Shown here: in pieces, positions 1 to 64,000 of the stretch | Layout of the letters: each line of letters begins with the position of its first letter | How positions within the stretch are numbered: position 1 is the stretch's first letter | NCBI GenBank assembly: GCA_944362965.1 | Contig: CALVTR010000001.1 | Location: forward strand, 90,529-154,528 | Source: an uncultured Clostridia bacterium | GTDB lineage: Bacteria > Bacillota > Clostridia > Christensenellales > UBA1242 | Direction of reading: 5' to 3' | Length of the DNA stretch: 64,000 nt | Notes under the pieces: model-generated | Databases searched by the model: none | What the model saw: only the letters and a program-made list of their open reading frames with translations | Told to the model about the DNA's origin: nothing | Program-made: the position numbers and the translations under genes

Positions 1-32
1 CTTTGATATAATAAGCCTAATAGGAGCAAAAA

Positions 33-734
33 TTGAGACGATTTTTCGGACGAGAACAAAACGGCAAAATTATAATTGAGAACAGCGAATACTTCCACCT
101 TAGCAAAGTGCTGAGAATGAAAGAAGGAGAAGAAGTGATTGCTTCTATAAATGACGAAAATGACTATTATTGCAAAATAGCAAGCCTAAATAAAAATAAC
201 TGCGTTCTTGCAATAGAAAGGGTTGAAAAATGCCCTGCTCTTCCTAAAAATAATATAGTGCTTTTTCAAATGATGCCTAAAAAAGAATATTTTGATAGCA
301 TTTTGCCAAAGGCTATAGAGCTAGGCGTAAGTGAAATCTATTTCTTTACAAGCAGCCGCGTTATGATAAAGAACTTCAAAAGAGAGCGAGTGGACAGCCA
401 AGTGAGCTCTGCCTGCAAACAATGCGAACGGTCAATTCTTCCTATTGTGCATGATATGATAACTTTTGAGCAAATGCTTGGAAAGTTAAAAGAGTTTGAA
501 TGCGTGATATTCCCAAACGAACATGAAAAAGAGCAACATTTTGAACCTAAGTTTGTGGAAGGCAAAAAGGATATCGCAGTTGTTGTTGGAAATGAAGGCG
601 GCTTCAGCGAAGAAGAAGCAGAGAAAATTATAGAGCGTGGCGGAAAATCATTTTCGCTTGGCACAAGGATACTACGCTGTGACACTGCAGTTACTGCCTC
701 GCTAACCCTTGCAAGCATTTTCTCAAATAATTAA
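33..734 (+). CDS. rsmE: 16S rRNA (uracil1498-N3)-methyltransferase RsmE
   Basis: 233-aa ORF with a TTG start after a TAGGAG RBS. C-terminal SPOUT-type motifs VVVGNEGGFSEEE and LGTRILRCDTA are typical of RsmE. Confidence 0.85.
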   Translation: MRRFFGREQNGKIIIENSEYFHLSKVLRMKEGEEVIASINDENDYYCKIASLNKNNCVLAIERVEKCPALPKNNIVLFQMMPKKEYFDSILPKAIELGVSEIYFFTSSRVMIKNFKRERVDSQVSSACKQCERSILPIVHDMITFEQMLGKLKEFECVIFPNEHEKEQHFEPKFVEGKKDIAVVVGNEGGFSEEEAEKIIERGGKSFSLGTRILRCDTAVTASLTLASIFSNN

Positions 735-885
735 AAAATAATTATTTTATCAATAAATAAAAATATAAAATAATTAAAATAAAAAATAGAAAAAAATATA
801 AAATTATAATAAAATCAAAATAAAAAAAATTCAAATTAAATAATCAAATTAAATAAAATTAAATTTATAATTTAAGGAGATATAT

Positions 886-1407
886 ATGATTTTATTTGTG
901 AGACATGGTCAAACAAATTGTAATGTGCAAAAAATATTGCAAGGTCAACTTGACGAAGCTTTAAACTCAAAAGGTATAGAGCAATCTGAAGAGACCGCTG
1001 AAAAGCTAAAAAGTGAAAAGATAGATGTTATCTACTGCTCTCCCCTTATCAGAGCTAGGCTAACCGCCGATATAATCAACAAATATCATGACGTTGAAAT
1101 AATTGAAGATGAGCGGCTACTTGAGCAAAATGCAGGTGACGCAACGGGAAGGCAAGAATACACAATCACCAAAGAAGAATTTGATGATTTTATGGCTGAC
1201 CCACACAAGTATAATGCAGAAAGCTTCCAAGATTTATATGACCGCAACATAGATTTCTTTAAAGAAATTGAAAACAGTGACAAAAACATCTTGATAGTTT
1301 CCCATAGTGGCGTGTGGAAGATGCTCTATAGATATGTTCATGGGCTATCAATAGACGACAAAGTAGAGTCTATTGGAAACGGCGAAGTTAAAATCTTGAA
1401 AAATTAA
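886..1407 (+). CDS. histidine phosphatase family protein (phosphoglycerate mutase-like)
   Basis: N-terminal LFVRHGQTNCN (RHG catalytic motif) and a later SHSGV histidine. AAGGAG RBS upstream. Confidence 0.8.
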   Translation: MILFVRHGQTNCNVQKILQGQLDEALNSKGIEQSEETAEKLKSEKIDVIYCSPLIRARLTADIINKYHDVEIIEDERLLEQNAGDATGRQEYTITKEEFDDFMADPHKYNAESFQDLYDRNIDFFKEIENSDKNILIVSHSGVWKMLYRYVHGLSIDDKVESIGNGEVKILKN

Positions 1408-1485
1408 AAATTTAAAATTTTTATAACTTTTTATAAAAATTTAAGGAATTTGGCAACAATTTTATATCAAATTTAATATAAAAAC

Positions 1486-1520
1486 AAAAAAGCATCTTAC
1501 AAAATCGTAAGATGCTTTTT
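1486..1520. terminator. bidirectional rho-independent terminator between convergent genes
   Basis: 10-bp stem AGCATCTTAC/GTAAGATGCT (1491-1500 / 1507-1516), flanked by an A-run and a T-run. Confidence 0.75.
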
Positions 1521-1549
1521 AATTTAATCATGCTCTTTGTTTTTAATTT

Positions 1550-1861
1550 TTACTCATGCCCGCCACATTCATAATCATAGGCATCACTTGATGGTTTAGA
1601 TTCATAAAGAACAGCCTTGTTTACCGATGTCCAAATGTAATTTCCACAACAAGAAGTTCTGAACATTGCAGAATCACTTTCACTATCACTCCATGATTCA
1701 ATGGTATGCAAAACGTCATGTCCATTTTCTTCAAGCACTGCATAACGAAGTGTATAGTTTGTGTCCCATAAATCCATATTACCGCAGGCAGTTAAACCTG
1801 CCATTGAAGCAAGAGTCAAAGCACTTGCAAGTGTGATTGTTGCTATCTTCTTTTTTATCAT
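1550..1861 (-). CDS. small lipoprotein, unknown function
   Basis: Signal peptide ending in the lipobox LTAC (MIKKKIATITLASALTLASMAGLTAC). Confidence 0.6.
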   Translation of the reverse strand: MIKKKIATITLASALTLASMAGLTACGNMDLWDTNYTLRYAVLEENGHDVLHTIESWSDSESDSAMFRTSCCGNYIWTSVNKAVLYESKPSSDAYDYECGGHE

Positions 1862-1930
1862 TTTTCGTCCCCTTTTATGAGCATATTATATCATATAATA
1901 AAGGGGTTGTCAATATTGATTTTTAAGATT

Positions 1931-2401
1931 TTAATCTGCTTTAAATAATCCTTGCATAATCTTCAAAGCAAAATCATAAGTTTTTTCAAAGTTTTCCTTA
2001 TCAGAGCTGCAATTACATATTATCACATTATCATCTATGCGGGAAAAAATAGTTGTTGTAAAGGTGTTTTGCAGCTTATACACCTGAACGTAAAGTTCTC
2101 TTCCATCTTGAGAGCCCAGTCTGTCATGAGAATATATTGTCATGCCTAAATTTTTGTTTTCTTGTGCAGAAGCATTCACAATATCTTTAAATTCTTCCTG
2201 ACTGCTGACCTTGCCTAAATAGTTTATAATTGCAAAAGTTTTAAGTCCGCTGTTTCCTAAAACCATTATACAATTTTTTCTTAGCGCTTCGTTATACTCA
2301 AGCAATTTAAGCACATCATTTTTGTTATAATAGATAACGCCTTCTGGCAGGTCAAACTTTACGCCATAATCTTTAAACACAACTTCCATTTTTCTCTCCA
2401 T
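1931..2401 (-). CDS. hypothetical protein
   Basis: 156-aa ORF with no motif I recognise. Confidence 0.5.
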   Translation of the reverse strand: MERKMEVVFKDYGVKFDLPEGVIYYNKNDVLKLLEYNEALRKNCIMVLGNSGLKTFAIINYLGKVSSQEEFKDIVNASAQENKNLGMTIYSHDRLGSQDGRELYVQVYKLQNTFTTTIFSRIDDNVIICNCSSDKENFEKTYDFALKIMQGLFKAD

Positions 2402-2443
2402 ATGGTATATTAAAAAATTTTGTCATTAAAAGCAATTCTATTT

Positions 2444-3577
2444 TTATTTCATTTTTTTGAGGTAATTTGTATATTTTGTGTAAGAGTTGTCTCCAATATC
2501 TTTTGCAAGCTCTTGAAGTTTTGCCTTTGTTTGTTTGTCAAGGCTCTTAGGAGTTTCAGCCTTAACTGTTACATAAAGGTCACCATAGGCTTCTCTATTG
2601 AGCTCTTTCACACCTTTATTTTTTAGTTTAAAAACTGTTCCGCTGGCAGTAAGCTCTGGAATATTTAGAGAATACAAACCTTCTAGCGTTGGAATATCTA
2701 CCTTTCCACCAAGAAGGGTTGTTGTGAAAGGCAAATATAAATCAATATAAAGGTCACTTCCTTTTCTCACAAGTATCTTATGAGGGCTTACTGATACTTT
2801 GATATTAAGGTCACCATTCACTCCATCTCGCGTTGGAGCATTGCCTTCCCCACGCATTCTTAAGGTTTGACCATTGTCAATTCCTGCAGGGAACTTTACT
2901 TTTATTGTCTTGTTTGTTCTTATAGTTCCCTTACCATTACATACCGAACATTTTTCTTTGATGATTTTTCCTGTCCCATTACATTTAGGGCAGCCTGCTT
3001 CTCGTATTGTAGTGCTAAAGAGTGTGTTTTGTTGATATCTTACTCTGCCCGTGCCGTTACATTCAGGACATACTGAAAACTCTCTGCCGTCTTTAGCGCC
3101 TGTGCCTTTGCAAGACGAACATTTGTCAAGTTTTCCTATGGTGATATTTTTCTCACAGCCAAAGCATGCTTCTTCAAAGGTAAGATTGATTGAAGTGTTG
3201 ATATCTTGACCACGCTCTCTTGTTCTGCTTTCAGCTCTACCGCTTCCGCCAAATGCAGAAAAGATGTCGGAGAAGATATCAGAAAAACCACCGCCGCCAC
3301 CGAAGAAGTCACCAAAACCACCACCGCTGCTTGCTCCGCCTCCAGCTCCAAAAGGATTGCCGTCAGCCGAGCCGAATTGGTCATAGTTCGCTCTCTTCTT
3401 TGCGTCGCCGAGCACGCTATAAGCTTCATTTATCTCTTTAAATTTTTCTGCTGCTTCTGGTGTTTTGTTAAGGTCTGGGTGATATTTCTTTGCAAGTCTG
3501 CGATATGCCGACTTGATTTCATCTTCACTAGCACTTTTATCAACACCAAGCACTGAATAATAATCTTTATTTGCCAT
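2444..3577 (-). CDS. dnaJ: molecular chaperone DnaJ
   Basis: J-domain with HPD (KKYHPDLN), a G/F-rich linker and four CxxCxGxG zinc-finger repeats. Confidence 0.97.
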
Positions 3578-3644
3578 AATCGTCCTTATATTTAATTTAT
3601 GTCACAATAATTTTAAAAACTATTTTCCCTTGTTAAAAACAATT

Positions 3645-4001
3645 TTATCGCTGCTGCTGTTGTTCGTCTCTTATTATTTCGCTTTCAAAAAAGCGTTCTT
3701 GAAACTCAGTTAAAGCACGGATCTGCTCGTCTGAATAGTCTTTATCTTGGCTCATCACAACCAGTTTGTCATCATTATCGTTTGTTCTATGAATGACAGC
3801 TTTAACAACACCTTCAAAAGCTTCAAGCGGTTTAAATTCACCAAGAACATAGGCATCAAGCTCTTCGCCATCACCTGAGATAGTCCCTGGAATGTAGCCA
3901 TAGTTGACAGGATAGATAAACCCATGCTTAGGATGTTTGCTCCCAAGCGGTCTATCCATTTTGACTATAACCTTTTTATTTAGATAATCTCTTGCATCCA
4001 T
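3645..4001 (-). CDS. short inorganic-pyrophosphatase-like protein
   Basis: 118 aa. The PVNYGYIPGT...GDGEELDAYVLG segment resembles the family I PPase acidic core, but the protein is much shorter than canonical PPase. Confidence 0.5.
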   Translation of the reverse strand: MDARDYLNKKVIVKMDRPLGSKHPKHGFIYPVNYGYIPGTISGDGEELDAYVLGEFKPLEAFEGVVKAVIHRTNDNDDKLVVMSQDKDYSDEQIRALTEFQERFFESEIIRDEQQQQR

Positions 4002-4004
4002 AAC

Positions 4005-4535
4005 TTACTCCATATCTTTTATTAGGCAATCCTTGCCGAAGTTTCTTATTGCAATATTTTTAAACTGCTTTAAAGGCATAGGGTTATTATTTGCTGAGCC
4101 AAGGCAGTTTTCAATAAATATTGGTTGCAAGCCCATGTCAAATAGCTGAAATCCTATTGCAAGAAGGCAGGCATCATAGTCTGTTCCACAAAGGTATACC
4201 TTCTCGCTACCCGCTTGCTTTAATCGCTGAGTAAAATCTAATGGCAAAGCGTAGGAATGTTTTTCTATTATCTCTAAATTTTCGGGCTCGTCAAACGCTA
4301 GGTCAATATCAGGGCTTTCTGTCATTTTGTGCCAATCTAAAAATCTTTGATATTGACCGCCATTCAAGTTGACAAATTTTGTTGCAAAAATTCTATCAAA
4401 ATGAGAGCGCTCAAGGAGTTTATTTATATTTTCAAGCATATTTTTATTGCTATTTGTAATAAACCCCTTCTGCACATCAACAATTATTAGAATTTTCTTT
4501 CCCCCGTCCATGTTATTTGTTGTCATCGTCAACAA
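4005..4535 (-). CDS. isochorismatase/cysteine-hydrolase family protein
   Basis: [13 protein letters not shown]-terminal motif and a later [10 protein letters not shown]. The start is uncertain: an ATG at 4511 lies 1 nt after the dnaK stop, while the longest ORF starts at 4535. Confidence 0.7.
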
Positions 4536-6354
4536 CTACTTCTGGGTCGCCGTCGTTGTTTCCGTTGTTGCCATTGCCGTTGCTGCCATCAGTTGTTCCG
4601 TTTGTTCCGTTTGGATTAGCTGATTGATACATCTTAGAAACAATGCCGTTTGAAACATTTGTAAGCTCGTCAATAGCTTTCTTTACAGTGTCAATGTCAT
4701 CGCTAGCCATATCGGTCTTAGCTTTTTCAATGGCATCTTGAAGCTTTTTCTTGTCATCTTCTTGAAGCTTATCACCATTTTCTTTTATCATCTTTTCAAG
4801 ACCATAGACGAGGTTGTCTGCTTGGTTCTTTGTTTCAACAAGTTCCTTACGCTTCTTATCTTCTTCAGCGTGAGCTTCAGCTTCTTTGATAGCGTTTTGA
4901 ATATCTTCTTCCTTAAGGTTTGAAGATGCTGTGATTGTGATATTTTGTTCCTTATTTGTTCCAAGATCCTTTGCAGAAACTTTAACTATACCGTTTGCAT
5001 CAATATCAAAGGTAACTTCGATTTGTGGAACGCCTCTTGGTGCTGGTGGAATATCTGTAAGTTGGAATCTTCCAAGAGTTTTGTTTTGATTTGCAAATTC
5101 TCTTTCACCTTGAAGAACGTGGATATCTACGGCTGGTTGGTTATCAACTGCAGTTGAGAATACTTGAGATTTTCTTGTAGGTATTGTTGTGTTTCTTTCA
5201 ATAAGTTTTGTAAACACGCCGCCAAGAGTTTCAATGCCAAGTGAAAGTGGAGTTACATCAAGAAGAAGAACATCTTTAACTTCTCCGCCAAGAACACCTG
5301 CTTGAATTGCAGCACCAATAGCAACGCATTCATCAGGGTTGATGCCCTTGTATGGATCTTTGCCGATAAATTCTTTAACAGCTTCTTGAACAGCAGGAAT
5401 ACGTGTTGAACCACCAACTAAGATAACTTTATCAATTTGATTCTTGTCAAGTTTAGCGTCAGCAAGAGCTCTTACTGTGCAGTCGATTGTTTCTTTAACA
5501 AGGTCTTCAGTAAGTTGGTCAAACTTAGCACGAGTAAGTTCATATTCCATATGTTTAGGACCTGTTGCGTCAGCAGAAATGAATGGAAGTGATATTGTTG
5601 TCTTTGGAGTTGCTGAAAGGTCTATCTTAGCCTTTTCTGCAGCTTCCTTGAGTCTTTGCATAGCAAGTTTATCAGTTGAAAGGTCTATATTGTTTGTCTT
5701 TTTGAACTCTTCAACAAGAAGGTCAATAATTCTATTATCAAAGTCATCGCCACCAAGACGAGTGTTGCCATTTGTTGAAAGAACTTCAAACACACCGTCA
5801 CCTATTTCAAGAATAGATACATCGAATGTTCCACCGCCCAGGTCGTAAACTAAAATCTTTTGATTTGCGTTTTCACCTTTGTCAAGACCATAAGCAAGAG
5901 CGGCTGCAGTAGGCTCGTTGATGATACGAAGAACATCAAGTCCTGCAATCTTACCAGCGTCTTTTGTTGCTTGACGTTGTGAGTCGTTAAAGTATGCAGG
6001 CACTGTGATAACAGCCTGAGTAACAGGTCCACCAAGATAGCTTTCTGCATCAGCCTTCAATTTTGAAAGTATCATAGCAGAGATTTCTTGTGGTGTGTAT
6101 TCTTTGCCGTTAAGAGTAACCTTATAGTTTGTTCCCATTTCACGTTTAATTGATTGAACTGTGTTTTCAGCATTTACTATCGCTTGACGCTTAGCAACTT
6201 TGCCGACAAGTCTTTCTCCTTCCTTTGTGTAAGCTACAACTGAAGGCGTTGTTCTATCTCCTTCAGCATTTGCTATAACGGTTGGTTTTCCACCTTCCAT
6301 AACAGCTACACATGAGTTTGTTGTTCCTAAGTCTATTCCAATAATTTTTCCCAT
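4513..6354 (-). CDS. dnaK: molecular chaperone DnaK (Hsp70)
   Basis: [17 protein letters not shown] and [11 protein letters not shown] motifs, full length at 613 aa. Confidence 0.98.
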
Positions 6355-6357
6355 AAT

Positions 6358-7140
6358 CTAATCCTCCTTTTTATTGACAGAGACTATAGCATATCGTATA
6401 ACTTTATCATTAAATTTATATCCAGCTTGGTATTCTTCCAAGATGATATCATTTTCTTTGCTGTCGTCTTTTCGAACAGCTATTGCATTGTGCAAATGTG
6501 GATTGTATTTTTCACCAACGGTGCTAATTTTTTCAACGCCTAAGCTTTTCAAAGCTCCGTTGATACTTTCTTCAATCATTTCAACACCTTTAAGCACATT
6601 TTCGTCGGTGATTGATTTCTTTGCTTCCTTAAAAGTGTCAAGGCATGGCAAGAACACTTCTATCACTGATGCCTGCCCGCTGATTTTGGCTTGTTTGATA
6701 TCTTCAACAGCATGACGTCTGAAGTTTTCAAAGTCAGCTTGAATTTGCTTTGCAAGATTTAAGTATTCAAGGCTTTTGTCATGTTCATGCTCACAGCAAG
6801 AACACTCGCTGTCACCTTCTTTTTCGCAAGTGCCTTCTTCGCAGGTGCAATTTTCGCACTCACAATTCTCTCCGCAAGTGCATTCCTGCCCGTCCTTACA
6901 ACCACAATTTTTCTCGTGGTCGCACTCGCATTCTTCGCCGCACGCGCATTCGTCATCATGAGCGCAGCACTTTTCTTTATCGCATTCGCAGCCATCCGAG
7001 CATTTATTTTCGCTGTCACACTTGCAATTCTCACCACAAGTGCAGTTTTCATTGCAATCGCAGTTTTTTTCTTGCTCGCAGCCGCATCCATTTTCGTCAC
7101 AGTGACTTGACGCGTTTTCTTCATCAAAATATTGTGACAT
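6358..7140 (-). CDS. grpE: nucleotide exchange factor GrpE with a Cys-rich N-terminal extension
   Basis: The C-terminal ~140 aa is GrpE-like (FENFRRH...GEKYNPHLHNAI). The start ATG directly abuts the hrcA stop (TAG-ATG), with AAAGGAG upstream. The N-terminal ~120 aa contains 30 Cys. Confidence 0.9.
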   Translation of the reverse strand: MSQYFDEENASSHCDENGCGCEQEKNCDCNENCTCGENCKCDSENKCSDGCECDKEKCCAHDDECACGEECECDHEKNCGCKDGQECTCGENCECENCTCEEGTCEKEGDSECSCCEHEHDKSLEYLNLAKQIQADFENFRRHAVEDIKQAKISGQASVIEVFLPCLDTFKEAKKSITDENVLKGVEMIEESINGALKSLGVEKISTVGEKYNPHLHNAIAVRKDDSKENDIILEEYQAGYKFNDKVIRYAIVSVNKKED

Positions 7141-8142
7141 CTATTCTCCTTTTAAGTTGTTTAGGTTATCTATAACAACTTTTAATGCAGAGGCTATTCC
7201 CGCATAATCCATTCGCTGCGGCCCAATCACACCAATAGAGGCAAGTTGATGTCCTTTCAAAACAATAGGTGCTTTGACGACTGAGCAACTTGCATCATTT
7301 TCGTCTGCAACCGTCACTTCGATGTCGCCCTTGCCTTCAAGTTCCATCATGTTTGAAAGTTCTTTTTCATTTTCAAGCACATCAAGAACTTTTTTAGCAG
7401 CTTCAACATCATTCTTGTTTTCAAGAAGTTTTGCACTGCCTTGACGGCGGACATTGAGCAGTTTTTGCTTGTTCAATTTCTTAAGACCATCTATAAGCGA
7501 ACTTACCACATTTTCAAAGGCTTCAATTTCGCTGTGCATACCTTCTTCAAGCTGCTCAATGTTGTCTATCATAAACCCGATTGTCTCACCTTTGAAGTGT
7601 TTTGTAAGATAGTTTGAAGCGTCATTGCAGTCTTCCACGCTCGCCTTAACGTCCAGCGTTTGATTGATGTAACCGGCTATTGTTCCAATCAGCACCATGA
7701 TTTTATCTTCAAGAAGGGGTATGATTTTAAAATCAGTTAGCACTAAATTTTCAACGCCGTCCACCATAACAACCGTTGGGTAGTTTGTGGCTTCAGAAAC
7801 AATCTTTGCAATTCCTGAAACAATCTCGTTTAAACTGCTTGTGCGTGAAGAGATAAGGTTTTGCACTTCGTCAAGCTGTCTGTCACTTGCTGTAGAATTT
7901 TCAAGCAAATGCTCCACATAGTAGCGATAGCCCTGCGCAGTAGGCACACGCCCACCAGATGTGTGCAGCTGTCTTAAAAATCCCATAGCTTCAAGTGCGT
8001 TAAGCTCACTTCGAAGTGTTGCAGTTGAACAGCCTATTGAAGAAGCTTCCTTGATTCCACCACTTGTGATGGGACTGCAATCTTTGATGTATTCTTCAAC
8101 AGCCATGCATAAGATTTTTTGTTTGCGGTCAGATAATTCCAT
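7141..8142 (-). CDS. hrcA: heat-inducible transcription repressor HrcA
   Basis: N-terminal winged-helix (LSDRKQKIL...PITSGGI...STATLRSELNALE). Sits first in the operon, downstream of CIRCE. Confidence 0.93.
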   Translation of the reverse strand: MELSDRKQKILCMAVEEYIKDCSPITSGGIKEASSIGCSTATLRSELNALEAMGFLRQLHTSGGRVPTAQGYRYYVEHLLENSTASDRQLDEVQNLISSRTSSLNEIVSGIAKIVSEATNYPTVVMVDGVENLVLTDFKIIPLLEDKIMVLIGTIAGYINQTLDVKASVEDCNDASNYLTKHFKGETIGFMIDNIEQLEEGMHSEIEAFENVVSSLIDGLKKLNKQKLLNVRRQGSAKLLENKNDVEAAKKVLDVLENEKELSNMMELEGKGDIEVTVADENDASCSVVKAPIVLKGHQLASIGVIGPQRMDYAGIASALKVVIDNLNNLKGE

Positions 8143-8347
8143 CTTTTCTCCGTTTGCATAAAATGTGTAGACCGAACTTTTAAATAAATCTAATTTTAAA
8201 TAGGATTGTAAGGCTGTTATTATAAGTCAAAGTGAATATGTTGCCGTCTTGCAATGCCAATTTAAAAAGAGTTTATTTAGTCAATGGTCATTTTATGCAG
8301 TTTAGATTACCCTAAGCAACCTCTAACTTTTCGACTTTTAGTATTTT

Positions 8348-8374
8348 TTAGCACTCTAATCTTTTAAGCGCTAG
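8348..8374 (-). promoter_or_regulatory. CIRCE operator (HrcA binding site), degenerate in one arm
   Basis: TTAGCACTC-N9-AAGCGCTAG versus the consensus TTAGCACTC-N9-GAGTGCTAA. One arm is perfect and the other matches 6/9. It lies 4 nt from the -10 box. Confidence 0.75.
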
Positions 8375-8378
8375 CACT

Positions 8379-8407
8379 ATTATATGCAGTTTTTTCAAAA
8401 TAGTCAA
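8379..8407 (-). promoter_or_regulatory. sigmaA-type promoter of the hrcA operon
   Basis: Minus strand reads TTGACT (8402-8407), a 17-nt spacer, then TATAAT (8379-8384). Confidence 0.65.
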
Positions 8408-8432
8408 CTAATTTTGCCAAAAATTTAAAATT

Positions 8433-8473
8433 TTTTAAAAAAAATGTCTTACACTTAAGTAAGACACTTTTTT
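8433..8473. terminator. rho-independent terminator downstream of the LRR gene
   Basis: Stem TGTCTTAC/GTAAGACA (8445-8452 / 8459-8466), with a T-run on the minus strand (A-run 8433-8444 on plus). Confidence 0.7.
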
Positions 8474-8475
8474 AT

Positions 8476-10395
8476 TTATACAATCGCAGTCCAATCTCGT
8501 TTATAATAAGTAGAACTTCCTAAATACTCTAAAGCATTCACAGGAATTGACGAAGCTTGAACAGTTGTTGAAGCGTAACCATTGCCTGACACCCTCCAAT
8601 TACATGTTGTATTTAGTGTTATCGTTTCAAGCCCTGTTACACTTTGGAAAGCATAGTAGCCTATAAATGTAACGCTTTCTGGGATTACTAGAGAAGTTAC
8701 AGCAAATCCACAATAATAAAAGGCAAGTCTACCTATACCTGTCACATTTGAAGATAGTTCTATCGTGATATTATCAAGCCCTGCGAAAGCACCAATTTCA
8801 ATATACGTGATTATACTATAAAGATAGCTTCCTTCGGTTATTGTTGTATTATCTGTTGCACGTATTAAAGCCATATCTTCAAGTCTAATTAAGCAGTTCA
8901 GTTCATTACCATCACTATCTCGACTTGTAAAGTATTGATTTTCAGGGTCTACATATATAGTTTTGATATTTTGGCACCCTGAAAATGCATATTCACTAGT
9001 AATATCATTAACATTTTTCCCTATATGGATGTTGCTAATAGATATGTTATTATAGTATTTATCATGACTATCTTCTTCAAGATATGATCTAAATAAATTT
9101 GGTATAGTTTCAACACTATCACCAAAAATGAAATTTGTTATAGTAGAGCCACTAAAAGTAGCAATGGTTGTTCCATCATACAAATAATTAAGACTCGCAT
9201 TTTTTGCATTATAATAAATTGTGTTTACACTTAAATCACTAAAAGCCTTGTGACCTATCCTTTCTACATTTGCACCTATAGTCAATTCTTCAAGATTGTC
9301 GCAAGCACAGAAAGCATATCCATCTATATCTGTCACGCTATCTGGAATTGTTATATTTGTTAAACTACTGCAATAATAGAAAGCATAATTACCTATACTT
9401 GTCACACTGTCTGGAATTACTATACTTGTTAAACTATCGCAACCAGAGAAAGCACGATCTCCTATACTTGTCACACTAAAAGTATAAGGTGATACTTCTG
9501 AGTTATAGGTTTCTGTTGGTATTTTTAATCCAATCACACTTGTATCACAGCCTGTAACACTTGCTGTGCCATCTGTGCCATCTTCGTTATAAGAATATGT
9601 TAAATAATTATCTGGCTCTTCAAATATTGCATAATAGGTTGCGGCAGAAGTATCGTCATATGTAAATTCATAATCAAAACTTGTTGATACAAGCTCTCCT
9701 GTTTCACTACCTGCTCTCCAACCTAAGAAAGCTGCTCCGTCAACGTCTGTAAAGTTGGCTGAAAGTGCAACTTGCTGCCCTATTTCTACTACTCCACCAC
9801 CTGTTGCTGTGCCTAGTGTTTCATTAGTCGATATCGCTGTCACTGATAGTGCTTCTTTTATTGTGATAACTATTTCTCCTAAATCTATGCTGTCAGAGTT
9901 TGGTGCCATGATTGTCAGCTCAAGTGTGCCGTCTGCTTGCGTAGTTGCAGGGTCAAATTCTTTAAAATCGTCACCATCTGAATCGGTTAAGTCATTCACA
10001 CCAATAATTCCGCTATGCCTTTCTGACACGCCGTCATTTGTAAGGGAGCTCAAGTCTACGTCCGCTATTTGCCAATAACTATCCGTTGCATTGATTATAT
10101 CAAAATACAAGGTAAAAGAGCCGTGACCATTCTCTTCTGTGTTTAAAGACGTTAAATCCATATTAAAGTTTCCGTTTATGTAACCCGGTGTAAAACTATC
10201 AACAACTATCTCTTCTCCGCCCGCTTCTTGATACCTGACTTCTTTAACATACAAGCTCTTGTCTGGAACTACAAAACTTAAACTTCCTTGCATGCTTATC
10301 TGTTGCTGCGTCGCTGCATATACCCCAAGTATCAATACACCAAGCATAAGCATAAATAACGAAATACATGATATTAGTTTTAATTTTAATGACAT
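8476..10395 (-). CDS. secreted/surface BspA-type leucine-rich-repeat protein (locus 1)
   Basis: The likely start is the MSLKLKL Met at 10395, preceded by AAGGAGAG; the 26 codons upstream run through the leader and are rejected. N-terminal K-rich and hydrophobic signal. The C-terminal half has ~23-aa repeats (SLTSIVIPDSVTSIGNYAFYYC). Confidence 0.85.
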   Translation of the reverse strand: MSLKLKLISCISLFMLMLGVLILGVYAATQQQISMQGSLSFVVPDKSLYVKEVRYQEAGGEEIVVDSFTPGYINGNFNMDLTSLNTEENGHGSFTLYFDIINATDSYWQIADVDLSSLTNDGVSERHSGIIGVNDLTDSDGDDFKEFDPATTQADGTLELTIMAPNSDSIDLGEIVITIKEALSVTAISTNETLGTATGGGVVEIGQQVALSANFTDVDGAAFLGWRAGSETGELVSTSFDYEFTYDDTSAATYYAIFEEPDNYLTYSYNEDGTDGTASVTGCDTSVIGLKIPTETYNSEVSPYTFSVTSIGDRAFSGCDSLTSIVIPDSVTSIGNYAFYYCSSLTNITIPDSVTDIDGYAFCACDNLEELTIGANVERIGHKAFSDLSVNTIYYNAKNASLNYLYDGTTIATFSGSTITNFIFGDSVETIPNLFRSYLEEDSHDKYYNNISISNIHIGKNVNDITSEYAFSGCQNIKTIYVDPENQYFTSRDSDGNELNCLIRLEDMALIRATDNTTITEGSYLYSIITYIEIGAFAGLDNITIELSSNVTGIGRLAFYYCGFAVTSLVIPESVTFIGYYAFQSVTGLETITLNTTCNWRVSGNGYASTTVQASSIPVNALEYLGSSTYYKRDWTAIV

Positions 10396-10435
10396 AACAC
10401 ACTCTCCTTTTTTTGCGAGCAAGCTTCGCCTAAGC

Positions 10436-10539
10436 GAGAAGGCATAAAGGCTGATAAGCCTTTCAGAAGGCAAAAGCTTTTGCCTTGTTGTGCATTTTGG
10501 AAAAATGCACGTGCCTTCTCACACTCGCGGCGAAGCCGC
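10436..10539 (-). promoter_or_regulatory. structured 5' leader of locus 1 (four-way junction plus GC hairpin)
   Basis: Outer stem GAGAAGGCA/TGCCTTCTC (10436-10444 / 10512-10520) encloses three hairpins at 10446-10463, 10467-10486 and 10490-10510. A GCGGC-GAA-GCCGC hairpin follows at 10527-10539. Confidence 0.55.
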
Positions 10540-10581
10540 TCGCTCGCGATAGCCGCTTGACGCGTCTATCTTTATGCTATT

Positions 10582-10609
10582 AGTATACCCCCCCCGCAAC
10601 CCACGTCAA
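10582..10609 (-). promoter_or_regulatory. promoter P1 with a G8 tract in the spacer
   Basis: Minus strand reads TTGACG (10604-10609), TGGGTTGC, G8 (10588-10595), then TATACT (10582-10587), giving a 16-nt spacer. An A/T-rich UP-like region lies upstream. Confidence 0.65.
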
Positions 10610-10707
10610 GCAAATTTAACAAATTTTTTAAATTTTTTTGAAAAATTTTGTGCCTTAGGCACTTTTTATCGTGTGACTTGTCTATAATGCCGAGTTTATC
10701 TGTTCCA

Positions 10708-10826
10708 AGAGAGCGGTGATAAAGTTTATTTTTGAAACAACCTAATCTGACAATCGTCAAACATTTGGTTTGCGGACAGTGATGCAAACTAAGTTTGCCG
10801 GATAGTCGTCGAACATTTGGTTCGGT
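10708..10826 (-). repeat. copy of the hairpin-repeat family, inverted relative to the 21.4-21.8 kb array
   Basis: 10774-10821 matches the reverse complement of 21494-21541 at about 45/48 nt. Contains two AAAC/GAAC-CAAAT-GTTT/GTTC-GACG hairpin units. Confidence 0.7.
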
Positions 10827-10874
10827 GGCTTAGCCACTTTTTATCGACAAGTGTATCTATAACAAAGCATTTTT

Positions 10875-10900
10875 AAAAAAAGCAGGCTTTGGAAACCTGC
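10875..10900 (-). terminator. probable sigG terminator
   Basis: Minus strand reads GCAGG...CCTGC hairpin followed by T7. Confidence 0.5.
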
Positions 10901-10933
10901 AAATCTAATTAGAAATTATAAAATCACACAAAT

Positions 10934-11704
10934 TTACACTAAAAACTCTTTGATGATTTTTAGGGCGTTCTTTTCAAGGCGGGAAACTTGGGCTTGGCTT
11001 ATGCCTATCTCTTCACTGACTTCGGTTTGCGTCTTGCCAATGTAATAGCGCATAAGCAAAATTTCCTTCTCTTTTTCTGGCAACACTTTGATTGCGTCCT
11101 TGATTGATATGTTTTCATAAAGATGCTCATCAGTGTTCTTCGTGTCAGCTATCTGGTCAAGCAGTTCTATAGTTTCAGTTCCGTCACTGTATATAGGGTC
11201 GCTGAGAGACACTGTATCGCTTATAGCGTCAAGTGCAAAGGTGACAGTCTTGAGCGGAACGTCAATCTCTTTTGCAATTTCTTCTAGCGTAGGCTCTTCA
11301 ACCGATTTTTTCATCAATCTTTCCTTAGCCTGCAATGCCTTATAAGCAATATCACGCATAGAACGAGAGACACGCACTGAATTGTTGTCACGAAGATAGC
11401 GTTTAATCTCACCTATAATCATAGGCACGGCATAGGTTGAAAACTTGACGTTCAAGTTTTCATCAAAATTATCGATAGCCTTCATAAGCCCAACGCAGCC
11501 AACTTGAAACATATCGTCAGCCTTTTCGCCTTTGCTGCCAAACCTATGAACAACAGACAGCACCAGTCTTAAATTTGCAACTATAAAGTAGTCGCGAGCT
11601 TTTTCATCACCCGCCTTAATCTTTTTTATAAACTCAAGCATATCTTCGTTTGTAAGTTTTGGCAATTTGTTTGTGTCAACCCCTGAAATACTGACTTTAG
11701 ACAT
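10934..11704 (-). CDS. sigG: sporulation sigma factor SigG
   Basis: ISGVDTNKLP, NLRLVLSVVHRF, KFSTYAVPMIIGEIKRYLRDN and VRVSRSMRDIAYKALQ closely match SigG. It follows sigE as in Bacilli and Clostridia. The start is taken at MSKVSISG after AAAGGGAG. Confidence 0.9.
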   Translation of the reverse strand: MSKVSISGVDTNKLPKLTNEDMLEFIKKIKAGDEKARDYFIVANLRLVLSVVHRFGSKGEKADDMFQVGCVGLMKAIDNFDENLNVKFSTYAVPMIIGEIKRYLRDNNSVRVSRSMRDIAYKALQAKERLMKKSVEEPTLEEIAKEIDVPLKTVTFALDAISDTVSLSDPIYSDGTETIELLDQIADTKNTDEHLYENISIKDAIKVLPEKEKEILLMRYYIGKTQTEVSEEIGISQAQVSRLEKNALKIIKEFLV

Positions 11705-12034
11705 ACCCCTGCTCCCTTTAAGGTATATCTTTTGCAAACAAAATAAAAAGTATACAAGGTCGACAAAAAATTATAAAAAAATTAAATAAATTAAATTAAA
11801 AATCAATATTTAAATAAATATTTAAATATAAAATTATAAAAATTTAAAAATAATTAAATAATTAAATAAAAACAATATAGAAACTTATAAAAAAATTAAA
11901 AAAATCAATAAAATAAAATTAAAAATTGAAATAATTATAAAAATTTATAAAAATTAAATAAAAAAACAATAATTATTTATTTTTTAAATATTATTGCTTT
12001 TTTAAATTATTTTTAATTATTATTTTTATTTATT

Positions 12035-12760
12035 TTAAGATAATCTTTCTATTTCTTCTTTCATATCATTTAAAATTCTTTTTTCTAGGCGAGAAATATA
12101 GCTTTGACTTATTCCAAGTTTTAAGGCAACTTCTCTTTGCGTCAGTTCTTGATGCCCCATAAGTCCATAGCGGAGAATCATTATCTCGCGTTCACGATGA
12201 TTGAGTTTGCCAATAAGCTCGTTTATTATCTGCTTATCGGCAGGCTCGTCCACCGCCTGCGTTATAACATCATCTTCACCCGGCAAGATATCTGCAAGCA
12301 CAAGTTGATTGCCATCACTATCTTCACAAAGCGGTTTGTCAAGGCTTATATCATTCTTTATCTTAGACGTTTTTCTGATTTGCATAAGAATTTCATTCTC
12401 TATACAACGCGACGCATAGGTTGCAAGCCTGATATTCTTATCAACCTTAAAAGTTCTAACTGCTTTGATAAGCCCTATTGCACCTATTGAAATCAAATCT
12501 TCAAACTCGATGCCCGTATTTTCAAACTTCTTTGCAATATAGGCAACAAGTCTTAGGTTGTGTTCTATAAGCTTTTCGGTGGCAGTCATATCACCGCTTT
12601 CTTTTAGGATGAGAAGTCTGTTTTCTTCGTCCGGTTCAAGTGGTGGCAAAAACTCATCATTTCCACAGACATAGCACACAATATTCTTTACATTTAAAAG
12701 ATTGTGCTTATGAAACAAATTATAGACAAAAAGTTTTATTTTAAAGATAAGATTTTTCAT
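12035..12760 (-). CDS. sigE: sporulation sigma factor SigE (pro-sigmaE)
   Basis: A pro-sequence followed by YVCGNDEFLPPL, HNLRLVAYIAKKFENTGIEFEDLISIGAIGLIKAV and ATYASRCIENEILM. Confidence 0.92.
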   Translation of the reverse strand: MKNLIFKIKLFVYNLFHKHNLLNVKNIVCYVCGNDEFLPPLEPDEENRLLILKESGDMTATEKLIEHNLRLVAYIAKKFENTGIEFEDLISIGAIGLIKAVRTFKVDKNIRLATYASRCIENEILMQIRKTSKIKNDISLDKPLCEDSDGNQLVLADILPGEDDVITQAVDEPADKQIINELIGKLNHREREIMILRYGLMGHQELTQREVALKLGISQSYISRLEKRILNDMKEEIERLS

Positions 12761-12768
12761 ATAACCCC

Positions 12769-13569
12769 CTATATAAGTGCTTGATTTAAAAGCACACGTT
12801 TCCCAAAACTCTTGTCAAAGCCTGAAAAGGACAGCCCAAGAGCCACATCCTTATAGCATTTGTCTTTGCCAACATGCACTTCATCCACTCTGAACACCAA
12901 AATGCTGCTGCTTGAGCCGACGCCTTTTATTTGAACAAAGTGCCCGTCTTTTATTGCGTTTTTATCATAATTTTTTGTGACAGCATTTATATAATTTATA
13001 TTAGAGTAGAGCTTGTGAAATACATCAAAAGTCACAAGAATAATAGGTTTTTTTGTAAGAGTATCGTAAAGCACGTTGCCGCTGTCAAGATAGCCTTCTT
13101 CATAAAAAGTTTTGCCATTATCAACAAGTGTGACTTGATATGTAAACTTTTCTATCATACTTTTTCTCTGCTGAACCTTGACAATAATTTTTGTTATTAT
13201 ATAAATAACCATCACAACGATTGCCACAACAAAAAGCGGAAAACTTCCTATGAGATTTGAAAGCGCATAGCACGCCCCACCAAAAAGAAAGGTTGAGGCA
13301 AATAGCGAGCAAAAATAAATCAAAAATTTTTTGAAAGATTTAACCTGAAAAGATATACAAACCATAAGAGAACACATTGCAAGCGTAATCACGATTTTTA
13401 ACGCCCAACTTAAATTATAAAGTGGCAAGATAATGGCAACGATGCTCCCTATCAATGCAGATATCATCCAAAGTCTTGGCGGCTCTTTCAATAAAAGCCC
13501 AGTCAATTTTAATATTAATGAATTTACAAAAAAGTTTATTACAAAAGAATATTCTATAATAATTTCCAT
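12769..13569 (-). CDS. spoIIGA: sigma-E processing aspartic peptidase SpoIIGA
   Basis: Polytopic N-terminus and the C-terminal GYLDSGNVLYDTLTKKPI motif (DSGN). Positioned upstream of sigE. The start is taken at MEIIIEY (13569); the ORF extends to 13680. Confidence 0.85.
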   Translation of the reverse strand: MEIIIEYSFVINFFVNSLILKLTGLLLKEPPRLWMISALIGSIVAIILPLYNLSWALKIVITLAMCSLMVCISFQVKSFKKFLIYFCSLFASTFLFGGACYALSNLIGSFPLFVVAIVVMVIYIITKIIVKVQQRKSMIEKFTYQVTLVDNGKTFYEEGYLDSGNVLYDTLTKKPIILVTFDVFHKLYSNINYINAVTKNYDKNAIKDGHFVQIKGVGSSSSILVFRVDEVHVGKDKCYKDVALGLSFSGFDKSFGKRVLLNQALI

Positions 13570-13707
13570 TTTTGCCTCGCTTGAAAAAATTATAAAATAA
13601 ACTTTTAAAAATAAATAAATAAAATATTTTATAAATTTGTTGAAATTTTGATTTTTTAAATAAAAAAAGACGACTTGCAATTTGTCGCCTTTTTATGTAT
13701 TATTTAA

Positions 13708-14910
13708 TTATTTTTTATTTCTTCTTAATTTTTCAATCCATGGTGGAACGTTTGTTGATTTTACGTCAACTCTTGAAGAAGAAAGGTCATCATGACGCTC
13801 AAGCGAAACATTTGGTTTTGCTTCTTCCATTTCTCTTTCCTTTTGAACATAGTTTGAGAACATGCTGCGAGTGTCATATTTAGCTTTAGCCTGCCCCATA
13901 TTGCCTATAGAACGAGCACTTTCCATCTCCTTCTTTCTCTCATCTTCCTTAGCTTTTTCGTCATTTGCATTTTTAAAGCCTGTGGCAATAAGAGTGATTT
14001 CAACTTCATCATGCATATTATCGTCAATGCAAGTTCCAACAATGATATTGCACCCTTCGTCAGCAACTTCTCGAACAAGTGCAGCAGACTCACTGACATC
14101 GTCTTGAGTTAAATCGCCACCACCTTTGATATTGATAAGCACACCTGTTGCTCCTTCAATCGTTGTTTCAAGAAGTGGGCTGGCAACTGCCTGTTTAACG
14201 GCATCAAGAGCTTTGCTGTCGCCTGTGCCATAACCTATACCCATGTGTGCAAGACCTTTGTCTTTCATAACTGTTGTTACATCGGCAAAGTCAAGGTTGA
14301 TAAGACCTGGATATGCAATAAGGTCTGAAATTCCCTGAACACCTTGTCTTAGCACGTCGTCAGCAAATCTAAAGGAATCTTTGATAGGCGTCTTCTTAGG
14401 CATTATTTCAATCAATTTTTGATTTGGTATAACAACAAGAGCATCGACATATTTTCTTAATTTCTCAAGCCCTTCTTCAGCATTGTTCGCCCTAACCTTT
14501 CCTTCAAAATCAAATGGCTTTGTTACTACTGCAATGGTTAAAATACCAAGCTCTTTTGCAATTTGTGCAATAACAGGAGCAGCACCTGTTCCTGTTCCGC
14601 CACCCATACCTGCTGTGATAAATAAAAGGTTTGTGCCCTTCAACATTTCAGTGATAGAGGTCTTGCTTTCTTCTGCAGCCTTTTGTCCTATTTCTGGCTT
14701 TGCCCCCGCACCTTGTCCATCTGTAAGGCGTTCCCCTATTTGAAGTCTTGTTTCAGCCTTGCTGATAAGAAGTGCCTGTTGGTCTGTGTTGACAGCGATA
14801 AACTCAGCAGAGCTTACCCCAGCTTCAATCATGCGGTTCACAGCGTTGTTTCCACCGCCACCTACACCAATAACTTTAATCTTTGTGACAGAAGTTGCTA
14901 AATTATCCAT
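13708..14910 (-). CDS. ftsZ: cell division GTPase FtsZ
   Basis: [13 protein letters not shown] and the tubulin signature [11 protein letters not shown]. Confidence 0.98.
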
Positions 14911-15189
14911 AATTTTCTCCTTAAACTCCCCTTTTTCTAGAGATTTGTTTATATTTAAAAAGCCTTACTTTGGCTTTTAAATATCACTTATGCATATTGT
15001 AATACATTTTGAATAAATTTGCAATCAAATCTATAAAAATTTTTAAAATTTTGCTAAAAACCACTTTTTCAAGTTAAATCATGCATAATTATTCATTTCT
15101 ATTATAACAAACTTTTTGCAAATATCAAGAGTTTTTTCAAAGATTTTTTATAAACTTTTTTTAAATGTCTTATCTTGCAGACTATAAAA

Positions 15190-16314
15190 TTATTGATTAA
15201 GCTCTAGTGCACTGTTTGTAAGTGACAAAATAGACGCAAGCTCGGGCTTATCTTTGCCCGGAAGTGGTGGAAGTCCATAACTTACATTGCGGCCGAGACA
15301 CTTGCCAAGATAATCTCGTCCGCCTTTTATCTTGCTAATTCCTGCACCTGTCAGATATACAGGAAGATAGGATAGAAATTCTTTTGTATTCATTTGAACA
15401 CACTTTGATATAACCTGAGCTATCTCTTCAATGCGATAGCCAACAACTTCGTTTGCACTGTTGAGCGGAATCTTGATAACCTTGCCAACGTCTGCGGTGA
15501 GCTCATAGAAGTCACTTTGCTTGCCCTTAACTGACAGCACTATCAGTCTTTTTAGTTTGTCCGCCTCATTTATTGAAATATCAAAGGCATCTGCAAGGTC
15601 ATTGGTTATAAAACCGCCACCACGTGAAAAACTTGTGAGTGCGTAAAGTCCGTCGCCTTTGACAAAGGATATACTTGAAGTCAAATCACCAACGTCTATC
15701 AAAAGCGCAAGGTCTTCCCGTCTTTCTTTAGGTATAATAAAAAGTGCTTGGGCAAGCGGCTCTGAAATATATTCAACACTTGAATAGTCAAGACCTGCAA
15801 CTATTGTGTTGAACATTTCTATAAACTTTTTATCCGCATATATTATAGACAGGTTTGCAGTGATAGAAAGTGCATTTTCCCCAATGGGCTCTAGCGTAAC
15901 CCTGCCATCATCTATTATATAGGATATAGGATTTACTGAAACAACTTCAACTGAGCTATCCTTTGCCTTCTCACTTGCCATATAGAAAAGAGAATCTATG
16001 TCCGCTTGTTTAATCTTTCGTCTTGTGCCAAAATTGATAGAAACTTCGCTGCGTTTAACTGATGAAAATTCTGCAGGCACGCCTATATAAATCTTATCGA
16101 GTTCGCGTGACCTTGAAACGTCTAGCTCTGATGTGAGCTGCTCGAAAAGCGGAGAGATTTTTTCTGGTCTTATAAACTCCCCTTGATAGAATCCGTCATA
16201 CTCATATTCCTTAAAGCCTTTTATATTAAATGTGTTGTTAAGCCCCCTTCCTGCATAAATTGCACGAAGTTTTAACGAGCCAATATCAATTACCAAACAA
16301 AAATCATCTTTCAT
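15190..16314 (-). CDS. ftsA: cell division protein FtsA (actin-like ATPase)
   Basis: N-terminal VIDIGSLKLR phosphate-1 motif and LIDVGDLTSS. Position upstream of ftsZ. Confidence 0.8.
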   Translation of the reverse strand: MKDDFCLVIDIGSLKLRAIYAGRGLNNTFNIKGFKEYEYDGFYQGEFIRPEKISPLFEQLTSELDVSRSRELDKIYIGVPAEFSSVKRSEVSINFGTRRKIKQADIDSLFYMASEKAKDSSVEVVSVNPISYIIDDGRVTLEPIGENALSITANLSIIYADKKFIEMFNTIVAGLDYSSVEYISEPLAQALFIIPKERREDLALLIDVGDLTSSISFVKGDGLYALTSFSRGGGFITNDLADAFDISINEADKLKRLIVLSVKGKQSDFYELTADVGKVIKIPLNSANEVVGYRIEEIAQVISKCVQMNTKEFLSYLPVYLTGAGISKIKGGRDYLGKCLGRNVSYGLPPLPGKDKPELASILSLTNSALELNQ

Positions 16315-16505
16315 CTTTCACCCGCAAAAATCTTTATAAAAATTGTAACGCAAAAATGCTTGATTGTCAAGCAGCTTAATCTATTATAATGCTTCTTTCG
16401 ACAAAAAAATCTTGATAAAAGATAATAAATCCCACAAAATGCTATTTGGTTTGACTTAAAATGAATAAAGTGATATAATGGCATAGCTAATAGTTAGGAG
16501 GAATA

Positions 16506-17579
16506 ATGAGATCACTTGAAAAGTGTGTTGAAGATATTATAAACTCAAAAAACATAGCTATTTTTTGTCACACAGCTCCTGATGCCGACACTCTAGCATC
16601 TGCAGTTGCTCTCAAAAAGATTATAAAACAAAATATAGATATAGAGACAAACCCAAAACAGATTGACATATTTGTTGATGCCGAAGAGATTGGTGATATA
16701 AACCAAGCTATTATTAAGGGTGTTAACATAAACCAGCAAACGGTAGAAAAGTATGACCTTGCCATAAGCGTTGATGCTGCGTCTTTATCAAGGCTTGGCA
16801 AGTGGCAAGAGCTTTTTACAAGCACTATAAACACCATAAATATCGACCACCACCAAAGTAACACACAATTTGCAAAGAATAATCTCGTGCTTAAAACTTC
16901 GTCAACTTGCGAGGCAATATATATGCTTTCAAAGATAAAAAATCTCACCATGTCGGACGACGTTTTAAATCTTTTATATTCTGGTATAATAACCGATACG
17001 AACAACTTGACGCAGGGCGTGATAACCGTCAACACCCATAAGGTTATAGCTGAAATGATGCTACGACATATTAATATAGATGCACTAAAAACTCACTTTT
17101 TCCAAAATAACCCTAAGTCAAAGGCTTATCTTCTTCAAAAGGCACTTGGCTCTCTTAGATTTTTAGCATCTGACCGAATAGCCTTTATGAAAATCACTAA
17201 GCAAGACTTGCAAGATGCTGAGGCTTCTTTTGATGACAGCGTTGGCATTGTCAATCACGGCATCGATATTAAGGGAGTTGACATCGCAATACTTGCAATC
17301 AAACAGGAAGACAATTCATATTATGTCAGTCTGCGTGGCAAGAATGGAATTGACGTAAGCCGTATTGCAAAAGAATTTGGTGGCGGCGGACATGACAGTA
17401 TGGCAGCATTTCAATATAACGGACTTTTAACTGAGCTTAATCCACTTCTTACTAAAGCATGCAAGGAAGAGCTTGCACTGCACCCAAGAGAAGAGCTTGG
17501 CGAAAACTTATTCTTTGGCGATGATGACGAAATTAGCAATGATAAAAAAGAAGAAAACAATAGTGAAAATGATAAATAA
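16506..17579 (+). CDS. nrnA: DHH/DHHA1 phosphoesterase (NrnA-like oligoribonuclease/pAp phosphatase)
   Basis: HTAPDADTLAS, NIDHHQSN and GGGGHDSMAAF motifs. Acidic C-terminal tail. Confidence 0.8.
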   Translation: MRSLEKCVEDIINSKNIAIFCHTAPDADTLASAVALKKIIKQNIDIETNPKQIDIFVDAEEIGDINQAIIKGVNINQQTVEKYDLAISVDAASLSRLGKWQELFTSTINTINIDHHQSNTQFAKNNLVLKTSSTCEAIYMLSKIKNLTMSDDVLNLLYSGIITDTNNLTQGVITVNTHKVIAEMMLRHINIDALKTHFFQNNPKSKAYLLQKALGSLRFLASDRIAFMKITKQDLQDAEASFDDSVGIVNHGIDIKGVDIAILAIKQEDNSYYVSLRGKNGIDVSRIAKEFGGGGHDSMAAFQYNGLLTELNPLLTKACKEELALHPREELGENLFFGDDDEISNDKKEENNSENDK

Positions 17580-17614
17580 ACTATAAATTATTAATCTAAT
17601 AAAAACTTATTATT

Positions 17615-17645
17615 AAAAAAATCGCGAAAAATTCGCGATTTTTCT
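17615..17645. terminator. bidirectional terminator
   Basis: ATCGCGAA-AAA-TTCGCGAT hairpin flanked by an A-run and a T-run. Confidence 0.75.
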
Positions 17646-17713
17646 TTGTTTTTTCTTAAATTTTCTTTAATTTTCTCATATTTTAATTAAAATTATATTT
17701 ATTTTATTTTTTA

Positions 17714-18574
17714 TTAAATTGTTGCAGGAATTATATCAAAATAACAATCTTCCTGCCCATGCTCTCTATAGTCATAATAGTTTTTTATCACAATGGTGGC
17801 GGTTTTAAGATTATCTTCTGTTAAAACCACATCTTCGCCGCTGACCTTTATAGTCTGCCCAATATATGTGTATATCTGCGAAAAGACATCAAGCATAAGT
17901 TCTACTTTATAGGTAAGCCCATAGGTTGAATTATATATAATATAGGTTTGTCCATTAAAAAACTTAAGTTCTATTGCGCTTTGATTTGTTTGCAGCACGT
18001 CGTCATAAATTTCAGTCAAATTGATGCTTTCAATAAGCGTTATTTGCTCGCTAAGTGGTCTATTGTTTTCAAAAAGGGCATCATATATTGGTTGATAGCC
18101 ACTCACGTTCATAAACTGCCCGACCGCATAGTTTTCGTCCGCCACTTGCAAACCTTCAAGGAGTATAGCGTTGGTTTGGTCTGAAATATAGCTATCTGTT
18201 ATTTTCAGCACCTTAAACTCATCATCTGTGATATAGAATTGGTCGTTGTGCTCTATTGCAAAGATTTCCTGCCTTTCGGCAACATGAATAACAAATTTTG
18301 ACGGAAAAACTGTCTCAATATTGATAACCTTTATATATGGATTTTTGCTCTCGATTTTTTCTATATATTTATTTTTATTGCAGAAGAACACCGAACCGCC
18401 CATTTTTATCTCTCCGCTTTCAATAATCTCTTCGTCAGTTGCAGTGATATAGGTCTTATTTGTTCGATAGTCAAGCTCAATCGTTCTAAGTGAAAACAAA
18501 GTAAAAGATAGTATCACAAAGATTACTATCACGGCGACAATGGCACTAAGAGCAATTATCCACTTTTTTTTCAC
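17714..18574 (-). CDS. ftsQ: FtsQ/DivIB-type cell division protein
   Basis: A single N-terminal TM helix followed by a POTRA-like region. Lies between murA and ftsA. Confidence 0.6.
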   Translation of the reverse strand: MKKKWIIALSAIVAVIVIFVILSFTLFSLRTIELDYRTNKTYITATDEEIIESGEIKMGGSVFFCNKNKYIEKIESKNPYIKVINIETVFPSKFVIHVAERQEIFAIEHNDQFYITDDEFKVLKITDSYISDQTNAILLEGLQVADENYAVGQFMNVSGYQPIYDALFENNRPLSEQITLIESINLTEIYDDVLQTNQSAIELKFFNGQTYIIYNSTYGLTYKVELMLDVFSQIYTYIGQTIKVSGEDVVLTEDNLKTATIVIKNYYDYREHGQEDCYFDIIPATI

Positions 18575-19841
18575 ATTTTATCCTTTTAACGTGTGCACCA
18601 AGTGAAGAGAGCTTATCTTCTAAATGGAAATAGCCACGATCTATAAGCTCAACATTATTTATCGTTGTATACCCTTCAGCAACAAGCCCTGCCAGTGTGA
18701 GAGCCGCCCCACCGCGAAGGTCAGGCACATTTACTTCTGCACCATATATTTTTTCCTTTCCTTTAACGATACATACCCCATTTTTGCATCTTATATCACA
18801 CCCCATTTTGAGAAGCTCTCCAATATGCTTAAAACGGGCTTCAAAAAGGTTTTCAATTATAAGGCTGTAGCCATCACTTATCGACGCAAGGGCAAACATA
18901 GGTGCTTGCAAGTCGGTTGGAAAGCCCGGATATACCGCAGTTTCCACTTCGCCAAAAGAAAGCGGACGGCGAGTTCTGCTTATTATTATTCTATCATCAT
19001 CGCAAATTAAATTGCAAACGGTTTTTGAAAGTTTTGCAAGCAGCTCTTGATTATGCTCTTGATTAACGTTTTTAACGACAAGCTCTTTCCCGCACATAGC
19101 ACCAGCAATCAAAAATGTCCCCGCTTCTATTCTGTCACTTATCGCCTGATACTCACAGCCATGCAGTTTTTTCACGCCCTTTATTGTTATAAGGTTGCTT
19201 CCCGCACCTGTTATCTTTGCCCCGCAAGAATTTAGGAAGTTTTGAAGGTCAACAATCTCAGGCTCTCTTGCGGGGTTAAAAATACGGCTCTCGCCTTCTG
19301 TAAGAGTGGCAAGCATCATAATATTTTCAGTCGCACCCACACTTGGGAAGGACAGCATAACATCACCAGACCTTAGCTTGCTTCCGTCTGCATATATGTA
19401 GCCATTTTTGTCAACAACCTTGCACCCCATCTGCTTAAGCCCGCTTAAGTGTATATCAATCGGTCTAAGCCCAATGTCGCACCCGCCCGGATATGAGACC
19501 TTTGCAATCTTTTTACGCCCGAGTATTGAGCCAAGCGTAAAGATAGAAGAGCGAACCTTGCAGGCAAGTTCATTTGGCACATCGCTATAGATTATATCTC
19601 GGCAATCTATGTAAAGGTCTTGATTTGCAAATTTCCCTTGAGTAAACTTAGTTTTCCCGCCAAGATGCTCAAGTATCATGCACATATAGAGAACATCACT
19701 ATACTTCGGCACATTTTCAAGCAAGATTTCGCCGTCAACCAATATGCAACCTGCCAAGATTGGAAGAAGTGAATTTTTTGCCGTGTCAATTTCAACTTCC
19801 CCTTCAAGTGAGCTTCCGCCCACAATATAAAAACTTTCCAT
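18546..19841 (-). CDS. murA: UDP-N-acetylglucosamine 1-carboxyvinyltransferase MurA
   Basis: Full-length EPSP-synthase-fold protein with the catalytic loop PGGCDIGLRPID. Confidence 0.93.
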   Translation of the reverse strand: MESFYIVGGSSLEGEVEIDTAKNSLLPILAGCILVDGEILLENVPKYSDVLYMCMILEHLGGKTKFTQGKFANQDLYIDCRDIIYSDVPNELACKVRSSIFTLGSILGRKKIAKVSYPGGCDIGLRPIDIHLSGLKQMGCKVVDKNGYIYADGSKLRSGDVMLSFPSVGATENIMMLATLTEGESRIFNPAREPEIVDLQNFLNSCGAKITGAGSNLITIKGVKKLHGCEYQAISDRIEAGTFLIAGAMCGKELVVKNVNQEHNQELLAKLSKTVCNLICDDDRIIISRTRRPLSFGEVETAVYPGFPTDLQAPMFALASISDGYSLIIENLFEARFKHIGELLKMGCDIRCKNGVCIVKGKEKIYGAEVNVPDLRGGAALTLAGLVAEGYTTINNVELIDRGYFHLEDKLSSLGAHVKRIKCEKKVDNCS

Positions 19842-19979
19842 ATAAGAGTATATGCCAAGACAAAAAAGAATGATAAAAATAAATAATTTTTAAAACAATC
19901 ACCATTCACTAACAAAAAATCCCATGTCTAAACATGAGATTTTGTTAGCTTTTATTTTGTAGTTTTAATAATCATATTT

Positions 19980-21196
19980 TTATTCAACAATAGCCCGCCA
20001 ATATCTATTGTAATAAGTATCTGTTAAATAAGTCAATGCATTTGTTTGAACTTCTGAAGCCGTTGACGTTGCTATAATTGATGAATCTGAGAAAGAACTG
20101 CTACTTGCTATTTCCCAGTTATATGGCGTATTGAATGTTATTGCTGTGAGTCTACCGCAACCATAGAAAGCTTCCCTACCTATACTTGTCACACTGTCTG
20201 GGATTGTTATACTTGTTAAACTACTGCAACCTCGGAAAGCACCTTCAAGTATACTTGTCACTCCTTCTGGGATTGTTATACTTGTTAAACTAGAGCAATT
20301 TTGGAAAGTAAAACTACCTATACTTGTCACTCCTTCTGGAATTACTATACTTGTTAAACTAGAGCAATTTTGGAAAGTAAAACTACCTATACTTGTCACT
20401 CCTTCTGGAATTACTATACTTGTTAAACTATCGCAACCAGAGAAAGCACGATCACACTAAATTCGTAAGGTGAACGAGAAGTTCTATATATTGTTGACGG
20501 GGTTACTAATTCTCCTGTTGCACTTGTATTACAATCTGATACTCTTGCTGTGCCTGGTGAAGTTGTATAACTATATTTTAAATTACTATTTGCTGTTTCA
20601 AATATTGCATAATAGGTTGTTGGTGAATTCTCTGTGAAGGTGAAATTATAGTCTGTAAGAGTTGATACAAGCTCTAGTATAGGAGATCGTGCTTTCTCTG
20701 GTTGCGATAGTTTAACAAGTATAGTAATTCCAGAAGGAGTGACAAGTATAGGGTCAAATTCTTTAAAGCCGTCTTCATCTGCGTCGGTTAGGTCATTCAC
20801 GCCAATTATCCCGCCATGTCTTTCTGACACACCATCATTTGCAAGAGCTCCTAAATCTACACTTTCTATTGACCACAGAATATCCGTTGCATTGATTATA
20901 TCAAAATACAAGATAAAAGAACCGTGACCATTCTCTTCTGTCTCTAAAGACGTTAAGTCCATATTAAAGTTTCCATTTATGTAACCCGGTGTGAAGCTAT
21001 CAACAACAATCTCTTCACCACCCGCTTCTTGATACCTGACTTCTTTAACAAACAAGCTTCTATCAGGCACGACAAAGCTTAAATTGCCTTGTATGCTTAT
21101 ATGCTGTTGCGTCGCTGCATATACCCCAAGTATCAACGCCCCTAGCATAAGCATAAATAATGAAATTGTGGATATCAATTTTACTTTTAATGACAT
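19980..21196 (-). pseudogene. rearranged BspA-type LRR surface protein paralog (locus 2)
   Basis: The N-terminal 150 aa are near-identical to locus 1. After KEFDP, about 85 codons are replaced by an antisense LRR unit. A 13-nt deletion at the FSV/DRAFSG junction causes a frameshift and stop at 20423. The LRR C-terminus continues in ORF 19980-20399. Confidence 0.8.
20386..20752. repeat. perfect 68-bp inverted repeat flanking a 231-bp segment
   Basis: 20386-20453 is the exact reverse complement of 20685-20752, checked base by base. Both arms encode one LRR unit (DRAFSGCDSLTSIVIPEGVTSIG). Confidence 0.9.
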
Positions 21197-21354
21197 AAAT
21201 CTCTCCTTAACGCAAAAATTTTATTTTTATTTTGTTTAATCACTGCTGTTTTTATGCAAATTTCGACCTTACTTGCATATCTTAGCCACATTTTAGCATT
21301 TTTGCAATCCCTTTGTCTCAAGGGTGACGGCACGATGCCGTCAAATCACGACCC

Positions 21355-21780
21355 GAATTTTCGAACCATATGTTCGACGATTGTTCGATTAAGAGTGTCT
21401 AAGTTTTAAACTACATCTCCGCTCTCTAAGCCTAACGCTTGGCGGTTATACGGCAGAGTGAGAATAAGAGATAAGCTATGTCTCCGCTCTTAAGCCAAAT
21501 GTTTGACGGCTGTCCGGCAAACTTAGTTTGCATCACTGTCCGATAAAGTGAATATAAGAAACAAACTTTATCTCCGCTCTCTAAGCCTAACGCTTGGCGA
21601 CTATCCGGCAGAGTAAGTTGAAAAAATAAACTTTGTCGCCGCTCTCAAACCTTACGTTTGACGATCGTCCGCGAGCCAGATGCTCGGCGTTTGTCCGGCA
21701 GAGTGACATAAAAGAATAGTCTTTATTCCCGCTCTCTTTAACCATATGTTCGACGGCTGTCTATGTGAGCGAGCTTTGTC
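21355..21780 (+). repeat. tandem array with alternating 65/90-bp units
   Basis: Unit heads T(C/T)(T/G/C)CCGCTCT at 21416, 21481, 21571, 21636 and 21726, giving spacings of 65, 90, 65 and 90. Each unit carries a 4-5 bp hairpin with a 5-nt loop followed by G(G/A)CG. Confidence 0.8.
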
Positions 21781-21788
21781 GCAGATAT

Positions 21789-21874
21789 GAGAAGGCATAA
21801 AGGCTGACAAGCCTTTTGGAAGGCAAAAAGTTTTTGCCTTCTTGTGCATTTTGAAAAAATGCACATGCCTTCTC
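21789..21874 (-). promoter_or_regulatory. locus 2 copy of the four-way-junction leader
   Basis: About 90% identical to 10436-10520, with the same outer stem GAGAAGGCA/TGCCTTCTC and three hairpins. Here about 590 bp of repeats separate it from the gene. Confidence 0.55.
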
Positions 21875-21928
21875 ACACTCGCGGCGAAGCCGCTCGCGAT
21901 GGACATAGTATGTCCATCTTTTGCTATT

Positions 21929-21956
21929 AGTATACCCCCCCCGCAACCCTTGTCAA
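21929..21956 (-). promoter_or_regulatory. promoter P2 with a G8 tract in the spacer
   Basis: Minus strand reads TTGACA (21951-21956), AGGGTTGC, G8 (21935-21942), then TATACT (21929-21934), giving a 16-nt spacer. Confidence 0.6.
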
Positions 21957-22112
21957 CAAATTTTAAGCATTTTTTTAAAAAATTTTTATTTTTTTTGTGG
22001 ATTTGTCTTATATTGATAAATTTTCCCTATCTCCACTTTATATGAATATCTTTTCATATAACTATAATTCCATTGTATACTCCCTTTCTTTTTCATTACA
22101 GCTTATAATTTG

Positions 22113-22230
22113 TTTCTCCGCCGCAGGCAAGCGAATGAGGGATTTTTATTAAAAAATCACAATAGGCAAAATATGTTTTGCCTATAAAAACTCTAGTGAG
22201 TTTTTCATTCGCTTGCCTGCGGCGGAGAAA
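22113..22230. other. nested palindrome D: 26-bp outer stem plus three hairpins
   Basis: TTTCTCCGCCGCAGGCAAGCGAATGA (22113-22138) pairs perfectly with 22205-22230. Inner hairpins lie at 22141-22158, 22162-22185 and 22187-22204. Confidence 0.7.
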
Positions 22231-22336
22231 ACTCAAAACCAGTTCTGTTCTATAAATTCCATCCTTATTATCTCTTCACCTTTCACTCTTCATTTTTCAC
22301 TCCCGCGTCAGCGGTATGTCGCCAAGCGTCCGGCTT

Positions 22337-22365
22337 AAAAAAAAGGTAGCCAATTCTGGCTACCC
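22337..22365 (-). terminator. ftsW terminator
   Basis: Minus strand reads GGTAGCC-loop-GGCTACC followed by T8. Confidence 0.75.
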
Positions 22366-22451
22366 ATAAATTAAATTTAAAGTTAAATTTATTTTTTATC
22401 ATAATTTTCACTAAAAAATGCAAAAATATGTGGTTATTTTGTCATTTTTAT

Positions 22452-23618
22452 TTAATTTTGCTTTGATTTTGAGAATTTCAGCTTTTTAAATTTTATCACT
22501 TTCACATCTCCGCCCTTTGACTGACGCAAGACGTTAAGACAAATTCCAATGCCTGCCATAAACACCATAACAGACGTCCCACCACTTGAAATAAACGGAA
22601 GTGGCAAGCCTGTTGGCGGGATTGAGCCTGTGACTACCGCAATATTAAGCAGTGTTTGAACGGCGATTATAAATGCAACACCGCTGACCAGCATTGAGCC
22701 AAACCTATCTTTTGCGTTTAGTGCAATTTTGATAAGCCTGTAGACAAGCACAAAGAACACAATCATCAAAATTGTCACACCAACAAAACCAATCTCTTCG
22801 CCGATGATTGACAAAATAAAGTCTGATTCAGCAAAAGGAAGAAAAAGGTATTTTTGACGAGAGTTGAAAAGTCCAACACCAAACCACCCGCCGTCACCAA
22901 GCGAATAGAGCGACTGAATAAGCTGAAAGCCTTCTCCTTGCGGTGACGCCCATGGGTCTATGAAGGCAAGCAGTCTTCTTAGGCGGTATGGCTCAAGCAC
23001 CACAAGCAGCGGAACGCAAGCAGCGGCAGGAATTGAGAACATAAGGGTGTGTTTTTTGCTCATTCCACCGATAATCAGCATAAAAAGAGTTACAAACGCG
23101 ATACACATAGTCACGCTCATTGACGGCTCTAGCATGATAAGCACGCACATCAGCCCGCCAACTATCAAAACAGACAGAAGCCCTTTAAAGGTTTTGACCT
23201 TGTCATGATTGTCGGACATATAGGCGGCAGTGAAAATCACTAGTGCAAACTTTGCTATCTCTGATGGCTGAATTGAAAACCCAAGTATTGACACCCAGCG
23301 TTTTGCACCATAACTTTCCATTCCAAGTCCAGGCACAAAGACAAGCACTAAAAGCACAAAAGTTCCGCCAACAATCCACCATTTATATTTTTTTAGCAGA
23401 TGATAGTCAAAAAAGGTGAAAAATATCATTGCGATAACGCCAAGCACCACACCAAAAATTTGTTTTATAAGAAAGAAATATTTGTTGCCATAGTGATAAT
23501 TTGCACTATAATATGACGCGCTATAAACCATTAAGCACCCAAAAATCACAAGTGCCATAACAAGTAGCGCAATTACTATAATATCAGTTCTGCATTTCGA
23601 TTTTTTCAAAGTTATCAA
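22452..23618 (-). CDS. ftsW: SEDS-family peptidoglycan polymerase FtsW/SpoVE
   Basis: Polytopic protein with LPFISSGGTS and ESDFI motifs. The start is uncertain: I favour the TTG at 23618, 7 nt after AAGGAG; the ORF extends to 23681, overlapping murD. Confidence 0.85.
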   Translation of the reverse strand: MITLKKSKCRTDIIVIALLVMALVIFGCLMVYSASYYSANYHYGNKYFFLIKQIFGVVLGVIAMIFFTFFDYHLLKKYKWWIVGGTFVLLVLVFVPGLGMESYGAKRWVSILGFSIQPSEIAKFALVIFTAAYMSDNHDKVKTFKGLLSVLIVGGLMCVLIMLEPSMSVTMCIAFVTLFMLIIGGMSKKHTLMFSIPAAACVPLLVVLEPYRLRRLLAFIDPWASPQGEGFQLIQSLYSLGDGGWFGVGLFNSRQKYLFLPFAESDFILSIIGEEIGFVGVTILMIVFFVLVYRLIKIALNAKDRFGSMLVSGVAFIIAVQTLLNIAVVTGSIPPTGLPLPFISSGGTSVMVFMAGIGICLNVLRQSKGGDVKVIKFKKLKFSKSKQN

Positions 23619-24897
23619 ACATAATCTCCTTAAAGATTTCACCGCGAACAGCATAGGATGAAAATTCATCAAAACTTGCACACGCAGGGGCTAGCAGTAT
23701 CTTCTGCCCAGGCTGTGCATTCGCCTTTGCATAAAAGGCAGCTTCTTTCATGCTTGCAAAAAGCAAGGGCTGATAGCCGTAACCTACTGCACAATCAAAA
23801 ATCTCCTGTCCCGCCTGACCAAAGCAGAGAACCTGCTCAAAGTTATAATTTTTATTGAAAATTTCATCAAACTTGAATCCCTTATTTTGTCCGCCAAGCA
23901 AAAGCACAAGCCCATTTTCTCCAAGTGAGCTGATTGAAGCAAGAGCGGCAGAGATATTGGTTGCCTTAGAATCGTCAAAGACGTCAGCCCCACCGACCTG
24001 TCCAAGATATTCAAGGCGGTGCGGCGGAGCTTTAAAACTGACAATAGCCGCCTTAATAACTGCTGGCTTTACTTTCATTTTTACCGCAATAGACACCGCA
24101 GCCAAAACGTTTTCAAGATTTTTTTCACCAAAAAGCGGCAAGTCATTTAGTGAAATAATTTTTGTTTTATTATGAAAAATTGCATTATTTTTCACAAAAA
24201 CACCTTTATTCAGCATTTTTTTTGAAAAAAACAGCACTTTTTTATCAATTAACAATTTATTTGTGTTTTCATCATCATAGTTTAGCACCACCTTTTGTCT
24301 GTGTTTGCCTGTCAAAATTTTCTTCTTGACGCGCAGATATTCTTCAAAACTGCCATGCCTGTCTATATGGTCAGGTGCAAGATTTAAAATGCAGGCAACA
24401 TCTGCCGCAAAATAGCTTGAAAGTTCAAGCTGAAAGTTGCTAACTTCACACACTATAACTGAATTTTTGTCAGTTTTTAGTGCTATATTTGATATTGGCT
24501 GTCCGATATTTCCACAGACAAAGGTTTGCTTGTTCGACTTTTTCATGATGTCACCAACAAGAGAAGTTGTTGTTGTCTTGCCGTTAGTGCCTGTTATGCC
24601 AATAATCTTGCCCTTTGAAAAAAGATAGCCGAGGTCAAGTTCACTTATAACCGGTGTATTATTCATAAAAAAATGCGATATAAGCCCGTTGCCAATAACC
24701 TTTATGCCAGGACTGACAACAACAAAATCATATTTCTTTTGAAGTGGCTCCTTTTCATAGTTAAAAATATTTGAAAACCTGTTCTCATCGTCATAGATGC
24801 TAACGCACGCACCCTTCTCATGAAGCAGTTTGCAAGCAGCTTGCCCACTTATACCCATGCCATACACAAGCACATTTTTACCTTTTAATTTTATCAT
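23584..24897 (-). CDS. murD: UDP-N-acetylmuramoylalanine--D-glutamate ligase MurD
   Basis: VLVYGMGISGQA, GITGTNGKTTTT and the Mur ligase domains. The start is taken at MIKLKGKN, overlapping the mraY stop by 4 nt. Confidence 0.92.
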   Translation of the reverse strand: MIKLKGKNVLVYGMGISGQAACKLLHEKGACVSIYDDENRFSNIFNYEKEPLQKKYDFVVVSPGIKVIGNGLISHFFMNNTPVISELDLGYLFSKGKIIGITGTNGKTTTTSLVGDIMKKSNKQTFVCGNIGQPISNIALKTDKNSVIVCEVSNFQLELSSYFAADVACILNLAPDHIDRHGSFEEYLRVKKKILTGKHRQKVVLNYDDENTNKLLIDKKVLFFSKKMLNKGVFVKNNAIFHNKTKIISLNDLPLFGEKNLENVLAAVSIAVKMKVKPAVIKAAIVSFKAPPHRLEYLGQVGGADVFDDSKATNISAALASISSLGENGLVLLLGGQNKGFKFDEIFNKNYNFEQVLCFGQAGQEIFDCAVGYGYQPLLFASMKEAAFYAKANAQPGQKILLAPACASFDEFSSYAVRGEIFKEIMFDNFEKIEMQN

Positions 24898-25856
24898 AAC
24901 ACCCCTGTGACAAATAGATAGCCGATAAGCGTGCCTAGTCCGCACACCATCGTTATTACTATATATACTGCCACAATGCGATTTTCATGCACACCGCTTT
25001 TCTCAAAATGATGATGAAGCGGCGCCATTTTGAATACCCTTTTATGTGTCTTTTTATAGTAGCCCACTTGAATAATATCTGAAAGCGCCGTAAGCACATA
25101 CAAAATGCCGATTATTGGAAGGATAAGCTCAAGCTTTGTGAATACCGCGAGCGACGCAATCGCACCGCCGAGTGCAAGCGAGCCTGTATCTCCCATAAAT
25201 ATCTTTGCGGGAAAGCAGTTGAAAAGAAAAAAGCCTACAAGAGCCCCTAAGAGTGCAAAAGCAATTATTGAATAGTTATAACCGCCTGCAAGTAATGCTG
25301 TGATTATGCCAAAGAATAACAGATAGGTTCCGCTCACCCCTGTGGCGAGTCCATCAAGTCCGTCAGTCAAATTGACTGCATTTGTGACCGCAACATAAAA
25401 AATTATAATAAATGGTATGATAAAAAGCCCTAAATCTAGCTGTAACCCGAAGAAATTCAGGTCGCTTCCAACCTTAAAATAAGCAAAAATTGCAATTATT
25501 GTTGCAATAGATACTTGTCCAATAATCTTCTGATAAGGCTTTAACCCTTCATTTTTATGATATTTTATCTTGATAAAGTCGTCCATAAAGCCAAGAAGCC
25601 CATAGCCAAGCATAGTTAAAAGCACAAGCACCGGCATATAAACTTCGCCACGTAGAAATATTCCGCAAGCAAAAAGCGTGGCTAGAATAAAAATCCACCC
25701 GCCCATAGTTGGCGTTCCGCTTTTCCCTGCATGCTTGTCCACATAATGCAAAATAGTCTGCGAAAGGTGAAATTTCTTGCATAATTTAAGTATTGGCACA
25801 CCTAAAATAAGTGCCAGACTCAACCCCACTAAAAATACTAAAAAAAATTCAAGCAT
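24894..25856 (-). CDS. mraY: phospho-N-acetylmuramoyl-pentapeptide transferase MraY
   Basis: Ten-TM protein with NAVNLTDGLDGLA, MGDTGSLALGG and APLHHHFE motifs. Confidence 0.96.
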   Translation of the reverse strand: MLEFFLVFLVGLSLALILGVPILKLCKKFHLSQTILHYVDKHAGKSGTPTMGGWIFILATLFACGIFLRGEVYMPVLVLLTMLGYGLLGFMDDFIKIKYHKNEGLKPYQKIIGQVSIATIIAIFAYFKVGSDLNFFGLQLDLGLFIIPFIIIFYVAVTNAVNLTDGLDGLATGVSGTYLLFFGIITALLAGGYNYSIIAFALLGALVGFFLFNCFPAKIFMGDTGSLALGGAIASLAVFTKLELILPIIGILYVLTALSDIIQVGYYKKTHKRVFKMAPLHHHFEKSGVHENRIVAVYIVITMVCGLGTLIGYLFVTGVL

Positions 25857-26000
25857 ATGTCGCTCCTAAATATATTTATTATTTAGTTTACGCAAGTATG
25901 CCTGAATTATAAGAAAAAATAGAATAAAGAGAATTTATAAATATAGATTTTTTAAATTTACAAAATAAGATTAAATAAATATTGTATAGCTTTTGTATAT

Positions 26001-26119
26001 GGGCGGCGACAAAATTTTAAAACAAAAGTTTTAAAATTTAAAAAGAGAAACTTTTTATCGCTCCGAGATAAAAAGTTTCTCTTTTTTGCTCGCTTTTTCA
26101 AAGCGAGCGGTCGCCGCCC
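26001..26119. other. nested palindrome A: 10-bp GC outer stem plus three perfect hairpins
   Basis: GGGCGGCGAC (26001-26010) pairs with GTCGCCGCCC (26110-26119). Inner stems of 12, 16 and 9 bp lie at 26012-26039, 26044-26082 and 26088-26108. Confidence 0.7.
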
Positions 26120-26145
26120 TGCTTATAAGCTAAACATACACACAT

Positions 26146-26176
26146 AAAAAAACAAGAAACAAAAATGTTTCTTGTT
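26146..26176 (-). terminator. terminator of the 26305-27444 gene
   Basis: AACAAGAAAC/GTTTCTTGTT 10-bp stem with a T-run on the minus strand. Confidence 0.7.
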
Positions 26177-26304
26177 TTAACTAAAAGTTTTTAAGTTATT
26201 ATTTTTTCTTAATTTTATTGATTTTTTACTTATTTTTATGTAATTTTTGTGTTTTTAAGATAAATTTTATAATATTTTATTAAACTTCATCTTATAAGCA
26301 ATGA

Positions 26305-27444
26305 CTACACGCTCTCCGGATCGCCGCCAACTACTTCATCACCAATATAGGCATAGAGCTTATTTATAAGAGACTTTCTCTTTATTCTTGGCTCAAGAAT
26401 AGTAAGTAATTTTACAATTTTATCACCGTTTGCTATAACATCTTCTGTCCTTGCATATTCTAAAATGCCTTCAAGAAGCTCATCAATACTGATATTTCTT
26501 ACATATAAATTCTTTTCTTTATCGCCACGCGTTAAAATCTCAAGCACATTGCAGATATATTCAACATCCCCGCTCTCAGCAAGCTTGCTTGTGGCTTCCA
26601 CTCTACAATATCCAGTTGAGAGAGCAAATTGCATGCAGGCTCTTGGATTCTTGCATTTTTGCATAAATTTTTCAGCAATAACCTGTGAATACACCGGAGT
26701 ATAAGCATTTGCATACCTAATAACCTTATAAGGCTCCATTTCACTTACAATTTCTGCAATGGCGTTGATAAGAAATTTGCGACTTGCTCCCTTGATAGCA
26801 GGTCCATTATTTCCTATATAATCACAAAGTTTATGCAGGTATTCAACATTTCCTATCTCAACAAGCGCATCAATAATCCTATCTAATTTTGTTCTTCCAA
26901 GTCTTGCAAGGTGGTATATTGCTCGCGGGTTTTTGCTTTTAAGTATTGCACTTTCAAGTTTTATAAAATCATCACCATCTACTTGAGAAGCAACTTCAAG
27001 CATAAGCATTGGGTCATTTTTTTGAATAACCGAATCTATATATAAATCTTTGCTTATATTCTTTATATTTGCGGTAAAGCGTGCAAGTGCATTTGTATCG
27101 TTTGATTTTAGCACAATTTGTCCAATAATTTCTTTTTCTTCTTCAAAAAGACACTCTTGATTTTTTTCGGTATACTCAACTATACTATTTGGAGAATAAA
27201 CATAACTTAATAGACTAACAGGTATATGAAGATTATAAAACTTAACGCTTGGCAAATTTGCAAAAGCTTTAGCGTTAGATTGGCGAGCCACCTTTTGAAC
27301 TATTCCATCAGTCTCTTGTGGGCGAATATAAGCTTCAATATCTTTAAGCACATAAGTTATCTCGGCATCATTCCATGCGCGCGTTATAATCCCCACTCTA
27401 TTTACTCTGTCTGTCAATTTGCTTAATAATTCTTTAAATTCCAT
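26305..27444 (-). CDS. hypothetical alpha-helical repeat protein
   Basis: The start is taken at MEFKELL; the ORF extends to 27507. Internal repeats KNPRA...(A/L) and G(N/D)VEY(L/I). No catalytic motif recognised. Confidence 0.55.
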   Translation of the reverse strand: MEFKELLSKLTDRVNRVGIITRAWNDAEITYVLKDIEAYIRPQETDGIVQKVARQSNAKAFANLPSVKFYNLHIPVSLLSYVYSPNSIVEYTEKNQECLFEEEKEIIGQIVLKSNDTNALARFTANIKNISKDLYIDSVIQKNDPMLMLEVASQVDGDDFIKLESAILKSKNPRAIYHLARLGRTKLDRIIDALVEIGNVEYLHKLCDYIGNNGPAIKGASRKFLINAIAEIVSEMEPYKVIRYANAYTPVYSQVIAEKFMQKCKNPRACMQFALSTGYCRVEATSKLAESGDVEYICNVLEILTRGDKEKNLYVRNISIDELLEGILEYARTEDVIANGDKIVKLLTILEPRIKRKSLINKLYAYIGDEVVGGDPESV

Positions 27445-27570
27445 ATTTTTTTCTCCCTTTGTAATATTTCTATAAGTATATTTTACTACAATATTAAAAA
27501 TAGTCAATACTAAAATTGTAATTTTTTATCATTGACATGACCGGCTTTTTATGTTATAACAAACTGGTAG

Positions 27571-28269
27571 GTGAAAATCATGGAAGAAGCTTTTTTAAAA
27601 CTTAAAAAAATTGATGAATTTATTGAGAAAAAATATAGAATTTCAGATAGCCGCGACTTTAAAATTATCAAACTTTATGCGGACGCTGTCTATGATTTTT
27701 TAGTCCACTATTGCACCTATGATAGTAGTTCTGCTAGCATTGTTAAAGCAAACAACAACGACACCGAAATATATAATAGACTTTTAAACTTAAAAAACTG
27801 CGTCTTGACAGGCAAAGGAGTGTGTGGACAGTTTGCTCAATTTTTTACCACTCTTGTGGCAAATAGAATTTATAAGGTATGTGGAAAAGCAAGATGCGGC
27901 ATTCTTAACGCAAAGATATACTTTACAGACAAAAATGGAAATAACAAAATAGACCCGCATAGCTTAAACTTTCTTTCCTTTGACGGCAGGCTTTATCTAT
28001 ATGACATTTCAATGGGCTTAAAACAAGCTGTAAAAGCACAAGAGCCTAACGCTTTCTGCGGAATTGACAGTGAGCTCTATCAAACTCGCCTTGCAAAGTT
28101 TGACAATAATTCCACTATAGAGTCAACAAATATGCTATATATTGAGCCTAAGCCAATGAAAGCAGTGTTTGAACTTTTCTATCCACATAAAAGTTTTTAT
28201 ATCAAAAAGACGGAAGATTATGAAGGCGTTAAAGCCCCAGATATCTTCACATCTCCAGAAAATTATTAA
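27571..28269 (+). CDS. transglutaminase-like cysteine peptidase-fold protein
   Basis: GKGVCGQFAQFF (the G-x-C-x-x-FA core), then DPHS and LYDIS about 16 aa apart, fit a Cys-His-Asp triad. The ATG at 27580 is a likelier start than the GTG at 27571. Confidence 0.55.
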   Translation: MKIMEEAFLKLKKIDEFIEKKYRISDSRDFKIIKLYADAVYDFLVHYCTYDSSSASIVKANNNDTEIYNRLLNLKNCVLTGKGVCGQFAQFFTTLVANRIYKVCGKARCGILNAKIYFTDKNGNNKIDPHSLNFLSFDGRLYLYDISMGLKQAVKAQEPNAFCGIDSELYQTRLAKFDNNSTIESTNMLYIEPKPMKAVFELFYPHKSFYIKKTEDYEGVKAPDIFTSPENY

Positions 28270-28283
28270 AAAATGAACATAAA

Positions 28284-28316
28284 AAACTCTATTAGAATTG
28301 ATAGAGTTTTATTTTT
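28284..28316 (+). terminator. rho-independent terminator
   Basis: AAACTCTAT/ATAGAGTTT stem followed by a T-rich run. Confidence 0.6.
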
Positions 28317-28386
28317 ATAAAAAATTTACTAAAAAACAACTAAAATTTAAGTTTTTTATGAATTTTTTGTTGATTTTTTATTATTT

Positions 28387-29886
28387 TTAATTATTTCCAT
28401 GATTTTCAATATTTTCGTCATCTTCTGGAGACTCATTATTAATAACACACGAAAGTTGCTTTCTAAAATAATCATACACCACATCAAAGTCATTATATGG
28501 GTATTTTTTGCCTTTTATCTCTTGATACTTTTCAGCACCTTTTCCAGCTATAACTATTGTCTGCCCGTCAGTATATTTTTTGAGAGCATACTCTATCGCA
28601 CGCTTTCTATTCTCTATAATATCACAATGCTTGTTCACCCCTTGTAAAATCTCCCCTATAATCACATAAGGGTCTTCAAAACGCGGATTGTCACTAGTTA
28701 AAATAACGTCGTCAGCGAGCCTACTTGCAATTTCCCCCATTATAGGACGTTTTTGCCTGTCTCTATTTCCACCGCATCCAAATATAGTAACAAGCGGTTT
28801 GTCTGAAAGCTCTCTTGCCGTTTTTAAAATCTTTTCAAGCCCGTCTGGAGTGTGAGCATAGTCTATCACAACATTGCTGCGACCTGTTTTTATTATATTG
28901 AATCTGCCTTCAACTGGGTTTATGCAGCTTAGTCCTAGACGCACAAGCTCTTTAGGCACGCCAAGACTTCGACATATAGCAATAGAGGCAAGTGCGTTTT
29001 GAACGTTATAATCTCCCACCAAATTTGTTTTAATATCTATTTTCTCGCCCATGTAGTCACATTGAAATTTTGAGCCATCAAAAGATTTCTTTATATTCTC
29101 GGCCTTCACATCGCAAAAATGTTCTTCACCATAAGAGATGCATGGCACATGCGGATGAATTAAAAACTCTCGGCAACGCTCGTCATCGCCACAAATTATG
29201 CCAAGTTTAACCTTGCCATACTCAAAAAGTTTAAATTTTGCCTTTGCGTAGCTATCCATGTCCCTAAAAAAGTCAAGGTGGTCTTCTGTGATATTTGTTA
29301 GCACGCCTATTTCAAATTTAATTCCGTCAAGCTTGTTTAGTGCAAGCGCATGGGCGGAGGCTTCCATAACAACATACTCGCACCCCTTTTCTTCCATCTC
29401 CTTAAAAAGTTTGTGGAGCATATATGGGTCTGGCGTAGTGAGACCTGTGTCCACAATTTCGTCATCAATCTTTGCTCCAAGCGTGCCAATCGTTCCAACC
29501 TTGCCGCTCGCATACCTTAAAATATCAGTCGTGATATTTGCTATTGTAGTCTTCCCATTTGTGCCAGTGACGGCAATTATTTTAAGTTTATCGCAAGCCC
29601 TATCAAAAAAGTTTTTAGAGATTAGTGCATAGGCAGACCTTGCATCTTCAACTTGCACCACTCTTGCGTCTGGGAATTTTTCTTCACTTAAAACCGCAGC
29701 CGCCCCACGCGACAGGGCATTTTGAATAAAATCATTTCCGTTGAATTTGCTGCCTTTAAGTGCAATATAAATATCGCCTTCTTCAACATCTTTGTCTGAA
29801 ATCTTAATGTCCTTAATATGCGTTTGATAAAGGTTGCTATTAATATTTTTAATTCTAACATCTTTTAAAAGGTCATCTAAAAGCAT
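28387..29886 (-). CDS. murE: UDP-MurNAc-L-Ala-D-Glu--2,6-diaminopimelate ligase MurE
   Basis: VTGTNGKTT and the DNPR motif (LTSDNPRFEDP) typical of meso-DAP-adding MurE. Acidic C-terminal tail. Confidence 0.93.
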   Translation of the reverse strand: MLLDDLLKDVRIKNINSNLYQTHIKDIKISDKDVEEGDIYIALKGSKFNGNDFIQNALSRGAAAVLSEEKFPDARVVQVEDARSAYALISKNFFDRACDKLKIIAVTGTNGKTTIANITTDILRYASGKVGTIGTLGAKIDDEIVDTGLTTPDPYMLHKLFKEMEEKGCEYVVMEASAHALALNKLDGIKFEIGVLTNITEDHLDFFRDMDSYAKAKFKLFEYGKVKLGIICGDDERCREFLIHPHVPCISYGEEHFCDVKAENIKKSFDGSKFQCDYMGEKIDIKTNLVGDYNVQNALASIAICRSLGVPKELVRLGLSCINPVEGRFNIIKTGRSNVVIDYAHTPDGLEKILKTARELSDKPLVTIFGCGGNRDRQKRPIMGEIASRLADDVILTSDNPRFEDPYVIIGEILQGVNKHCDIIENRKRAIEYALKKYTDGQTIVIAGKGAEKYQEIKGKKYPYNDFDVVYDYFRKQLSCVINNESPEDDENIENHGNN

Positions 29887-29992
29887 AACACCCCCGTTTT
29901 ATAGATATTTTACTTTGCAAAAGAAAAAATTTAACCATAATCTTAAAAATAGTTAAAATAAGACATTAAAATCTCACTTTTTCAATTTTGAC

Positions 29993-31108
29993 TTAATTCA
30001 TTTTATACTTCAAGTGGTCAGCCATATCAATAAACGCCTTGATTGCCTGGCTTGAAAAGGTATAGACGATATCTTTCTTCTTTTGATATTTTGCTATGCC
30101 TTCGTCTATTAGATTATTTAATAAGTCAGCAATAGGAAGCTTGAATAGATTGAAAGCCAGTGAGCCAGGAATAGAGTTGGCTTCATTGACATAAAGCGTT
30201 TCGCCGCCATATAGGAAATCCACTCGCACCACCCCATCACACTCCAAGATGTTATAAGTTTTCACGGCGAGAGCCTTGATTTGTTTGTCAAGAGTTTGAG
30301 AGACCGTGCTTTCTTCATCATCATGAGCGGTCAAATATTTTTCTGAAAAAGTATAGATTTTGCTCTTTTTTACTTCTTGAACGTTGCTTGCAAGCACCTT
30401 TTCGCCAACTTTCATAACCGCACAGCAAAATTCTCGTGCATTTGTTATATATTTTTCAACAATAATCTTCTCGTCATAATTAAAAGCTTCGCTGATAGCT
30501 TTTTCTAAATTTGTTTCATCTTCACATATGCTGATACCTACACTACTGCCTAGTGATGCAGGTTTTATAATGCAAGGAAAGGCTAAAGTCTCACAAATTT
30601 TATTTAAAATTTCTCTCTTCTTTGCCTTATATTCACTTATGTTAAAATGCACATATGCTGGCGACTTGATTTTGTTTGCCTTAAGCATAATCTTCGTCAA
30701 AACCTTATCCATGCAGATGGCACTAGACGCAAGAGAGCAAGAAGTGAACGGAATTTCGGCAAGTTCAAGCAGACCTTGCAAAGTGCCATCTTCGCCGCCA
30801 TGTCCATGATTGCAAAGCAGGGCACAATCAATTTTTATTTTGTCCTTAATTTTTTTGTTTTTGATGATAAGAAGCTGCGATGTGCCAAACTCAAAACTCA
30901 CTTCTTTAACGTTCTTGGCAAACCTAGAAAAATTCAAATAGGTTTTTGCATCGCATAAATTATCTCCAGTGCAAAACTTACCGTCAGGTTTTATATAGAT
31001 AGGAATAATTTTATAATTTTTTAAGCCTTTTATTGCCTGCATGGCAGAAATAACAGAAATATCATGTTCAACACTTTTACCACCAAAAAACACTGCAATA
31101 TTTTTCAT
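29993..31108 (-). CDS. ddl: D-alanine--D-alanine ligase
   Basis: FGGKSVEHDISVIS N-terminus, an ATP-grasp core and EANSIPG near the C-terminus. Confidence 0.92.
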   Translation of the reverse strand: MKNIAVFFGGKSVEHDISVISAMQAIKGLKNYKIIPIYIKPDGKFCTGDNLCDAKTYLNFSRFAKNVKEVSFEFGTSQLLIIKNKKIKDKIKIDCALLCNHGHGGEDGTLQGLLELAEIPFTSCSLASSAICMDKVLTKIMLKANKIKSPAYVHFNISEYKAKKREILNKICETLAFPCIIKPASLGSSVGISICEDETNLEKAISEAFNYDEKIIVEKYITNAREFCCAVMKVGEKVLASNVQEVKKSKIYTFSEKYLTAHDDEESTVSQTLDKQIKALAVKTYNILECDGVVRVDFLYGGETLYVNEANSIPGSLAFNLFKLPIADLLNNLIDEGIAKYQKKKDIVYTFSSQAIKAFIDMADHLKYKMN

Positions 31109-31250
31109 AAAAACTCCTTTAAAAAATAACTAATTAAAATTAAATATTAAAAATTAAAAAATAAATAAAATTAATAAAAATTTGAATAAAATTTATAAAA
31201 AACAATAAAAAAACATAAAAAATATTAAAATTAAAGTCGAATTTATTTAA

Positions 31251-32669
31251 TTATTTATAATTATCTGGCAAATCGTTTTCAAATAAAATCACACAGCCTT
31301 TCATGGTAAGTGTTTGCAAAATTTCCTTTTGTTTCTTTCGCGTGGATGCAAAATAGATTTTATTTCTGTCAAAATTGTGAGATATCGCGCCTGAGAGAAG
31401 ATAATTTTTGTTCACTTCATTCATTATTATAATATAGTCAGCAACGTCAGCTATCAGTCCACCAAGTTTAAAATTTGCATCTGACTGCTCACTTCCCATT
31501 TCAACAAGACCTGGTGTGACAACAATTTTGATTCCACTAAACTTTGATAGCACTTCAAGTGCTTCTCGGCTTCCAACAATATTTGAATTGTATGAGTCAT
31601 CTATTATAGTTGCATAATTATTTTTTAAAATCTCAAGTCTGTGCGGGGGTGGAGAAAGTGATTTTATTGCTGCAATTATATCTTCATCTGTTATACCTAA
31701 GATGTGCGCAAGAGTGCTTGCAGTGACAATATTGTCAATATTACATTTACCAAGCAGCCTTGTTGAAGCTTTCAAAGTCTTTCCGTCTAGAACAAGGTCA
31801 AAAGTGCTTCCATGCTCATTCATGCATATATTATCGGCATAGGCAAAGGCATTTTTGTGGTTTGTTAGATATTTATTTCCTTGAAATTTTTGATAAAGCC
31901 TATATGAGATAGGGCTGTCACCATTAAAGACCATAGTGCCATCTTTTGATATATTCTCTGGAAGTTCGTTCTTCGTCTCTTCTATATTTGCAAGCGTTCC
32001 AAAGGTTTCTATATGCTGGCTGCCTATTGTGGTGATTATGCCATATTTAGGTTTGACAAGTTTCGCAAGCGTCTCAATATCACCTTTGTGTTTTGCTCCC
32101 ATTTCAGCTATAAAAACATCGTGGTCATCTAGGTTTTTGAGTATTGCCTTTGTCACACCCATTTCGGTGTTGTAGTTCTTAGGGGTGGTGCAAACCTTAT
32201 ATTCCTTTTCAAGCATGGCGGCAAGAAAATCCTTTGTGGACGTTTTGCCAAAGCTTCCAGTTATGCCTATCTTTATAATATTAAGCTTTGCAAGTTTTTT
32301 TCTTGCTTTATGCACATAATATTTTTTTATAAGCTTTTCAATAGGAAGCAAACAGTAGTGAGAAAGCACTATCAAAAGTGGAGCAAAGAGAAAGATAATT
32401 GCAGCGTCAAGAATTTTTAGAAAGATGTTATCCACAAAAAAGTTGACCAAAAAGAAGAGCGCAGCAGCTAAAATCAGATAAAAAATCCAAAACCTTATCA
32501 TTCTTTTTGTGAAAACAAGCTTATTTTTATCACCAAAAGCTAGTTTAAACTCAAAAACATGGTTTAAAAACACTTGAACAAAATAGCCGTCAAGCTGATA
32601 GGTTTTAACTAAAATATAACTCCAAATTGCAAAGATGATAACACATACACAAATGTTCACATAAAGCAT
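31251..32669 (-). CDS. murF: MurF-type Mur ligase with a membrane-spanning N-terminal region
   Basis: GITGSFGKTSTKDF P-loop with Mur ligase middle and C-terminal domains, positioned next to ddl and murE. The first ~105 aa are strongly hydrophobic (3-4 predicted TM helices). Confidence 0.8.
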   Translation of the reverse strand: MLYVNICVCVIIFAIWSYILVKTYQLDGYFVQVFLNHVFEFKLAFGDKNKLVFTKRMIRFWIFYLILAAALFFLVNFFVDNIFLKILDAAIIFLFAPLLIVLSHYCLLPIEKLIKKYYVHKARKKLAKLNIIKIGITGSFGKTSTKDFLAAMLEKEYKVCTTPKNYNTEMGVTKAILKNLDDHDVFIAEMGAKHKGDIETLAKLVKPKYGIITTIGSQHIETFGTLANIEETKNELPENISKDGTMVFNGDSPISYRLYQKFQGNKYLTNHKNAFAYADNICMNEHGSTFDLVLDGKTLKASTRLLGKCNIDNIVTASTLAHILGITDEDIIAAIKSLSPPPHRLEILKNNYATIIDDSYNSNIVGSREALEVLSKFSGIKIVVTPGLVEMGSEQSDANFKLGGLIADVADYIIIMNEVNKNYLLSGAISHNFDRNKIYFASTRKKQKEILQTLTMKGCVILFENDLPDNYK

Positions 32670-33392
32670 CTATTCCTCCCAAAATTTTGAAATTAACTTA
32701 TAAAACTCAAGCGGTCTATCTAAAAAGCAAAAATGTCCTGCATCTTTTATCACCTTGAGCTGAGAATTTTTTATAAACTTATTTAATTTTTTTGCCATGT
32801 AAAGTGGGGTGTCATTGTCTTTTTCGCCCCATATAATAAGTGTTCTGGTGGACATTTTTCGCGCATAATCGTCAAGATAGGTGTTCACTATGCTGACAAA
32901 AGTCTTCTTCATGTCGGGTGAGAGCTGCTGATAGTCGGTTGAGCCCATGCCAGCAGTGCTTTTGCCAAGCTTCTTTTTTATCTTATATGAGCATATCTTC
33001 ATATAATACTTTATCGTTCTATGCGGCTTCATTCCAGCACTATCAACAAGTATGCATGAATGCACAAGCGAACGTTTAACGCAAGATAGTATGATTGCAA
33101 TTCGTCCGCCAAAGGAGTGACCCAAGATGTCACATTTATCTATGTGCAAATAATCACATAAACTCATGAGCATACCAACATATGTAAATATGTTCCAATC
33201 TTTGATAGTTTTGTCACTTTTGCCAAAAGGTGGAAAATCTACCACCAAAAAGGATTTTTTAGGGAAACTCTCTATAATGCTCTTAAAAATGTCGCTATTG
33301 CAACCCCACCCGTGCAATAAAAGGATAGGTCTCTGCGACCTTCCGTTATAAAATCTATAATAGATTTTCTTGCCATTATAAAGATACACCAT
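32670..33392 (-). CDS. alpha/beta hydrolase
   Basis: HGWG oxyanion region and the GHSFGG nucleophile elbow. Confidence 0.8.
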   Translation of the reverse strand: MVYLYNGKKIYYRFYNGRSQRPILLLHGWGCNSDIFKSIIESFPKKSFLVVDFPPFGKSDKTIKDWNIFTYVGMLMSLCDYLHIDKCDILGHSFGGRIAIILSCVKRSLVHSCILVDSAGMKPHRTIKYYMKICSYKIKKKLGKSTAGMGSTDYQQLSPDMKKTFVSIVNTYLDDYARKMSTRTLIIWGEKDNDTPLYMAKKLNKFIKNSQLKVIKDAGHFCFLDRPLEFYKLISKFWEE

Positions 33393-33533
33393 ATCTTTTT
33401 TTATGAAAATATCTTCAAGAAGTTGTAAATATAAGAAAAATTTATTAAAAATGTTTTGTTTTTCTTTGAAAACATTGTAAAATATAGTTAGGTTTTAAAA
33501 GACCAAAATTTACTAAAAGGAAGGTATAAAGAC

Positions 33534-33809
33534 TTGAAAATTACTGATGTTAGAATTAGACTTAAAGACGAAACAAAATTAAAGGGAGTTGCTTCAATAA
33601 CAATCGATGAATGCTTTGTTATTCATGACATCAAAGTTATCGAAGGAAAGGATGGACTTTTTATCTCTATGCCAAACAAGAAGACAGCAAGTGGAGAACA
33701 TAAAGACATTGCTCACCCAATCAACACTGAAACAAGAGAAATGATTAAAAATACAGTGCTTGAAGCCTACAACAAAGCATTAGAAGAAAAGAAAGAAAGT
33801 GCTGAATAA
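33534..33809 (+). CDS. spoVG: septation/sporulation regulator SpoVG
   Basis: MKITDVRIRL...ASITIDECFVIHDIKVIEGKDGLFISMP is a typical SpoVG sequence. TTG start. Confidence 0.93.
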   Translation: MKITDVRIRLKDETKLKGVASITIDECFVIHDIKVIEGKDGLFISMPNKKTASGEHKDIAHPINTETREMIKNTVLEAYNKALEEKKESAE

Positions 33810-33888
33810 TTAAAAATAAAAAAATAATTTATAAGGCTATTACTAATCATTTTGACATCCTGCATGCCAAAACTTTATTAGCCGCAAC

Positions 33889-33918
33889 AAAAAAAACAGG
33901 GAACTCCCCTGTTTTTTG
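33889..33918. terminator. bidirectional terminator
   Basis: ACAGGG-loop-CCCTGT hairpin between an A8 run and a T6 run. Confidence 0.7.
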
Positions 33919-33944
33919 TTTATATTATATTCATCTTCACCAAT

Positions 33945-34148
33945 TTATTCGTCCTCGCCAAAGAGATAGCCAATAGGAACTTTGAAATATTTTGCAATTT
34001 TTAGAATTATTTCTAAACTTGGGTCTATTTTGTTCGTTTCATATTTAGCTATTGTTGATTTATCTACCTTAATCTCTATCGCCAATTTCTCTTGACTTAA
34101 ATTTTGTTCTTTTCTTAATTCTTTTAATCTTTTTGCGAAAATTTCCAT
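33945..34148 (-). CDS. XRE-family helix-turn-helix regulator
   Basis: 67 aa. LKELRKEQNLSQEKLA...STIAKYE is a typical HTH_3 motif. Confidence 0.85.
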   Translation of the reverse strand: MEIFAKRLKELRKEQNLSQEKLAIEIKVDKSTIAKYETNKIDPSLEIILKIAKYFKVPIGYLFGEDE

Positions 34149-34164
34149 TTTAACCTTCTTTCAC

Positions 34165-34219
34165 TTTACATTCTGACACAAAATCAGTATAATTACTTAA
34201 AAACTGACTAATAATCAGT
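34165..34219 (+). promoter_or_regulatory. sigmaA promoter overlapped by two operator-like palindromes
   Basis: TTTACA (34165-34170), a 17-nt spacer, then TATAAT (34188-34193). Palindromes CTGAC-N5-ATCAG at 34173-34187 and ACTGA-N7-TCAGT at 34203-34219. Confidence 0.6.
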
Positions 34220-34234
34220 GCTTAGGAGTTTATT

Positions 34235-34474
34235 ATGGACTTAATTAAAGATATTATGCGTGATTTAGATAAATATAAGAAGATAATATTTCAAAATAGA
34301 TATGATTTTATATTTCTACACTATTCATTGGGTTTATATATAAGAAATAAATATATATGGGAAAATCCTAAAAACTTTGAATTTCTTAAAAATTATTTTT
34401 CAATAGATGATGCTGATGGAATTAGCTTAAAACTTATAAAACTTTATTTAACAAAAAATTCTAGTCCTTTGTAG
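34235..34474 (+). CDS. hypothetical small protein divergent from the XRE gene
   Basis: 79-aa ORF with a TAGGAG RBS. Confidence 0.5.
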   Translation: MDLIKDIMRDLDKYKKIIFQNRYDFIFLHYSLGLYIRNKYIWENPKNFEFLKNYFSIDDADGISLKLIKLYLTKNSSPL

Positions 34475-34546
34475 ACTAGAATTTTGAACGGCAATTTACT
34501 GATTAAAAAAAAGGATTTAAAAATTAAAATTAAAAATAAAATTAGG

Positions 34547-34662
34547 TTTTTGAGTTTAAAGGTTTTAAATTTGAGTTTAAAAATTATAAATTTTGAGTTT
34601 AAAAGTGTAAAATTGATTTCATAAAATTAAAATTTTGAGTTTAAAAGTAAAATTGATTTCAT
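34547..34662 (+). repeat. four direct TTTGAGTTTAAA(A) repeats, two extended to ~30 nt
   Basis: Copies at 34547, 34569, 34591 and 34633. The last two continue as AAAGT(G)TAAAATTGATTTCAT. They are embedded in an AT-only spacer. Confidence 0.75.
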
Positions 34663-34717
34663 TATTATTTAAAAATTAAAAATAAAAATTTAAGGAGTTT
34701 TTGTCTAAAAATAAAAC

Positions 34718-36235
34718 TTACATCAATAAATTGCCGTTGTCTGTTTCAATAACTTTCAAAACATTTTCCATTATGCCGTTTTCAACATTGTAATAAAAAT
34801 AATATGTGTTGCCTTCGTCATGTGCCTGCACTTCAACGCAAACAACTTCTCTATTATAGTCAAGTGGTGATAGTGCGTAACGTGATGAGATAACACTAAA
34901 CCTTGTTGGCACTTTCTCTTCAGCTTGTGATAGGCTTAAAGAGCCTTTGCTTAGAGTTCTATCCACGTGGTTTGTGAAATATGACGTTGCATCATACCCG
35001 ACAATCGTTCCACTTGTCATATTTACCTTGACTTTCACAAGGTCTGGATATAGCACGATGTTTTGACTTTGCGGAGCAATATTCAAATAGACATCACTTC
35101 CTATTGAATCTGACCACACAACAGCAGCATCTTCAATGCCATTTTGCGTTGCAAAGTCAAGTGCAATATTCTTCGCCTTTTCTATATCTATATTCTCCGC
35201 GCCACTTTGCCCTGCACCGCTTATAGTCAAAATGTGTCCGCCAATCTTTGTGACTTGAACATAAAGCATTTCATCATCGGCATTCTTAACAGTAAAATTA
35301 TATGTTTCAAAACGCCCTTTTGTTTCGCCATTGTTCTCTATTGTTGTTGCAGTTTTAAAGAATTTTTCAACATTCTGTTTAGCTTCGCTCTTTGTAACCT
35401 TGTCACCGCTCAAGCCTTTAACCTTACTGTTGACAACTGAATCAGAGAAAGGTCCATCATATATCATGCTTGGGTATTCAACGTCATTATCTTTGAGCGA
35501 TGCAAGTGAGCGAGAAAATGCATTTGAATTTGTGTCGATATCCATACTTGCGTCTATGATTGAATAATCATCTTTGATTTTATTTGCAAACTGGTTAAGC
35601 TGAGTTTTCAAACTCATAACGCTTTGCTCAATATCTTCAAGTGTTGCAATATCTTCTTGTGTTAAACTGCCACCATTTGCAAGATTATCTGCAAGCGTTG
35701 ACGTGTAACCTGATATTTGATTAACCATTTTCACTGTCTCATCTATATCACTTTGTGAGAATGGCAAGCTCGCCACAGCAATTTCGGCTTCACTTGCGTT
35801 CTTTGAAGCTTCAAGAAGGGTCTTTCTTTGATAAGACGATGAAGAAGAATTTAATATCTTTGTCATTTTTGTTTCAAGATTGTTTACGTTGTCAAGCAAG
35901 CTATAGAAGTTGCTTTGATAAACGTTTTCAAGGTCAGTCTTGTATTCCATTGCCATGCTGTCAGTGATTGCAAAGCCTATGCCAAGACCTATTGTTGAAA
36001 GACCTAGCACTGCCGTTGCTATGGAAAGAGCTGTGATAACTTTATTCTTTTTCTTGATTGATTTATCTTTGTCATTTTGTATTTTTTTGCTATTTTTGTT
36101 CTCTGTTGCACCTTCTAAGCCTAAATATTCTTGTTTTTTGTTCTTTTCTGCTGAATTTAACTTCAAAATGCTGTTTTTGTTTTCTTTTTCGCGAATATTT
36201 TTGCTTGTGCTTTTTACGTCTAATATATCACTCAT
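34718..36235 (-). CDS. ypeB: germination protein YpeB (PepSY domains)
   Basis: N-terminal TM helix and C-terminal PepSY-like repeats, immediately downstream of sleB. The start is taken at MSDILDV after GGGGGAG. Confidence 0.7.
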   Translation of the reverse strand: MSDILDVKSTSKNIREKENKNSILKLNSAEKNKKQEYLGLEGATENKNSKKIQNDKDKSIKKKNKVITALSIATAVLGLSTIGLGIGFAITDSMAMEYKTDLENVYQSNFYSLLDNVNNLETKMTKILNSSSSSYQRKTLLEASKNASEAEIAVASLPFSQSDIDETVKMVNQISGYTSTLADNLANGGSLTQEDIATLEDIEQSVMSLKTQLNQFANKIKDDYSIIDASMDIDTNSNAFSRSLASLKDNDVEYPSMIYDGPFSDSVVNSKVKGLSGDKVTKSEAKQNVEKFFKTATTIENNGETKGRFETYNFTVKNADDEMLYVQVTKIGGHILTISGAGQSGAENIDIEKAKNIALDFATQNGIEDAAVVWSDSIGSDVYLNIAPQSQNIVLYPDLVKVKVNMTSGTIVGYDATSYFTNHVDRTLSKGSLSLSQAEEKVPTRFSVISSRYALSPLDYNREVVCVEVQAHDEGNTYYFYYNVENGIMENVLKVIETDNGNLLM

Positions 36236-36246
36236 TACACTCCCCC

Positions 36247-36936
36247 TTATAAGCAGAATACATGGTTGCCAATCGTAACTACCACCTGTCTTGACCAAAT
36301 CCATGAGCTTGTTGCAGTTGCTGGGTTATAATAATAGATGCAACCATACGTTGGGTCCCAACCATTTAGGGCATCTTGAGCGGCTTTGTATGCAGTTGAG
36401 TCAGGTGTTAAATTTATTTGCCCGTCAGTCACCGCAGTGAATGCACCCTTTTGATAGATTACACCAGAGATAGTGTTCGGAAAAGATGCATTCTCCACCC
36501 TATTTAATATAACCGCTGCCACTGCCACCTGCCCTGTATAAGGCTCGCCACGTGCTTCAGCATATACACATTTTGCAAGAAGGTAAAGGTCGCTTGAAGA
36601 CTGTGATGAAGTAGAGCTTGAAAGCGTCATACCAAGTGCGGCTGCAGTGTTCGGCCCGACAATACCATCAACAGCAAGTCCGTTCTTCTGTTGAAAGTAT
36701 CTTACGGCAGCCCTTGTTTGAGATCCATAAATACCATCTATTGCACCGTTATAATAGCCCCATCTTTTAAGTTTTGTCTGAATTGTTCTGTTTTCTGCAG
36801 TTGTTGTTGCAGCATCTGTCACTATATCTCTGTCACGAGCGTCAATCACTTTAGGTTTCATGTTAAGTCCAAAACCTGTAAGTGCTATTGCCAAAACAAA
36901 CACAAGTGAAAATATAGCAAATAGTGTTTTTCTCAT
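36247..36936 (-). CDS. sleB: spore cortex-lytic enzyme SleB
   Basis: Signal peptide, a PG-binding domain (LKRWGYYNGAIDGIYGSQT) and a Hydrolase_2 core (YAEARGEPYTGQVAVAAVILNR). The start is taken at MRKTLF after AGGAGG. Confidence 0.88.
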   Translation of the reverse strand: MRKTLFAIFSLVFVLAIALTGFGLNMKPKVIDARDRDIVTDAATTTAENRTIQTKLKRWGYYNGAIDGIYGSQTRAAVRYFQQKNGLAVDGIVGPNTAAALGMTLSSSTSSQSSSDLYLLAKCVYAEARGEPYTGQVAVAAVILNRVENASFPNTISGVIYQKGAFTAVTDGQINLTPDSTAYKAAQDALNGWDPTYGCIYYYNPATATSSWIWSRQVVVTIGNHVFCL

Positions 36937-36944
36937 GTCTCCTC

Positions 36945-37463
36945 CTAGATTACACTTTGTATTATCTCCCAAATTCGCGAAATATATACAACATTATCCG
37001 ATTTTTTTGTTTTTGTAAAACAAAATGCAGGAAAGACTATACACCACCAGTTGTCACCCGTCCCACTGCCGAGCTCCAAAATAAGGGCGTCATAATAGCC
37101 TTCTTCTAGCGTGATATTCTCATAGGTTCTTGTTGGGAAATACTCATTATCAAGCTTTGCATTTGATTTATATGTAAATCCATTTTGAGCAAGCACGCTA
37201 TCTGCCGTATTTTCTATTAAGGCAAAGTTCTGAGATACTTTTTCTTTTGTTTCGTCAAAGGTTTCAACTTCGCTTAGCACTGGTATTAAAGCTTCAACTA
37301 TTGCATCTTTAACCTTATACTTAACATTCTGGTCGCACTCCAAGTTAGAGTTTGCCCTTATATGTATTCTCAGATATTCAACTTCCACATCACTGCCGGT
37401 AGGACAAAATATTAAAACTGCCACGATAACAAGCGCCGACAAAATTCCAAGCACATATTTCAT
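36945..37463 (-). CDS. spoIIR: stage II sporulation protein R
   Basis: LRIHIRANSN...QNVKYKVKDAIV and GDNWWCIVFPAFCF are SpoIIR hallmarks. Confidence 0.88.
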   Translation of the reverse strand: MKYVLGILSALVIVAVLIFCPTGSDVEVEYLRIHIRANSNLECDQNVKYKVKDAIVEALIPVLSEVETFDETKEKVSQNFALIENTADSVLAQNGFTYKSNAKLDNEYFPTRTYENITLEEGYYDALILELGSGTGDNWWCIVFPAFCFTKTKKSDNVVYISRIWEIIQSVI

Positions 37464-37645
37464 AATTTAACTCCGTGACAATATAATTGACTTAATTTAT
37501 AGATAAAATTCTGTGAAAACAATAAAAAATAGGTATTTTTTGTCTATTTTTGTGTTATTTTTATTTTGCACGATGAAAAATAAATAGTTTTTTAATTAAT
37601 TTAAAAAATAAGTTTAAATTTCCCTTAGTGTTATTTATGTTTTTT

Positions 37646-37787
37646 CCGCACCTTAGCGGAAGCTGTTTGACAAATTCTTGTCAAACCTTGCTTTTAAATA
37701 GCTCCCTAGAAAATCTAGGGGGCTATCTAAAAACAATAAAGCTTAAACGCTATTTGCGTTTAAGCTTTGCTTCCGCTAAGGTGCAGG
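37646..37787. other. nested palindrome B: 16-18 bp outer stem plus three hairpins
   Basis: 37648-37663 pairs with 37769-37784, plus 2 further bp beyond a bulge. Inner hairpins at 37665-37686 (9 bp), 37698-37726 (12 bp with one T-G) and 37738-37768 (13 bp). Confidence 0.7.
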
Positions 37788-37897
37788 TAAAAACACTTCT
37801 CTTCACATTTTTATAAAACTTTAATCAATAAACTTAAAATCTATACTTTCACCGTTTTTTCTTTAAATTTATGATTAATATTTATAAATTCTTAATA

Positions 37898-39409
37898 TTA
37901 AACTCTTTGATAGAAAAGTATCAAAGACGTGTCATCTGCAAGTGGGAAAGCAACGTCCGCGTTTTGAGTGACAATCTGCTCTTCTTTAACTTTCACACTC
38001 TTTGCAATCTCCCATAGCTCCTGACCAGCACGTGCAAAGACAACTTCCATAGCGTAATCTCTTGGTGGATACTCTTCGGTTTCCACAGCTTCAGTGATTA
38101 CTGCTGAGAGTTTGTCATAGCAGCAATTTACGCAAGCTTTGACCTTTGCATCATAGAAAAGTTCTCTACCCTTTTTAACCGCAACGTCAACGTCATCAGC
38201 GATTGCATCAACAACCAATATTCCACCTTCAGGGCAAGAAAATTTGTCAGAAATTGTGAACGGCACATCAATTTGAGCAGAATATAGTGCATTATCTTCG
38301 TCATTTAGATATACCACTGTGGTCTTTGCAATGCCTTCGATAAATATCTCGCCATCATTTATATAGCTGTTTGTCACTGTGACAGCGTTGCCGCCGCTGA
38401 ATAAAATCTTATCAACTCTTGGTTTATCTTCATCAAGCACAAGTGAGCCTTCAATCTTGCCTTCCACAACTTCCATAGGGCAAACATAGCTGTTATCAAA
38501 AGACTCAGTTGTAACTTTGATATCACTCTTTGTGCTATAAAGGTCTTGCACAACCATCAAACTCTCTTCGCTATAGGCTGTCGCATGAAGCTCAATAGGA
38601 ACTTTTATGGCTATCTTGCAACCTTTTTCATCTTCAACAATCTCTGCTGTAACATTTTCTTGTTTAACCTCGCCGCGTCCTTCCACAAGACTATCACGAG
38701 TCGTTCCTTCTATCTCAAGCTCTTCTTTGAACGTGTCGTAAACATATCCACTTTCAAACTTGTCGTTATCATTTAAAAATATCACTCTTGTGGAAACTTC
38801 GCCGCTCATTGTCACAAAATTGACACCACTTTCCACAGATTTTACTAGCACATTGCTTTCAGATAAGATGATTTTCTTGACCTTGTCACGAATGTTGATT
38901 TCACTTGACACTTCTATGCTTTCACTTGCATGACCTATAAATCTTACAACATTGATTTCGTCATTTTTCAGACAAACATCATCGTCGTTACTTCTTATAC
39001 TGTGCACTTCTTTATTGCAAGCGACAAAACCTGATTGCTGCACGCTGACAACTATTTTAATATTTTCGCCATTTATGCTATCAATGTTGTAGTCAATAAT
39101 CTTTAATTTTATATCAGCAAAGCAGCCATTTTCTATATTCTCACTTTCAAACTTGGAAGAAAATGGGCAGGTTGAACAAACTGTGTTTAATTGTCCATCT
39201 TCTGACAAGAACACAATCTTGGTGTCAATAACGCCAGAATAGTTTATCACCCCATTTAAAGTTTCACTGCTTGACAGGTGACTCCCAAGCGAAACTGACA
39301 AAACTTTTGCGACATTTTCCCCTGCACTGACATTGCATTCAACAGAAAATTCGCTTTTTGCTAAACAATATTTTTTAGCCACATTAAAATTATTTGTTTC
39401 AAATGCCAT
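37898..39409 (-). CDS. SipL-like spore morphogenesis protein (repeated beta-rich domain plus LysM-like C-terminus)
   Basis: The size, the repetitive domain and the C-terminal LysM-like segment (GQELWEIAKSVKVKEEQIVTQN) resemble clostridial SipL/DUF3794 proteins. The start is taken at MAFETNN after GGAGGG. Confidence 0.55.
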   Translation of the reverse strand: MAFETNNFNVAKKYCLAKSEFSVECNVSAGENVAKVLSVSLGSHLSSSETLNGVINYSGVIDTKIVFLSEDGQLNTVCSTCPFSSKFESENIENGCFADIKLKIIDYNIDSINGENIKIVVSVQQSGFVACNKEVHSIRSNDDDVCLKNDEINVVRFIGHASESIEVSSEINIRDKVKKIILSESNVLVKSVESGVNFVTMSGEVSTRVIFLNDNDKFESGYVYDTFKEELEIEGTTRDSLVEGRGEVKQENVTAEIVEDEKGCKIAIKVPIELHATAYSEESLMVVQDLYSTKSDIKVTTESFDNSYVCPMEVVEGKIEGSLVLDEDKPRVDKILFSGGNAVTVTNSYINDGEIFIEGIAKTTVVYLNDEDNALYSAQIDVPFTISDKFSCPEGGILVVDAIADDVDVAVKKGRELFYDAKVKACVNCCYDKLSAVITEAVETEEYPPRDYAMEVVFARAGQELWEIAKSVKVKEEQIVTQNADVAFPLADDTSLILFYQRV

Positions 39410-39531
39410 CTTACCCTCCAACATTTACAAGATATAACTACTCACTGATGCTAGAAAATATGACTAAAAAGTTTAAAAAGTTTTAATTTTGTCAATAATC
39501 GTTTTAACAAGCAGATTCAAGGAGAAAAAAA

Positions 39532-39759
39532 ATGAAAAGAAATATATTAAATATAGAAGATATAAAACTTAAGATTTTATCATTAAAAGGCGAAGAGGTT
39601 GAGATGAAATATAATCGCGGACGCAAAAAGTTTGACACTATAAGCGGAACAATAAAGGACGTCTACCCTAGCGTGTTCACGGTCAGCGTCAATGGGCAGT
39701 CCCAAGTGCAAACCTTTTCCTACTACGACGTCCTTTGCGGAAATGTTATAATTTTGTAA
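39532..39759 (+). CDS. veg: Veg family protein
   Basis: 75 aa. LKGEEVEMKYNRGRKKF...GTIKDVYPSVFTV...FSYYDVLCGNV matches Veg. Confidence 0.88.
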   Translation: MKRNILNIEDIKLKILSLKGEEVEMKYNRGRKKFDTISGTIKDVYPSVFTVSVNGQSQVQTFSYYDVLCGNVIIL

Positions 39760-39833
39760 ATAGATAAACCATACTTTTTCATTTATTTTACTGCTAAAGC
39801 TAAAGTTTCAAAAACATTTATTAAACAAAATAT

Positions 39834-39861
39834 AAAAAGGCAACCTTTGGTTACCTTTTTT
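39834..39861. terminator. terminator between convergent genes
   Basis: AAGGCAACC/GGTTACCTT stem with one mismatch, followed by T6. Confidence 0.6.
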
Positions 39862-39880
39862 ATAAATTGCAAATATTTTT

Positions 39881-40861
39881 CTAAGCCACTTCACCTATAT
39901 CTATAGTGACATTTTTTGTTATTTTACAAGTCAATATACTTTCATCGTCTGCTGTCGATGTTTCTATCTCATCATTTTCAACAGCGTGAGCAGTGATGTC
40001 GTAATCTACTTCGTCTGATGGCGTGACAATAGCCGTTGCATTTGTTGATGAAGCCGTGCTTGGGGATGAAGAAGCTTGCACATATGAAAGATATCCAATA
40101 ATCGCAGTGCCATTTGCATAAACAGTATATGAGTGAACATATCTACGTGGCTCTACGGAACTAGAATTTTCTTCCTGAGTTGAAACTTCATCTTGGAAAG
40201 GATTAGAAGCAAGTGTGAGATATAAATTAGAGCTTACATAAACTTCTGCACTGCCTTTTTCTTCAATAGTATAATACATTGAACTTCCTAAATCAGTTTT
40301 GAAACAAATCTCAATATCGCTCCTATAATTATTTATAGTAACCTTATACATAGTCGTTTCTGACAATTCTATGAAAATATTATTTAAGCTTATTGTTGTT
40401 GAGCTTGTTGCTTGAATATTAATATATATTGTGCCAGAAACCCCATCATATGTTGCTACTTCAGAAATTGGAACACCATCACCAGCTATTGTTCCGCTGA
40501 CGGTTAATGTTGCATTTGATATGTTAGATTGACTGCTTGCACTGTATGCTGTTGTGGTTGTATTGACAACATCTATTGCAACAGTTACTTTCCCACTATC
40601 TGTTAAAACTGTGCCGATATCAAGATCAAAGCTGTCTTGAACAAAGCCTGGAAAGAAATTTCCCATAGTCTGACCATCTGTCATGTCGGTGGATATCCTT
40701 ATGTCTTTTACATACAACGTTGAACCTTCTATATTAAATTGCACATTTCCTTTTAAATTTATGGTTATGTTACCAGTTACAGCCAAAACTCCCACCAAAA
40801 GCATACTAAATACTAACACAAAAGCTGAAATCATAGATACTAATTTTACTTTTAAACTCAT
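39881..40861 (-). CDS. secreted surface protein paralog without LRRs (locus 3)
   Basis: The N-terminal MSLKVKLVSMISAFVLVFSMLLVGVLAVTG and the following beta-rich domain (LYVKDIRIS...FFPGFV) are homologous to loci 1 and 2. The C-terminal part is Ser/Thr-rich. Confidence 0.8.
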   Translation of the reverse strand: MSLKVKLVSMISAFVLVFSMLLVGVLAVTGNITINLKGNVQFNIEGSTLYVKDIRISTDMTDGQTMGNFFPGFVQDSFDLDIGTVLTDSGKVTVAIDVVNTTTTAYSASSQSNISNATLTVSGTIAGDGVPISEVATYDGVSGTIYINIQATSSTTISLNNIFIELSETTMYKVTINNYRSDIEICFKTDLGSSMYYTIEEKGSAEVYVSSNLYLTLASNPFQDEVSTQEENSSSVEPRRYVHSYTVYANGTAIIGYLSYVQASSSPSTASSTNATAIVTPSDEVDYDITAHAVENDEIETSTADDESILTCKITKNVTIDIGEVA

Positions 40862-40926
40862 CTTTTCACTCCTTTTCTTTTTTATTTTTAGTTAAAGCTT
40901 TGTGAACATAGCTACGTGCTTTGCCC

Positions 40927-41032
40927 GTGCCTTAAGAAAACGTGCGAATTTTTAATTCGCACAGGCTGCAAATATTTGCAGCCTAAGAAACTCATTCGAG
41001 TTTCTGTTTTCTTAAGGCGCGGCCAAAGCCGC
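40927..41032 (-). promoter_or_regulatory. structured 5' leader of locus 3 (four-way junction plus GC hairpin)
   Basis: A 15-bp outer stem (40927-40941 / 41006-41020, one T-G pair) encloses hairpins at 40942-40962, 40963-40984 and 40986-41005, with 0-1 nt linkers. A GCGGC-CAAA-GCCGC hairpin lies at 41019-41032. Confidence 0.6.
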
Positions 41033-41076
41033 AGCCTATCCATTAAGAATAGAATATTATATCTTAATTCTCTTCT

Positions 41077-41103
41077 ATTATACCCCCCCGCAACCCACGT
41101 CAA
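41077..41103 (-). promoter_or_regulatory. promoter P3 with a G7 tract in the spacer
   Basis: Minus strand reads TTGACG (41098-41103), TGGGTTGC, G7 (41083-41089), then TATAAT (41077-41082), giving a 15-nt spacer. The upstream ~35 nt are identical to P1. Confidence 0.65.
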
Positions 41104-41349
41104 GCAAATTTAACAAATTTTTAAAAATTTTTTAAATTTTTTTATATTTTTTTATATTTTTTATTATTTTTATTATTTTTATTATTTGTATTATTAAAAA
41201 ATATTATACTCGATTTATATATCAAAAATCCAAATTAAACAAACATGGGTGCAAATAAAAAATATTACAAAGACATTTCATTGTGCTTTCTGTGTTTAAA
41301 AAAACCCAAAATTCTTGCTTTCTATAAACTTTTATACGCAAAGTTGACA

Positions 41350-41377
41350 CAAAAAAATAATGCCATTTCGGCATTAT
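41350..41377 (-). terminator. terminator of the coupling-protein gene
   Basis: ATAATGCC/GGCATTAT stem directly after the stop codon, with a T-run on the minus strand. Confidence 0.7.
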
Positions 41378-41378
41378 T

Positions 41379-43388
41379 TTAATTATCATTAAGAACAATG
41401 GCATTTCTTCTATCAATGTCGTAGAAGATTTTATCAACCTCAAGTTTTTTAGAAATTCCCATAGGTTCAGGAGCTGATGACTTAACCATACATTTAGTTG
41501 CATAGAACGGTGTCATGGTGTCCATCATGATTTCCTTTCTGAATATCTTTGCAACAACCGTCCATTGTTTAAGCTGTCTTAATTGTTGTTTATCAAGCAG
41601 CGGTCTGCGTGTTCGCTGAACAGAAGTCGAGATATTTTCTCCAGAATCTGATTCTTTTGTATTACGCGACCTATTCTCTTCTTCGTGGAATACCGTTGTT
41701 TCACCGCAGGCTTCTGAGAAGGCTTGAATAGTTGACGGGTCTTCTGAGCCTAAGAACACTTCCATCTGGAAGTTACCACGAATGTTTTGAGCTTCATCAG
41801 CACCATACTTAATATCAAGTTGTTTATATGATTGAAGAACTATTTCAAAGAACACGTTTCTTGAACGAGCAACTGTAACCATAGTTCCAAACTTAGGAAC
41901 AGGTGGCATATTACCAAACTCATCAAGAATGAAATATACAGGACGTTTAAGTTTTCCTGTCTTGCCATTCTTAGGATTTACTGTTCTGTTTGCGACATCG
42001 ACAAGCACCTTATAGAGCTGACTTATACAAAGCACGCCTAGTGGGTGACGTTCAGTTTTGTGGTCTGGAATACGAATGAAGAATGCTGTTGGACGTTCTG
42101 GGATATCTTCAAAATCAATATCCGTTCCGCTTGTCATATAGAAGATACCTTCGTCGCCGAGCATATTACCAATAGAAGAGCCAAGTGTTGAAATAAATGA
42201 CCTTTGTGTAACAGGGCTGGCAAGACAAACTGTTGACATAAGGTCATGCACGGTGCTAAGTCTTGGGTCTCTGCCTTCGCTATATTTTGTCAAAGTTTTA
42301 AGAGCATTTTCTCTATCACCCGCAGGATCACGGCGCATACAAATCTTATATAGATTATAGAAATTAAATTTGTCAAGAGTCATGCCCAGTCTCGGGTCGC
42401 GGCTATCTTCAAGCATACCTTCCATAATACCAAGAATAAAGTCACGACAACCATCAGGCCACATCTTATCTTTGGCATTAGGATCATCTGGAATAAGAGA
42501 AAGCGAAATGTTTTTTAAGTTAGATTTTGCTTCATCTTCAAGTTGAACACGTCTTGCTTCAAGTTCCTGTTGAAGGATGTCGTTATTTGGGAAAGCTTTT
42601 CCTTCAAAACCAAACCAAGTGTCGCCATAGGTTGCTCCACCAATTTGATCTGGCGAAAATCTTTTATAGCCCATCTCTTCAGGGGTTGCATTGCTTATCT
42701 TCTTTACTTCTTTTGCAAGATTTCCTGCTCTTTCATAAGTTTTATAAGCAATTTCCATAGGATTCCAACGTGATGACGCATAAGGATTTTCAAGGTTTAG
42801 AACGATAATATTATAGCCTTCTTCTCTTAAAGCGTTTGCATTATCGGCGTAAAGTTCGCCCTTAGGGTCAGTCATAACAAGGCTAGGCTTTTGCCCAGTG
42901 TGAGCAAGTATTCTAATTGTTGGATTTGCGAAAATCTGTGTCTTACCAGTACCAGTAGTACCTAAAACCAATGCGTGAGTTTCAGGTTTCATATTGACTT
43001 CATAATGCCCGCCAACTTCCTTATTTCTAAAAACAAAGCCTGTTTTCTTAAGCGATGGAAGATTGTTCCATGTTGAAAAGATAAGGTCTGGGTCAGTGCG
43101 TAATCTTTCAGTTGTGATAAATTTAGAGTCAAAGTTGATATCAGTCTTTTCGCCTTCAGCCGTAGTTCCAACATTAGAGCCCATACCTTTTTTCTCTTTT
43201 GATAAGAGCGCTGTGCATAGTCCTGCAATAACGCCTATCGCAAGCATAGCAAGTGATATAACATTGACAAGTGCATCCGTTATCTCTCTTGTGCCTTCTT
43301 GGGTAAAATAAGAAATTGCAACACCAATTCCATAACCAAGAATGCCAAATACCAACATTAAAATGACACTAAGCTTGAATTTCTTCAT
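41379..43388 (-). CDS. VirD4/TraG-type type IV coupling protein (membrane-anchored P-loop ATPase)
   Basis: Two N-terminal TM helices, Walker A LGTTGTGKTQ, the DPKGEL motif and Walker B YFILDEFGNM. Confidence 0.85.
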   Translation of the reverse strand: MKKFKLSVILMLVFGILGYGIGVAISYFTQEGTREITDALVNVISLAMLAIGVIAGLCTALLSKEKKGMGSNVGTTAEGEKTDINFDSKFITTERLRTDPDLIFSTWNNLPSLKKTGFVFRNKEVGGHYEVNMKPETHALVLGTTGTGKTQIFANPTIRILAHTGQKPSLVMTDPKGELYADNANALREEGYNIIVLNLENPYASSRWNPMEIAYKTYERAGNLAKEVKKISNATPEEMGYKRFSPDQIGGATYGDTWFGFEGKAFPNNDILQQELEARRVQLEDEAKSNLKNISLSLIPDDPNAKDKMWPDGCRDFILGIMEGMLEDSRDPRLGMTLDKFNFYNLYKICMRRDPAGDRENALKTLTKYSEGRDPRLSTVHDLMSTVCLASPVTQRSFISTLGSSIGNMLGDEGIFYMTSGTDIDFEDIPERPTAFFIRIPDHKTERHPLGVLCISQLYKVLVDVANRTVNPKNGKTGKLKRPVYFILDEFGNMPPVPKFGTMVTVARSRNVFFEIVLQSYKQLDIKYGADEAQNIRGNFQMEVFLGSEDPSTIQAFSEACGETTVFHEEENRSRNTKESDSGENISTSVQRTRRPLLDKQQLRQLKQWTVVAKIFRKEIMMDTMTPFYATKCMVKSSAPEPMGISKKLEVDKIFYDIDRRNAIVLNDN

Positions 43389-43565
43389 ACAACTCCCCCA
43401 ATATAATTTGTTCCTTCTTTACAAAAAATATAAGAAAAAACAATCTTTTCATAATTAAAATAACACTTTTAGTGAGTTTTGTCAATTAAATATGGTTACT
43501 ATAATAATAATTTTAAAATGATACTATTAATACCCTTTTTTGCTAAATAACTTTTTAGTAGTCAA

Positions 43566-43600
43566 TTAAAAATGGCACTTTTTACTTAGTGCCATTTTTA
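43566..43600 (-). terminator. terminator after the 163-aa membrane protein gene
   Basis: AATGGCACT/AGTGCCATT 9-bp stem. Confidence 0.6.
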
Positions 43601-43612
43601 TTTATTATAAAG

Positions 43613-44104
43613 TTAATTTATTTCAACTTCGTCATCTTCAAGAGGTTTGTTAATTTTTTGTTCGCCTTTGTTTTCAGCAATTTTCATACTCATTTGAGCA
43701 CCAAAAAGTGCTATAGTAGAAATAAGTCCTGCACCCATTCCGCCCAATAATCCAATGGAAAATACACTTTGACTTGCATATGAAGCATTGTATTGATTTA
43801 AAACATCGGTTGGGACAGAAGTGTCTGCATTCATGTAATCATGAACATTTAAATTTTTTAAGTTGTCTATCTCACTTTGATATTCTTGTGATGTAATCTC
43901 GCCATTGTTATACTGTTGATTAAGGTCGTCAATCTGCACTTGTTTATACAAAATATTAGCATTTTCATAATTTGTTTTTGACTTTGCATCTTCTTGAATC
44001 CCTGCATTTATTAAACAACCGATAAATGAAGCACCCAAAATCGTGGCTCCAACAAACAACCCAATTTTTGCAATTTTTAGTATTTTTTCACTCTTTTTTA
44101 TCAT
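43613..44104 (-). CDS. two-TM membrane protein, unknown function
   Basis: Hydrophobic segments at the N- and C-termini with a polar Q/N-rich middle. Confidence 0.55.
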   Translation of the reverse strand: MIKKSEKILKIAKIGLFVGATILGASFIGCLINAGIQEDAKSKTNYENANILYKQVQIDDLNQQYNNGEITSQEYQSEIDNLKNLNVHDYMNADTSVPTDVLNQYNASYASQSVFSIGLLGGMGAGLISTIALFGAQMSMKIAENKGEQKINKPLEDDEVEIN

Positions 44105-44329
44105 ACTATCTCCTATACTTAAATTTTAACATACAATGGTGTATTTGTCAATATACACATTTTTAAAAATTATCACTATTTGTTTTAAAAATAAAAAAAG
44201 TCAAACAGCATCATTTATCTCCACTAATTTAATAAGAGTATCCTTTTTTGCTATTTGACTTTAAACATAAATTTTAATTCTAATATATTTAGTTTTTAAT
44301 TCTAATATATTTTAGTTTATAAATAGAAA

Positions 44330-45040
44330 TTATATAAGTTTTATTAGTGTGTAGCCTGTTCGCCACTCATAATTTTTGCTTAGCAAATTGAAGGCTTGAG
44401 CTTCTCCCATTCCGCCTAATTTTAAAGATGTATGTTTGTCATAAGGCGTGGAAGAGAGTATTCTTAATGCTGAATAGCAGGCATCGCTAACCGCTATACA
44501 CGACGAAGTTTTGCAAGCAGGACATACAAGCTCACCGATATCAAGGTTGAGATATCTGCTTCCTAAAGTTGCTCCACATGATGAACATTTATCTGTTATA
44601 AAACTGCAACCCATTGCACTAAAAATATCTAGTAAGAATTTGTCAATCACATAAAATTTTTTCACATCTTCGTAACAAAGCGTTTCAAGTGCTTTAATTA
44701 TTGTTATAAATAGTTGCGGGTCGGGTTCTTTAACCACTTTATCAACTATATCTAAAATAGCACAAGCTTCATAATATTTCTCTATATTCTTTGAAAGGTC
44801 ATAGAAAGAATCAATTATAGAAACAGACGTCACTATATTTGCATTTTTTGTTGTCTCAATTATAAATTCACCGAAACAAAATATCTCTTTTGCTGATTTC
44901 AATTTTGCCTTATCACCGCGAACACCACGCATAGACACAACCATCTTGCCCTGTTCTAAGCTGTATAAGTGCAAGAGTTTGTCTTTGTCTTTAACGTTTG
45001 CCGCACGAATAACTATTGCTTTGACTTTTGTAGATGCCAT
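44330..45040 (-). CDS. recO: DNA repair protein RecO
   Basis: N-terminal OB-fold pattern (KAIVIRAANVKDKDKLLHLYS) and a C-terminal CxxC...CxxC zinc motif. Confidence 0.88.
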   Translation of the reverse strand: MASTKVKAIVIRAANVKDKDKLLHLYSLEQGKMVVSMRGVRGDKAKLKSAKEIFCFGEFIIETTKNANIVTSVSIIDSFYDLSKNIEKYYEACAILDIVDKVVKEPDPQLFITIIKALETLCYEDVKKFYVIDKFLLDIFSAMGCSFITDKCSSCGATLGSRYLNLDIGELVCPACKTSSCIAVSDACYSALRILSSTPYDKHTSLKLGGMGEAQAFNLLSKNYEWRTGYTLIKLI

Positions 45041-45041
45041 A

Positions 45042-45278
45042 TTAGTTCAGTTCTGGCTCCTCTTGGTCAATTTCATGTTGGGAATCTTGCAAAATAGTTT
45101 CTTCGCTCTGCTTAGCCTTCTCTTCTTCGTATTCTCTTAAAAGTGTGGTATATTTCTCGTAGTATTCAATAAGCAAACGGCAATCTTGGCAGTCCATAGT
45201 CACACTTGTGATATCTGTCCAACAACTCAACCATTCATCATGTGCAGCCTTCACTTGCTGTTCAAGAGTATTTGCCAT
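45042..45278 (-). CDS. hypothetical small acidic protein upstream of recO
   Basis: 78-aa ORF whose stop abuts the recO start. Confidence 0.5.
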   Translation of the reverse strand: MANTLEQQVKAAHDEWLSCWTDITSVTMDCQDCRLLIEYYEKYTTLLREYEEEKAKQSEETILQDSQHEIDQEEPELN

Positions 45279-45520
45279 AATCCCCTCCTGTTAGTTTTAG
45301 TATATACCAAAAATTTTAAAATCTGCAACAAAATTTAAGGGGATTTTAAAAATTCTTTGTCAGTTTTTAATGCTAAACTTTTAGGCAAAAATAGATAATT
45401 TCGTTAAAAATATATTAAAAATCATTTAAATTTAAACTAAAAGTGATAATTTAATAATCACCTTTTAAAAAATCGTTTATAGCTATGCAAAACTTTAAGA
45501 CATCAAAGTCACCAGAAACT

Positions 45521-46042
45521 CTAGTTTATCTTTTGAATGGTCACACTGCCACTATTCACAAGTTGTGGATTTGAATTTGTGTTTCTTATTGTTATAGCGC
45601 CCGTTGGAGCAGTTATTTGAACAAATGTGCTACCCGATACAGATGCCCCACTTCCTATTGTTCCAGAAGCAACCGCTGCTGAAGCTGGCAAAATATTCCC
45701 ATCTAAATATATGGCGTAACTGTTAAGTCCATTTGCGGAAATAACACCACTCAAGTTATAACTTACAAGGTATCTTCCGTTTATAAGAGTGAATGTGCCT
45801 GCATTGTCGTAGCTGATGGCACTCCCTTGACTGAAAGAAATGGTTGGAATAACATTTCCACCTGACGCAACTGTTTGCGGCGACGCGATTTCACTTATTG
45901 TATTTGACGCTTCTATAACAGGGTTGACTATTATGTTGCCAGATTGATTGAAAAGTGAAATGAAGTTTTGAAAACAGGTAAAAATAGGTCTTGGATAACT
46001 GCAACCTGTGAAACACTGGTTGAAATTTAAATTACAAGGCAT
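45521..46042 (-). CDS. hypothetical protein, possibly BclA-C-terminal (C1q/TNF-like) fold
   Basis: Cys-rich N-terminus. The C-terminal beta-rich segment (GTFTLINGRYLVSYNLSG...ITIRNTNS) is reminiscent of exosporium BclA C-terminal domains. This is a weak call. Confidence 0.4.
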   Translation of the reverse strand: MPCNLNFNQCFTGCSYPRPIFTCFQNFISLFNQSGNIIVNPVIEASNTISEIASPQTVASGGNVIPTISFSQGSAISYDNAGTFTLINGRYLVSYNLSGVISANGLNSYAIYLDGNILPASAAVASGTIGSGASVSGSTFVQITAPTGAITIRNTNSNPQLVNSGSVTIQKIN

Positions 46043-46409
46043 AATGTTCTCCTTAAATCACAGCCCTAATACATTATATTAAAAGGAAAGATATTTGTAT
46101 CAAAATTTTATTTAAAACATATATAGACATAAAGATACTGCAAATCTTAAAACAAATTTGCCATTCTTATTACACTGAAAAACTAAACAGGAAGAAAGCC
46201 AAGTGCATTTTTGAAAAACATTAACGTTTTATTTTGAATTACTATCTGTCTCAGCCTTGCAAGTAAGTTCGACTTTCAATATTATGATAACGAACAAAAT
46301 CATAACTTTGCCTCGTCCGCCCTAATATAATATAGGTTTTTAACTTATCTTTCAACATTAGTAAAAAATATTACAATAGAAAAAATATTAAATAAATTTA
46401 GAAAAATAG

Positions 46410-46438
46410 TTGACAAATACTTATAATTTTGGTATAGT
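46410..46438 (+). promoter_or_regulatory. sigmaA promoter for tRNA-Val
   Basis: TTGACA (46410-46415), a 17-nt spacer, then TATAGT (46433-46438). Confidence 0.6.
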
Positions 46439-46505
46439 AATAAGGCAAGCTTAATAAAGGTTTATAGTAGATGAAATCAAAAAAGCTTTGCAGAAAACTA
46501 AAAAC

Positions 46506-46581
46506 GGAAGTTTAGCTCAGCTGGGAGAGCATCTGCCTTACAAGCAGAGGGTCATAGGTTCGAGCCCTATAACTTCCACCA
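46506..46581 (+). tRNA. tRNA-Val (anticodon UAC) with encoded CCA
   Basis: Acceptor stem GGAAGTT/AACTTCC, D-loop AGCTCAGCTGGGAGAGC, anticodon loop CTTACAA, T-arm GGTTCGAGCCC and a 3' ACCA. Confidence 0.95.
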
Positions 46582-46586
46582 TGTTA

Positions 46587-46617
46587 AAATCATACTACAT
46601 ATAGTGGTATGATTTTT
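46587..46617 (+). terminator. tRNA terminator
   Basis: 12-bp stem AAATCATACTAC/GTGGTATGATTT followed by a T-run. Confidence 0.8.
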
Positions 46618-46693
46618 ATTTTATCACTATATATAGTGTCTTTAAAAATTTAGGAACATTTTAGGAACAAAAATAAAAAATAAGGGAAAGATT

Positions 46694-47419
46694 TTACTCT
46701 TTCCCTTTGTTTTTCTTATCTTTAATTTTCTTTTCTAATTTGTCAGCAAGTATATAGATAATGTATAGGTCAATTAAGCAAACTGATATAAAAACAAACC
46801 AATCAATGATTGTTAGCGCTGACCAATCTATTAGGTCGCTGCCAAGAAAACAGGTCATAGCCACGCAGACAGTTCGGCAAAATACAACTATCAGTAGGAA
46901 CTCCCACCAACGCATCTTAGTTATGCCAGCAACCATGCAAAGTGCGTCATCTGGAAAGAATGGAAATAAGAACATAAGCGGCAAGTATATCTTAGATTTT
47001 ACTGCTACTAAGTCTTGAGCTTTCTTTAGACTTTCTTCCCCTACCATTCTAATAGCTATTTTTTCTCCGCCGAATCTACCGATTAAAAACATAGCCATAC
47101 TTGATAGAACAACGCCAACAGAAGATATGACAAAGCCCTGCCATGCTCCAAATAGGATGATTGAAACAATAATAAAGGTCATGCTTGTTGCTGGGACTAA
47201 GCATAGCAACGTTGTCACTAGAACCTGTAATAATATAAACACTACCCATCCCCAAGCGCCACAGTCTGCTATTAGCGTTCGAAGACCATCAACTGATGTT
47301 ATACCAAGACTATCAAGAGTAATCCATGCTATGCCAGAGATAAAAACAATGCATGCAATTAGAATAACCCATTTAACCCACGTTTTCAGTTTCATTAGTG
47401 TCCTCGTCTTCAATAACAA
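46694..47419 (-). CDS. TVP38/TMEM64 (DedA-related) family membrane protein
   Basis: Polytopic protein with a pattern like the SNARE-associated/TVP38 family (LLQVLVTTLLCLVPATSM...GRFGGEKI). Overlaps the upstream gene; an alternative start lies at 47395. Confidence 0.65.
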   Translation of the reverse strand: MLLKTRTLMKLKTWVKWVILIACIVFISGIAWITLDSLGITSVDGLRTLIADCGAWGWVVFILLQVLVTTLLCLVPATSMTFIIVSIILFGAWQGFVISSVGVVLSSMAMFLIGRFGGEKIAIRMVGEESLKKAQDLVAVKSKIYLPLMFLFPFFPDDALCMVAGITKMRWWEFLLIVVFCRTVCVAMTCFLGSDLIDWSALTIIDWFVFISVCLIDLYIIYILADKLEKKIKDKKNKGKE

Positions 47420-48401
47420 TCTTTGATATTCCTAAGTCCTTAAGCATTTTAGTGTAAATCGATTTTCGGCTCTCAAGAGCTTTGTAGTATTTGCCAAGTA
47501 TGATTTTATTTGACAAACCTATTCCTTTAATCATAAACACAATTAAAGTCACAAGATTGATAAGCAGGCTTAAAACAGTGTTCCAACCTAAAGAATTAAA
47601 CGTTGGAAAGATTAAGCAGCTAACAAACCCTGCTGAAATTAAGCCTGTAGCGACATACTTCATTACACTTGCAGTAAGTTCTCTTTTTTCGTCAAAGAAG
47701 GCAGATGCAGGCTTAGTTCTTGTTTCTTCCACGTCTGATAATAAATTCCCCCAATAGATAGGCTTATAGTGCAGCTTTATTGTGCGAAACTTATACTCGT
47801 CAGTATTTAGCTCTTCACTCAGCTTTGAGATTTCATTAGCGTCACCTTTGTTTACAATTAGACTAATGCGTTTTCTGTCCTTCTTGACGTAATCTAATTG
47901 TTTTAAGAGTTCTTGCTTTTTCTGGGTTGTTTTATCAAACTCTAATTTCTTCTTGTCGTAATTTTTGTCACTTTTTTGCGGATCAACGCAGTGCAGCTTT
48001 TCATATAAAGATTTTATTTTATCTTCATAAATATCAAGTTTAATTTGATAGTTATAGACTTCCTTAAGCCAATTTTCCGCATCTGCAACCTTGTCCAGTG
48101 CATAGATAGTTTTTCTTTGCCCGTCAATCTCGTCTTGTATATCAGTAATCTTCTTTTTCTTTAAATCTCTACCTTTCTGTATGAGATACATGCCAAACAA
48201 AACTGAAAGTTCTGATGCAAGCAATATCGAAAAGCTTGCCCAATATGAGGCAGTAAGTATCTTGCTAAAATCAAAGCCTACCGTAATAAACGACATAAAA
48301 CCGTTAGCAATAAGAACTAAGATTATTATGAGCGTTCCAGAAATGCCACGAAGTAAATCCTTTTTGTTAATACTACTTATCTTGTCTTTCAGATTGTTCA
48401 T
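47373..48401 (-). CDS. membrane protein with a long central coiled coil
   Basis: Two N-terminal and about three C-terminal hydrophobic helices around a K/E-rich heptad region. Confidence 0.55.
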   Translation of the reverse strand: MNNLKDKISSINKKDLLRGISGTLIIILVLIANGFMSFITVGFDFSKILTASYWASFSILLASELSVLFGMYLIQKGRDLKKKKITDIQDEIDGQRKTIYALDKVADAENWLKEVYNYQIKLDIYEDKIKSLYEKLHCVDPQKSDKNYDKKKLEFDKTTQKKQELLKQLDYVKKDRKRISLIVNKGDANEISKLSEELNTDEYKFRTIKLHYKPIYWGNLLSDVEETRTKPASAFFDEKRELTASVMKYVATGLISAGFVSCLIFPTFNSLGWNTVLSLLINLVTLIVFMIKGIGLSNKIILGKYYKALESRKSIYTKMLKDLGISKIVIEDEDTNETENVG

Positions 48402-48897
48402 TTACCTTAACCCCACTTTTAGTCTTAATCCACTGAGCGACTCCATTAAAACCTAAGCCAACGCACATTGAGATTGACACAACCATGAGAGTGCCACGAA
48501 GTGATACAACTTGTTTTTCAATCATAGCAACAATAAACCATGCAAGCACAAATGGAGCTACAAAGCATGCATTTCTAAACATCTCTTGTTTTGCTTCCCA
48601 TTTTTTCTTTTGTGTAACAAGTTCGGATTTTTGATTATTGTCCACGCACTCAATACATTGATTAGTTATATCGTTTATCTTCTTTTTTAGGTGTCGCCCA
48701 TAAAAGAACACGGCTATAACCACCATAAGAGCGACAACAAATATCGCACTGCAACTGACCTTGTCCCACACGCTTGTTTGCTCGCTTATGAGAGTATCAA
48801 TTAAAAATGCATAGAGTGCATAGCCACCTGGAACGATATAACAAAAAACTCTGTATAACCATGTAAACAGAGTTAGTTTCCAATTCTTTTCTTTCAT
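48373..48897 (-). CDS. four-TM membrane protein
   Basis: 174-aa ORF with four hydrophobic segments, overlapping both neighbouring genes. Confidence 0.55.
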   Translation of the reverse strand: MKEKNWKLTLFTWLYRVFCYIVPGGYALYAFLIDTLISEQTSVWDKVSCSAIFVVALMVVIAVFFYGRHLKKKINDITNQCIECVDNNQKSELVTQKKKWEAKQEMFRNACFVAPFVLAWFIVAMIEKQVVSLRGTLMVVSISMCVGLGFNGVAQWIKTKSGVKVNEQSERQDK

Positions 48898-48900
48898 TTT

Positions 48901-49515
48901 TTACTCCACTATAACTCGTCTTGCTTTCTTGACTTTTTTAGACTTTGTGGCTGGCTGTGTTTGTGTTTCTAACTCTTTTTGCTCTTCTGTTGTCACCTGT
49001 TCGGGCTCTTGCGTTTCTTCGCTTACAGGCTCAATTTCAGGCTCATTTTTGCCTTCTTCTAGTGTATTTTGAGCTTCTTCAATTTTTGAGTTTAAGTCGT
49101 CAAGCAATTCTTGTGCACTCTCGCCTTCTGTTATAAGTTTATCGTAGAGCGCAACCTTTATCTTTTGAGCTTTCTTTAAAAGTTTTTGTATGTAAATTTT
49201 TAATTCTTCTTTCGTTTTTTCGGTTTGTTCATTTAGCAGCGTTTGCAATGACAACTGAAATTCGCTTATTGCTGATGTAACTTGAGCTCTTAGTGTTTCA
49301 AACGAAATTTGCAGCGGTGTTCCATTCTTTTTGTTGATTCTGCCCTGAACACATACAAGTATGAGTTTAGCAATAAAAGTAAGTATTGCAATTATACCAC
49401 TTGTTCCGCCAAGCACGCCTAAAAGCTTGTCCCAATTTTGTGTTATAAAATCGCTAGCTTCTGTAACCCACTGTGCCTGTAATAGTAAACCTATCATAGT
49501 CCCTCCTCCTTCCAT
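48901..49515 (-). CDS. membrane-anchored coiled-coil/acidic protein
   Basis: One TM helix near the N-terminus, then a coiled coil and an E/Q/T-rich tail ending in a basic KKVKKARR. Confidence 0.55.
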   Translation of the reverse strand: MEGGGTMIGLLLQAQWVTEASDFITQNWDKLLGVLGGTSGIIAILTFIAKLILVCVQGRINKKNGTPLQISFETLRAQVTSAISEFQLSLQTLLNEQTEKTKEELKIYIQKLLKKAQKIKVALYDKLITEGESAQELLDDLNSKIEEAQNTLEEGKNEPEIEPVSEETQEPEQVTTEEQKELETQTQPATKSKKVKKARRVIVE

Positions 49516-49928
49516 AACTTAATAAAAAAGTCCAACTTGGTGCTGAGCTCTTCTACTTTACTTTTAAGTTCTTTTATTGTGTCCCCCTGTTCTTCAATGA
49601 TTGATTTTAAAGCGTCAACTTCGGGTATTGCTTTAATCTCGTTATCTGTGTCTTGAATAATAAGTCTGTCGCATGGTATACGTTTAACGAGCGTGCCTTG
49701 ATAGTATATTTCAACATTTGTTTCAAGCACTCCATCAATGAACACTTCACTTGGCAAGGCAAAAGTATAATTTGCTTTGATTTTCGCACTTTTGTTACCA
49801 TTTTTAAAGCACAGATACACGTCATATTTATTGTCAATGTTGCGAACAAGAGTTATTATTTCATTGCAGACTATCGTTTTCTGTGACCAAAATCCCCTAT
49901 TATTTTCTATTCTTAGTTCCATATTCAC
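49494..49928 (-). CDS. phage hypothetical protein
   Basis: 144-aa ORF translationally coupled to its neighbours, with a C-terminal coiled coil. Confidence 0.5.
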   Translation of the reverse strand: MNMELRIENNRGFWSQKTIVCNEIITLVRNIDNKYDVYLCFKNGNKSAKIKANYTFALPSEVFIDGVLETNVEIYYQGTLVKRIPCDRLIIQDTDNEIKAIPEVDALKSIIEEQGDTIKELKSKVEELSTKLDFFIKLWKEEGL

Positions 49929-50257
49929 TCCTTAACTGCTCTAGGTTCTTTACCTAAAAGCTCTCTTAATTCATTATGGAGCTCAACAAATTCGGCTTTT
50001 CGCTCTTCGATATCTGGCACGACTTCGCCTGCCATATCTTGAATAATATCTTGGTCAAGCTGAGTTAAACGTTCTTGAATTTCATATTTTCTTTTATTGC
50101 CCAATTCTTTTTGAGTTGGCTCAATTTTTTGAATTTGAAATCTTCTGCCTTGCTCGTCTGGCTCGAGTTCAACAATCGTAAGTCCGTTTTGATTACAATA
50201 ATTCGCTCTTGCTGAATATTCGCCGTCTAAATAAAAAATATCTCCTACATTATACAT
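49925..50257 (-). CDS. phage hypothetical protein
   Basis: The start is taken at MYNVGD after AAGGAG, directly downstream of the fibre gene stop. Confidence 0.5.
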   Translation of the reverse strand: MYNVGDIFYLDGEYSARANYCNQNGLTIVELEPDEQGRRFQIQKIEPTQKELGNKRKYEIQERLTQLDQDIIQDMAGEVVPDIEERKAEFVELHNELRELLGKEPRAVKE

Positions 50258-50268
50258 AATTTCTCCTT

Positions 50269-51255
50269 TTATTTGCCTATAGCAACCCAATAAACATCAA
50301 CAGTAGAACTTGCTGTTATTTTAAAACCTGTTAAATTTGGATTACTAATTGACAAATCATAATTCGAAGCCTTACTGAAAGAAACTGGGGACACAATTAT
50401 AGACGAAACACTTTCAGTATAAGGTGTTTCATAGTTCGCAGTATAATTAAGAGCCCCAATAACAATCCCCCAGTTAACAATAGTTTCTCCTATTTTTACT
50501 GAATTAGTTCCTTGTTGAATTAAATTTATGATTTTATTGTTTAAGTTATTGAACTGCGTTTGTGGGTCACTGTCAAAGTTTAAATTTTGTTGTAATTCTC
50601 CACCAACATTGACTGCGGTTTTAGTTTCAACAGCAGAATCTACTTCCGTCTGCGTCACATAACCTGCTCCATTCGTAAGCTGATTATTATTTGTTGGAAG
50701 CTGTGACGTAGTGGCATACCCTGCACCATTTGAAAGTTGTGAGTTATCTGTAGGTATGGTTGGCTTGCCTGTTAAGTCTTCATAAGAACCACTTGTTGCA
50801 ACTGAAGCAAGAGATGATACATCTGCTTTTAAATCTGCATCCCATGTAGTTTGTGGTTGTCCACCTACAATAACAGTCGTTCCACCTTCAGTTAGAGTTT
50901 GCGGTGTTAGGTTTCCGTCGTCACCAACAAGCATTACTTTGCCTGCATTTGCGATACCTTGATTTTTGTCTAGTTTGTCAGTTTCAAGATTGGTTATATC
51001 AGTCGTATTTGATTGAACGCCACTTTGCAATGTTGATACATTATCTTCCAGAGTTGACACATCAGTCTTGAGCTGTGCAATATCACTTGTGTTTTGTGCA
51101 ACCTGCTCTGTCATATTGTCCTCGACAACATAAGTTGTGTCCTTAGGTGAATATGTGTAAACTATGCTATTAACCGTTATAGTCCCGTTTTCTTTTAACT
51201 CGTCAAACTGCTCTTTTGTTAGTTTAACGACACCTTTATATAGATTGTTGCTCAT
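50269..51255 (-). CDS. phage tail fibre protein
   Basis: Coiled-coil N-terminal part plus two N-x-QL-x-NGAGY-x-T repeats typical of phage tail-fibre repeats. Confidence 0.7.
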   Translation of the reverse strand: MSNNLYKGVVKLTKEQFDELKENGTITVNSIVYTYSPKDTTYVVEDNMTEQVAQNTSDIAQLKTDVSTLEDNVSTLQSGVQSNTTDITNLETDKLDKNQGIANAGKVMLVGDDGNLTPQTLTEGGTTVIVGGQPQTTWDADLKADVSSLASVATSGSYEDLTGKPTIPTDNSQLSNGAGYATTSQLPTNNNQLTNGAGYVTQTEVDSAVETKTAVNVGGELQQNLNFDSDPQTQFNNLNNKIINLIQQGTNSVKIGETIVNWGIVIGALNYTANYETPYTESVSSIIVSPVSFSKASNYDLSISNPNLTGFKITASSTVDVYWVAIGK

Positions 51256-51433
51256 CTTCGTTTATCTCCTTAGGTAATTCTTCATCACTCTCAATATAAG
51301 TGTATTTATTAGGAATATCTATTGCTTCAACATACTTCTTGCCCGTTTCGTTTTGAATAATATACTTATTAGCGTCACTGTATGTCTTTATAAGTTGTCT
51401 GTCGTTTACAATTATTGTTTCTTGTTTAATCAT
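51236..51433 (-). CDS. small phage protein
   Basis: 65-aa ORF overlapping both neighbouring genes. Confidence 0.45.
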   Translation of the reverse strand: MIKQETIIVNDRQLIKTYSDANKYIIQNETGKKYVEAIDIPNKYTYIESDEELPKEINEDEQQSI

Positions 51434-53262
51434 TCGCTCACCTCACTTGCTTTTACCCATTCTACATTTGTTAATGATACCCAGTTCGTTGCAGTTGTCC
51501 ACTCATCGTATAGTGCGTCTGGAATTATTATTTGACAGTTTGTAGCATGTCCTAAATAACTCACATTCGACAAGGTTGGAATAGTTGTGCAATATCTAAA
51601 ATCATACTTAGTAATTGCATTGCAGCTGCTATATTGTGATGAGTTTATATTTGGCGCCTGTCCTAGATAAGTTACAGACAACAAACTACTACAGCTTTGA
51701 AAGCATTGCCCTCCAACGTTTTCTACGCTTGATGGAATAGTTATGCTTGTTAAACCACTACAACTCATAAATACTGCATTATCTATATCTTTTAAAGAAT
51801 TAGGCAATATAACAGATTGCAATTCACGACATTGATGAAACGCACCATAACCTAACTGTAATAAGCCATCTGGAAGTGACACAGTTTTTAGATAATAACA
51901 ATTTTCAAACGCATCAGATAATATTATTTTACAATCTTTGTGAACTACGCATGAAGAAATGTGAGTATTTACGCAAGATTTTAATACAAGATATGAATTA
52001 TTCTTGCTAGAAAGATACCCTGCGTTGTCATAAACTTTTACATTTAAACTATAGCAATAATCAAAAGCACTAGAACCTATATCTTTTAAATTATCAGGAA
52101 GAGTTATATTTTTAAGGTTATGACAGCCATTAAATGCACTTATGTTTATTGTTGTTAAATTGTCGCAATCGGATAAATCAACTGTATTTAGACTATAGCA
52201 ATTTTGAAAGGCATAATTACCAATTTCTGTTATCGGCAACGATAGTTCTATATCTTTTATCTTTTTACAACCATTGCAAAGGTCACTTTCTATTTCTGTT
52301 ATATTTGTTTTCTCTAAATTTAAAGAATTTAAGCTATTACATTGCGAAAAAGCATTTGTATCTAATTCTGATATGTTGTTAGATATGCTTATTGATTCTA
52401 AGTTACTACAATTACAAAACGCATCACTTTTTATTGAATTGACAGATTGTGGCAACACAATATTTTTTAAATTATAGCAACTATAAAAACTATACTGCCC
52501 AATTTCAGTAATAGAATTAGGAATAACACAAGCTTTAAGATTGTAACAATAATAAAACATTCTTTCAAGATTAGTATATGGTTGCGTTCTCTTTGGTATC
52601 GTTATTGTTTCTAACGAGACCGCATATTGACACATTCTTAATAATGATGTATGTTGTTCGAGTCCAAGCCTGATATTTTTGCAACAATATAGATTGTTAT
52701 AAGCAATATTTGTGAATAAACTATAAGCACCATTAGAAACACTAAAATAAAACTCAAATGAGCCTGTAGCACTGACTTCAATGGTATAATTACCTTTCTG
52801 CTGATAAGTATGGCTATAGATAGTTGAATTAGCTCCCGACCTAACAGCATAAGTATCTGTTGTTCCATCACCCCAAGACACACTTATTGAACAATTATTA
52901 TCTACCATACTTGTTACGTTTATATTGCGAAATTGAACATATAGTCCAGTGCTATCATTTAGTTCAATATCAAACTCATCATTTTCGCTTGTTGTGATGT
53001 ATGTCGCACCAATAGTTATGTCGCTATCTTCAACTATTATTTGTCCATCAACGATATCTACAGGGCTCGTCCACTCTTGAAATGTCAATCTATCATGTGC
53101 TGGTGGCTCTGTAGGCAGCGTAAACGTATCGCCCGTGTCAAGCCAATCTTCTTTTAAGATTGTTCCATCGTAGTCAATTACTTTAATCCAATACTTGCCA
53201 TTGTGCATTTTGTCAGTATTGACTACAACTCCAACTTCCTTTCCATCTATGTATACTGGCAT
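51430..53262 (-). CDS. phage tail/receptor-binding protein with a PKD-like domain and BspA-type LRRs
   Basis: VSWGDGTTD...HTYQQKGNYTIEV is a PKD-like signature. About 13 repeats of the L-x-x-I-x-(L/I)P-x-S(V/I)-x-x-I-x-x-x-AF-x-x-C type follow. Confidence 0.7.
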   Translation of the reverse strand: MPVYIDGKEVGVVVNTDKMHNGKYWIKVIDYDGTILKEDWLDTGDTFTLPTEPPAHDRLTFQEWTSPVDIVDGQIIVEDSDITIGATYITTSENDEFDIELNDSTGLYVQFRNINVTSMVDNNCSISVSWGDGTTDTYAVRSGANSTIYSHTYQQKGNYTIEVSATGSFEFYFSVSNGAYSLFTNIAYNNLYCCKNIRLGLEQHTSLLRMCQYAVSLETITIPKRTQPYTNLERMFYYCYNLKACVIPNSITEIGQYSFYSCYNLKNIVLPQSVNSIKSDAFCNCSNLESISISNNISELDTNAFSQCNSLNSLNLEKTNITEIESDLCNGCKKIKDIELSLPITEIGNYAFQNCYSLNTVDLSDCDNLTTINISAFNGCHNLKNITLPDNLKDIGSSAFDYCYSLNVKVYDNAGYLSSKNNSYLVLKSCVNTHISSCVVHKDCKIILSDAFENCYYLKTVSLPDGLLQLGYGAFHQCRELQSVILPNSLKDIDNAVFMSCSGLTSITIPSSVENVGGQCFQSCSSLLSVTYLGQAPNINSSQYSSCNAITKYDFRYCTTIPTLSNVSYLGHATNCQIIIPDALYDEWTTATNWVSLTNVEWVKASEVSE

Positions 53263-53263
53263 A

Positions 53264-54676
53264 TCAATTCTCCTCGTCTAAAATTATTATTCTTGGCAGC
53301 TCTGAAGCATTAGCTTTCAAAACAAGCTGAGCATCAACATAAGAAGTGTCGGCTTTCTCATCAATAGCAGAGTTAAACTCTTCCTTAGTGACATAGTCAC
53401 CAATGTTAATTCGAGTTGAGCCTATACACTCATACCTGCTCTCTTCTGCAAGCCAGATATATTCGTCATAATAATCTTCAACTACAGCTTCTTCATCTTC
53501 AGCGAGCGGTGTTGGCTGTGGAACAGGCACGAGATATATCTTTGTTGGGTCACCTTGAACTGGAAGTTCATCTACAACTACAAACTGAAAACCTGCAGCA
53601 GTTCCAAGCAGACTTTTTATTTCGTCTTTGGTGTAAGTTTGTGACTTGGTGTAATAGTTATTTGCCAAGTTATTTCTTGTGTCTTGGATTAAACTTGCAT
53701 TGCTATTCACCTGCACTGTCAAGTTGCTTATGTTGGTGGCATTAGCATCAATCCTGTTAGAGTTGCTTGAGATATCACTTGTATTTTTAGTAACTTGACT
53801 TGTAAGCTGAGAAATAAGATTTCTTATATCAGAATGAGCAGTTCCGCTTGTGTTATGGGCTGTTATTTTATCATCTGTATAGTCTAAGAAGGTATCGTTG
53901 ACAAGTGATACGTCGTAAAAATCACCTGCATCAGTGGTCGTAATATTGTTTATGGTTTGTTGAAGTATTGTTCGTGCATAAATCTTATTCTCCGTGAACA
54001 AATACTCATATTGCTTTATTGTGTTAGTGTCTATGTTTTCTGCAAACACAAATAAATTGCCTTGAACGTTAGATGCTCGATATTCTTCATGCTCCCAGTC
54101 AAAAAATTTAACTTGATGCGAATAGCCCATATAAATAGCAGGGGCTTCCTTAACACCATTTTCAGTATAAGGTATCAATACTTGCCCACTTTGAATATCA
54201 GAAACATTGTATTTCTTTACTGTATATTTCTCAATATCGTTTAAATGTTCTTCAAAATTTGTAAGCACGCTATCATCAACTATTCCCGGAACGAATTGAC
54301 TTCCTGGATAAACATTGACAGCAACACTTGCTTGTGATTTGATGGCTGAAACATTAGTAATAATGTCTCTTGTTTTAATAATAACATTGATAGTCATTTC
54401 TTCTATTGTAGTCAAATTGTAATCAAGCTCTTCCCCTGTTGACAACAACCTAAATCTGTTATCAAGTATTCGTTCGCAGATAAGTGGTGCAAGTTTTTGA
54501 TTATCTGGTCTTGTAAATGAGATATATACCAAGTCATTTGCTGATAGATTTTCAGTAAAATCAACATAATACTCAACACTTGCAACGCTGCCTGCATAAA
54601 TTTTGTTGCTGTTTTCTTGCAACGATAAAAAATTACCGCTCATATCGAACGACAATAAAACTTTATTGTTTTGCAT
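53264..54676 (-). CDS. phage tail fibre/baseplate-associated protein
   Basis: 470 aa with a central Asn/Ser-rich coiled coil (NTSDISSNSNRIDANATNISNLTVQVNSN). Called from its position in the tail module. Confidence 0.55.
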   Translation of the reverse strand: MQNNKVLLSFDMSGNFLSLQENSNKIYAGSVASVEYYVDFTENLSANDLVYISFTRPDNQKLAPLICERILDNRFRLLSTGEELDYNLTTIEEMTINVIIKTRDIITNVSAIKSQASVAVNVYPGSQFVPGIVDDSVLTNFEEHLNDIEKYTVKKYNVSDIQSGQVLIPYTENGVKEAPAIYMGYSHQVKFFDWEHEEYRASNVQGNLFVFAENIDTNTIKQYEYLFTENKIYARTILQQTINNITTTDAGDFYDVSLVNDTFLDYTDDKITAHNTSGTAHSDIRNLISQLTSQVTKNTSDISSNSNRIDANATNISNLTVQVNSNASLIQDTRNNLANNYYTKSQTYTKDEIKSLLGTAAGFQFVVVDELPVQGDPTKIYLVPVPQPTPLAEDEEAVVEDYYDEYIWLAEESRYECIGSTRINIGDYVTKEEFNSAIDEKADTSYVDAQLVLKANASELPRIIILDEEN

Positions 54677-54704
54677 ATTTTCTCCTTAAATTAAAAAAGC
54701 AAGA

Positions 54705-55190
54705 CTACTTGTCCTGCTTTGTTTCGTTATTTTTTAATCTCTGTTTTGCTTCATCATGTTTAAATACATTACTTGACAATCTTACAAGCAAATCATCTTC
54801 TTCTTTCGGAAATAGATATTCCGCTATTATTTTAGGAATTTTTATCAATGCTGTTATTATACTTGCAATTGCTGCTACTACGCTAGGAACGATTGTATAC
54901 CATTCACTAGCAAAGATAGGAACAATTATAGTAGTCGCTATTCCACCTAATATTACAACAACATACATAATCATTACTATCAAGAAAAATGGTTTTTTTA
55001 ACTTTCTTTTCTGCTCATGGTTTTTTATGCTTGATTCAGCTACATTTTTAAGGATTTCATTATGTAAATCGTTATCGGGATGTTCATTTGCTATCTCTTT
55101 AGATATAGATACATCTTTAACCTGCATTACATTATTAGAAATTAACTCTTGTAATTCTTTTATTTGGTCTTGTAAATTAGTAGGAGTCAT
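54705..55190 (-). CDS. two-TM membrane protein, translationally coupled to the ImmA-like gene
   Basis: ATGA overlap with 55187-55726. Central hydrophobic hairpin. Confidence 0.55.
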   Translation of the reverse strand: MTPTNLQDQIKELQELISNNVMQVKDVSISKEIANEHPDNDLHNEILKNVAESSIKNHEQKRKLKKPFFLIVMIMYVVVILGGIATTIIVPIFASEWYTIVPSVVAAIASIITALIKIPKIIAEYLFPKEEDDLLVRLSSNVFKHDEAKQRLKNNETKQDK

Positions 55191-55726
55191 CTCTGCCTCC
55201 TGCTATATTCATCAAACTTAATCTTTGCAGCTGAATATGAAACTTGGAATTTGTTAGATATAAATCTTGGTATATCTGAAAAAAGTAAATCAACGTTTTT
55301 AATATTCCTTAATTCATACTTTAAAAAATCAATTGGCATTAAAAGTTCACTAGCAAATTTATCGGCTTCTCTTTCTTTTTTATAATCATCAATAATTTGT
55401 TCTCTATGAACATAATAATATGGAATTGTATCTTCTTTTTCGTGTATTTCTAAAAAATAATGTCCAAGTTCATGTGCAATGGTAAATCTCTTTCTTAAGG
55501 GATTCTCGGATGTGTTTATAGCAATAATTTTATTGTATTTTTTCTCATTGTAAAGTAACCCATTTTTGCTATAAATTAAAAACCCTGATTCATCATCTTC
55601 CATTACTTTTTCAATTACCAAAAAACCATAATTTTCAGCAATTTCTACTATAGGAACAGGAGCTTTTACGACATTACATGCTTTTAGAATTTCTCTGACT
55701 AACTCTTCTATTTTTCTGTTTTCCAT
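55187..55726 (-). CDS. ImmA/IrrE-family zinc metallopeptidase
   Basis: HEXXH motif in FTIAHELGHYFL, plus a downstream E...READKFASELLMP typical of COG2856. Confidence 0.8.
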   Translation of the reverse strand: MENRKIEELVREILKACNVVKAPVPIVEIAENYGFLVIEKVMEDDESGFLIYSKNGLLYNEKKYNKIIAINTSENPLRKRFTIAHELGHYFLEIHEKEDTIPYYYVHREQIIDDYKKEREADKFASELLMPIDFLKYELRNIKNVDLLFSDIPRFISNKFQVSYSAAKIKFDEYSRRQR

Positions 55727-55743
55727 GCTCCCTCCTTTTTATT

Positions 55744-55773
55744 ATTATAGTATTTTATCATAAAATTTGTCAA
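55744..55773 (-). promoter_or_regulatory. internal sigmaA-type promoter in front of the ImmA-like gene
   Basis: Minus strand reads TTGACA (55768-55773), an 18-nt spacer, then TATAAT (55744-55749), followed by an AAAGGAGGGAG RBS. Confidence 0.55.
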
Positions 55774-55874
55774 GTACAAGATTTAATTTTATAAGAAATG
55801 GAATTTTGCCCAATATTTTTGCGATTTTTGCACTTTTTATGCAAATATTTAAAAAATAATATCAACTTTCCCCT

Positions 55875-56363
55875 TTATTTCTCCATTTTATCAATGTCTT
55901 GTGGAGTTGTATTCTCTTTAGACGATAGATGAAGTTTTGAAATAAATTCATTTTTATGATTTATTATATAAAATACATTAAACAAACAAATTGCTTCAGT
56001 AATAAGCATAATTAGAATAAAACAAATAAAAGGCAAGATGCTATAAATTAGTTCAAACTTCCAATCAATTGTATATTCGGGAAGAGGTGTATTATAATCA
56101 ACTGAAAGAACAAAGAGTACAATAAACATTATAATTGCAATAACAACATTCAATAACTCTAAAATATTATTATTCTTTAAAAATATATTAAGTATTAGAA
56201 AAATTACAGAAATACATAATATAGTTATAAATAATATATCTGTGTTTGCAATTTCCCCGAAATACAATGAATAACCATTAGTTACAATAACAGTGATTAA
56301 GATATCTATAAGAGCAACGACTGATATAATGCTAAACAGAATATAATTCAATTTATTTTTCAT
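55875..56363 (-). CDS. polytopic membrane protein
   Basis: 162 aa with about five hydrophobic helices; very AT-rich coding sequence. Confidence 0.55.
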   Translation of the reverse strand: MKNKLNYILFSIISVVALIDILITVIVTNGYSLYFGEIANTDILFITILCISVIFLILNIFLKNNNILELLNVVIAIIMFIVLFVLSVDYNTPLPEYTIDWKFELIYSILPFICFILIMLITEAICLFNVFYIINHKNEFISKLHLSSKENTTPQDIDKMEK

Positions 56364-56408
56364 AAACTAATGATAATATATTGGCAATATTTTGTCAACG
56401 GAAAATTT

Positions 56409-56960
56409 TTATTCATCCAGCTTATTTATCTTGTCCTGTAAATGTTTGCGGCGTTTTTCTTTCCAAGATTGCCTAAATTGAGTAAAATCTATGCGTGGGA
56501 AATTTTTATTTTTTATATCAACAATGACTTGAACTGCAACAAAAACAAAAGCCATAAATAAGAATATTGTTGCAAATAATTGAGTCAACATAAAAGTTGT
56601 TAATTCATTATTTGAAAAAATTTCATTCCAACTTAACGACATTTTGCTTAAGTAAAAAGTAAAGTCATCAATTGTGTATGTTAAAGATAAAATAAAACTT
56701 ATAATAAGAAATATCAAAGATGCAACCTTTAATAATATTAGCCATGAAAAATTTTTATGTTTTGTAAAATAAAAACATATTACACAATACATAATAGTTG
56801 CAAGCAACAAAAACACAAACATAAAAATCAATCGTAATAAATCACTTCCGGTAATACCATATTTTATAAAATAATCCACATGGTATGAAAGTAAACCTAT
56901 AGAAACGATTAAAAACACGCATGTTGTAATTAGAAATGTTTGATTTATATATTTTTTCAT
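56409..56960 (-). CDS. polytopic membrane protein
   Basis: 183 aa with about five hydrophobic helices and a basic C-terminal tail. Confidence 0.55.
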   Translation of the reverse strand: MKKYINQTFLITTCVFLIVSIGLLSYHVDYFIKYGITGSDLLRLIFMFVFLLLATIMYCVICFYFTKHKNFSWLILLKVASLIFLIISFILSLTYTIDDFTFYLSKMSLSWNEIFSNNELTTFMLTQLFATIFLFMAFVFVAVQVIVDIKNKNFPRIDFTQFRQSWKEKRRKHLQDKINKLDE

Positions 56961-57005
56961 AAAACCTCTTATTTTATTTTAATAAATAATTAGTTTATAT
57001 GTCAA

Positions 57006-59696
57006 CTAAATACAAATATTTAAAGAATTGTTGTAAATATGTTTATCTATATTATTTATAATCAATAACGGATTGTTTAGATTATCTAAAAAAACAACGG
57101 ATGCTTGATTACTAAAATCACCGTCTATTTTTATTACTAAACTATTATTTGTTTCTTCAACTGTAACATTGAATGTTTGGTTACTTGCATCTTTAAAACT
57201 GTCATATTCTGTTTTATTTTTAGAGAAACATTTAACTATATAATTAACATTAGAGTTGTTGCCATTTAATATAGAATCTTGTAAAAACTGTTGACAAAAG
57301 ATTATATCTTCATTGTCTAACTGAAACGACAATGTTATATTTAATCTCTCAAGCATGTCTTTATAGTAATTTATATTATTTAAAGCATATATATTTGATA
57401 ACTTTAATGAATCTATAAAACTATCATTGATTTGTGGTATCCCTGCAGCAAATATAAAACTATCAACTAACGTTTGATAAATTTCTTCTGTTACGTTATC
57501 AGTATCTATAGCATCTCCATTAGATGCATTACCATTTGTTAGATATTGAGTTACATCAATATTTGGTAGATTGCATAGAAATATATTCAGCAAACCTATT
57601 TCTCCAAGTGGGTCTGTATATAAAACTGGTATTTGTGCTTGAACACTTCCATATTCATGAACAAACCTTGTAGATGAAGAACTACTAGTATAATTTAATG
57701 TTTTACTATTTCCACAATAAGCATTATTTGGCATAAGTATATTAAAACAAATTGTATTATTTGAGAAAAAAGTGTTTATAGGATACGCAATAGTCCTTTC
57801 ATAATTTTCTATTGTTGCATCATTTTTTGTTAATACACTTTTAATTTCAAATAGAGCAATTTGTGGATTTGCTTGTCCTATTTGAGATTTATCTAAAAGA
57901 CTAGAAAATACAAGTTTTTTGAGATTTATCCCAATATCACTATTTTGCTGATTATTTTCAAAACCAATTTTAATAATTTTATTAAAACTAGTCTTTCTTT
58001 CCTGTATATTTTGATAACTTATAGCTATATTACTTCTTATAGATTTATTGGCTTTAACTGAGTTATTCCTTCTAAAATGATTTTCATTAAGTTGATAAAC
58101 TGCTAATAGTTCAAAGTTAAGATTTTGATAAGAAGAACCTGTAATCATATATCTTTTATCATTTTCCTCATCATAAACCAAGCTACCTATTTCATACATT
58201 TCTTCTGGATGGTAATGCTTTTTTATAATAGTCAAATCACTTTTTCCCATTGACTGTAAATATTTGTGAAGATATTTATAATATTTAAAAGCATCAAGTT
58301 GACTATCTACTTGGTTATAAATAGTTTGATATTCAGTATTCCCTAACTCTAATTTGGGGTTAATAAAAGGTTCAAACTCTATATAATACCAATAAGAATA
58401 ATCTTTACGTCCATCAGTTCCATTAGAAGCATAATAATAATTTTTAATATATAAAAAATCATCCCCTTCTGCATAATGGTATAACTCAGTCATACTTTCC
58501 TTTTCATCATCTGTCAAAACGAGATATTGTTGGTCTTCATAACAAAATTTTTCCAATCCATCACTAATTACAGCACCTACTTTGTATTCATCTGGTAATA
58601 AATTATAATTTTCATATCTTAACCTAATTTTTAATATTTTTATCTTATTTATCTTCTTTATAGGGCATGGAAACTTAATACCCCAACCGCTATCTGGCGT
58701 ATCAGCTGCAGTTGTATCTCTTTGTGTTGAATTAAGTTCAGGTGCTGCCCAAAAGTTTTGAGAAGGAAACGCAAGATTAGAACCCGTCACAAGATTTTCT
58801 ACGTTGCTGACAACGCCTGTGGCGAAGTTTGATAGACTTGATTTATAAGTTACATTTTGTGCGTTTGCGGTGATATCTGATAAGTTAAGAACAGGTTTAT
58901 CAAAACCGTCTTGGCGAAGAAATTTAAGTATATACTCATCTCTGTCTAGGTTGCGAGGCAGGTCAGTTTCTGTGTCCATGTCAAAAAACATGCATGGTGT
59001 TCTTCCTGTGCTTTTGTCATACTTAAACAAAATGGTATACAAATCAGGTTCGGTGAATGAGTCACTGTCAAAAGGTATATTCTTTAAAAAGTCCTTATCA
59101 AGAATTTTTATTCTATTAAACCAAGACTTATTGTTATGCGGATTGTATCCTTCGTCATAGTTATCGCAGTTCGCAGGTGTAACCTTTAAAAAACGCTCTA
59201 GAGCGGTCAAATGATTATAAGGCTCTTTAATATATGTTACAGTGTTTCCTGAGCCATCTGTGACTGTTTTTGACGTCTGATTAGTATAGGCTAAAGTTTC
59301 GCCAACAACAAATCGCATACGTTCTATAGGCTCAAGTAATGACAGTTTAACAAGCCAATATGATTTATCTTTACTCTGAGCCATTTGAAAGTCGCCGATA
59401 ACATATTGACTATGATTTAGTGGCAATCCGTTTTCATCATAGGTCGCCACCATATTGTCACCTTTATGAAAGTGCAATATTCTTGCCCACTGCATGTGTT
59501 TTATATTAGGCTTTGCGGAACTTCGCCACTTAAAGTTTAAGCTTGCATCATCAGTTGTTTCATCTTGAACAAATGTTTCACCAAAGCCAATTTGTGGTGC
59601 AAGCAAACTCGACCACTGCCCTGTATCTCTGTCGAAAAACTGAAATTTGCAAAGCCAGTCTTGTGTATTTTTACCCTCTGTTGTAGACATACTCAT
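57006..59696 (-). CDS. large phage tail structural protein
   Basis: About 896 aa, the largest protein of the module, positioned after the putative tail proteins. The start is taken at MSMSTTEG after GGGGGAGAG. Confidence 0.55.
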   Translation of the reverse strand: MSMSTTEGKNTQDWLCKFQFFDRDTGQWSSLLAPQIGFGETFVQDETTDDASLNFKWRSSAKPNIKHMQWARILHFHKGDNMVATYDENGLPLNHSQYVIGDFQMAQSKDKSYWLVKLSLLEPIERMRFVVGETLAYTNQTSKTVTDGSGNTVTYIKEPYNHLTALERFLKVTPANCDNYDEGYNPHNNKSWFNRIKILDKDFLKNIPFDSDSFTEPDLYTILFKYDKSTGRTPCMFFDMDTETDLPRNLDRDEYILKFLRQDGFDKPVLNLSDITANAQNVTYKSSLSNFATGVVSNVENLVTGSNLAFPSQNFWAAPELNSTQRDTTAADTPDSGWGIKFPCPIKKINKIKILKIRLRYENYNLLPDEYKVGAVISDGLEKFCYEDQQYLVLTDDEKESMTELYHYAEGDDFLYIKNYYYASNGTDGRKDYSYWYYIEFEPFINPKLELGNTEYQTIYNQVDSQLDAFKYYKYLHKYLQSMGKSDLTIIKKHYHPEEMYEIGSLVYDEENDKRYMITGSSYQNLNFELLAVYQLNENHFRRNNSVKANKSIRSNIAISYQNIQERKTSFNKIIKIGFENNQQNSDIGINLKKLVFSSLLDKSQIGQANPQIALFEIKSVLTKNDATIENYERTIAYPINTFFSNNTICFNILMPNNAYCGNSKTLNYTSSSSSTRFVHEYGSVQAQIPVLYTDPLGEIGLLNIFLCNLPNIDVTQYLTNGNASNGDAIDTDNVTEEIYQTLVDSFIFAAGIPQINDSFIDSLKLSNIYALNNINYYKDMLERLNITLSFQLDNEDIIFCQQFLQDSILNGNNSNVNYIVKCFSKNKTEYDSFKDASNQTFNVTVEETNNSLVIKIDGDFSNQASVVFLDNLNNPLLIINNIDKHIYNNSLNICI

Positions 59697-60150
59697 CTCT
59701 CCCCCATTTACCTTTTTGTATCGTGTAACCATATAAGTCTAAACTGCCAGCAAGAACAAGGCTATTATCACGCTCATTTGCTTCCGCAGCTTCCTGTCTA
59801 AGCTCGGCAATTCTATTCTGTATAGCTGAAATTATAGACGTTATGGCTTGAGTTGCTATTCCAAGAATTGCTCCTGTTATTGCTCCTGCCCCAGCACCTG
59901 TGATTATAGCTTTACCTAAGCTTACAACAGGTGACAAATTAAAGCCTATTTGAGATGACACTTGGCTTATCATTTGCCCTGAAAGTTGTCCAATAAGCTT
60001 GCCTGTTGCTTCTTCAAAACCGCTTTTCTTACCTTTGTTTTGCTGACCTATGCTGTTTAGTGAAGTTGTGCCTTCTTGAATGTTTGTCTGTCTTAAAACA
60101 CCATCTTCTGTGTTGTCAACAAAAGAGATAGTATAGTATTTCTGTTGCAT
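59671..60150 (-). CDS. phage protein with a Gly/Ala-rich hydrophobic core
   Basis: 159 aa. The segment GKAIITGAGAGAITGAILGIATQAITSIISAI resembles tape-measure or internal-protein segments, but the protein is far too short for a canonical tape measure. Confidence 0.45.
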   Translation of the reverse strand: MQQKYYTISFVDNTEDGVLRQTNIQEGTTSLNSIGQQNKGKKSGFEEATGKLIGQLSGQMISQVSSQIGFNLSPVVSLGKAIITGAGAGAITGAILGIATQAITSIISAIQNRIAELRQEAAEANERDNSLVLAGSLDLYGYTIQKGKWGRDEYVYNRG

Positions 60151-61068
60151 CTATTCTTCCTTCCTTGTGCATGATATTGTAAACGAGCCAACGTCAGAGT
60201 CACCATAGCTATAAATAAGACTTGCAGACAATACAGCTGCATAACTTACTTGTTCGGTATATTCACCATTCTTTTTCTTGCTAATCCTAAGCCAGAAATC
60301 TTGCTTAGACGTTTCTCCACTTAATGCAAGCTTAGTCAGTAGTTCGTTAAGTTCTTCATCTTCACTAGAGTCGTCAACTGAAAAGACGCAACCCTGTTTG
60401 ACAGCTTCAACTGTTTCTTCAGGTATTATCTCGCCCTGTTCGTGATTTTCAATTGTGGAAGGCTGTGGATTGAAGCTTAAGCTTGTGATGTCCTTTACGG
60501 TCAAATATTCAAGCTCACCTTCGTCATTAAGCCTGCCTATTTCTATTTTATAGTCACGCCCATAATAACCTTTAGTTGTGAAGTTTATTTTCCCTGTGAC
60601 AACTAAAATCTTGCGTTTATAACTGCCACTATTCTCTTGTCCGCCACCTACGGATGTTGGCTCGCTAAAGGTCATTTCACCCTTATAGCCATCACCAAAA
60701 TCAATAGTTGTATTGTTTAATGTTTCTCGTAAGGTTTTTATATCACTATCAACATTGAATTTATCTGGCTTCAACAGTTCGCCGTTTGCATTTACAAGTT
60801 TATAATTTACAGGCACCCACAATGTAAGCGAATAAGTAGAATTTAATGCAGCAAATGAAGTTACTGAATATTGAGCAGTCTGCACCTGCACGACACCTAT
60901 TATCTTATCTTTATGCCTTTCAAATGCATCATAGTTGATAAGTTGAGTATATTGTCCATTTACAGGTATAACGGTTGTGAAATTTCTGTCAAAATAGTCA
61001 TTATCATAGAGTTCATACTGATTGCCAAGTATATTTTTAAATTTATTTATTATAAGTTTTTCTATCAT
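60151..61068 (-). CDS. phage structural protein (candidate major tail protein)
   Basis: 305 aa. Called from position only. Confidence 0.45.
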   Translation of the reverse strand: MIEKLIINKFKNILGNQYELYDNDYFDRNFTTVIPVNGQYTQLINYDAFERHKDKIIGVVQVQTAQYSVTSFAALNSTYSLTLWVPVNYKLVNANGELLKPDKFNVDSDIKTLRETLNNTTIDFGDGYKGEMTFSEPTSVGGGQENSGSYKRKILVVTGKINFTTKGYYGRDYKIEIGRLNDEGELEYLTVKDITSLSFNPQPSTIENHEQGEIIPEETVEAVKQGCVFSVDDSSEDEELNELLTKLALSGETSKQDFWLRISKKKNGEYTEQVSYAAVLSASLIYSYGDSDVGSFTISCTRKEE

Positions 61069-61397
61069 ATCAAAGTGCCTCCAAGTCTAGTTGCAAGCAT
61101 GCTCGCATAAGAATCAAAAAAGTTGTCAAAATAGCCATAGTGTCTATTTGTATAACTTCCCTTTCTACCATTTAAGTTGTAATTTATAGTAGGATACTCG
61201 TTTAAAATAATGCCGTATTGCAAACCTTTATTTCTGCAAAAATCAAAGCCAAGAGAGTTGTCGCCTTGCGGGTTATAAAAATCAGTACTCATGCCTGTAG
61301 TAGCAAGTCTGCCCGTTCGCCAGGGAATGTGTGGAAAAAATGATGATTGATAGTCAACGGCTATATCAAGCAAATTCATTAGGCACTCCACCATCAA
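61065..61397 (-). CDS. phage head-tail joining candidate
   Basis: Small overlapping ORF between the capsid and tail genes. Confidence 0.45.
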   Translation of the reverse strand: MMVECLMNLLDIAVDYQSSFFPHIPWRTGRLATTGMSTDFYNPQGDNSLGFDFCRNKGLQYGIILNEYPTINYNLNGRKGSYTNRHYGYFDNFFDSYASMLATRLGGTLI

Positions 61398-61725
61398 GAT
61401 AAATAGTATAAGCCATAAGTTTGCCTGTGCTAGCGTTTAACACTCTATCAATATCACGTATAGTCATAGTGCAGTTGTCGTCCATGATAATCTGCCCACC
61501 CTTCGTGAAAGGCAAATCTATTTGTGTTGTATAGATAGTTTCTGTAGGCTCTATAAACTCGCCAGGCAAAGCAGAAGTCATGCTCGCATACTTTCTATTA
61601 GCCATACTTGCATACTTAAAAGGCATCTTGTCTAAACGATTATCTCGCAGAACTATAACATATCCACTCAAGTTTTCATTATAAGTCATGCTATTTTTAG
61701 CTGTCACTTGTTTCCAATAATTCAT
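61366..61725 (-). CDS. phage head-tail joining candidate
   Basis: Small overlapping ORF between the capsid and tail genes. Confidence 0.45.
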   Translation of the reverse strand: MNYWKQVTAKNSMTYNENLSGYVIVLRDNRLDKMPFKYASMANRKYASMTSALPGEFIEPTETIYTTQIDLPFTKGGQIIMDDNCTMTIRDIDRVLNASTGKLMAYTIYLDGGVPNEFA

Positions 61726-62141
61726 TTGCCCACCCTTGAGAACTTGCCTGTTTGAACAAATCCTAAAAACGATAAATTACTTTTAAATTCTGGGCACACA
61801 TCATAAGTTTGGTCAGCTCTTTGCATGGTAACTCGTCCATTTTCTAGGTCATATATAATCTGCTTTGCCATTGCAAGTTTGAATAGATATTTCCTAAAAT
61901 TTATATCATCTATGGAGCAAATAATGCTGTTTAACTTATCGGTCGGTAAATATAATCCGTTGAGCACTCTTTCTATAGTTTGTGGAGTTGGTCTTGTAAA
62001 ATGATTTTCATAAATATAGTTGCAGGTTTTGATATAGTAATCTTTAAAAATAGTCTTTTCTTCCTTATCCGTTGTTGGCATTTTATAACCCACTTCATTT
62101 AGCATAAAATTATTGTCTAGCATAGTTGCGTCTTCTAACAT
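61722..62141 (-). CDS. phage head-tail connector candidate
   Basis: 139-aa ORF with an AAGGAG RBS, first gene after the capsid gene. Confidence 0.45.
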   Translation of the reverse strand: MLEDATMLDNNFMLNEVGYKMPTTDKEEKTIFKDYYIKTCNYIYENHFTRPTPQTIERVLNGLYLPTDKLNSIICSIDDINFRKYLFKLAMAKQIIYDLENGRVTMQRADQTYDVCPEFKSNLSFLGFVQTGKFSRVGK

Positions 62142-62189
62142 ACTTTCTCCTTATATAAGAATAAAGGCTCCCACTTTGAGAGCCTTATA

Positions 62190-63146
62190 TTATTCTAAAT
62201 CATCCTCTGGTTCAGTTGGAGTTGCAGCTTTCTTTGTAACAACATAGATACCTTCAATCTTGCCATCTTTACCATTAGGGAATACAAAAGTGTCCCACAT
62301 AGAACGGTTTGCATACCAGTCGCCATCACCTTCAGTATGTTCGCCTGCTTTCTTGATATAGATAGCATTTGTTTTAGGAACAGTTTTAACAACGTCAGTT
62401 GAAGCAAAAACAATAGCAAGTGCTTTTGCATCAGATGCAGCCTCGAAACCATCAGTGTAATCAAATTTAGAGTAGAATCTCTCATCATCAATAACTTCGA
62501 AGAGATAAACTCCGTCAATATTGGTTACGCGGGTTTCAATACCTATTCCGCCGTCTGCAATAGTTGTAAGTTCTACTTTAAGCTTACTCTCTGTTGAAAG
62601 TTCAAGCATATTCATTATTTCGCTTGTCACATAAGCAATAAGAGAGCCTCTTGCTATGTATCTACGAAGTTTGCCTTTAAGCATATAGTTTTTAATAGTT
62701 GAAAGAACATTGTCCTTTGTAAGAGTAGACACATCAAGTTCTTCGGTAAGTGTATTTGTGTTTGCAACGTTATATACTTGTTCAAAGAAACGTGCATCAA
62801 CTTCTGGAGCTTCTTGAGTTGCAGTAAACACCTTTGATACATTATCTATAGATGCAGTTCCATTAGATTCGTCAATGTCTATTCTATCTACAAGGAAAGA
62901 TATGTCACGATCATGTGCGATTGTGTAATCAACGTCAGATTGAGTTACGTTGCCCTTATTCCAACCACCATCTCGTGAGTGTGCTTTGAACCCGCTTGTT
63001 GCAGCTTGTGTAAAGTGGAGTGTTTTAGCTCCTGTCCATTCAACTGAATCTGCATCAGCAATAAATGGACTTGTGATTGTGTTTTGATTTAAGATTTCTA
63101 AAATCTCTGGTTGCCATTTTTCAGCATAATTTATTGTATTTGCCAT
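62190..63146 (-). CDS. phage major capsid protein
   Basis: 318 aa, immediately downstream of the scaffold gene, with a strong RBS. Size and position are typical of a capsid protein. Confidence 0.65.
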   Translation of the reverse strand: MANTINYAEKWQPEILEILNQNTITSPFIADADSVEWTGAKTLHFTQAATSGFKAHSRDGGWNKGNVTQSDVDYTIAHDRDISFLVDRIDIDESNGTASIDNVSKVFTATQEAPEVDARFFEQVYNVANTNTLTEELDVSTLTKDNVLSTIKNYMLKGKLRRYIARGSLIAYVTSEIMNMLELSTESKLKVELTTIADGGIGIETRVTNIDGVYLFEVIDDERFYSKFDYTDGFEAASDAKALAIVFASTDVVKTVPKTNAIYIKKAGEHTEGDGDWYANRSMWDTFVFPNGKDGKIEGIYVVTKKAATPTEPEDDLE

Positions 63147-63161
63147 TTTTATTCTCCTTTA

Positions 63162-63689
63162 TTACTTATTTTTGTTCCAAGCCTTTGAATTGGTGGGCTT
63201 GGCTGACACCTTTGTTGTTGACGTCATAGGCGGATTTTTGCCACGAATTTTATCAGCAACGGCATTTTCAATAGAAGAGCGAAACATTTTTTCAAAGCTA
63301 TCAAGATTTTGTTTTGTAGTTTCTGCGTTGTCTGTAACTAAAAAAGATGCGAACTCTGCAGGCAACTTTCGATTTATAAGTTCCTTTGATGTTTGCATCT
63401 TCATTTTTTCAATTTCAAACGCTTTCTTTTCAGCTTCAAAATCCGCCCTTTCTTTGTCGCGTTCTCTAATTTTTTGAGCCATACGCTCTTTTGTGCGTTC
63501 CGCTTCTGTCATCTTTGCAAGTCTTTCGTATTCGGCTATCGCCTTTTTCTTTTCGGTTGCAATCATTTTGTTAACTTCGTCACGTGTGAATGATTTTTCA
63601 GCCTTTGTTTCAACTTGCTTGTTTTCTTTGTTTTCTTGTGAGTTGATATCAGTCTCAACCCCATTGTCTTGAGTTATTTCCTCTGACAT
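63162..63689 (-). CDS. phage capsid scaffolding protein (DUF4355-like)
   Basis: E/K-rich coiled coil (FTRDEVNKMIATEKKKAIAEYERLAKMTEAERTKER). The start is taken at MSEEITQ after AAGGAGAAAAAC. Confidence 0.7.
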   Translation of the reverse strand: MSEEITQDNGVETDINSQENKENKQVETKAEKSFTRDEVNKMIATEKKKAIAEYERLAKMTEAERTKERMAQKIRERDKERADFEAEKKAFEIEKMKMQTSKELINRKLPAEFASFLVTDNAETTKQNLDSFEKMFRSSIENAVADKIRGKNPPMTSTTKVSAKPTNSKAWNKNK

Positions 63690-63836
63690 GTTTTTCTCCT
63701 TGTGTTTTACGCCCACACGGCAAATTTTGGAAAACGCTCCATAACGAAATAGTTTTACGCCATATTTAGGGCAAAATATATCAAAAAAGAGCAAGCATTA
63801 AACTTACTTTTTTCATTACTTAAAGTTGGTTCTATT

Positions 63837-64000
63837 TTAGTCATGGTGTTTGTGATAATATTCTAGTTTCTCTTCTATAGTCCAAGAATCGTCAAATTCA
63901 AGTAGCATCATAAATTGCCTTTCGGACATTTCTCGCGCCAACTTTTCAAGGTTATTTTTTCTTCTTGATTTTTCTGCTACATATCGAATGAGTCTTTTTT
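63837..64000 (-). CDS. 3' end of a phage gene truncated by the window edge
   Basis: An open minus-strand frame ...LAREMSERQFMMLLEFDDSWTIEEKLEYYHKHHD-stop runs from the window edge. Confidence 0.3.
   Translation of the reverse strand, partial: KRLIRYVAEKSRRKNNLEKLAREMSERQFMMLLEFDDSWTIEEKLEYYHKHHD

Follow-up and report, generated by a model that had tools for sequence, protein, structure and literature searches.

The window analyzed here, a 64,000-nt stretch of DNA from an uncultured Clostridia bacterium, carries at positions 21362-21766 (+ strand) a tandem repeat array lying upstream of a broken paralogue of a BspA-type LRR gene (19980-21196, − strand). The broken paralogue comprises a 257-aa ORF (20423-21196, −), 73% identical to the N-terminus of a 665-aa protein encoded at 8476-10473, and a 139-aa LRR_5 ORF (19980-20399, −) that is out of frame with it; the gene downstream of the array is a fragment of a secreted LRR protein. 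Two promoter-like sites occur on the − strand: a distal one, P2 (21929-21956; TTGACA-16-TATACT, 11 of 12 matches), with a G8 run (C8 on the + strand, 21935-21942) that occupies its spacer beside the −10 hexamer, and a proximal one, P1 (21290-21319; GAGACA-18-TAAAAT, with TG ahead of the second hexamer), located between the array and the gene. P2 and the array are separated by a candidate invertible segment (21789-21874), in which 10-bp inverted repeats, GAGAAGGCAT (21789-21798) and ATGCCTTCTC (21865-21874), enclose 66 bp made up of three perfect hairpins. The array is antisense to all neighboring genes. A first-pass annotation had proposed that the array was inserted between a promoter with its leader and their gene, setting them about 590 bp apart, and comparison with the intact paralogue (8476-10473), which has no array and joins the same leader straight to its ribosome-binding site at 10.4 kb, confirms the insertion and puts the separation at 584 nt. 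In relatives (labels of the form L0xx denote family or comparison loci in other assemblies), the gap between ftsW and murA is empty (189 nt) in L080 and in L077 is occupied by an intact LRR gene (1221 aa), with no unit of the family. Exact-protein look-ups found no record for FtsW (long GTG start) or the 257-aa ORF, and for MurA led only to a 1.6-kb contig.

The array is built from five complete units on the + strand, U1 (21362-21425), U2 (21427-21490), U3 (21491-21580), U4 (21582-21645) and U5 (21646-21735), followed by a partial sixth, U6 (21738-21766), with lengths of 64, 64, 90, 64, 90 and 29 nt, respectively. Slicing of the sequence reveals junctions of 1–2 nt between units, and these junctions, together with the 64- and 90-nt units, account for the alternating 65/90-bp spacing originally described. 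A repeat search of the array recovered a 63-nt repeat present four times at spacings of 90/65/90, TCTCCGC heads spaced by 65/90/65 and a 155-nt super-repeat with 76% identity, and a strict unit pattern matches the window three times against 0.00 matches expected in shuffled sequence; the array escaped Tandem Repeats Finder, even with a minimum score of 30. In its natural phase, the unit has the hairpin first and CCGCTCT last, and the array can be broken down into eight 26-nt hairpin sub-units (+ strand), starting at 21362, 21427, 21491, 21517, 21582, 21646, 21672 and 21738. The stems reported initially (CGAAC/GTTCG, TAAGC/GCTTG, TAAGC/GTTTG, CAAAC/GTTTG and CGAGC/GCTCG) are all present in the sequence, with their C-N-N-A-Y loops and a following RCG. 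What had been taken for an extra, likewise covarying hairpin represents an additional 26-nt sub-unit in each 90-nt unit, and the two instances belong to different sub-unit types: a distinct variant (GCAAA-CTTAG-TTTGC-ATC) in one 90-nt unit and the canonical type (CGAGC...) in the other. Several hairpins of the array appear to have decayed, three window stems having a T.G pair where relatives have C-G and U6 being cut off, and the folding of the whole array is unremarkable (z = −1.7 on the + strand, z = −0.5 on the − strand).

A covariance model places 12 sub-units in the window, where nine copies had been counted before, and confines them to three intergenic sites: eight in the array (21362-21761, +), three at 10747-10824 (−) and one at 22318-22337 (−). 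The family is thus present in both orientations, as initially noted, with eight sub-units on the + strand and four on the − strand. The second site is a single 115-nt unit (10710-10824, −) composed of sub-units 10824-10799, 10798-10773 and 10772-10747, a linker and the head ATCACCGCTCT. This unit is flanked by one copy of a further module, termed X (10640-10705, +; GTGCCTTAGGCAC-TTTTTATCG-N10-GTCTATAAT), and its hairpin end is touched by another (10825-10870, +; GTGGCTTAGCCAC-TTTTTATCG-...-TATCTATAAC); module X is also found between arrays in L018, L022, L023, L024 and L048. The third site consists of one degenerate sub-unit, TAAGCCGGACGCTTGGCGACATACCG (22312-22337, −), which begins right behind the T-run of the ftsW terminator. 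Ahead of the first hairpin of the main array lies a second module, Z (CCTTTGTCTCAAGGGTGACGGCAcgaTGCCGTCAAATCACGACCCGAATTTT; 21310-21361, +), containing a nested hairpin and then a T-run, which similarly precedes the arrays of L022, L024 and L037.

Beyond the window, the covariance model identified 123 further sub-units in 29 loci (197 kb), drawn from seven metagenome-assembled genomes (MAGs) of uncultured Clostridia and four metagenome assemblies. The strict pattern accounts for 19 loci in the 7 MAGs and a stem-agnostic pattern for 10 additional true loci from metagenomes. The rest of the 45 metagenome pattern matches were mostly chance occurrences in high-GC soil contigs, and the lone match to a viral contig (63% GC) was also judged to be due to chance. 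BLAST searches of phages and plasmids did not detect the family, and viral collections yielded no member of it. At the gathering score, Rfam reported only a tRNA in the window; a search of 21150-22500 to E ≤ 10 yielded nothing above chance level, its matches (E ≥ 0.0008) being of the 118-nt hairpin to miRNA models from plants and animals, and the arrays in 17 loci gave no match. The repeat family is previously uncatalogued and spans a group of uncultured Clostridia. The tandem direct arrangement, with a hairpin in each repeat and a 64-nt period divisible into a 36-nt repeat and a 28-nt spacer, could evoke a CRISPR-like or type III antitoxin (ToxI-like) array, but alignment refutes this reading, which is virtually untenable. 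The would-be spacers are mutually homologous rather than unique and recur within and between arrays, whereas the would-be repeats vary and covary; moreover, the arrays are short (1–9 sub-units each) and lie at dozens of unrelated sites, the gene downstream in the window encodes a fragment of a secreted LRR protein, and no cas or toxin family is seen among the 25 most recurrent of the Pfam families found in 80 neighboring ORFs (a further 63 smaller families lie beyond these 25).

Across the family, units follow the order [15-nt hairpin][RCG-NYTG-TCCG][~28-nt AT-rich linker][TCTCCGCTCT]. Spanning 64 nt, the basic element has defined ends (5'-C[A/G/C]A[A/G]CC ... CCGCTCT(C)-3'), with a hairpin of 5 bp and a 5-nt loop, a conserved single-stranded tail (RCG-NYTG-TCCG), the AT-rich linker and the invariant head TCTCCGCTCT. 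The 59 distinct units measure 62–65 nt, with invariant columns at C17, G18, T21, T23, C25, G26 and CCGCTCT, and a unit may contain from one to three 26-nt sub-units. Within the hairpin, pair 2/14 is A-U in 38 cases, G-C in 13 and C-G in 8, and pair 4/12 is A-U in 30 and G-C in 29, with no mismatches at either pair and no G.U intermediates. The covariation score was equaled in none of 500 shuffles and collapses when the register is slid, and the same stem types are recovered when the alignment is anchored independently of the stem. The covariation first noticed in the window thus survives the alignment of all copies. With copies in other genomes and covariation over the whole alignment, the first-pass annotation, which was to be given up if neither was found, stands on both counts. 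Since it is the pairing that is conserved, rather than the sequence, the hairpin may be supposed to act as a single-stranded stem-loop, in either RNA or ssDNA. Wobble-type defects, considered as a guide to the folding strand, proved uninformative, with 10 of G.U type and 10 of A.C type. RNAalifold found no structure beyond the 5-bp hairpin and lent no support to a second conserved hairpin in the AT-rich linker. Furthermore, nucleotide 12 is complementary not only to nucleotide 4 but also to nucleotide 16 in 121 of 130 sub-units, a coupling that a plain hairpin model does not explain.

The placement of the arrays is strongly biased. Among 31 arrays, 25 are co-oriented with the upstream feature and 6 are opposite to it (binomial p = 0.0009), and in 19 of 30 cases the gene on the downstream side is convergent. 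The start of an array frequently coincides with the end of the upstream feature, be it a TAA stop codon, a tRNA CCA end or a terminator T-run. In L003, L005, L009, L012, L025 and L053, the array follows the TAA stop codon with a gap of 0 nt, and other arrays start past an intrinsic terminator (window 22337, L019, L024 and L063). In L066, a verified tRNA-Leu CCA end lies at 0 nt; this is the only tRNA junction counted, because in L013 and L017, where units sit between a tRNA-like 3' end and a terminator, ARAGORN predicted no tRNA and the Rfam tRNA match reached just 17 bits. Both orientations coexist between convergent genes in L006 and L021, with every array behind its own gene. The 5' neighbor of the hairpin is CTCT within arrays and unrelated sequence where arrays start; no common target sequence was found in the left flanks, and neither terminal inverted repeats nor target-site duplications were seen at 44 array boundaries. 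Tolerance of insertion downstream of genes explains neither the zero-distance anchoring nor the strand bias, both of which may reflect a function or a targeting mechanism specific to one strand.

Such placement could be accounted for if the units were functional RNA modules, read in + orientation at the ends of transcription units as arrays of binding sites for an RNA-binding factor, possibly nut-like, and modulating termination, read-through or RNA 3'-end processing. The co-orientation of 25 of the 31 arrays with their upstream gene and the array starts that directly abut stop codons and a tRNA-Leu CCA end (0 nt) are in line with this reading, as are the units of L013 and L017, whose position between a tRNA-like 3' end and a terminator puts them within a transcript. 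In a nut signal, boxA is bound by NusB-NusE and is followed, after a spacer, by the boxB hairpin, all within a transcribed leader. The family head, CGCUCU(C/U/A)A, would correspond to boxA and the 15-nt hairpin, with its 5-bp stem and 5-nt loop, to boxB. Head and first hairpin bases read CGCUCUCA in the family and CGCUCUUA in window unit U3; the latter is also the lambda boxA, the rrn boxA being UGCUCUUUA and the nutR boxB a 5-bp/5-nt hairpin (PMC2724277). Nonetheless, the likeness between the CGCUCU motif with its adjoining hairpin and the nut sites of phage lambda and rrn operons is a resemblance only, extending over 6–8 nt, with no spacer between the putative boxA and the hairpin and a C-N-N-A-Y loop in place of a GNRA-like one. 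Units also form arrays, are spread over many loci and sit at gene ends, and this last placement argues against a nut/boxA-boxB antitermination signal. Several arrays lie behind an intrinsic terminator (window 22337, L019, L024 and L063), where little transcription is expected, the window array is antisense to every neighboring gene, and the lack of G.U pairs at the covarying positions, of an Rfam match and of RNAalifold structure beyond the 5-bp hairpin likewise count against RNA modules, which we regard as quite improbable. A CsrA sponge, suggested by the two GGA motifs that each unit carries on its reverse strand, was discarded because the orientation of the family puts the opposite strand in transcripts.

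Several of these features would also be compatible with a DNA-level origin, in which the units derive from a single-stranded DNA transposon or a rolling-circle element, as non-autonomous copies dependent on an HUH/Y1 enzyme (IS200/IS605, RAYT or IS91/Helitron-like). Recognition by this enzyme would involve the subterminal hairpin and adjacent single-stranded motifs, and re-initiation, or insertion beside an existing end, would produce the tandem copies. Both unit ends are defined without terminal inverted repeats or target-site duplication, insertion is strand-specific, and the small subterminal hairpin conserves its pairing without G.U intermediates in the two covarying pairs. The even split of wobble-type defects is strand-symmetric, as expected of a hairpin at the DNA level, and the coupling of a stem position to a flanking nucleotide is reminiscent of the guide/cleavage-site pairing of IS608. 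However, tblastn with IS200 and IS608 TnpA queries gave no match below E = 1 in the window and the 29 loci (~260 kb), no transposase family recurs near arrays among 80 neighboring ORFs, no long element bordered by unit ends was detected, left flanks share no target sequence, and orientation tracks the local gene rather than one replication direction (L006 and L021). A derivation from such elements appears unlikely. Orphan CCGCTCT heads, considered as traces of an autonomous partner element, turned out to be chance 8-mers or pieces of other modules. As neither a mobilizing enzyme nor a cleanly joined pair of empty and filled sites was found, the mobility of the family is deduced solely from its many unrelated insertion sites.

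Growth of the arrays proceeds by tandem duplication at three nested scales, involving 26-nt sub-units, 64-nt units and, in the window, a 155-nt two-unit block, with reshuffling through unequal recombination or slippage. Identical adjacent units are found in the arrays of L002, L018 and L049, unit order differs between L006 and L052, and the orthologous array of L037 has four units, hybrids of window units among them, while that of L024 has about three. Within the species, the array of L070 is identical to that of the window and the array of L071 differs at 8 positions; the array is invariant at this level, and its turnover is hence not fast. No variation in unit number was seen between strains in contigs with 100% FtsW identity.

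The resemblance to REP/BIME-type elements put forward initially holds in the broad sense of dispersed hairpin repeats in two orientations, but not as strict membership, given the absence of GTAG, the 5-bp stem and the direct arrays. Like the REP/BIME of Enterobacteria and Pseudomonas, the family is a high-copy extragenic hairpin with pairing kept by compensatory changes, and it forms mosaic clusters with linker motifs downstream of genes. REP/BIME are based on an imperfect GC-rich palindrome of ~20–40 nt, and REP/BIME genomes have a RAYT (Y1 transposase) gene, usually flanked by REPs. In contrast to that long palindrome, the hairpin described here is only 15 nt long, with a 5-bp, AT-containing stem of mixed A-T and G-C pairs; the GTAG 5' of the hairpin is absent, and no RAYT was found in the ~260 kb searched with the TnpA queries. 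All arrays are direct tandems, unlike the alternating or inverted REPIN/BIME arrangement, the sole inverted case being the two head-to-head arrays of L006, and a 5-bp hairpin lacks the strength to act as an exonuclease barrier, a role known for REPs.

A second parallel is found in the BOX elements of Streptococcus pneumoniae, whose modular structure includes tandem boxB modules and which vary in length and are enriched between convergent genes (PMC3049150). Both families are non-coding, interspersed and modular (boxA-boxB(n)-boxC in BOX), with a variable tandem inner module and predicted stem-loops, and both are over-represented downstream of genes and between convergent genes (PMC3049150). 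Length variation among strains through slippage or unequal crossover (PMC3049150) has its counterpart here in the varying counts of 26-nt and 64-nt repeats and in the differences between orthologous arrays. There is, however, no evident sequence relationship; the ends described here (C[AGC]A[AG]CC... and ...CCGCTCT) are not terminal inverted repeats of boxA/boxC type, the entire unit is tandemly repeated instead of the inner module alone, and arrays show a strong tendency to follow the direction of the upstream gene, starting at zero distance from its end. This last property recalls MIRUs, which insert at start codons with a coupled ORF (PMC12548453). Like MIRUs, the family is made up of dispersed loci where repeats of tens of bases follow one another in direct tandem, sharing the orientation of flanking genes (25 of 31 arrays co-oriented) and positioned exactly against codons at gene boundaries, in this case at 0 nt from the stop codon in at least 6 loci. 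Yet MIRU short ORFs, which overlap the adjacent stop and start codons, couple translation in operons, whereas the 64-nt units are not a multiple of three, abut stop codons, tRNA ends and terminators, often between convergent genes, and carry a covarying hairpin. MITEs differ in having terminal inverted repeats and target-site duplications, which were absent from the 44 array boundaries.

Taken together, these comparisons suggest that the array probably arose by local amplification of an interspersed repeat that is modular, non-coding and lineage-specific, of the REP/BIME, BOX or MIRU-like kind, and is a passenger at this site. The hairpin would be read as an RNA or ssDNA stem-loop by some factor encoded by the host or the element, and family arrays are ordinarily oriented with the upstream transcription unit, often beginning right at its end. 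The window copy appears atypical, being antisense and lying between the distal P2, with its invertible segment, and the proximal promoter; it is most likely a passenger adding 584 bp between P2 and the gene, rather than a dedicated regulator. Known families leave unexplained the placement exactly at gene ends in the orientation of the gene and the third nucleotide that covaries with a stem pair. A more speculative and rather doubtful proposal would address both: units as strand-specific, 3'-end anchored modules, formed by a boxA-like CGCUCU and a boxB-like hairpin and placed by end-sensing targeting or selection, in which nucleotides 4, 12 and 16 would be coupled to form either a base triple or a switch with two states, for recognition by a dedicated factor that binds RNA or ssDNA. 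If true, the units would amount to a new end-of-gene signal class in Clostridia instead of repetitive passenger DNA. A few cultured model bacteria have well-characterized small interspersed repeats, but for uncultured gut Clostridia there is scarcely any description of them, and this family offers a clean, testable definition, with a 64-nt unit, a 26-nt sub-unit, a covariance model and an unusually clear hairpin covariation. On a practical level, the arrays break metagenome assemblies of their host organisms, and could serve as strain markers wherever unit number varies.

For the LRR locus itself, the 66-bp invertible segment and the G8 tract of P2 are likelier regulators of this surface-protein family than the array, which should not be annotated as the leader or riboswitch of the LRR gene. 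The element adjoining the array is probably a 66-bp invertible switch. Its inverted repeats, enclosing a short segment between the promoter of a surface-protein gene and its ORF, are paralleled by those of the cwpV switch of Clostridioides difficile, the segment containing neither promoter nor ORF in both cases (PMC2784873). The cwpV segment measures 195 bp as opposed to 66 bp, and the putative switch described here is recognized from comparison of orthologous loci. At those loci the candidate segment is found in both orientations. A terminator-like hairpin of the segment faces one way only.

The hairpin repeats at 21362-21766 (+) belong to a repeat family that is dispersed and restricted to one clade, and whose units have defined ends. 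The sequence at 21355-21780 agrees with its description in the first-pass annotation, and a repeat search of the window recovers the alternating spacing reported there (TCTCCGC heads at 65/90/65), together with four 63-nt copies at spacing 90/65/90 and a 155-nt super-repeat of 76% identity. A motif scan likewise returns the listed hairpins on both strands, and the strict unit pattern has three matches in the window versus none in 100 shuffles. Tandem Repeats Finder does not report the array, perhaps because of the alternating length and the divergence of its units. The phase first assigned to the unit has to be revised, as comparison with copies from other genomes reveals a different natural phase: a hairpin opens every array, without a preceding CCGCTCT, and most arrays end in CCGCTCT(C). 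The unit consists of a 15-nt hairpin, an 11-nt tail (RCG-NYTG-TCCG), an AT-rich linker roughly 28 nt long and a head, (A)TCTCCGCTCT, and measures 62-65 nt across 59 distinct copies. Tandem amplification in the family is nested, with the first 26 nt of the unit (hairpin and tail) forming a sub-unit present in one to three copies per unit. The array comprises U1 (21362-21425, 64 nt), U2 (21427-21490, 64 nt), U3 (21491-21580, 90 nt), U4 (21582-21645, 64 nt), U5 (21646-21735, 90 nt) and a truncated U6 (21738-21766, 29 nt). Each 90-nt unit holds two sub-units, so the extra hairpin that had been thought to covary in these units is really additional sub-units of two different types. The variant type, (C/G)CAAA-CTTAG-TTTG(G/C)-ATC-AYTG-TCCG, is mostly the final or sole sub-unit of its unit, and is sandwiched between two canonical ones in the 10.7-kb unit.

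Run over the window without filters, a covariance model of the sub-unit confirms the three sites proposed at first pass, the only ones found and all intergenic, but raises their content from nine copies to 12 sub-units: eight at 21362-21761 (+), three at 10747-10824 (-) and one, degenerate, at 22318-22337 (-). Further copies are present beyond the window, in other MAGs and metagenomes. When one genome per species was scanned with a pattern, seven "uncultured Clostridia bacterium" MAGs yielded 19 loci (three additional matches, of high GC, were judged to be chance); of 45 matches to a pattern without the stem constraint, ten were true, and these further loci come from four metagenome assemblies. 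The covariance model identifies 123 sub-units in the resulting 29 loci, which total 197 kb (numbered with the prefix L), and sub-units in the window and these loci form 44 arrays of 1-9 sub-units. Searches of viral contigs, phages and plasmids returned no copies of the family, and no Rfam family matches it. Several contigs of one MAG terminate within arrays (L003, L011, L012, L015), and contig breaks in the window's own species fall in neighbouring palindromic elements.

The hairpin of the family is maintained by compensatory change. In an alignment of 59 units, selected for at least four of five pairs, 38 units have A-U at pair 2/14, 13 have G-C and 8 have C-G, and pair 4/12 is divided between A-U (30) and G-C (29), with zero mismatches and zero G.U at either pair, while pairs 1/15, 3/13 and 5/11 are almost invariant. 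The observed covariation score was reached by none of 500 shuffles, and pairing is destroyed when the partner is slid by 1-3 columns. The same stem types, six in all and every one Watson-Crick (CAAGC, CAAAC, CGAAC, CCAAC, CGAGC, CCAGC), emerged from a scan anchored on the tail only, and the covariation noted at first pass is upheld by alignment, shuffles and scan. Unexpectedly, nt 16, the first after the hairpin, obeys the same rule as pair 4/12: of 130 sub-units, 72 have (A,T,A) at nt 4/12/16, 49 have (G,C,G) and 9 have another combination, indicating that nt 12 is complementary to both nt 4 and nt 16. This coupling is seen in three pair-2/14 backgrounds and therefore does not merely reflect two old sub-lineages. 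RNAalifold finds no conserved helix besides the hairpin, and the array in the window, taken whole, folds no better than shuffles (z = -1.7 and -0.5). The hairpin would be read in single-stranded form, and wobble-type defects number 10 versus 10 for the two strand senses.

The strand on which an array lies is biased with respect to the upstream gene. With long ORFs and tRNAs counted as neighbours, and 5' defined by the array's own orientation, 25 arrays share the orientation of their 5' feature and 6 are opposed to it (p = 0.0009, an approximate value, as orthologous loci are not fully independent); of 30 3' neighbours, 19 are convergent. In L006 and L021, two arrays face each other between convergent genes, each after its own gene, which argues that array orientation tracks transcription and not replication direction. 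At L006 5491-5524, a perfect palindromic junction (CCGCTCTCAAACCAAATGTTTGAGAGCGG) between convergent genes joins two oppositely oriented arrays, which share one hairpin. The first hairpin lies 0 nt from a TAA stop codon in L003, L005, L009, L012, L025 and L053, and 1-3 nt past the stop codon in L006 and L023; the hairpin loop itself provides the stop codon in L014 and in L006/L052. In L066 the array directly follows the CCA of a tRNA-Leu, and in the window (22337), L019, L024 and L063 it starts directly after a terminator T-run. The genes beside arrays are ordinary housekeeping genes and genes for BspA-type LRR proteins.

The likeness to REP/BIME-type elements suggested at first pass holds for shared traits, but not for several features that define that class. 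Tested feature by feature, the family has some traits in common with each of REP/BIME, BOX, MITE, MIRU and CRISPR, and lacks defining features of each; the pneumococcal BOX element is closest in behaviour (PMC3049150) and MIRU in placement (PMC12548453). The family is thus best taken, we infer, as a REP/BOX/MIRU-like repetitive element. This reading does not explain its spread, its exact anchoring to gene ends or the 4/12/16 coupling, features that leave some probability to two alternatives. One is an HUH-type single-strand DNA element; no transposase family recurs among 80 ORFs beside arrays, and the sequence of the window and loci yielded no long element bounded by unit ends and, in tblastn searches with IS200 and IS608 TnpA sequences, no IS200/IS608-like protein. 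The other is a transcribed end-of-gene RNA signal. Together with the 5-bp/5-nt hairpin that comes after it, the family head, CGCUCU(C/U/A)A, is similar to boxA and boxB of lambda nut (PMC2724277), a likeness that offers only a lead. Repeat families new to science are common, but end-anchoring and three-way covariation are unusual, and testable.

The window is of low GC (35%) and Clostridia-type, with nearly all genes on the - strand, and the array sits in a 1255-nt gap within a cell-division cluster (mraY, murD, ftsW, gap, 257-aa ORF, 139-aa LRR ORF, murA, ftsQ). The 257-aa ORF shares 73% identity with the N-terminus of the 665-aa LRR protein encoded at 8476-10473, and the LRR fragment that follows it is out of frame, so that the two ORFs (19980-21196) can fairly be read as a frameshifted, shortened paralogue. 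Both LRR genes display a 69-nt (23-aa) leucine-rich periodicity (Tandem Repeats Finder, 20176-20438 and 9309-9478). In the intact paralogue, the same promoter-like site and leader run straight into the ribosome-binding site, whereas in the broken copy 584 nt intervene, made up of the array (reverse to the gene), a conserved flanking sequence (module Z) and a proximal promoter-like site, bearing out the earlier view that the array separates promoter and leader from the gene. Module Z (GGGTGACGGCAcgaTGCCGTCAAATCACGACCCGAATTTTT) is conserved directly ahead of the first hairpin in arrays upstream of LRR-type genes (window 21310-21361; L022, about 5965-6010; L024, about 5200-5254; L037, about 1430-1481).

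Among close relatives, the ftsW-murA gap (19842-22451) is a variable island. In the window it holds the broken LRR paralogue, and contigs whose FtsW is 100% identical match the window there, either exactly or with 8 differences; at 92% FtsW identity, the gap is occupied by an intact BspA-LRR gene encoding 1221 aa, whose upstream region is plain and AT-rich (L077/L078), or by two other genes and arrays of the hairpin family (L083/L084); at 86% (L080-L082), ftsW and murA lie 189 nt apart, with no unit. The array is hence no conserved component of LRR gene control, and its antisense orientation, truncated final unit and T.G in place of its relatives' C-G suggest a decaying passenger. The orthologous array in L037 has four units, some of them hybrids of the window's units, and that in L024 about three, a pattern that fits unequal recombination.

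Between the distal promoter-like site, P2 (21929-21956, -), and the LRR gene, and containing neither, lie 66 bp with three perfect hairpins, bounded by 10-bp inverted repeats, GAGAAGGCAT (21789-21798) and ATGCCTTCTC (21865-21874); the paralogue has a copy at 10436-10520. The segment is inverted in L037 (1754-1837), with both flanks collinear, and includes a terminator-like hairpin (21818-21842, + strand) that faces one way. This layout parallels the logic of the cwpV switch of C. difficile (PMC2784873), and, judging from orientations at orthologous loci, the segment looks like an invertible leader switch of that type. In P2-type promoters, a homopolymeric G tract in the spacer adjoins the -10 hexamer (TTGACA...GGGGGGGG-TATACT), at 21935-21942 (C8 on the + strand) and 10588-10595; its length is 8 nt in L083 and in both copies of the window, 7 nt in L010 and 9 nt in L008. 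A change in its length would shift -35/-10 spacing, a classic slipped-strand phase-variation arrangement.

Other elements occur near arrays. A 118-nt element (22113-22230), with perfect 26-nt inverted arms (TTTCTCCGCCGCAGGCAAGCGAATGA) flanking 66 nt of three hairpins, shares its architecture with the segment at 21773-21890; its homologue in L039 (about 11290-11394) has the opposite interior order, and the same-species contigs L073, L075 and L076 break within it. A second flanking sequence, module X (GTGCCTTAGGCAC-TTTTTATCG-N10-GTCTATAAY), is found both between arrays and at their hairpin end (window 10640-10705 and 10825-10870; L018, L022, L023, L024, L048), and on the strand opposite to the array features a terminator-like hairpin and T-run followed by a TATAAT-like box. 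Lastly, L013 (3019-3354) carries tandem copies of a roughly 130-nt unit, which opens with a CCCTGAAAATC..GATTTTTAGGG hairpin and closes with a tRNA-like T-arm and CACCA, a likeness amounting to a 17-bit tRNA match only, with none found by ARAGORN; a terminator follows one copy and an array the next. Related CCCTTGAAA...TTTCAAGGG hairpins occur near arrays in L017 (7598-7650), L002, L008, L012, L021 and L024, and these elements may represent a small RNA or another repeat family.

Follow-up and report, generated by a model that had tools for sequence, protein, structure and literature searches.

REPs, which RAYT transposases mobilise and which occur in mosaic clusters, are short GC-rich single hairpins of 20–40 nt whose conserved end is GTAG/CGTC. 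Integron attC sites are a family defined by folded palindromic structure and not by sequence. They are 57–141 nt long, lie between co-oriented genes and are single imperfect hairpins with extrahelical bases, R′/R″ core sites (GTTRRRY) and the IntI integrase. The Correia/NEMIS elements have terminal inverted repeats of ~24 bp and occur as 107- and 155-bp elements, and RNase III has been proposed to act on their transcripts (PMC2229807). Structured intergenic repeats in general (REP/BIME, ERIC, Correia) are transcribed together with neighbouring genes and affect termination, processing and the stability of mRNA (PMC2229807). Roles in termination, in protection of mRNA ends and in DNA topology have been proposed for REP/BIME (PMC3733652, PMC3184786). 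In cwpV of Clostridioides difficile, inverted repeats flank a promoterless leader segment that forms a terminator in one orientation; the repeats are imperfect, 21 bp long and placed around 195 bp, and a dedicated recombinase, RecV, is involved (PMC2784873).

Here we describe a 118-nt element, D, in a 64-kb stretch of DNA from an uncultured Clostridia bacterium (the whole stretch is called the window). We conclude with high confidence that D is one copy of a family of lineage-specific intergenic nested palindromes, each made of an outer repeat, almost no unpaired bases and exactly three short-looped hairpins. The family resembles the Correia/NEMIS elements of Neisseria and bacterial MITEs in size (~100–155 bp), in terminal inverted repeats of ~24–26 bp and in being intergenic and multicopy, and it resembles the former in co-transcription with neighbouring genes into long stems, which are proposed RNase III targets (PMC2229807). 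Correia elements, however, share a consensus and are flanked by a TA target duplication, and no set of palindromes makes up their interior, whereas the D family has a common topology, almost no common sequence and an interior that always consists of three perfect hairpins. Of the features of a MITE, D has the terminal inverted repeats (26/26, 118 bp) but neither a common consensus nor a target-site duplication. Like REP/BIME and REPINs of proteobacteria (PMC3733652, PMC3184786), the copies are abundant intergenic palindromes between co-directional genes in both orientations; unlike REPs, they showed no tag, consensus or transposase, and their unit is a closed four-helix junction. As in cwpV and the invertons of gut bacteria, a promoterless segment in or close to the leader of a phase-variable surface-protein gene is enclosed by inverted repeats, and D and a related copy, D′, differ by such a flip. 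Unlike cwpV, the core is 64–68 bp, the arms of different copies are unrelated and no recombinase was found nearby. D has the flanking inverted repeats of an inverton, but no shared repeat motif and, among the window ORFs tested, no invertase. With attC the family shares its definition by fold and its position between co-oriented genes, but D has arms of the form TTTCTCC...GGAGAAA and perfect bulge-free stems, and neither RYYYAAC...GTTRRRY sites nor an integrase was found. No description of nested three-hairpin elements of this kind was found in the literature searched. The D family is previously undescribed within the structured palindromic intergenic repeats, and it is unusual in its fixed four-way topology without a sequence consensus and in the comparative evidence for core inversion.

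Results

Structure of element D

D occupies positions 22113–22230 of the window. A repeat search paired its outer arms in 26 of 26 positions. The 66 nt between the arms are taken up by three hairpins, all perfectly paired (7, 10 and 8 bp) and each with a loop of 4 nt, and only 1–3 unpaired bases lie between the helices of the junction. The parts, none of which is assigned a strand, are as follows.

22113–22138: 5′ arm of the outer inverted repeat, TTTCTCCGCCGCAGGCAAGCGAATGA; pairs 26/26 with 22205–22230; the same in metagenome contig L091 and in D′ (contig L165)
22205–22230: 3′ arm of the outer inverted repeat, from the repeat search and the RNA and DNA folds
22141–22158: hairpin 1, GATTTTT-ATTA-AAAAATC, 7 bp, read from the sequence and the folds
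22162–22185: hairpin 2, ATAGGCAAAA-TATG-TTTTGCCTAT, 10 bp, arms 22162–22171 and 22176–22185
22186–22205: hairpin 3, AAAAACTC-TAGT-GAGTTTTT, 7–8 bp, arms 22186–22193 and 22198–22205, in agreement with the folds

Hairpin 1, in which G22141–T22147 pairs with A22152–C22158 around the loop ATTA, was present in all folds. Hairpin 3, at its full 8 bp, shares T22205 with the outer arm. The initial annotation had described a 26/26 outer stem with inner hairpins of 7, 10 and 7–8 bp, and the repeats, the sequence and the folds all reproduced this anatomy. The minimum free energy of D folded as RNA was −73.4 kcal/mol on the plus strand (z = −14.6) and −72.1 kcal/mol on the minus strand (z = −16.0), with a four-way junction on both; folded as DNA it was −53.2 (z = −17.1). 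None of 200 shuffles folded as stably, either as RNA of either strand or as DNA.

On the minus strand hairpin 2 is followed by TGTGATTTTTT; it reads ATAGGCAAAACATATTTTGCCTAT and then TGTGATTTTT, which is the arrangement of a GC-containing hairpin and a U-run. A terminator scan and a second scan of our own agreed that this hairpin is terminator-like. The element as a whole has no U-run after it on either strand. The ORFs that cross D are only short and spurious. A search against Rfam at gathering thresholds gave a tRNA at 46506 as its sole match and nothing at D, and a permissive search of 21100–22500 gave only sub-threshold matches to microRNA precursors, which are due to the long stem. An assembly artefact was ruled out, as the independent metagenome contig L091 has an identical D; family members are present in assemblies from several samples (L007, L165, L166, L168).

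Genomic context

Nearly all genes of the window lie on the minus strand. By Pfam, the neighbourhood of D is a dcw and sporulation cluster with mraY, murD, ftsW/spoVE, murA, ftsQ, ftsA, ftsZ, spoIIGA and two sigma factors, together with spoIIR, sleB/ypeB and a SipL-domain gene. The ftsW gene was identified through Pfam FTSW_RODA_SPOVE. All relatives of its product came from metagenome-assembled genomes of uncultured gut Clostridia near Candidatus Caccovivens and Christensenellales; among representative genomes the best match has 91% protein identity, and L091, at 99.4% DNA identity, is from the same species as the window. The features around D are given below.

22344–22365, minus strand: intrinsic terminator of ftsW/spoVE, GGGTAGCCAGAATTGGCTACC then T8, ~115 nt before D in the direction of transcription
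22272–22336, minus strand: conserved GC/purine-rich upstream motif, GACGCTTGGCGAC...CCGCTGACGCGGGAGTGAAAAATGAAGAGTGAAAG, in the same promoter-upstream module as D
21929–21956, minus strand: promoter P2, TTGACA, a 16-nt spacer ending in G8, TATACT; D ends ~157 nt upstream of the −35 element
21582–21601, no strand assigned: one arm of a 20-nt inverted repeat (18/20) with its partner at 22318–22337; the 716 bp between them hold D, P2 and the 21.8-kb element

Read along the minus strand, the ftsW stop is followed by the terminator (22365–22344), the GC/purine-rich motif, D, a spacer of ~157 nt and P2. After P2 come a short 5′ hairpin, the 21.8-kb element and ~560 nt of 63–65-nt repeat units, and then the surface-protein gene (MSLKVKL...), BspA-type LRR ORFs and murA. 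In the relatives L004, L006 and L009 the genome runs from ftsW to murA within a few hundred bases, which places D at the edge of an inserted surface-protein cassette. The GC/purine-rich motif recurs at L165:964-1028 (91%) and L165:15615-15691 (83%). The G-tract of P2 differs in length in L091, and P2 is probably phase-variable. The same promoter with a G7–G9 spacer precedes the 10.4- and 40.9-kb elements and is common across the clade, and the length of the poly-G run varies between assemblies. No flip of the segment between the 20-nt repeats around P2 was seen between the window and L091. A 68-nt inverted-repeat pair also lies in the LRR genes of the window.

Pfam scans of the window ORFs tested detected no tyrosine or serine recombinase domain, no RAYT (Y1 transposase) and no integrase or transposase domain, and no protein associated with the elements is encoded in the window. 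In L165, the Pfam listing of the called genes likewise contained no recombinase. D does not match a retron ncRNA, with no reverse-transcriptase domain in the ORFs neighbouring D and six copies of the element in 64 kb.

Recurrence of the topology in the window

Sites at 10.4, 21.8, 26.0, 37.7 and 40.9 kb fold with the same outer stem and three hairpins as D. They are listed below, without strand.

10421–10538 (10.4 kb): leader of a BspA-LRR surface-protein gene; paralog of the 21.8-kb element
21773–21890 (21.8 kb): in the 5′ leader of the P2 transcript; top-scoring match to the D model, with its orientation opposite to that of D (58.8 bits plus, 38.2 bits minus)
26001–26119 (26.0 kb): 119 nt, between the terminator of the upstream gene and the conserved mraY promoter; syntenic with L007:7544-7662
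37640–37792 (37.7 kb): imperfect stems, between the SipL-domain gene and spoIIR
40918–41029 (40.9 kb): leader after the poly-G promoter at 41.09 kb; homologs at L166:93-182 and L168:8613-8701

A strict descriptor was used, with perfect Watson–Crick stems, an outer stem of at least 8 bp, tandem hairpins of at least 6 bp and spacers of at most 8 nt; a scan based on Lfold was too noisy and missed D, and a seed-plus-fold scan was also noisy at loose settings. The strict descriptor found five elements with three hairpins in the 64-kb window and none with two or four, and in 30 dinucleotide shuffles of the window it found none with two, three or four hairpins. This is far beyond chance, and the zero count in shuffles goes against one refutation named with the initial annotation, an equal frequency in shuffled sequence. 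The 37.7-kb copy, with its imperfect stems, is missed by the descriptor and detected by the covariance model only. The six places of like topology that had been reported in the window therefore stand, with folds for all of them, five by the descriptor and the 37.7-kb copy by the model.

The covariance model, R1, was made from D alone and run with filters off; with default filters nearly all diverged copies are dropped. In the window it gave full-length matches at 21.8 kb (E = 2e-12), 40.9 kb (9e-11), 10.4 kb (1e-9), 37.7 kb (6e-6) and 26.0 kb (4e-3), and the next-best match after these five had an E value of only 0.39. In 90 kb of DNA of the window organism or a close relative (the window, L165 and L164), R1 found 11 elements with E < 0.01 on one or both strands, and no other match reached this threshold. 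Both elements of L007, which have longer hairpins, are missed even with filters off. In the R1 alignment of the 11 elements, which is fitted to the model and includes both strands of 8 of the 11, standard pairs filled 95.8% of cells, compared with 55.9% after shuffling; 49 of 50 pairs had changed on both sides, with 336 cells of double-sided change against about a dozen of one-sided change. Loops and junctions had no conserved bases.

No BLAST similarity connects D with the other copies in the window, and only the structure-aware model does so. D nevertheless shares AGGCAAAA/TTTTGCCT, AAACTC/GAGTTT and a TGTG linker with other copies, and the R1 matches to the five (E = 2e-12 to 4e-3) are partly due to these short common motifs. 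The earlier statement that none of the stems share sequence is thus correct in part: the 10.4- and 21.8-kb elements are paralogs, short motifs are common to several copies, and the arms of D′ are identical to those of D. The copies end differently (TTTCTCC, GCTTTG, GGGCGG, CGAGGC and others), and the arms of different members have no common motif. Total length ranges from 85 to 155 bp and the outer inverted repeat from 9 to 37 bp, several outer helices being at least 22 bp.

All copies are intergenic, dispersed and found in both orientations, at a density of ~1 element per 10 kb in DNA attributed to the window species. Some are 5′ leaders, 30–45 nt after poly-G promoters. Others lie 130–220 nt upstream of poly-G promoters, as do D, D′ and the post-ftsW element of L007, so that this arrangement is found in L007 and L165 as well; the element at L165:15509 is ~430 nt upstream of the same promoter as D′. 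The remaining placements are other gaps between co-directional genes, such as 26.0 kb (terminator/mraY promoter), 37.7 kb (before spoIIR), L165:6480 (20 nt upstream of the tmk start) and L168:2508 (47 nt downstream of feoB). Copies are placed between co-directional transcription units and 60–220 bp upstream of promoters. In our own scan a terminator-like hairpin on the sense strand was present in only 5 of 15 family members, which rules out termination as the function of the whole family. The family is neither a set of simple terminators nor an ordinary MITE family with a consensus, as the initial annotation had argued.

Distribution in relatives and synteny

The strict descriptor found five elements in the 64-kb window, four in 21 kb of L165 and two in 20 kb of L168, the last two contigs having been found through surface-protein paralogs. 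L164 (4.5 kb) and L167 (2.5 kb) had none, with one looser match each. No element was found by the descriptor in more distant relatives (L009–L080, 1.23 Mb) or in mostly unrelated metagenome loci (L092–L159, 0.79 Mb). Single elements were found in the rpsL leader of L004 and L006 and 9 nt after the murA stop in L008, L084 and L085, and L007 has two. The family is, with high confidence, lineage-specific, with ~1 copy per 10 kb in the window species and sporadic copies in its closest relatives. A BLAST search of the region downstream of ftsW against 80 loci of GTDB-representative genomes (L001–L080) gave short motif matches only and none to D, and collections of phages and plasmids gave no match to D.

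The FtsW of L007 is 88% identical to that of the window. L007 has an element of 118 nt ~120 nt after ftsW and one of 119 nt upstream of mraY; in the window D is 118 nt and the 26.0-kb element 119 nt. The base pairs of these syntenic elements are split differently between outer and inner helices, and MAFFT gave no credible sequence alignment between the window and L007 elements. From one outer arm to the other, the two copies in L007 are paralogous: CGAGGCTTG and hairpin 1 are common to both, hairpin 3 differs, and hairpin 2 shows a compensated double change, TT/AA to AG/CT. About 45 other relatives had no comparable element before mraY, and 18 of the 19 relatives checked had none after ftsW. 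Absence from syntenic positions had been named as a refutation of the initial annotation; it was observed in these relatives, but L007 has elements of the same topology and length at both spots. Upstream of mraY and downstream of ftsW the intergenic DNA is too diverged among the relatives compared for an empty site or a target-site duplication to be recognised.

D′, a copy with an inverted core

Motif searches found the arms of D only in D itself and in L091, and direct comparison added D′ (L165:15784-15915). D′ has the 26-nt arms of D unchanged in a stem extended to 31–32 bp. Its right flank (plus strand of L165), up to the poly-G promoter, was 73% identical to the minus strand of the window, compared with 40% in the other orientation, and further left L165:15615-15691 matched window positions 22318–22242 at 83%. 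On the plus strand, however, the core of D′ was 81% identical to the plus strand of D and 51% to its minus strand. Model scores for the orientation of D′ (115 vs 95 bits) agreed with these identities. The flanks of D′ thus follow the minus strand of the window and its core the plus strand. This is most simply explained by inversion of the 66-bp core between the outer arms, through exchange within them, as seen in one pair of paralogous copies at two loci and not within one population. In D the terminator-like hairpin is found on the sense strand, in D′ on the antisense strand. Identity between D and D′ falls from 100% in the arms to 81% in the core and 73% in the right flank.

A second core inversion, between the L165 leader and the 10.4- and 21.8-kb elements, is suggestive only: hairpin order and one loop fit it, and alignment scores are weak. 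Assemblies of the same locus did not differ in orientation (window vs L091; 40.9-kb locus vs L166). No target-site duplication was present at D, with flanks ...ATAATTTG / D / ACTCAAAA..., or at D′, with flanks ...TATAGTA / D′ / ATAAGTTG....

Base pairing on the two strands

Fifteen elements contained 741 Watson–Crick pairs (~97% of pairs), with 12 G–U pairs when read on the gene-sense strand and 13 when read on the antisense strand, each of the latter counting as an A–C mismatch in sense RNA. The ordinary terminators of the window, used as control, had 4–6 G–U pairs against 0–2 A–C in ~100 pairs; these numbers are small and not significant alone. No strand folded consistently better among the elements. 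The 40.9-kb element and L168:8613 differ by a 2-bp deletion that is mirrored in the two arms of the stem, and by a replacement at the foot of hairpin 2. The symmetric rarity of G–U, the lack of a better strand, the unconserved loops and the mirrored changes favour a constraint that applies to the palindrome as DNA, or alike to both orientations, over one that applies to a single transcribed strand. The sequence appears to turn over fast while both arms of a stem change together, and arm-to-arm copying by template switching or hairpin repair would yield such mirrored, strand-symmetric pairing.

Discussion

We tentatively favour, at less than even confidence, the reading that D is a structured insulator of the REP or Correia kind with a flippable core. 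D would then be a piece of structured punctuation, REP/BIME- or Correia-like, between the ftsW terminator and the poly-G promoter P2 of the surface-protein cassette. RNA reading through D would form a highly stable four-way junction. As D is oriented now, the middle hairpin followed by UGUGAUUUUUU could serve as a back-up intrinsic terminator, and the perfect 26-bp helix could be a substrate of the RNase III type; either route would keep transcription of the dcw housekeeping operon separate from the phase-variable cassette. Judging from the one comparison of D with D′, the outer arms act as inverted repeats across which the core can invert, and a flip would abolish the terminator-like arrangement. 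This reading follows from the position between terminator and promoter, from hairpin 2 and UGUGAUUUUUU on the sense strand and from the 26-bp perfect helix. Against it, a canonical terminator precedes D, and little RNA may reach the element; also against it are the few members with a terminator-like hairpin on the sense strand (5 of 15), the missing U-run after the complete element, the single pair of copies that shows the inversion, the shortness of the core relative to known invertons, the lack of a common arm motif and the absence of recombinase or transposase domains from the window ORFs tested. Among the roles first proposed for the element, recombination site and insulator gain some support from the core inversion and from the location of D between a terminator and a promoter, respectively, whereas a strand-specific cloverleaf RNA is not favoured by the symmetric G–U counts and the lack of an Rfam match.

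Nearly as likely as the insulator is a selfish or neutral palindromic repeat of the MITE or REP type, spread or duplicated as DNA, with no job for D at this locus. Its stems would be kept perfect by template switching between the arms, correction of hairpin mismatches and repeat-mediated inversion, which agrees with the symmetric G–U and A–C counts and with the indels mirrored in both arms. The copies are intergenic, dispersed, in both orientations and lineage-restricted, no associated protein is encoded in the window, and D and D′, like the L007 copies, are alike exactly arm to arm while their flanks differ or their core is flipped. A consensus sequence is absent, however, neither D nor D′ has a target-site duplication, and most copies are unique, so that recent copy-and-paste spread is not visible. 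The constant three hairpins and tight junctions over unrelated sequences would also be hard to maintain without selection, two species have elements in matching places relative to promoters and gene ends, and the arms of D are 100% conserved compared with 81% for the core and 73% for the right flank. A programmed inverton, in which a recombinase often flips the 66-bp core and sets an orientation-dependent terminator of the cwpV type as a second layer over the poly-G switch, seems quite improbable. The arms are perfect inverted repeats, the D′ core is inverted relative to both flanks with its terminator-like hairpin turned from sense to antisense, the elements are associated with phase-variable surface-protein cassettes, and the region has other inverted repeats (the 20-nt pair around P2 and the 68-nt pair in the LRR genes); there is also a precedent in Clostridia (cwpV, PMC2784873). 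But the core is far shorter than those described (195 bp in cwpV; ~206 bp in a Clostridium example), the arms of different members have no common recognition motif, and same-locus assemblies show no mixed or alternative orientation. No recombinase was present in the window ORFs tested or in the L165 Pfam listing, although one may be encoded elsewhere in the genome, and a core of three perfect palindromes would be left unexplained.

An RNA element proper, the four-way junction being a barrier to 5′ or 3′ exonucleases or an RNase III processing module in mRNAs, is also unlikely. Such an element would stabilise leaders in the manner of those in S-layer or ompA mRNAs, and D would be a displaced or 3′-UTR copy of it. 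Several copies must indeed be transcribed, namely the leaders 30–45 nt after strong promoters, L165:6480 before tmk, the L008 element 9 nt past the murA stop and that in the rpsL leader of L004, and the extreme stability and the several outer helices of at least 22 bp fit this role. The sense strand shows no excess of G–U over A–C, however, no strand folds consistently better, loops and junctions are without conserved bases and Rfam gave no match; moreover, D, the 26.0-kb element and the D-like element of L007 lie upstream of promoters, D and the 26.0-kb element also downstream of terminators. We consider it very improbable that D is a DNA-structural device whose 118 bp extrude under negative supercoiling as a double cloverleaf cruciform or bind a junction- or palindrome-specific protein, as a supercoiling buffer or insulator between neighbouring transcription units. 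Perfect, strand-symmetric palindromy, short AT-rich hairpin centres, copies between co-directional units 60–220 bp upstream of promoters, and the equal total length of both syntenic pairs (118 and 119 bp) despite differently divided helices would suit such a device. The proposal is purely inferential, the leader and intercistronic copies misfit a role upstream of promoters, and family members range from 85 to 155 bp in total length. Finally, there is a small chance that the elements are a new class of self-contained DNA switches with a fixed four-way topology and cores that flip between the outer repeats. Flipping may then proceed without a dedicated sequence-specific recombinase, by structure-driven template switching, or through a structure-specific one, and may provide orientation-dependent punctuation of transcription at an estimated 100–200 sites per genome in this lineage of uncultured gut Clostridia, layered on the phase variation of surface proteins by poly-G promoters.

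If the nested palindromes described here are what they appear to be, a sizeable share of the intergenic DNA of these uncultured human-gut Clostridia would consist of a class of elements defined by shape, which would escape homology searches and repeat finders. The family would be a clean natural example of a structure kept through complete sequence turnover, with arm-to-arm co-variation that seemingly takes place on DNA. Around surface-protein cassettes, which matter for interactions with host and phage, it could contribute another level of phase variation or of insulation between transcripts.

Sequence motifs accompanying D

We found that the nested palindrome D (22113-22230) and its copy D' on contig L165 are each directly preceded upstream by a conserved purine-rich stretch built of GTGAAAA-like heptamers (GGGAGTGAAAAATGAAGAGTGAAAGGTGAAGAG). 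Within this stretch, an RBS-like GGGAG is followed by the ATG of tiny ORFs starting MKSE. A second kind of repeat occupies 21358-21761 and makes up most of a 560-nt leader: tandem units, each 63-65 nt long, that have diverged and now resemble one another at about 60-80%. These units contain the motifs ACGCTTGGCGAC/ATGTTCGACGAC and CTTTATCTCCGCTCTC, and were not reported by Tandem Repeats Finder. Fragments of them are also present 3' of ftsW in loci L006 and L082.

Purine-rich stretches and 63-65-nt leader units
22272-22300, minus: purine-rich heptamer stretch
L165:998-1025: purine-rich heptamer stretch
L165:15625-15660: purine-rich heptamer stretch
10700-10860, opposite orientation: related leader units
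L165:916-1135: related leader units

Inverted repeats in the surface-protein region

D, the promoter P2 and the related palindromic element at 21.8 kb lie on a 716-bp segment bounded by a 20-nt inverted repeat with an 18/20 match (TAAGCCTAACGCTTGGCGAC; 21582-21601 and 22318-22337), which also occurs at 21427-21444. This layout is the same as that of a classical invertible promoter; no flip of the segment was seen between the window and L091, a metagenome contig of the same species. A perfect 68-nt inverted repeat (20386-20453 and 20685-20752, spacing 231 nt) consists of one BspA-type LRR repeat unit present in opposite orientations. At this repeat the surface-protein gene is split between one ORF at 20423-21196 and another at 19980-20399, whereas the paralog of the gene at 8476-10473 is intact. 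The sequence of L091 differs from the window across the stretch. The 68-nt repeat may be an intragenic inversion or shufflon-like site.

Neighboring genes and assembly differences

Immediately upstream of the 40.9-kb promoter-leader cassette, and close to recO, is a gene for a VirD4/TraG-like type IV secretion coupling protein (41379-43388); the window showed no further genes for conjugation. A prophage-like block with scaffold and capsid genes, adjoined by a tRNA gene (46506-46578), occupies about 47000-64000; in contig L160 a terminase and an SPP1-type portal follow just past the window end. The block encodes a 610-aa BspA-LRR protein (51430-53262).

An AT-rich tandem repeat of about 100 nt in the window (31145-31248) is missing at L091:2537-2555; the two strains, which are 99.4% identical, differ here in repeat number. 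The public metagenome contig L082 ends (3883-3919) in CTGTCTCTTATACACATCTCCGAGCCCACGAGAC, the Nextera transposase adapter sequence, so the deposited assembly is contaminated with adapter here.

Poly-G promoters

Secreted-protein genes with the N-terminus MSLKVKL... lie downstream of sigma-70-type promoters whose 15-17-nt spacer has a run of 7-9 G at its end (TTGACG-TGGGTTGCGGGGGGGG-TATACT).

Poly-G-spacer promoters
10586-10620, minus
21929-21956, minus (P2)
41076-41105, minus
Other loci: L002:11540, L006:3400, L007:11707, L008:11299
L010:5044, L010:11621, L081:89, L081:7350, L165:16071

This promoter type is widespread in the clade. The length of the G-run at a single locus differs between assemblies: the G8 of the window is a shorter, interrupted run in L091, and where the window has G7, L166 has G8+AG. 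Judged from these assemblies, the length differences look like slipped-strand phase variation.

Follow-up and report, generated by a model that had tools for sequence, protein, structure and literature searches.

Upstream of mraY in an uncultured gut Clostridia species, known from metagenomes only, lies a nested palindrome (hereafter element A). It raises the question of what kind of element it is and whether, as a sequence-only reading had proposed, it is specifically linked to mraY. We addressed this question in a 64-kb stretch of DNA from that species, called the window throughout, and in contigs of conspecific strains and related species.

Structure and setting of element A

Element A spans positions 26001-26119. 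An inverted-repeat search and folding agreed that these 119 bases form a nested palindrome with four perfect stems, as the sequence-only reading had described, in which an outer stem encloses three hairpins (Table 1). Two of the hairpin stem lengths given in that reading (12 and 9 bp) were correct, but the middle stem measures 20 bp and not 16 bp. The 10 bp of the outer stem are made of G and C only, plus one A-T pair. Linkers between the parts are 0-1 nt long, 17 of the 119 bases are unpaired, and both strands are predicted to fold as a four-way junction. RNA folding gave -67.2 kcal/mol for the - strand and -68.2 kcal/mol for the + strand, compared to an average of about -26 kcal/mol for shuffles (z = -12.7 and -11.9, respectively), and none of 200 shuffles folded as well; with DNA parameters the energy was -49.5 kcal/mol (z = -11.5). 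Since these folding energies lie far beyond those of shuffles, element A is real and not a chance outcome of A+T-rich DNA. The nested palindrome is thus a confirmed and statistically solid observation.

Table 1. Coordinates of element A, its surroundings and the other cloverleaves of the window
Feature	Position	Strand	Description
Element A, outer stem, arm 1	26001-26010		GGGCGGCGAC; G+C clamp of the four-way junction; pairs with 26110-26119 (10 nt, 100% complementary)
Element A, outer stem, arm 2	26110-26119		GTCGCCGCCC; partner of 26001-26010
Element A, inner hairpin, 12-bp perfect stem	26012-26023/26028-26039		Loop of 4 nt; arms AAATTTTAAAAC/GTTTTAAAATTT
Element A, inner hairpin, 20-bp perfect stem	26040-26059/26067-26086		Loop of 7 nt; 100% complementary
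Element A, inner hairpin, 9-bp perfect stem	26088-26096/26100-26108		Loop of 3 nt; arms GCTCGCTTT/AAAGCGAGC
murE	28387-29886	-	Pfam and gene order
ORFan gene between murE and mraY	27571-28269	+	No family match
ORFan gene between murE and mraY	26305-27507	-	No family match
Intrinsic terminator of the upstream ORFan gene	26178-26149	-	13-bp stem, loop of 4, TTTTTTT tail
mraY promoter-proximal leader and ribosome-binding site	25857-25915	-	TATAAT ... TTCAGGCATACTTGCGTAAACTAAATAATAAATATATTTAGGAG
mraY	24894-25856	-	Pfam and gene order
ftsW	22452-23681	-	Pfam and gene order
Cloverleaf after ftsW	22113-22230		25-bp outer stem, three hairpins; behind canonical ftsW terminator 22365-22344
Cloverleaf between SipL-like gene and spoIIR	37648-37784		16-bp outer stem, three hairpins
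Cloverleaf in 5' leader of BspA-type LRR surface-protein gene	10436-10520		Downstream of G8-tract promoter
Cloverleaf in 5' leader	21788-21875		Downstream of promoter 21956-21929; close paralogue of 10436-10520
Cloverleaf in 5' leader of gene 39881-40861	40929-41018		13-bp outer stem, three hairpins

The outer-stem motif of element A was over-represented in the window (3 matches, 0.36 expected), and as a pair it was not found elsewhere in the 64 kb. The 11-mer ACTTTTTATCG, which had been noted as common to the middle hairpin and two bracket repeats at 10.66 and 10.84 kb, is indeed shared (3 occurrences, 0.12 expected). However, two of the three are the two copies of one direct repeat, and with only two independent occurrences this sharing is weak evidence and unconvincing as a sign of kinship. 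Scanning JGI metagenomes with both outer arms returned 120 loci, all of them chance pairs in G+C-rich contigs (inner G+C of at least 53%) and none A-like, a result that is uninformative on further copies of element A.

Pfam matches and synteny place element A in a cell-division and cell-wall cluster on the - strand, in the order murE, mraY, murD, ftsW, murA, ftsQ-like, ftsA and ftsZ. Two ORFan genes are inserted between murE and mraY, and element A adjoins the mraY-proximal edge of this insertion. The pair had no homologue between murE and mraY in about 80 relatives and no match in Pfam, NCBIfam or PADLOC; in the protein database, homologues of the 379-aa product of the larger gene, which is split in strain L003, were confined to its own 90% cluster.

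Along the direction of transcription, the ORFan gene is followed by its terminator, a 30-nt spacer, element A, an A+T-rich spacer of about 105 nt and then the TATAAT, leader and ribosome-binding site of mraY. Element A is therefore additional to a normal terminator of the upstream gene, a 13-bp stem with a T7 tail, as had been proposed. The cloverleaf after ftsW is placed in the same way, each of the two lying behind a canonical terminator and ahead of the next promoter. Its position in the gap between the ORFan terminator and the mraY promoter argues against element A being a dedicated mraY riboregulator. Nor did the proposed link to mraY find support in the spacer itself, where all columns that are invariant among relatives fall within ~60 nt upstream of the mraY ATG, downstream of element A. 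Directly before the mraY start (25857-25905, - strand), the leader motif TTCAGGCATACTTGCGTAAACTAAATAATAAATATATTTAGGAG is conserved at 77-93% MraY identity and contains a small GCA-TACT-TGC hairpin.

Cloverleaves elsewhere in the window and in relatives

A strict search (perfect outer stem of at least 8 bp, with at least two perfect hairpins inside covering at least 60% of the interior) identified nested palindromes at 7 loci in the 64 kb. No such palindromes occurred in 20 composition-preserving block shuffles or in 756 kb of unrelated metagenome contigs. Folding confirmed six robust cloverleaves in the window, each with exactly three inner hairpins within an outer stem, and so bore out the claim that this architecture is common to other window elements and to the leaders of surface-protein genes. 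The six are unrelated in sequence, except for the two paralogous leaders. Their pairs are Watson-Crick in 266 of 268 cases, with 2 G.U, and their folding energies are equal on both strands. The one between the SipL-like gene and spoIIR hardly varies across six other contigs. Surface-protein genes have three of the six cloverleaves in their 5' leaders, about 55-60 nt past strong promoters. Another nested palindrome, weaker and made of A+T only, lies between convergent genes at 1399-1551 (12-bp outer stem, hairpins of 12, 8 and 14 bp, one of them a good bidirectional terminator); it may be a degenerate member of the family or a chance match in A+T-rich DNA.

The leaders have further features of their own. 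Two of the promoters before surface-protein genes (10586-10599 and 21956-21929, both - strand) are near-consensus, TTGACA-N16-TATACT with 11/12 matches, and carry a run of 8 G in the spacer. A 6-G version precedes gene 39881-40861 (about 41075-41100, - strand), and a 9-G version occurs in a sister species (L091:13799-13828). The G-run promoters look like slipped-strand phase variation of promoter spacing. The leader of about 720 nt after promoter 21956 contains degenerate repeats of ~70 nt (21210-21760, - strand) with cores AGAGAGCGGnGAyAAAG and CCGGAyAGyCGyCAA. The ~70-nt motif also occurs in the opposite orientation at 10690-10830 (+ strand), bracketed by direct repeats that contain ACTTTTTATCG; these repeats had no Rfam match and were not called by Tandem Repeats Finder. 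Directly upstream of the promoter and cloverleaf leader at 40929-41018, a gene for a TraG/VirD4-like type IV secretion coupling protein (41379-43388, - strand) stands alone in a core chromosomal context, with no other conjugation genes recognised near it.

To place the family among relatives, we folded the spacers that precede mraY and follow ftsW in 69 species-level relatives (MraY identity of 55-86%) and counted the cloverleaves. Only one of them, the sister species L021 (86% MraY identity), carried a cloverleaf at either position; the homologous positions in the other 68 carried none. Absence in close relatives is the first half of what the sequence-only reading had named as evidence against its own proposal, and it is what we found. 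In the sister species, a cloverleaf with outer stem CGAGGCTTG and a first hairpin beginning AAAGAGACCGAAA follows ftsW in all sampled contigs. L021 has a second copy of the CGAGGCTTG cloverleaf before mraY, 3.7 kb away, at the position homologous to element A, and the two copies can be aligned from outer stem to outer stem only. The sister-species and window-species cloverleaves occupy the same two positions with unalignable sequences.

The sister-species copy before mraY is absent in at least seven contigs, all encoding the same MraY protein (P0007); what these contigs retain of it is limited to six bases at the start of the left arm. In L101, the left third of the unit is still present and extends to the second-hairpin loop, after which comes an unrelated insert. 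Because the copy is missing from the P0007 contigs and truncated in L101, the unit can be regarded as dispensable for mraY, which again speaks against a specific link to this gene; as far as these contigs tell, it is a discrete unit that can be copied and lost. The insert itself (L101:9520-9950, also in L102 and L103) is about 430 nt long, G+C-rich and highly structured, starts exactly in the second-hairpin loop and had no Rfam match. At the SipL-spoIIR spacer, the site of a cloverleaf in the window, the sister species has 4-5 tandem 59-nt units followed by a terminator (L091:671-933, L101:480-745, L092:1-170). The unit has the core GGAACAGATAAACT, found also in the window at 10693-10707 (- strand), and small GCATAATGC hairpins.

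Comparison with known elements

Searches for known families gave no assignment. At the gathering threshold, the sole Rfam match in the window was the tRNA at 46506; at a permissive threshold, the best matches of element A were generic hairpin models at 36 bits, against a threshold of 50, or worse. The after-ftsW element and two sister-species loci had no Rfam match. ARAGORN found no tRNA-like gene in 25800-26400, and such a gene was rejected for element A on its dimensions also (arms of 10, 9, 20 and 12 bp, with variable loops of 3-7 nt). Comparison by blastn of element A, the after-ftsW element and the sister cloverleaf with plasmids and phages gave no match, and scans of viral contigs with the 20-bp hairpin of element A and the left end of the sister-species unit gave 0 matches. 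Membership in the 'cuckoo RNA' family, whose neighbouring hairpins carry a conserved motif in the loop, was rejected since the cloverleaf loops do not contain CCUCCUCCC, and a retron or similar ncRNA associated with a reverse transcriptase or nuclease was rejected since the neighbours are mraY and an ORFan gene without a Pfam, NCBIfam or PADLOC match.

A REP family is defined by its sequence: its hundreds of near-identical copies share a conserved 5' tetranucleotide, fold as single hairpins that are imperfect, and come with a cognate RAYT transposase. Nearly every cloverleaf, by contrast, has its own sequence, with perfect stems and a four-way-junction fold. The six cloverleaves of the window differ in sequence where REP/BIME (REPIN) members would be near-identical, and no RAYT (IS200-like Y1 transposase) was found among roughly 45 window ORFs scanned against Pfam. 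REP/BIME elements (REPINs, in Proteobacteria) nevertheless resemble the cloverleaves in being interspersed extragenic palindromes in spacers after genes, DNA-level repeats and not classical RNA genes, and in forming recombination-prone mosaic clusters that are thought to affect mRNA ends (in part after PMC3333891).

Membership in a MITE family found no support in the flanks of element A (...TAAGCA / ATATAC...), the after-ftsW element and the cloverleaf at 37648-37784, which have no target-site duplication. Outer stems could in principle act as MITE terminal repeats. Dispersed copies bounded by terminal repeats were seen in one case, the two loci 3.7 kb apart in the sister species, and neither a conserved flanking motif nor a transposase was found with the cloverleaves. 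Modular, non-coding repeats also occur in the spacers of Streptococcus pneumoniae (BOX elements) and Neisseria (Correia or NEMIS elements). They measure about 100-150 bp, have very stable folds and can alter the expression or stability of neighbouring transcripts. The BOX modules (A, B and C) and the Correia inverted repeats are sequence-conserved, and Correia elements have TA target duplications. The cloverleaves differ from both in having no target duplication, no conserved module sequence (in the window species) and three inner hairpins within a clamp.

Three further classes did not match. An integron attC site was discounted since the ends GGGCGGCGAC/GTCGCCGCCC do not contain the RYYYAAC/GTTRRRY core sites and the stems are perfect, with no extrahelical bases. 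A Rho-independent terminator was discounted since the terminator scan called 26178-26149 alone and none within element A, the outer stem being followed by ATATACAAAA and not by a T-run. For an invertible promoter switch, one orientation was seen in the 9 contigs with element A and in 12 sister copies, although consensus assemblies could miss a minor orientation. Element A is claimed by no known family among those checked.

DNA-level and RNA-level readings

Variation among strains bears on whether the stems are kept by selection on RNA or arise at the level of DNA. Element A is present in all nine independent contigs that cover the site, which form a small sample of five haplotypes. The loop of the 12-bp hairpin varies between TTTT and TTGCG on the gene-sense strand, and that of the 20-bp hairpin between TCGGAGC and TCGAAT. 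Both stems are invariant. The loop of the 9-bp hairpin has lost 1 nt in one strain, and one extra T occurs at a hairpin junction. The sole stem change in the nine contigs is a C to T in the outer arm 26110-26119 in L006-L008, which gives a G.U pair on the gene-sense strand and A.C on the other. Events therefore number 4 in 17 unpaired and 1 in 102 paired positions (Fisher p = 0.0014). Over 3.8 kb, strain L003 differs from L002 in just two patches, the first in the ORFan gene and the second running from the loops of element A through the 80 nt just downstream. This downstream flank has 24 differences in 80 nt and the stems have 0/102; had the stems drifted like the flank, such a pattern would have a probability of about 1e-16 (4e-9 if the 3' half is taken by itself). 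Unchanged stems beside a 30%-divergent flank suggest that the stems are either constrained or very recently shared. Loop inversion, which some template-switch events are expected to produce, was not seen among the variants.

In the sister species, a consensus was built from six distinct copies with 51 pairs. Both sides had changed with pairing kept in 11 of the 51, and a one-sided wobble change was seen a single time. Whole hairpin tips differ between sister strains whose flanks are about 97% identical, and each version is a near-perfect palindrome. Where homology between these strains is interrupted, the breaks lie within the cloverleaf, in hairpin loops or at junctions. Folding is more stable by 2-9 kcal/mol for the antisense than for the sense strand, and thus there is no sign of selection on a sense RNA.

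We favour, with a probability of roughly 0.45, the reading that element A is one copy of a lineage-restricted cloverleaf family of DNA repeats, REP/BIME-, BOX- or Correia-like in the broad sense, and not a dedicated mraY control element. The family would consist of spacer modules of 85-140 bp, with an outer inverted repeat around exactly three hairpins, defined by architecture and not by sequence. Element A can best be classed with the interspersed palindromic repeats of other bacteria, as a variant defined by structure. The few wobbles, the strand symmetry, the two-sided multi-base changes, the breakpoints in loops, the narrow lineage, the copy at 3.7 kb and the presence/absence polymorphism all argue for an origin at the DNA level.

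In the mechanism that we propose, the unit would be copied to a nearby second locus and could be lost again, and its arms would stay complementary because one arm is re-copied from the other, most likely by template switching during replication. Template switching is favoured because it fits these DNA-level features as well as the clustered changes beside element A. One such event can yield perfect stems together with compensatory changes of several bases (PMC8794818), and hairpins formed in this way (quasipalindrome correction) share with the cloverleaves perfect Watson-Crick stems, multi-base changes in both arms, a lack of wobble intermediates and clustered adjacent changes (PMC8794818). 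A read-through RNA or an unwound DNA strand would then snap into a very stable four-way junction (about -66 kcal/mol), which would block exonucleases and separate the inserted genes from mraY as a passive effect. Element A may in this manner insulate neighbouring transcription units, and the palindrome appears to make the site prone to rearrangement.

Several observations fit the DNA-level reading poorly. Template switching is a mutational process and not an element family; on its own it accounts neither for copies at two loci nor for the constant number of three inner hairpins. The stems of element A, with 0/102 changes beside the divergent L003 flank, look like stems under selection, and transcription must run through the three family members located in 5' leaders. 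Mobility, moreover, is deduced from a single two-locus case with no target-site duplication, flanking motif or transposase.

The main rival, kept alive by the constant three hairpins, the conserved stems and the transcribed leaders that a DNA-level origin does not explain, is a selected cis-acting RNA, and we regard it as possible, if rather less probable. Such an RNA would be a processing signal or an exonuclease-proof cap that stabilises or insulates flanking mRNA segments; in the case of element A, its target would be the mraY-murD-ftsW message or the 3' end of the upstream transcript. This explanation accounts well for family members placed about 55-60 nt past strong promoters, for invariant stems next to loops and an adjacent spacer that vary, for a sole stem change that preserves pairing as G.U on the gene-sense strand, and for the occupation of the same two positions in two species by unalignable sequences. 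There is also a precedent in Clostridium, where intergenic stem-loops of the cip-cel operon, with G+C-rich stems like those of element A, are cleavage signals and protect and stabilise both ends of the processed mRNAs (PMC10311766). A cloverleaf would provide the same kind of end protection if transcribed. The cip-cel structures are, however, single stem-loops whose action within one operon has been shown experimentally, whereas element A lies behind a terminator and is strand-symmetric. Selection on RNA is also hard to reconcile with only 2 wobble pairs in 268, with equal folding on both strands, with the better-folding antisense strand of the sister family and with a sister-species copy before mraY that is dispensable. 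Furthermore, element A and the after-ftsW element, each behind a terminator and ahead of a promoter, may be transcribed weakly. The DNA-level and RNA readings are not exclusive, as a DNA repeat could have been co-opted in the leaders.

A bolder version of the DNA-level reading, which we consider unlikely as a whole, is that the cloverleaves are a new, structure-defined class of DNA element. Each would be a four-way-junction module able to perfect itself, to spread copies to nearby spacers and to renew a hairpin tip as a whole palindrome, and such modules would seed hotspots of strain-variable DNA (ORFan genes and phase-variable surface-protein cassettes). Recognition would fall to a lineage-specific enzyme with specificity for junctions or hairpins, and co-option would have turned some copies into 5' leaders. 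If the DNA-level reading is right, an uncultured gut Clostridia lineage would keep the three-hairpin shape while the sequence turns over almost completely, and would offer a natural case for telling RNA-level selection from template switching that mimics it. This is relevant to every covariation-based RNA gene finder: the two-sided signal is strong here (11/51 pairs), and yet the elements are symmetric between strands and nearly free of wobble pairs, which speaks against an RNA origin despite this covariation. The cloverleaves coincide with breakpoints of strain-variable DNA in an otherwise conserved cell-division cluster, and may mark or cause local genome plasticity beside essential genes.

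Such breakpoints could also point to a recombination or integration site at a gene-cassette boundary, attC-like or otherwise structure-specific, through which the ORFan pair or the surface-protein cassettes enter. Element A abuts the two-ORFan insertion in the murE-mraY junction, the after-ftsW element precedes a strain-variable LRR cassette, and sister-strain homology breaks inside the cloverleaf at loops and junctions. Like element A, attC is a structured palindromic site at the edge of an inserted cassette and folds as single-stranded DNA. But attC sites are single imperfect hairpins with conserved R and L boxes and extrahelical bases that require an integrase and attI, and element A, with its perfect stems, has neither core sites nor extrahelical bases. 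Roughly 45 of the 64 window ORFs (of at least 120 aa) were scanned against Pfam without revealing an integrase or recombinase, and in the window species the variable LRR region begins about 700 nt beyond the after-ftsW element. We therefore hold a cassette-boundary site to be improbable.

A cluster of back-up intrinsic terminators, or a small RNA gene, in which the nesting would be incidental, seems more doubtful still. Some inner hairpins of other family members score as terminator-like, the 20-bp hairpin of element A lies between an A-run and a T-run, and hairpin clusters have been proposed as terminators (PMC8355165). However, none of the hairpins of element A was called by the terminator scan, the outer stem has no T-run behind it, and constitutive termination is out of the question for the family members in 5' leaders; nor would a terminator cluster be expected to have a G+C clamp and always three hairpins. 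For a small RNA gene, the promoter scan found no credible promoter directly upstream of element A.

Finally, an invertible DNA switch, in which the outer arms act as inverted repeats for site-specific flipping of a 99-bp core with its promoter-like site (26042-26014, directed toward mraY), is very improbable: an outer inverted repeat around a short core does resemble known invertible switches, and the same genome has a 68-bp perfect inverted repeat in surface-protein genes, but the hairpin order is the same in 9/9 element A contigs and 12/12 sister-species copies, flipping a core that is itself palindromic would alter almost nothing, and promoter-like matches are no commoner than in shuffles.

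The 68-bp repeat is an observation in its own right. Its two arms (20386-20453/20685-20752) flank 231 bp across the junction of the LRR surface-protein ORFs 19980-20399 and 20423-21196 and adjoin 69-bp LRR tandem repeats, where strain L001 has a single LRR gene of 616 aa. The segment between the arms is a candidate invertible coding segment.

Follow-up and report, generated by a model that had tools for sequence, protein, structure and literature searches.

REP/BIME and REPIN elements of Proteobacteria and BOX elements of Streptococcus pneumoniae are extragenic palindromic modules, often found in 3′ untranslated regions (UTRs) or between cistrons. Modules of this type stabilise the upstream mRNA or attenuate read-through, and BIMEs bind gyrase and IHF. 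The REP/BIME/BOX families reach tens to hundreds of copies per genome (REP/BIME usually >100), REP elements occur with a RAYT transposase, and in the BOX layout boxA-boxB(n)-boxC, boxA and boxC enclose boxB. A simpler arrangement is the 3′ stabiliser of the Bacillus thuringiensis cry gene, a "positive retroregulator" thought to block 3′ exonucleases.

We analyzed a nested palindrome, E5 (positions 37646 to 37787), that lies between a sipL-like gene and spoIIR in a 64-kb stretch of DNA (the window) from an uncultured gut Clostridia lineage, and compared it with these and other described systems. As in the REP/BIME/REPIN/BOX families, outer complementary parts of E5 enclose hairpin modules. Unlike those families, E5 is single-copy in the window and in a metagenome scan, and instances of its design share shape rather than sequence, save for one pair (E1 and E2). 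The inverted arms expected of a MITE are present, while a target-site duplication is absent, the flanks continuing the stem instead. Like the cry stabiliser, E5 is predicted to form a very stable 3′-terminal structure on a sporulation-phase, mother-cell mRNA of a spore-forming Firmicute, although the cry structure is a simple inverted repeat and E5 is a nested four-way junction. With intrinsic terminators, E5 shares a stem-loop (hairpin a, 13 bp) that is followed by a T-run and stands past the stop codon of a gene on the same strand; such terminators normally have one hairpin only, whereas E5 is a perfect four-way junction with two more conserved helices beyond the stop point. Integron attC sites are recognised by shape, with little sequence conservation, measure ~60 to 140 nt, and stand at accessory-gene borders, as do E3 and E4 at the borders of inserted genes. 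In contrast to attC, none of the six window elements has the R-box (RYYYAAC/GTTRRRY) or extrahelical bases in its arms, three perfect hairpins replace one imperfect stem, and no integrase was found. The cwpV switch of Clostridioides difficile also has inverted repeats around ~100 to 200 bp with orientation-dependent terminator hairpins (PMC2784873), but E5 was never inverted in any assembly, is not downstream of a promoter, and has no recombinase that we could find nearby. Judged from its sequence, E5 would work like an intrinsic terminator or 3′ stabiliser, has a modular build like that of BOX and BIME, and is not a member of those repeat families.

With Rfam 15 at gathering thresholds, the only match in the window was tRNA-Val, and nothing was matched in the relatives L001, L002, L004, L007, and L041; in E-value mode, the best sub-threshold score over the E5 region was 25 bits, against thresholds of 54 to 100. 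Searches by blastn against plasmids and phages returned no E5 relative, and exact-pattern scans recovered only the same locus from metagenome contigs and nothing from viral contigs. No description of nested elements of this design was found in the literature searched.

Almost all window genes are encoded on the minus strand. In order of increasing coordinates, the window contains hrcA-grpE-dnaK-dnaJ, sigG, sigE, spoIIGA, ftsZ/A/Q, a mur/mraY/ftsW cluster, ypeB-sleB-spoIIR-sipL-veg, a type IV coupling protein gene, recO, and tRNA-Val. A Pfam scan of ~50 window proteins revealed no recombinase, transposase, HUH enzyme, or RAYT/IS200-like transposase. The gene upstream of E5 encodes a SipL/SPOCS-domain protein (37898 to 39424, minus strand), and E5 lies within or just past its 3′ UTR. 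Downstream are a conserved block holding the spoIIR promoter and ribosome binding site (RBS) (37464 to 37523, minus strand) and spoIIR itself (36945 to 37463, minus strand). In model spore-formers, the homologue of sipL is a mother-cell gene and that of spoIIR a forespore gene. Compartment-specific expression matters at such a boundary, which gives a reason for strong insulation, and tight insulation between sipL and spoIIR is plausible here.

The closing stem of E5 consists of 16 perfect pairs between an arm on the spoIIR side (37648 to 37663; plus strand GCACCTTAGCGGAAGC) and an arm on the sipL side (37769 to 37784; plus strand GCTTCCGCTAAGGTGC), and it is extended over a bulged A37785 by two more pairs, CC at 37646-47 with GG at 37786-87. 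The inner 8 nt of the first arm, GCGGAAGC, form a core that is conserved in all lineages. The closing stem encloses three hairpins, and the junctions between helices measure 0 to 2 nt. Hairpin a (37738 to 37768), the first on the gene-sense (minus) strand, reads AAAGCTTAAACGC-AAATA-GCGTTTAAGCTTT on that strand; it has 13 bp, including 5 G-C pairs, an energy of −16.7 kcal/mol, and a loop that on the plus strand is TATTT. Behind it on the minus strand is a T-rich tail, ATTGTTTTTA (37728 to 37737), which doubles as the 5′ base of the middle hairpin, b. Hairpin b occupies 37688 to 37736 around a core at 37698 to 37726, which has 13 bp, including T37703.G37721, and an AAA loop. Its base, TTGCTT/AAGCAA, is common to relatives, while the inner palindrome is species-specific; through a palindromic insert, b reaches ~20 bp in the window species (23 pairs in the minus-strand fold). 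Hairpin c (37665 to 37686), GTTTGACAA-loop-TTGTCAAAC, has 9 bp, a stem that does not vary in any lineage, and a loop that reads ATTC on the plus strand and GAAT on the sense strand.

The minimum free energy of E5 as RNA was −91.3 kcal/mol on the plus strand (z score of −15.6) and −97.6 kcal/mol on the minus strand (z score of −16.8), and none of 200 shuffled sequences reached it on either strand; with DNA parameters, the two strands gave −61.6 and −63.2 kcal/mol. The nested palindrome reported in the preliminary description is therefore real and far beyond chance. Its counts for the outer stem (16 plus 2 bp) and for the 9- and 13-bp hairpins held, while the middle hairpin, given there as 12 bp, has a 13-bp core and extends to 37688 to 37736. 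A single T-G pair had been taken as a hint of a plus-strand RNA; the extended middle stem contains two further G.T pairs, which act as wobbles when the minus strand is read, and the single T-G therefore lends no weight to a plus-strand RNA. The strand with the better fold energy alternates between lineages, and the fold is equally good on both strands, as would also be expected of a palindrome acting at the DNA level. A 62-amino-acid open reading frame across the palindrome (37628 to 37816, plus strand) had been dismissed as an artefact, and we agree, since the frame is open only in the window species and is interrupted by stop codons in L024, L001, and L020; a protein-coding role was rejected on this basis.

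To place E5 among relatives, we collected sipL-spoIIR spacers, which yielded 20 distinct further sequences. In the more distant lineages (L003, L005, L006, L008, L009, L036, and L038; SpoIIR 69 to 78% identical to that of the window), the spacer is 105 to 170 nt long, lacks E5, and holds one ordinary terminator and the spoIIR promoter. Six lineages carry E5, with three distinct loci of the L020 type: the window species, L024 (SpoIIR 94% identical to the window), L001 and L020/L022/L040 (~89%), and L002 (81%). In every carrier, E5 follows the sipL stop codon and precedes the ancestral terminator, upstream of the spoIIR promoter block, and the helices run in the order a-b-c relative to the genes in all 12 E5 sequences, six from the same species and six from other lineages. 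L023 (SpoIIR 83% identical) lacks E5 and may keep a degenerate right end. Only E5 and the spoIIR promoter block could be aligned between lineages, the remaining flanks being unalignable; this mosaic flank homology fits a single ancestral insertion followed by vertical descent. Other inserts occupy the same spacer in L007 (a multi-hairpin block of 370 nt) and in L004 and L041 (tandem repeats), which suggests that it is permissive for structured insertions. From these comparisons, E5 is a lineage-restricted insertion that lies downstream of the sipL stop codon and ahead of the old sipL terminator.

We then compared the paired positions of E5 with codon positions of spoIIR. The stems of hairpins a and c together with the 8-bp closing-stem core (GCGGAAGC/GCTTCCGC) make up 60 nt, or 30 pairs. 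All 60 were identical between the window and L024, L001, and L020, in which third codon positions of spoIIR were 81.5, 69.4, and 71.7% identical, respectively; in L002, 56 of 60 stem positions and 59.5% of third positions were identical. At the third-position rate of L001, 60 unchanged sites would arise by chance with a probability of ~3e-10. The loops, meanwhile, differ in every lineage: that of a is AAATA, GAATA, AAAA, or AAAACAAAA, and that of c is GAAT, ATTC, AGCC, or AGTCC. That pairing might fail to be conserved in orthologous spacers had been named beforehand among the results that would refute the element; in six lineages the fold is instead retained, the stems being invariant, the loops free to change, and positions of the closing stem covarying.

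Pair changes were read by hand from the sequences, since a MAFFT alignment mis-registers L002. Outside the core, four closing-stem positions are A-T/T-A/T-A/C-G in the window, G-C/G-C/C-G/G-C in L020, and G-C/G-C/T-A/T-A in L002. L001 and L024 combine a window-type left arm with an L020-type right arm, so that only 8 bp of the closing stem pair, and in the window lineage the right arm has been rewritten over several nucleotides, restoring 16 perfect pairs. Hairpin a of L002 carries one change from C-G to T-A and one from A-T to G.T, and an extra base pair of hairpin c is G-C in L001 and L020 and T-A in L002. Hairpin b has 8 to 11 bp in relatives (TTGCTTGCC..GGCAAGCAA), its interior rebuilt and its TTGCTT/AAGCAA base kept. 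The loop of hairpin c has been flipped, GAAT in the window being the exact reverse complement of ATTC in L024. Within the species, there are two single-nucleotide polymorphisms in E5, one of which lengthens the T-run behind hairpin a, while the other turns a G.U pair into G-C. Multibase compensatory changes, stem extension, and loop inversion are footprints of template switching, which has been inferred for rRNA and microRNA hairpins (PMC8794818). The flipped loop of c, the rewritten right arm, and the palindromic insert in b match these footprints and point to template switching as the origin of the changes. Switching alone would let the stems drift as covarying pairs, and the stems did not change at all in three lineages; purifying selection is therefore required as well.

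On the minus strand, a consensus terminator scan called hairpin a with ATTGTTTTTA as a terminator. When the same rule was applied across the six elements of this design in the window, E5 (T at 7 of 8 positions) was the sole clean case of a sense-strand terminator at the first hairpin. Hairpin a has energies of −15.6 to −16.8 kcal/mol in all lineages. The tail behind it is TTTTTTGCTT in L013, L024, L001, and L020; five lineages have TTTTTTG or TTTTTG, and the TTTATTG of the window is weaker than the tails of its relatives. The distance from the sipL stop codon to hairpin a is ~130 nt in the window (the 16-bp closing stem begins at 113 nt), and in L020/L022/L040 E5 begins 12 nt and hairpin a ~24 nt past the stop codon; the orientation is always that of sipL. 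Hairpin a thus looks like an intrinsic terminator, with a G+C-containing hairpin and a predicted U-rich tract downstream of a stop codon in the same orientation. The T-run behind this first hairpin is the sole conserved orientation-specific feature of E5, and its position on the gene-sense strand suggests that E5 belongs to the 3′ end of sipL and is not a gene apart.

The fate of the older terminator is consistent with this assignment. This ancestral terminator is AAAAATAGG..CCTATTTTTT; its decayed remnant in the window (37524 to 37551, minus strand) reads AAAAATAG-ACAAAAAATAC-CTATTTTTT. Where E5 is lacking (L003, L008, L009, and L023), the old terminator has an energy of −11.5 to −12.5 kcal/mol. 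Where E5 is present, the energy is −5.7 kcal/mol in L002, −4.2 in L024, −2.6 in the window, and 0 in L001 and L020. Decay of the old hairpin as a redundant part, only where E5 is present, suggests that hairpin a is the working sipL terminator. Hairpin c, with CTTGCTTTTA, is terminator-like on the plus strand only, and the T-rich 5′ arm or base of b (TTGCTT/AAGCAA) gives a and c their tails on opposite strands; on this evidence, the E5 core appears to have the layout of a face-to-face bidirectional terminator.

The reading that we tentatively favor, and to which we give somewhat less than an even chance, is that E5 is a compound sipL terminator and 3′-end structure kept perfect by template-switch mutation and selection. 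Read on the minus strand, E5 would be a functional cis element located where the sipL-like transcription unit ends, with hairpin a (37768 to 37738) and its T-run acting as a Rho-independent terminator that replaced the older one downstream. Transcripts that pass hairpin a would fold the full four-way junction, and this stable 3′ structure might block 3′ exonucleases, provide a 16- to 24-bp duplex for RNase III, or do both. The outcome would be that the mother-cell sipL message is kept apart from the forespore gene spoIIR. During replication, template switching would copy one arm onto the other, flip loops, and insert palindromes, and purifying selection would clear variants that break the stems. 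Termination at hairpin a, and any action of b, c, and the closing stem on the RNA, are inferred. A polymerase that stops at hairpin a would leave b, c, and the distal arm untranscribed, and their conservation would then need a read-through RNA, an antisense RNA, or a role at the DNA level. Conservation is no weaker in the stem of c and the closing-stem core than in a, even though these two lie beyond the predicted stop point.

If this reading is true, the locus records a natural turnover of terminators, in which a new structured module takes over and the old terminator decays. The maintenance of perfect stems by template switching together with selection would then be, judging by the literature searched, unreported for a bacterial cis element.

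The design of E5 recurs. Sliding 180-nt folds over the whole 64-kb window (mean, −30.3; standard deviation, 8.9) gave six clear outliers, all of which consist of a closing stem and three hairpins. E1 (~10415 to 10545) follows a poly-G promoter and is part of the 5′ leader of a BspA-LRR gene. E2 (21765 to 21897), in the 5′ leader of the gene at 20423 to 21196, is a paralogue of E1 (93% identity over 109 nt), and the two are the sole sequence-related pair among the six. E3 (22109 to 22231), with a perfect closing stem of ~27 bp, lies past the ftsW/spoVE terminator and upstream of the E2 promoter. E4 (26001 to 26121) lies between the terminator of an accessory gene and mraY, E5 (37646 to 37787) between the sipL-like gene and spoIIR, and E6 (40917 to 41030) in the 5′ leader of a secreted-protein gene (39881 to 40861); at the position of E6, L001 has a different structure instead. 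E1, E2, and E6 thus follow a shared promoter and lie in the 5′ leaders of genes for surface proteins, while E3 and E4 border inserted genes, past ordinary terminators. The relative L041 has a seventh instance (13527 to 13645), of unrelated sequence, at the same relative position as E3; its similarity to E3 is not significant, the score being reached by 12 to 13 of 300 shuffles. The preliminary description had called E5 the fourth sequence-unrelated instance of its design: the recurrence holds, while the count becomes six in the window and one in L041, with E1 and E2 as paralogues.

The seven instances, which represent six independent origins, all have exactly three hairpins, junctions of 0 to 2 nt, and a length of 114 to 142 nt, and this uniformity suggests a constraint on the shape itself. 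Beyond G+C richness, no shared motif was seen in the closing-stem arms, and the loops of the window elements lack conserved RNA motifs. Besides the E1/E2 pair, no second copy of any part of any element was found in the 64-kb window. Elements of this design were found only in the window clade and L041, and none was found in ~75 kb from seven other relatives (L003 to L009). A common terminator logic across the six window elements was sought, and only E5 fits it; E1 and E2 have no terminator-like hairpin on the sense strand, and the sister elements do not fit the terminator reading.

These observations bear on the main rival to the favored reading, and a serious one: that E5 has a role at the DNA level or is read by a clade-specific factor that recognises structure. 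In its DNA-level form, E5 would be a cruciform or cloverleaf for a structure-specific protein of the lineage, or would influence supercoiling, replication, or recombination in the manner of the protein-binding BIMEs, with termination a side effect. We consider this unlikely, though well worth weighing. Almost every pair is Watson-Crick, and the two strands fold with equal stability; one design stands at seven sites in varied contexts (5′ leaders, beyond terminators, and in a 3′ UTR), its loops carry no conserved RNA motifs, and hairpin c and the closing-stem core are conserved beyond the predicted terminator. Also in its favor, elements were found only in the window clade and L041, with none in the ~75 kb of L003 to L009. 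Yet no candidate for such a protein (recombinase, transposase, or HUH enzyme) was found among the ~50 window proteins scanned, the closing-stem arms are ~105 nt apart, which makes cruciform extrusion unlikely, and a DNA-level role leaves unexplained both the conserved T-run on the sense strand alone and the decay of the old terminator. A broader form of the same idea, which we rate as a minority view of similar weight, takes E5 as a member of an undescribed class of ~120-nt "perfect four-way junctions," set by architecture rather than sequence, confined to one uncultured gut Clostridia clade, and maintained by selection while species diverged. To a structure-reading factor specific to the lineage, members of the class would serve as general markers of the boundaries of transcripts or DNA domains: in the 5′ leaders of genes for phase-variable surface proteins, where inserted genes begin and end, and between sipL and spoIIR. 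Should a shared reader indeed lie behind the three-hairpin shape at seven sites, it would define a new structure-defined class of elements in an uncultured gut lineage. The main interest of E5 lies in this recurrent, selected four-way-junction architecture.

The remaining explanations fare worse. A small, nonautonomous mobile or selfish palindrome of the MITE, REP/REPIN, or BOX kind, inserted once and persisting, is improbable. It would account for a lineage-restricted insertion in a spacer that takes other inserts (L007, L004, and L041), for a closing stem that resembles terminal inverted repeats, for the paralogous copies of other elements (E1 and E2, 93%; L041 13528 to 13581 and 9497 to 9549, 89%), and for a ~170-nt block adjoining the L041 element that is present or absent between strains. 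Against it, the 64-kb window holds no second copy of any part of E5, the single match in the metagenome collection is the same locus, with none in viral contigs, plasmids, or phages, and there is no target-site duplication, the flanks extending the stem instead; mosaic flank homology fits one ancestral insertion with vertical descent, and stems this conserved are unexpected in a dead insertion. We set the mobile-element reading aside on the lack of extra copies in the window and of a target duplication. That E5 is a functionless by-product of template-switch mutagenesis, which would make and re-perfect palindromes in AT-rich spacers, is a quite improbable reading, even though the mechanism is documented (PMC8794818) and its footprints are present (the loop flip, multibase re-perfection of an arm, the palindromic insertion, and A/T gain in E1/E2). 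Arm-to-arm correction alone fixes about half of mutations in both arms and so predicts covarying drift at about half the neutral rate, whereas 0 of 60 stem nucleotides changed in three lineages in which ~18 to 31% of synonymous third positions did. Nor would a random process be expected to give exactly three hairpins at all seven places, with six independent origins, or to let the old terminator decay only where E5 is present.

The very stable, conserved fold of sRNA-like size would suit an independent small RNA gene of ~140 nt, encoded on one strand or the other, but we regard such a gene as very unlikely. No promoter-like site adjoins E5 on either strand, the flanks cannot be aligned, E5 begins 12 nt past the sipL stop codon in L020/L022/L040, the loops vary so freely that no single-stranded seed is conserved, and no Rfam family comes near its threshold. 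The free-standing ~140-nt RNA proposed earlier thus finds no support here; the missing promoter and the short distance from the stop codon in L020-type genomes suggest instead that E5 is part of the sipL transcription unit. Least probable of all, to our minds, and barely credible, is an invertible switch of the cwpV type, in which a recombinase would flip the segment between the arms and swap a strong terminator (a) for a weak one (c). Inverted arms do flank ~105 bp, a and c are terminator-like on opposite strands, and, as in cwpV (PMC2784873), E1, E2, and E6 are placed between a promoter and genes for surface proteins. All 12 E5 sequences, however, have the order a-b-c (these are consensus assemblies, in which a minority orientation could be hidden), no inversion was seen in E2 (3 sequences), E3 (5 sequences), or E4 (10 sequences), the window counted in each, the arms shrink to 8 bp in L001, and the window proteins scanned included no recombinase. 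Because every contig of E2 to E5 has the same orientation, inversion was rejected.

The sister elements also vary in small ways. Strains differ in E4 at three loops and by one C-to-T change that gives a G.U pair in the closing stem, and E1 and E2 differ by a symmetric A/T gain. Over all elements, the wobbles favor neither strand: we counted 12 G.U and 6 A.C, a tally subject to detection bias. Structured blocks of ~170 nt occur in L041 and L007.

The closing-stem-plus-three-hairpins elements E3 (22109-22231) and E4 (26001-26121) are positioned at junctions with inserted DNA: E3 where ftsW meets an inserted surface-protein cassette and E4 where mraY meets a gene pair located between murE and mraY (26305-28269). 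Neither gene of this pair (26305-27507, minus strand, and 27571-28269, plus strand) has a Pfam match, and neither is present in L041, a relative whose MraY is 87% identical and whose gene order is as in the window. L041 carries a further element of the same design after ftsW (L041:13527-13645), the position equivalent to that of E3, and the sequence similarity between the two is not significant. The 5′ arm and first hairpin of the L041 element are repeated 4 kb away (L041:9497-9549, 89% identity), and an ~170-nt structured block that follows the element is absent from the same-species contig L042.

Three surface-protein genes in the window have a promoter block of ~80 nt in common (minus strand). 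The sites are at 10582-10609 (gene 8476-10398, BspA-LRR), 21929-21956 (gene 20423-21196), and 41078-41104 (gene 39881-40861), and they share the pattern TTGAC[GA]-..TTGC-G(n)-TATA[CA]T, in which the spacer contains the G-run. In the window, the three sites have G8, G8, and G7, respectively; the third site is G8 in the same-species contig L025, and related promoters elsewhere have G10 (L001) and ~G9 (L041). Slipped-strand changes in spacer length (15, 16, or 20 nt) probably cause phase variation of these promoters. At the second locus, window 19980-21196 contains two ORFs (257 aa and a 139-aa LRR), whereas the counterpart in strain L026 (10815-12665) encodes one 616-aa PKD+LRR protein, indicating that the strains differ by a split or a replacement of the surface-protein gene. 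Between element E2 and gene 20423-21196, the long 5′ leader (21350-21760, minus strand) contains four to five diverged repeats of 63-nt and 28-nt families, which were missed by Tandem Repeats Finder; each includes a small hairpin, TCRAAC-N5-GTTYGA.

Strain variation was also found farther along the window. The type IV secretion coupling-protein gene (41379-43388) is 5.9% diverged from L025, compared with 0 to 0.8% for neighboring genes, and resembles a tract of local recombination or the remnant of a mobile element. L025 also lacks 43526-44230, including an ORF at 43613-44104. Homology between L025 and the window ends at tRNA-Val (46506-46581). The region past this tRNA thus varies between strains and may be an integrated element; among its genes are a further BspA-LRR gene (51430-53262) and one for an IrrE/M78 peptidase.

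Several metagenome contigs (the ends of L028 and L030 and the starts of L015 to L019) stop within E3 or 57 to 162 nt upstream of spoIIR, the latter just short of E5. Palindromes or AT-rich spacers probably break short-read assemblies, and such elements may therefore be underrepresented in MAGs.

The sipL-spoIIR spacer has acquired different structured DNA in other lineages, for which Rfam gave no match. In the relative L007, the insert (L007:2680-3050, ~370 nt) has a 15-bp closing stem of its own and contains two internally similar units; in L004 (L004:7521-7758) and L041 (L041:470-745), the spacer contains ~120-nt tandem repeats.
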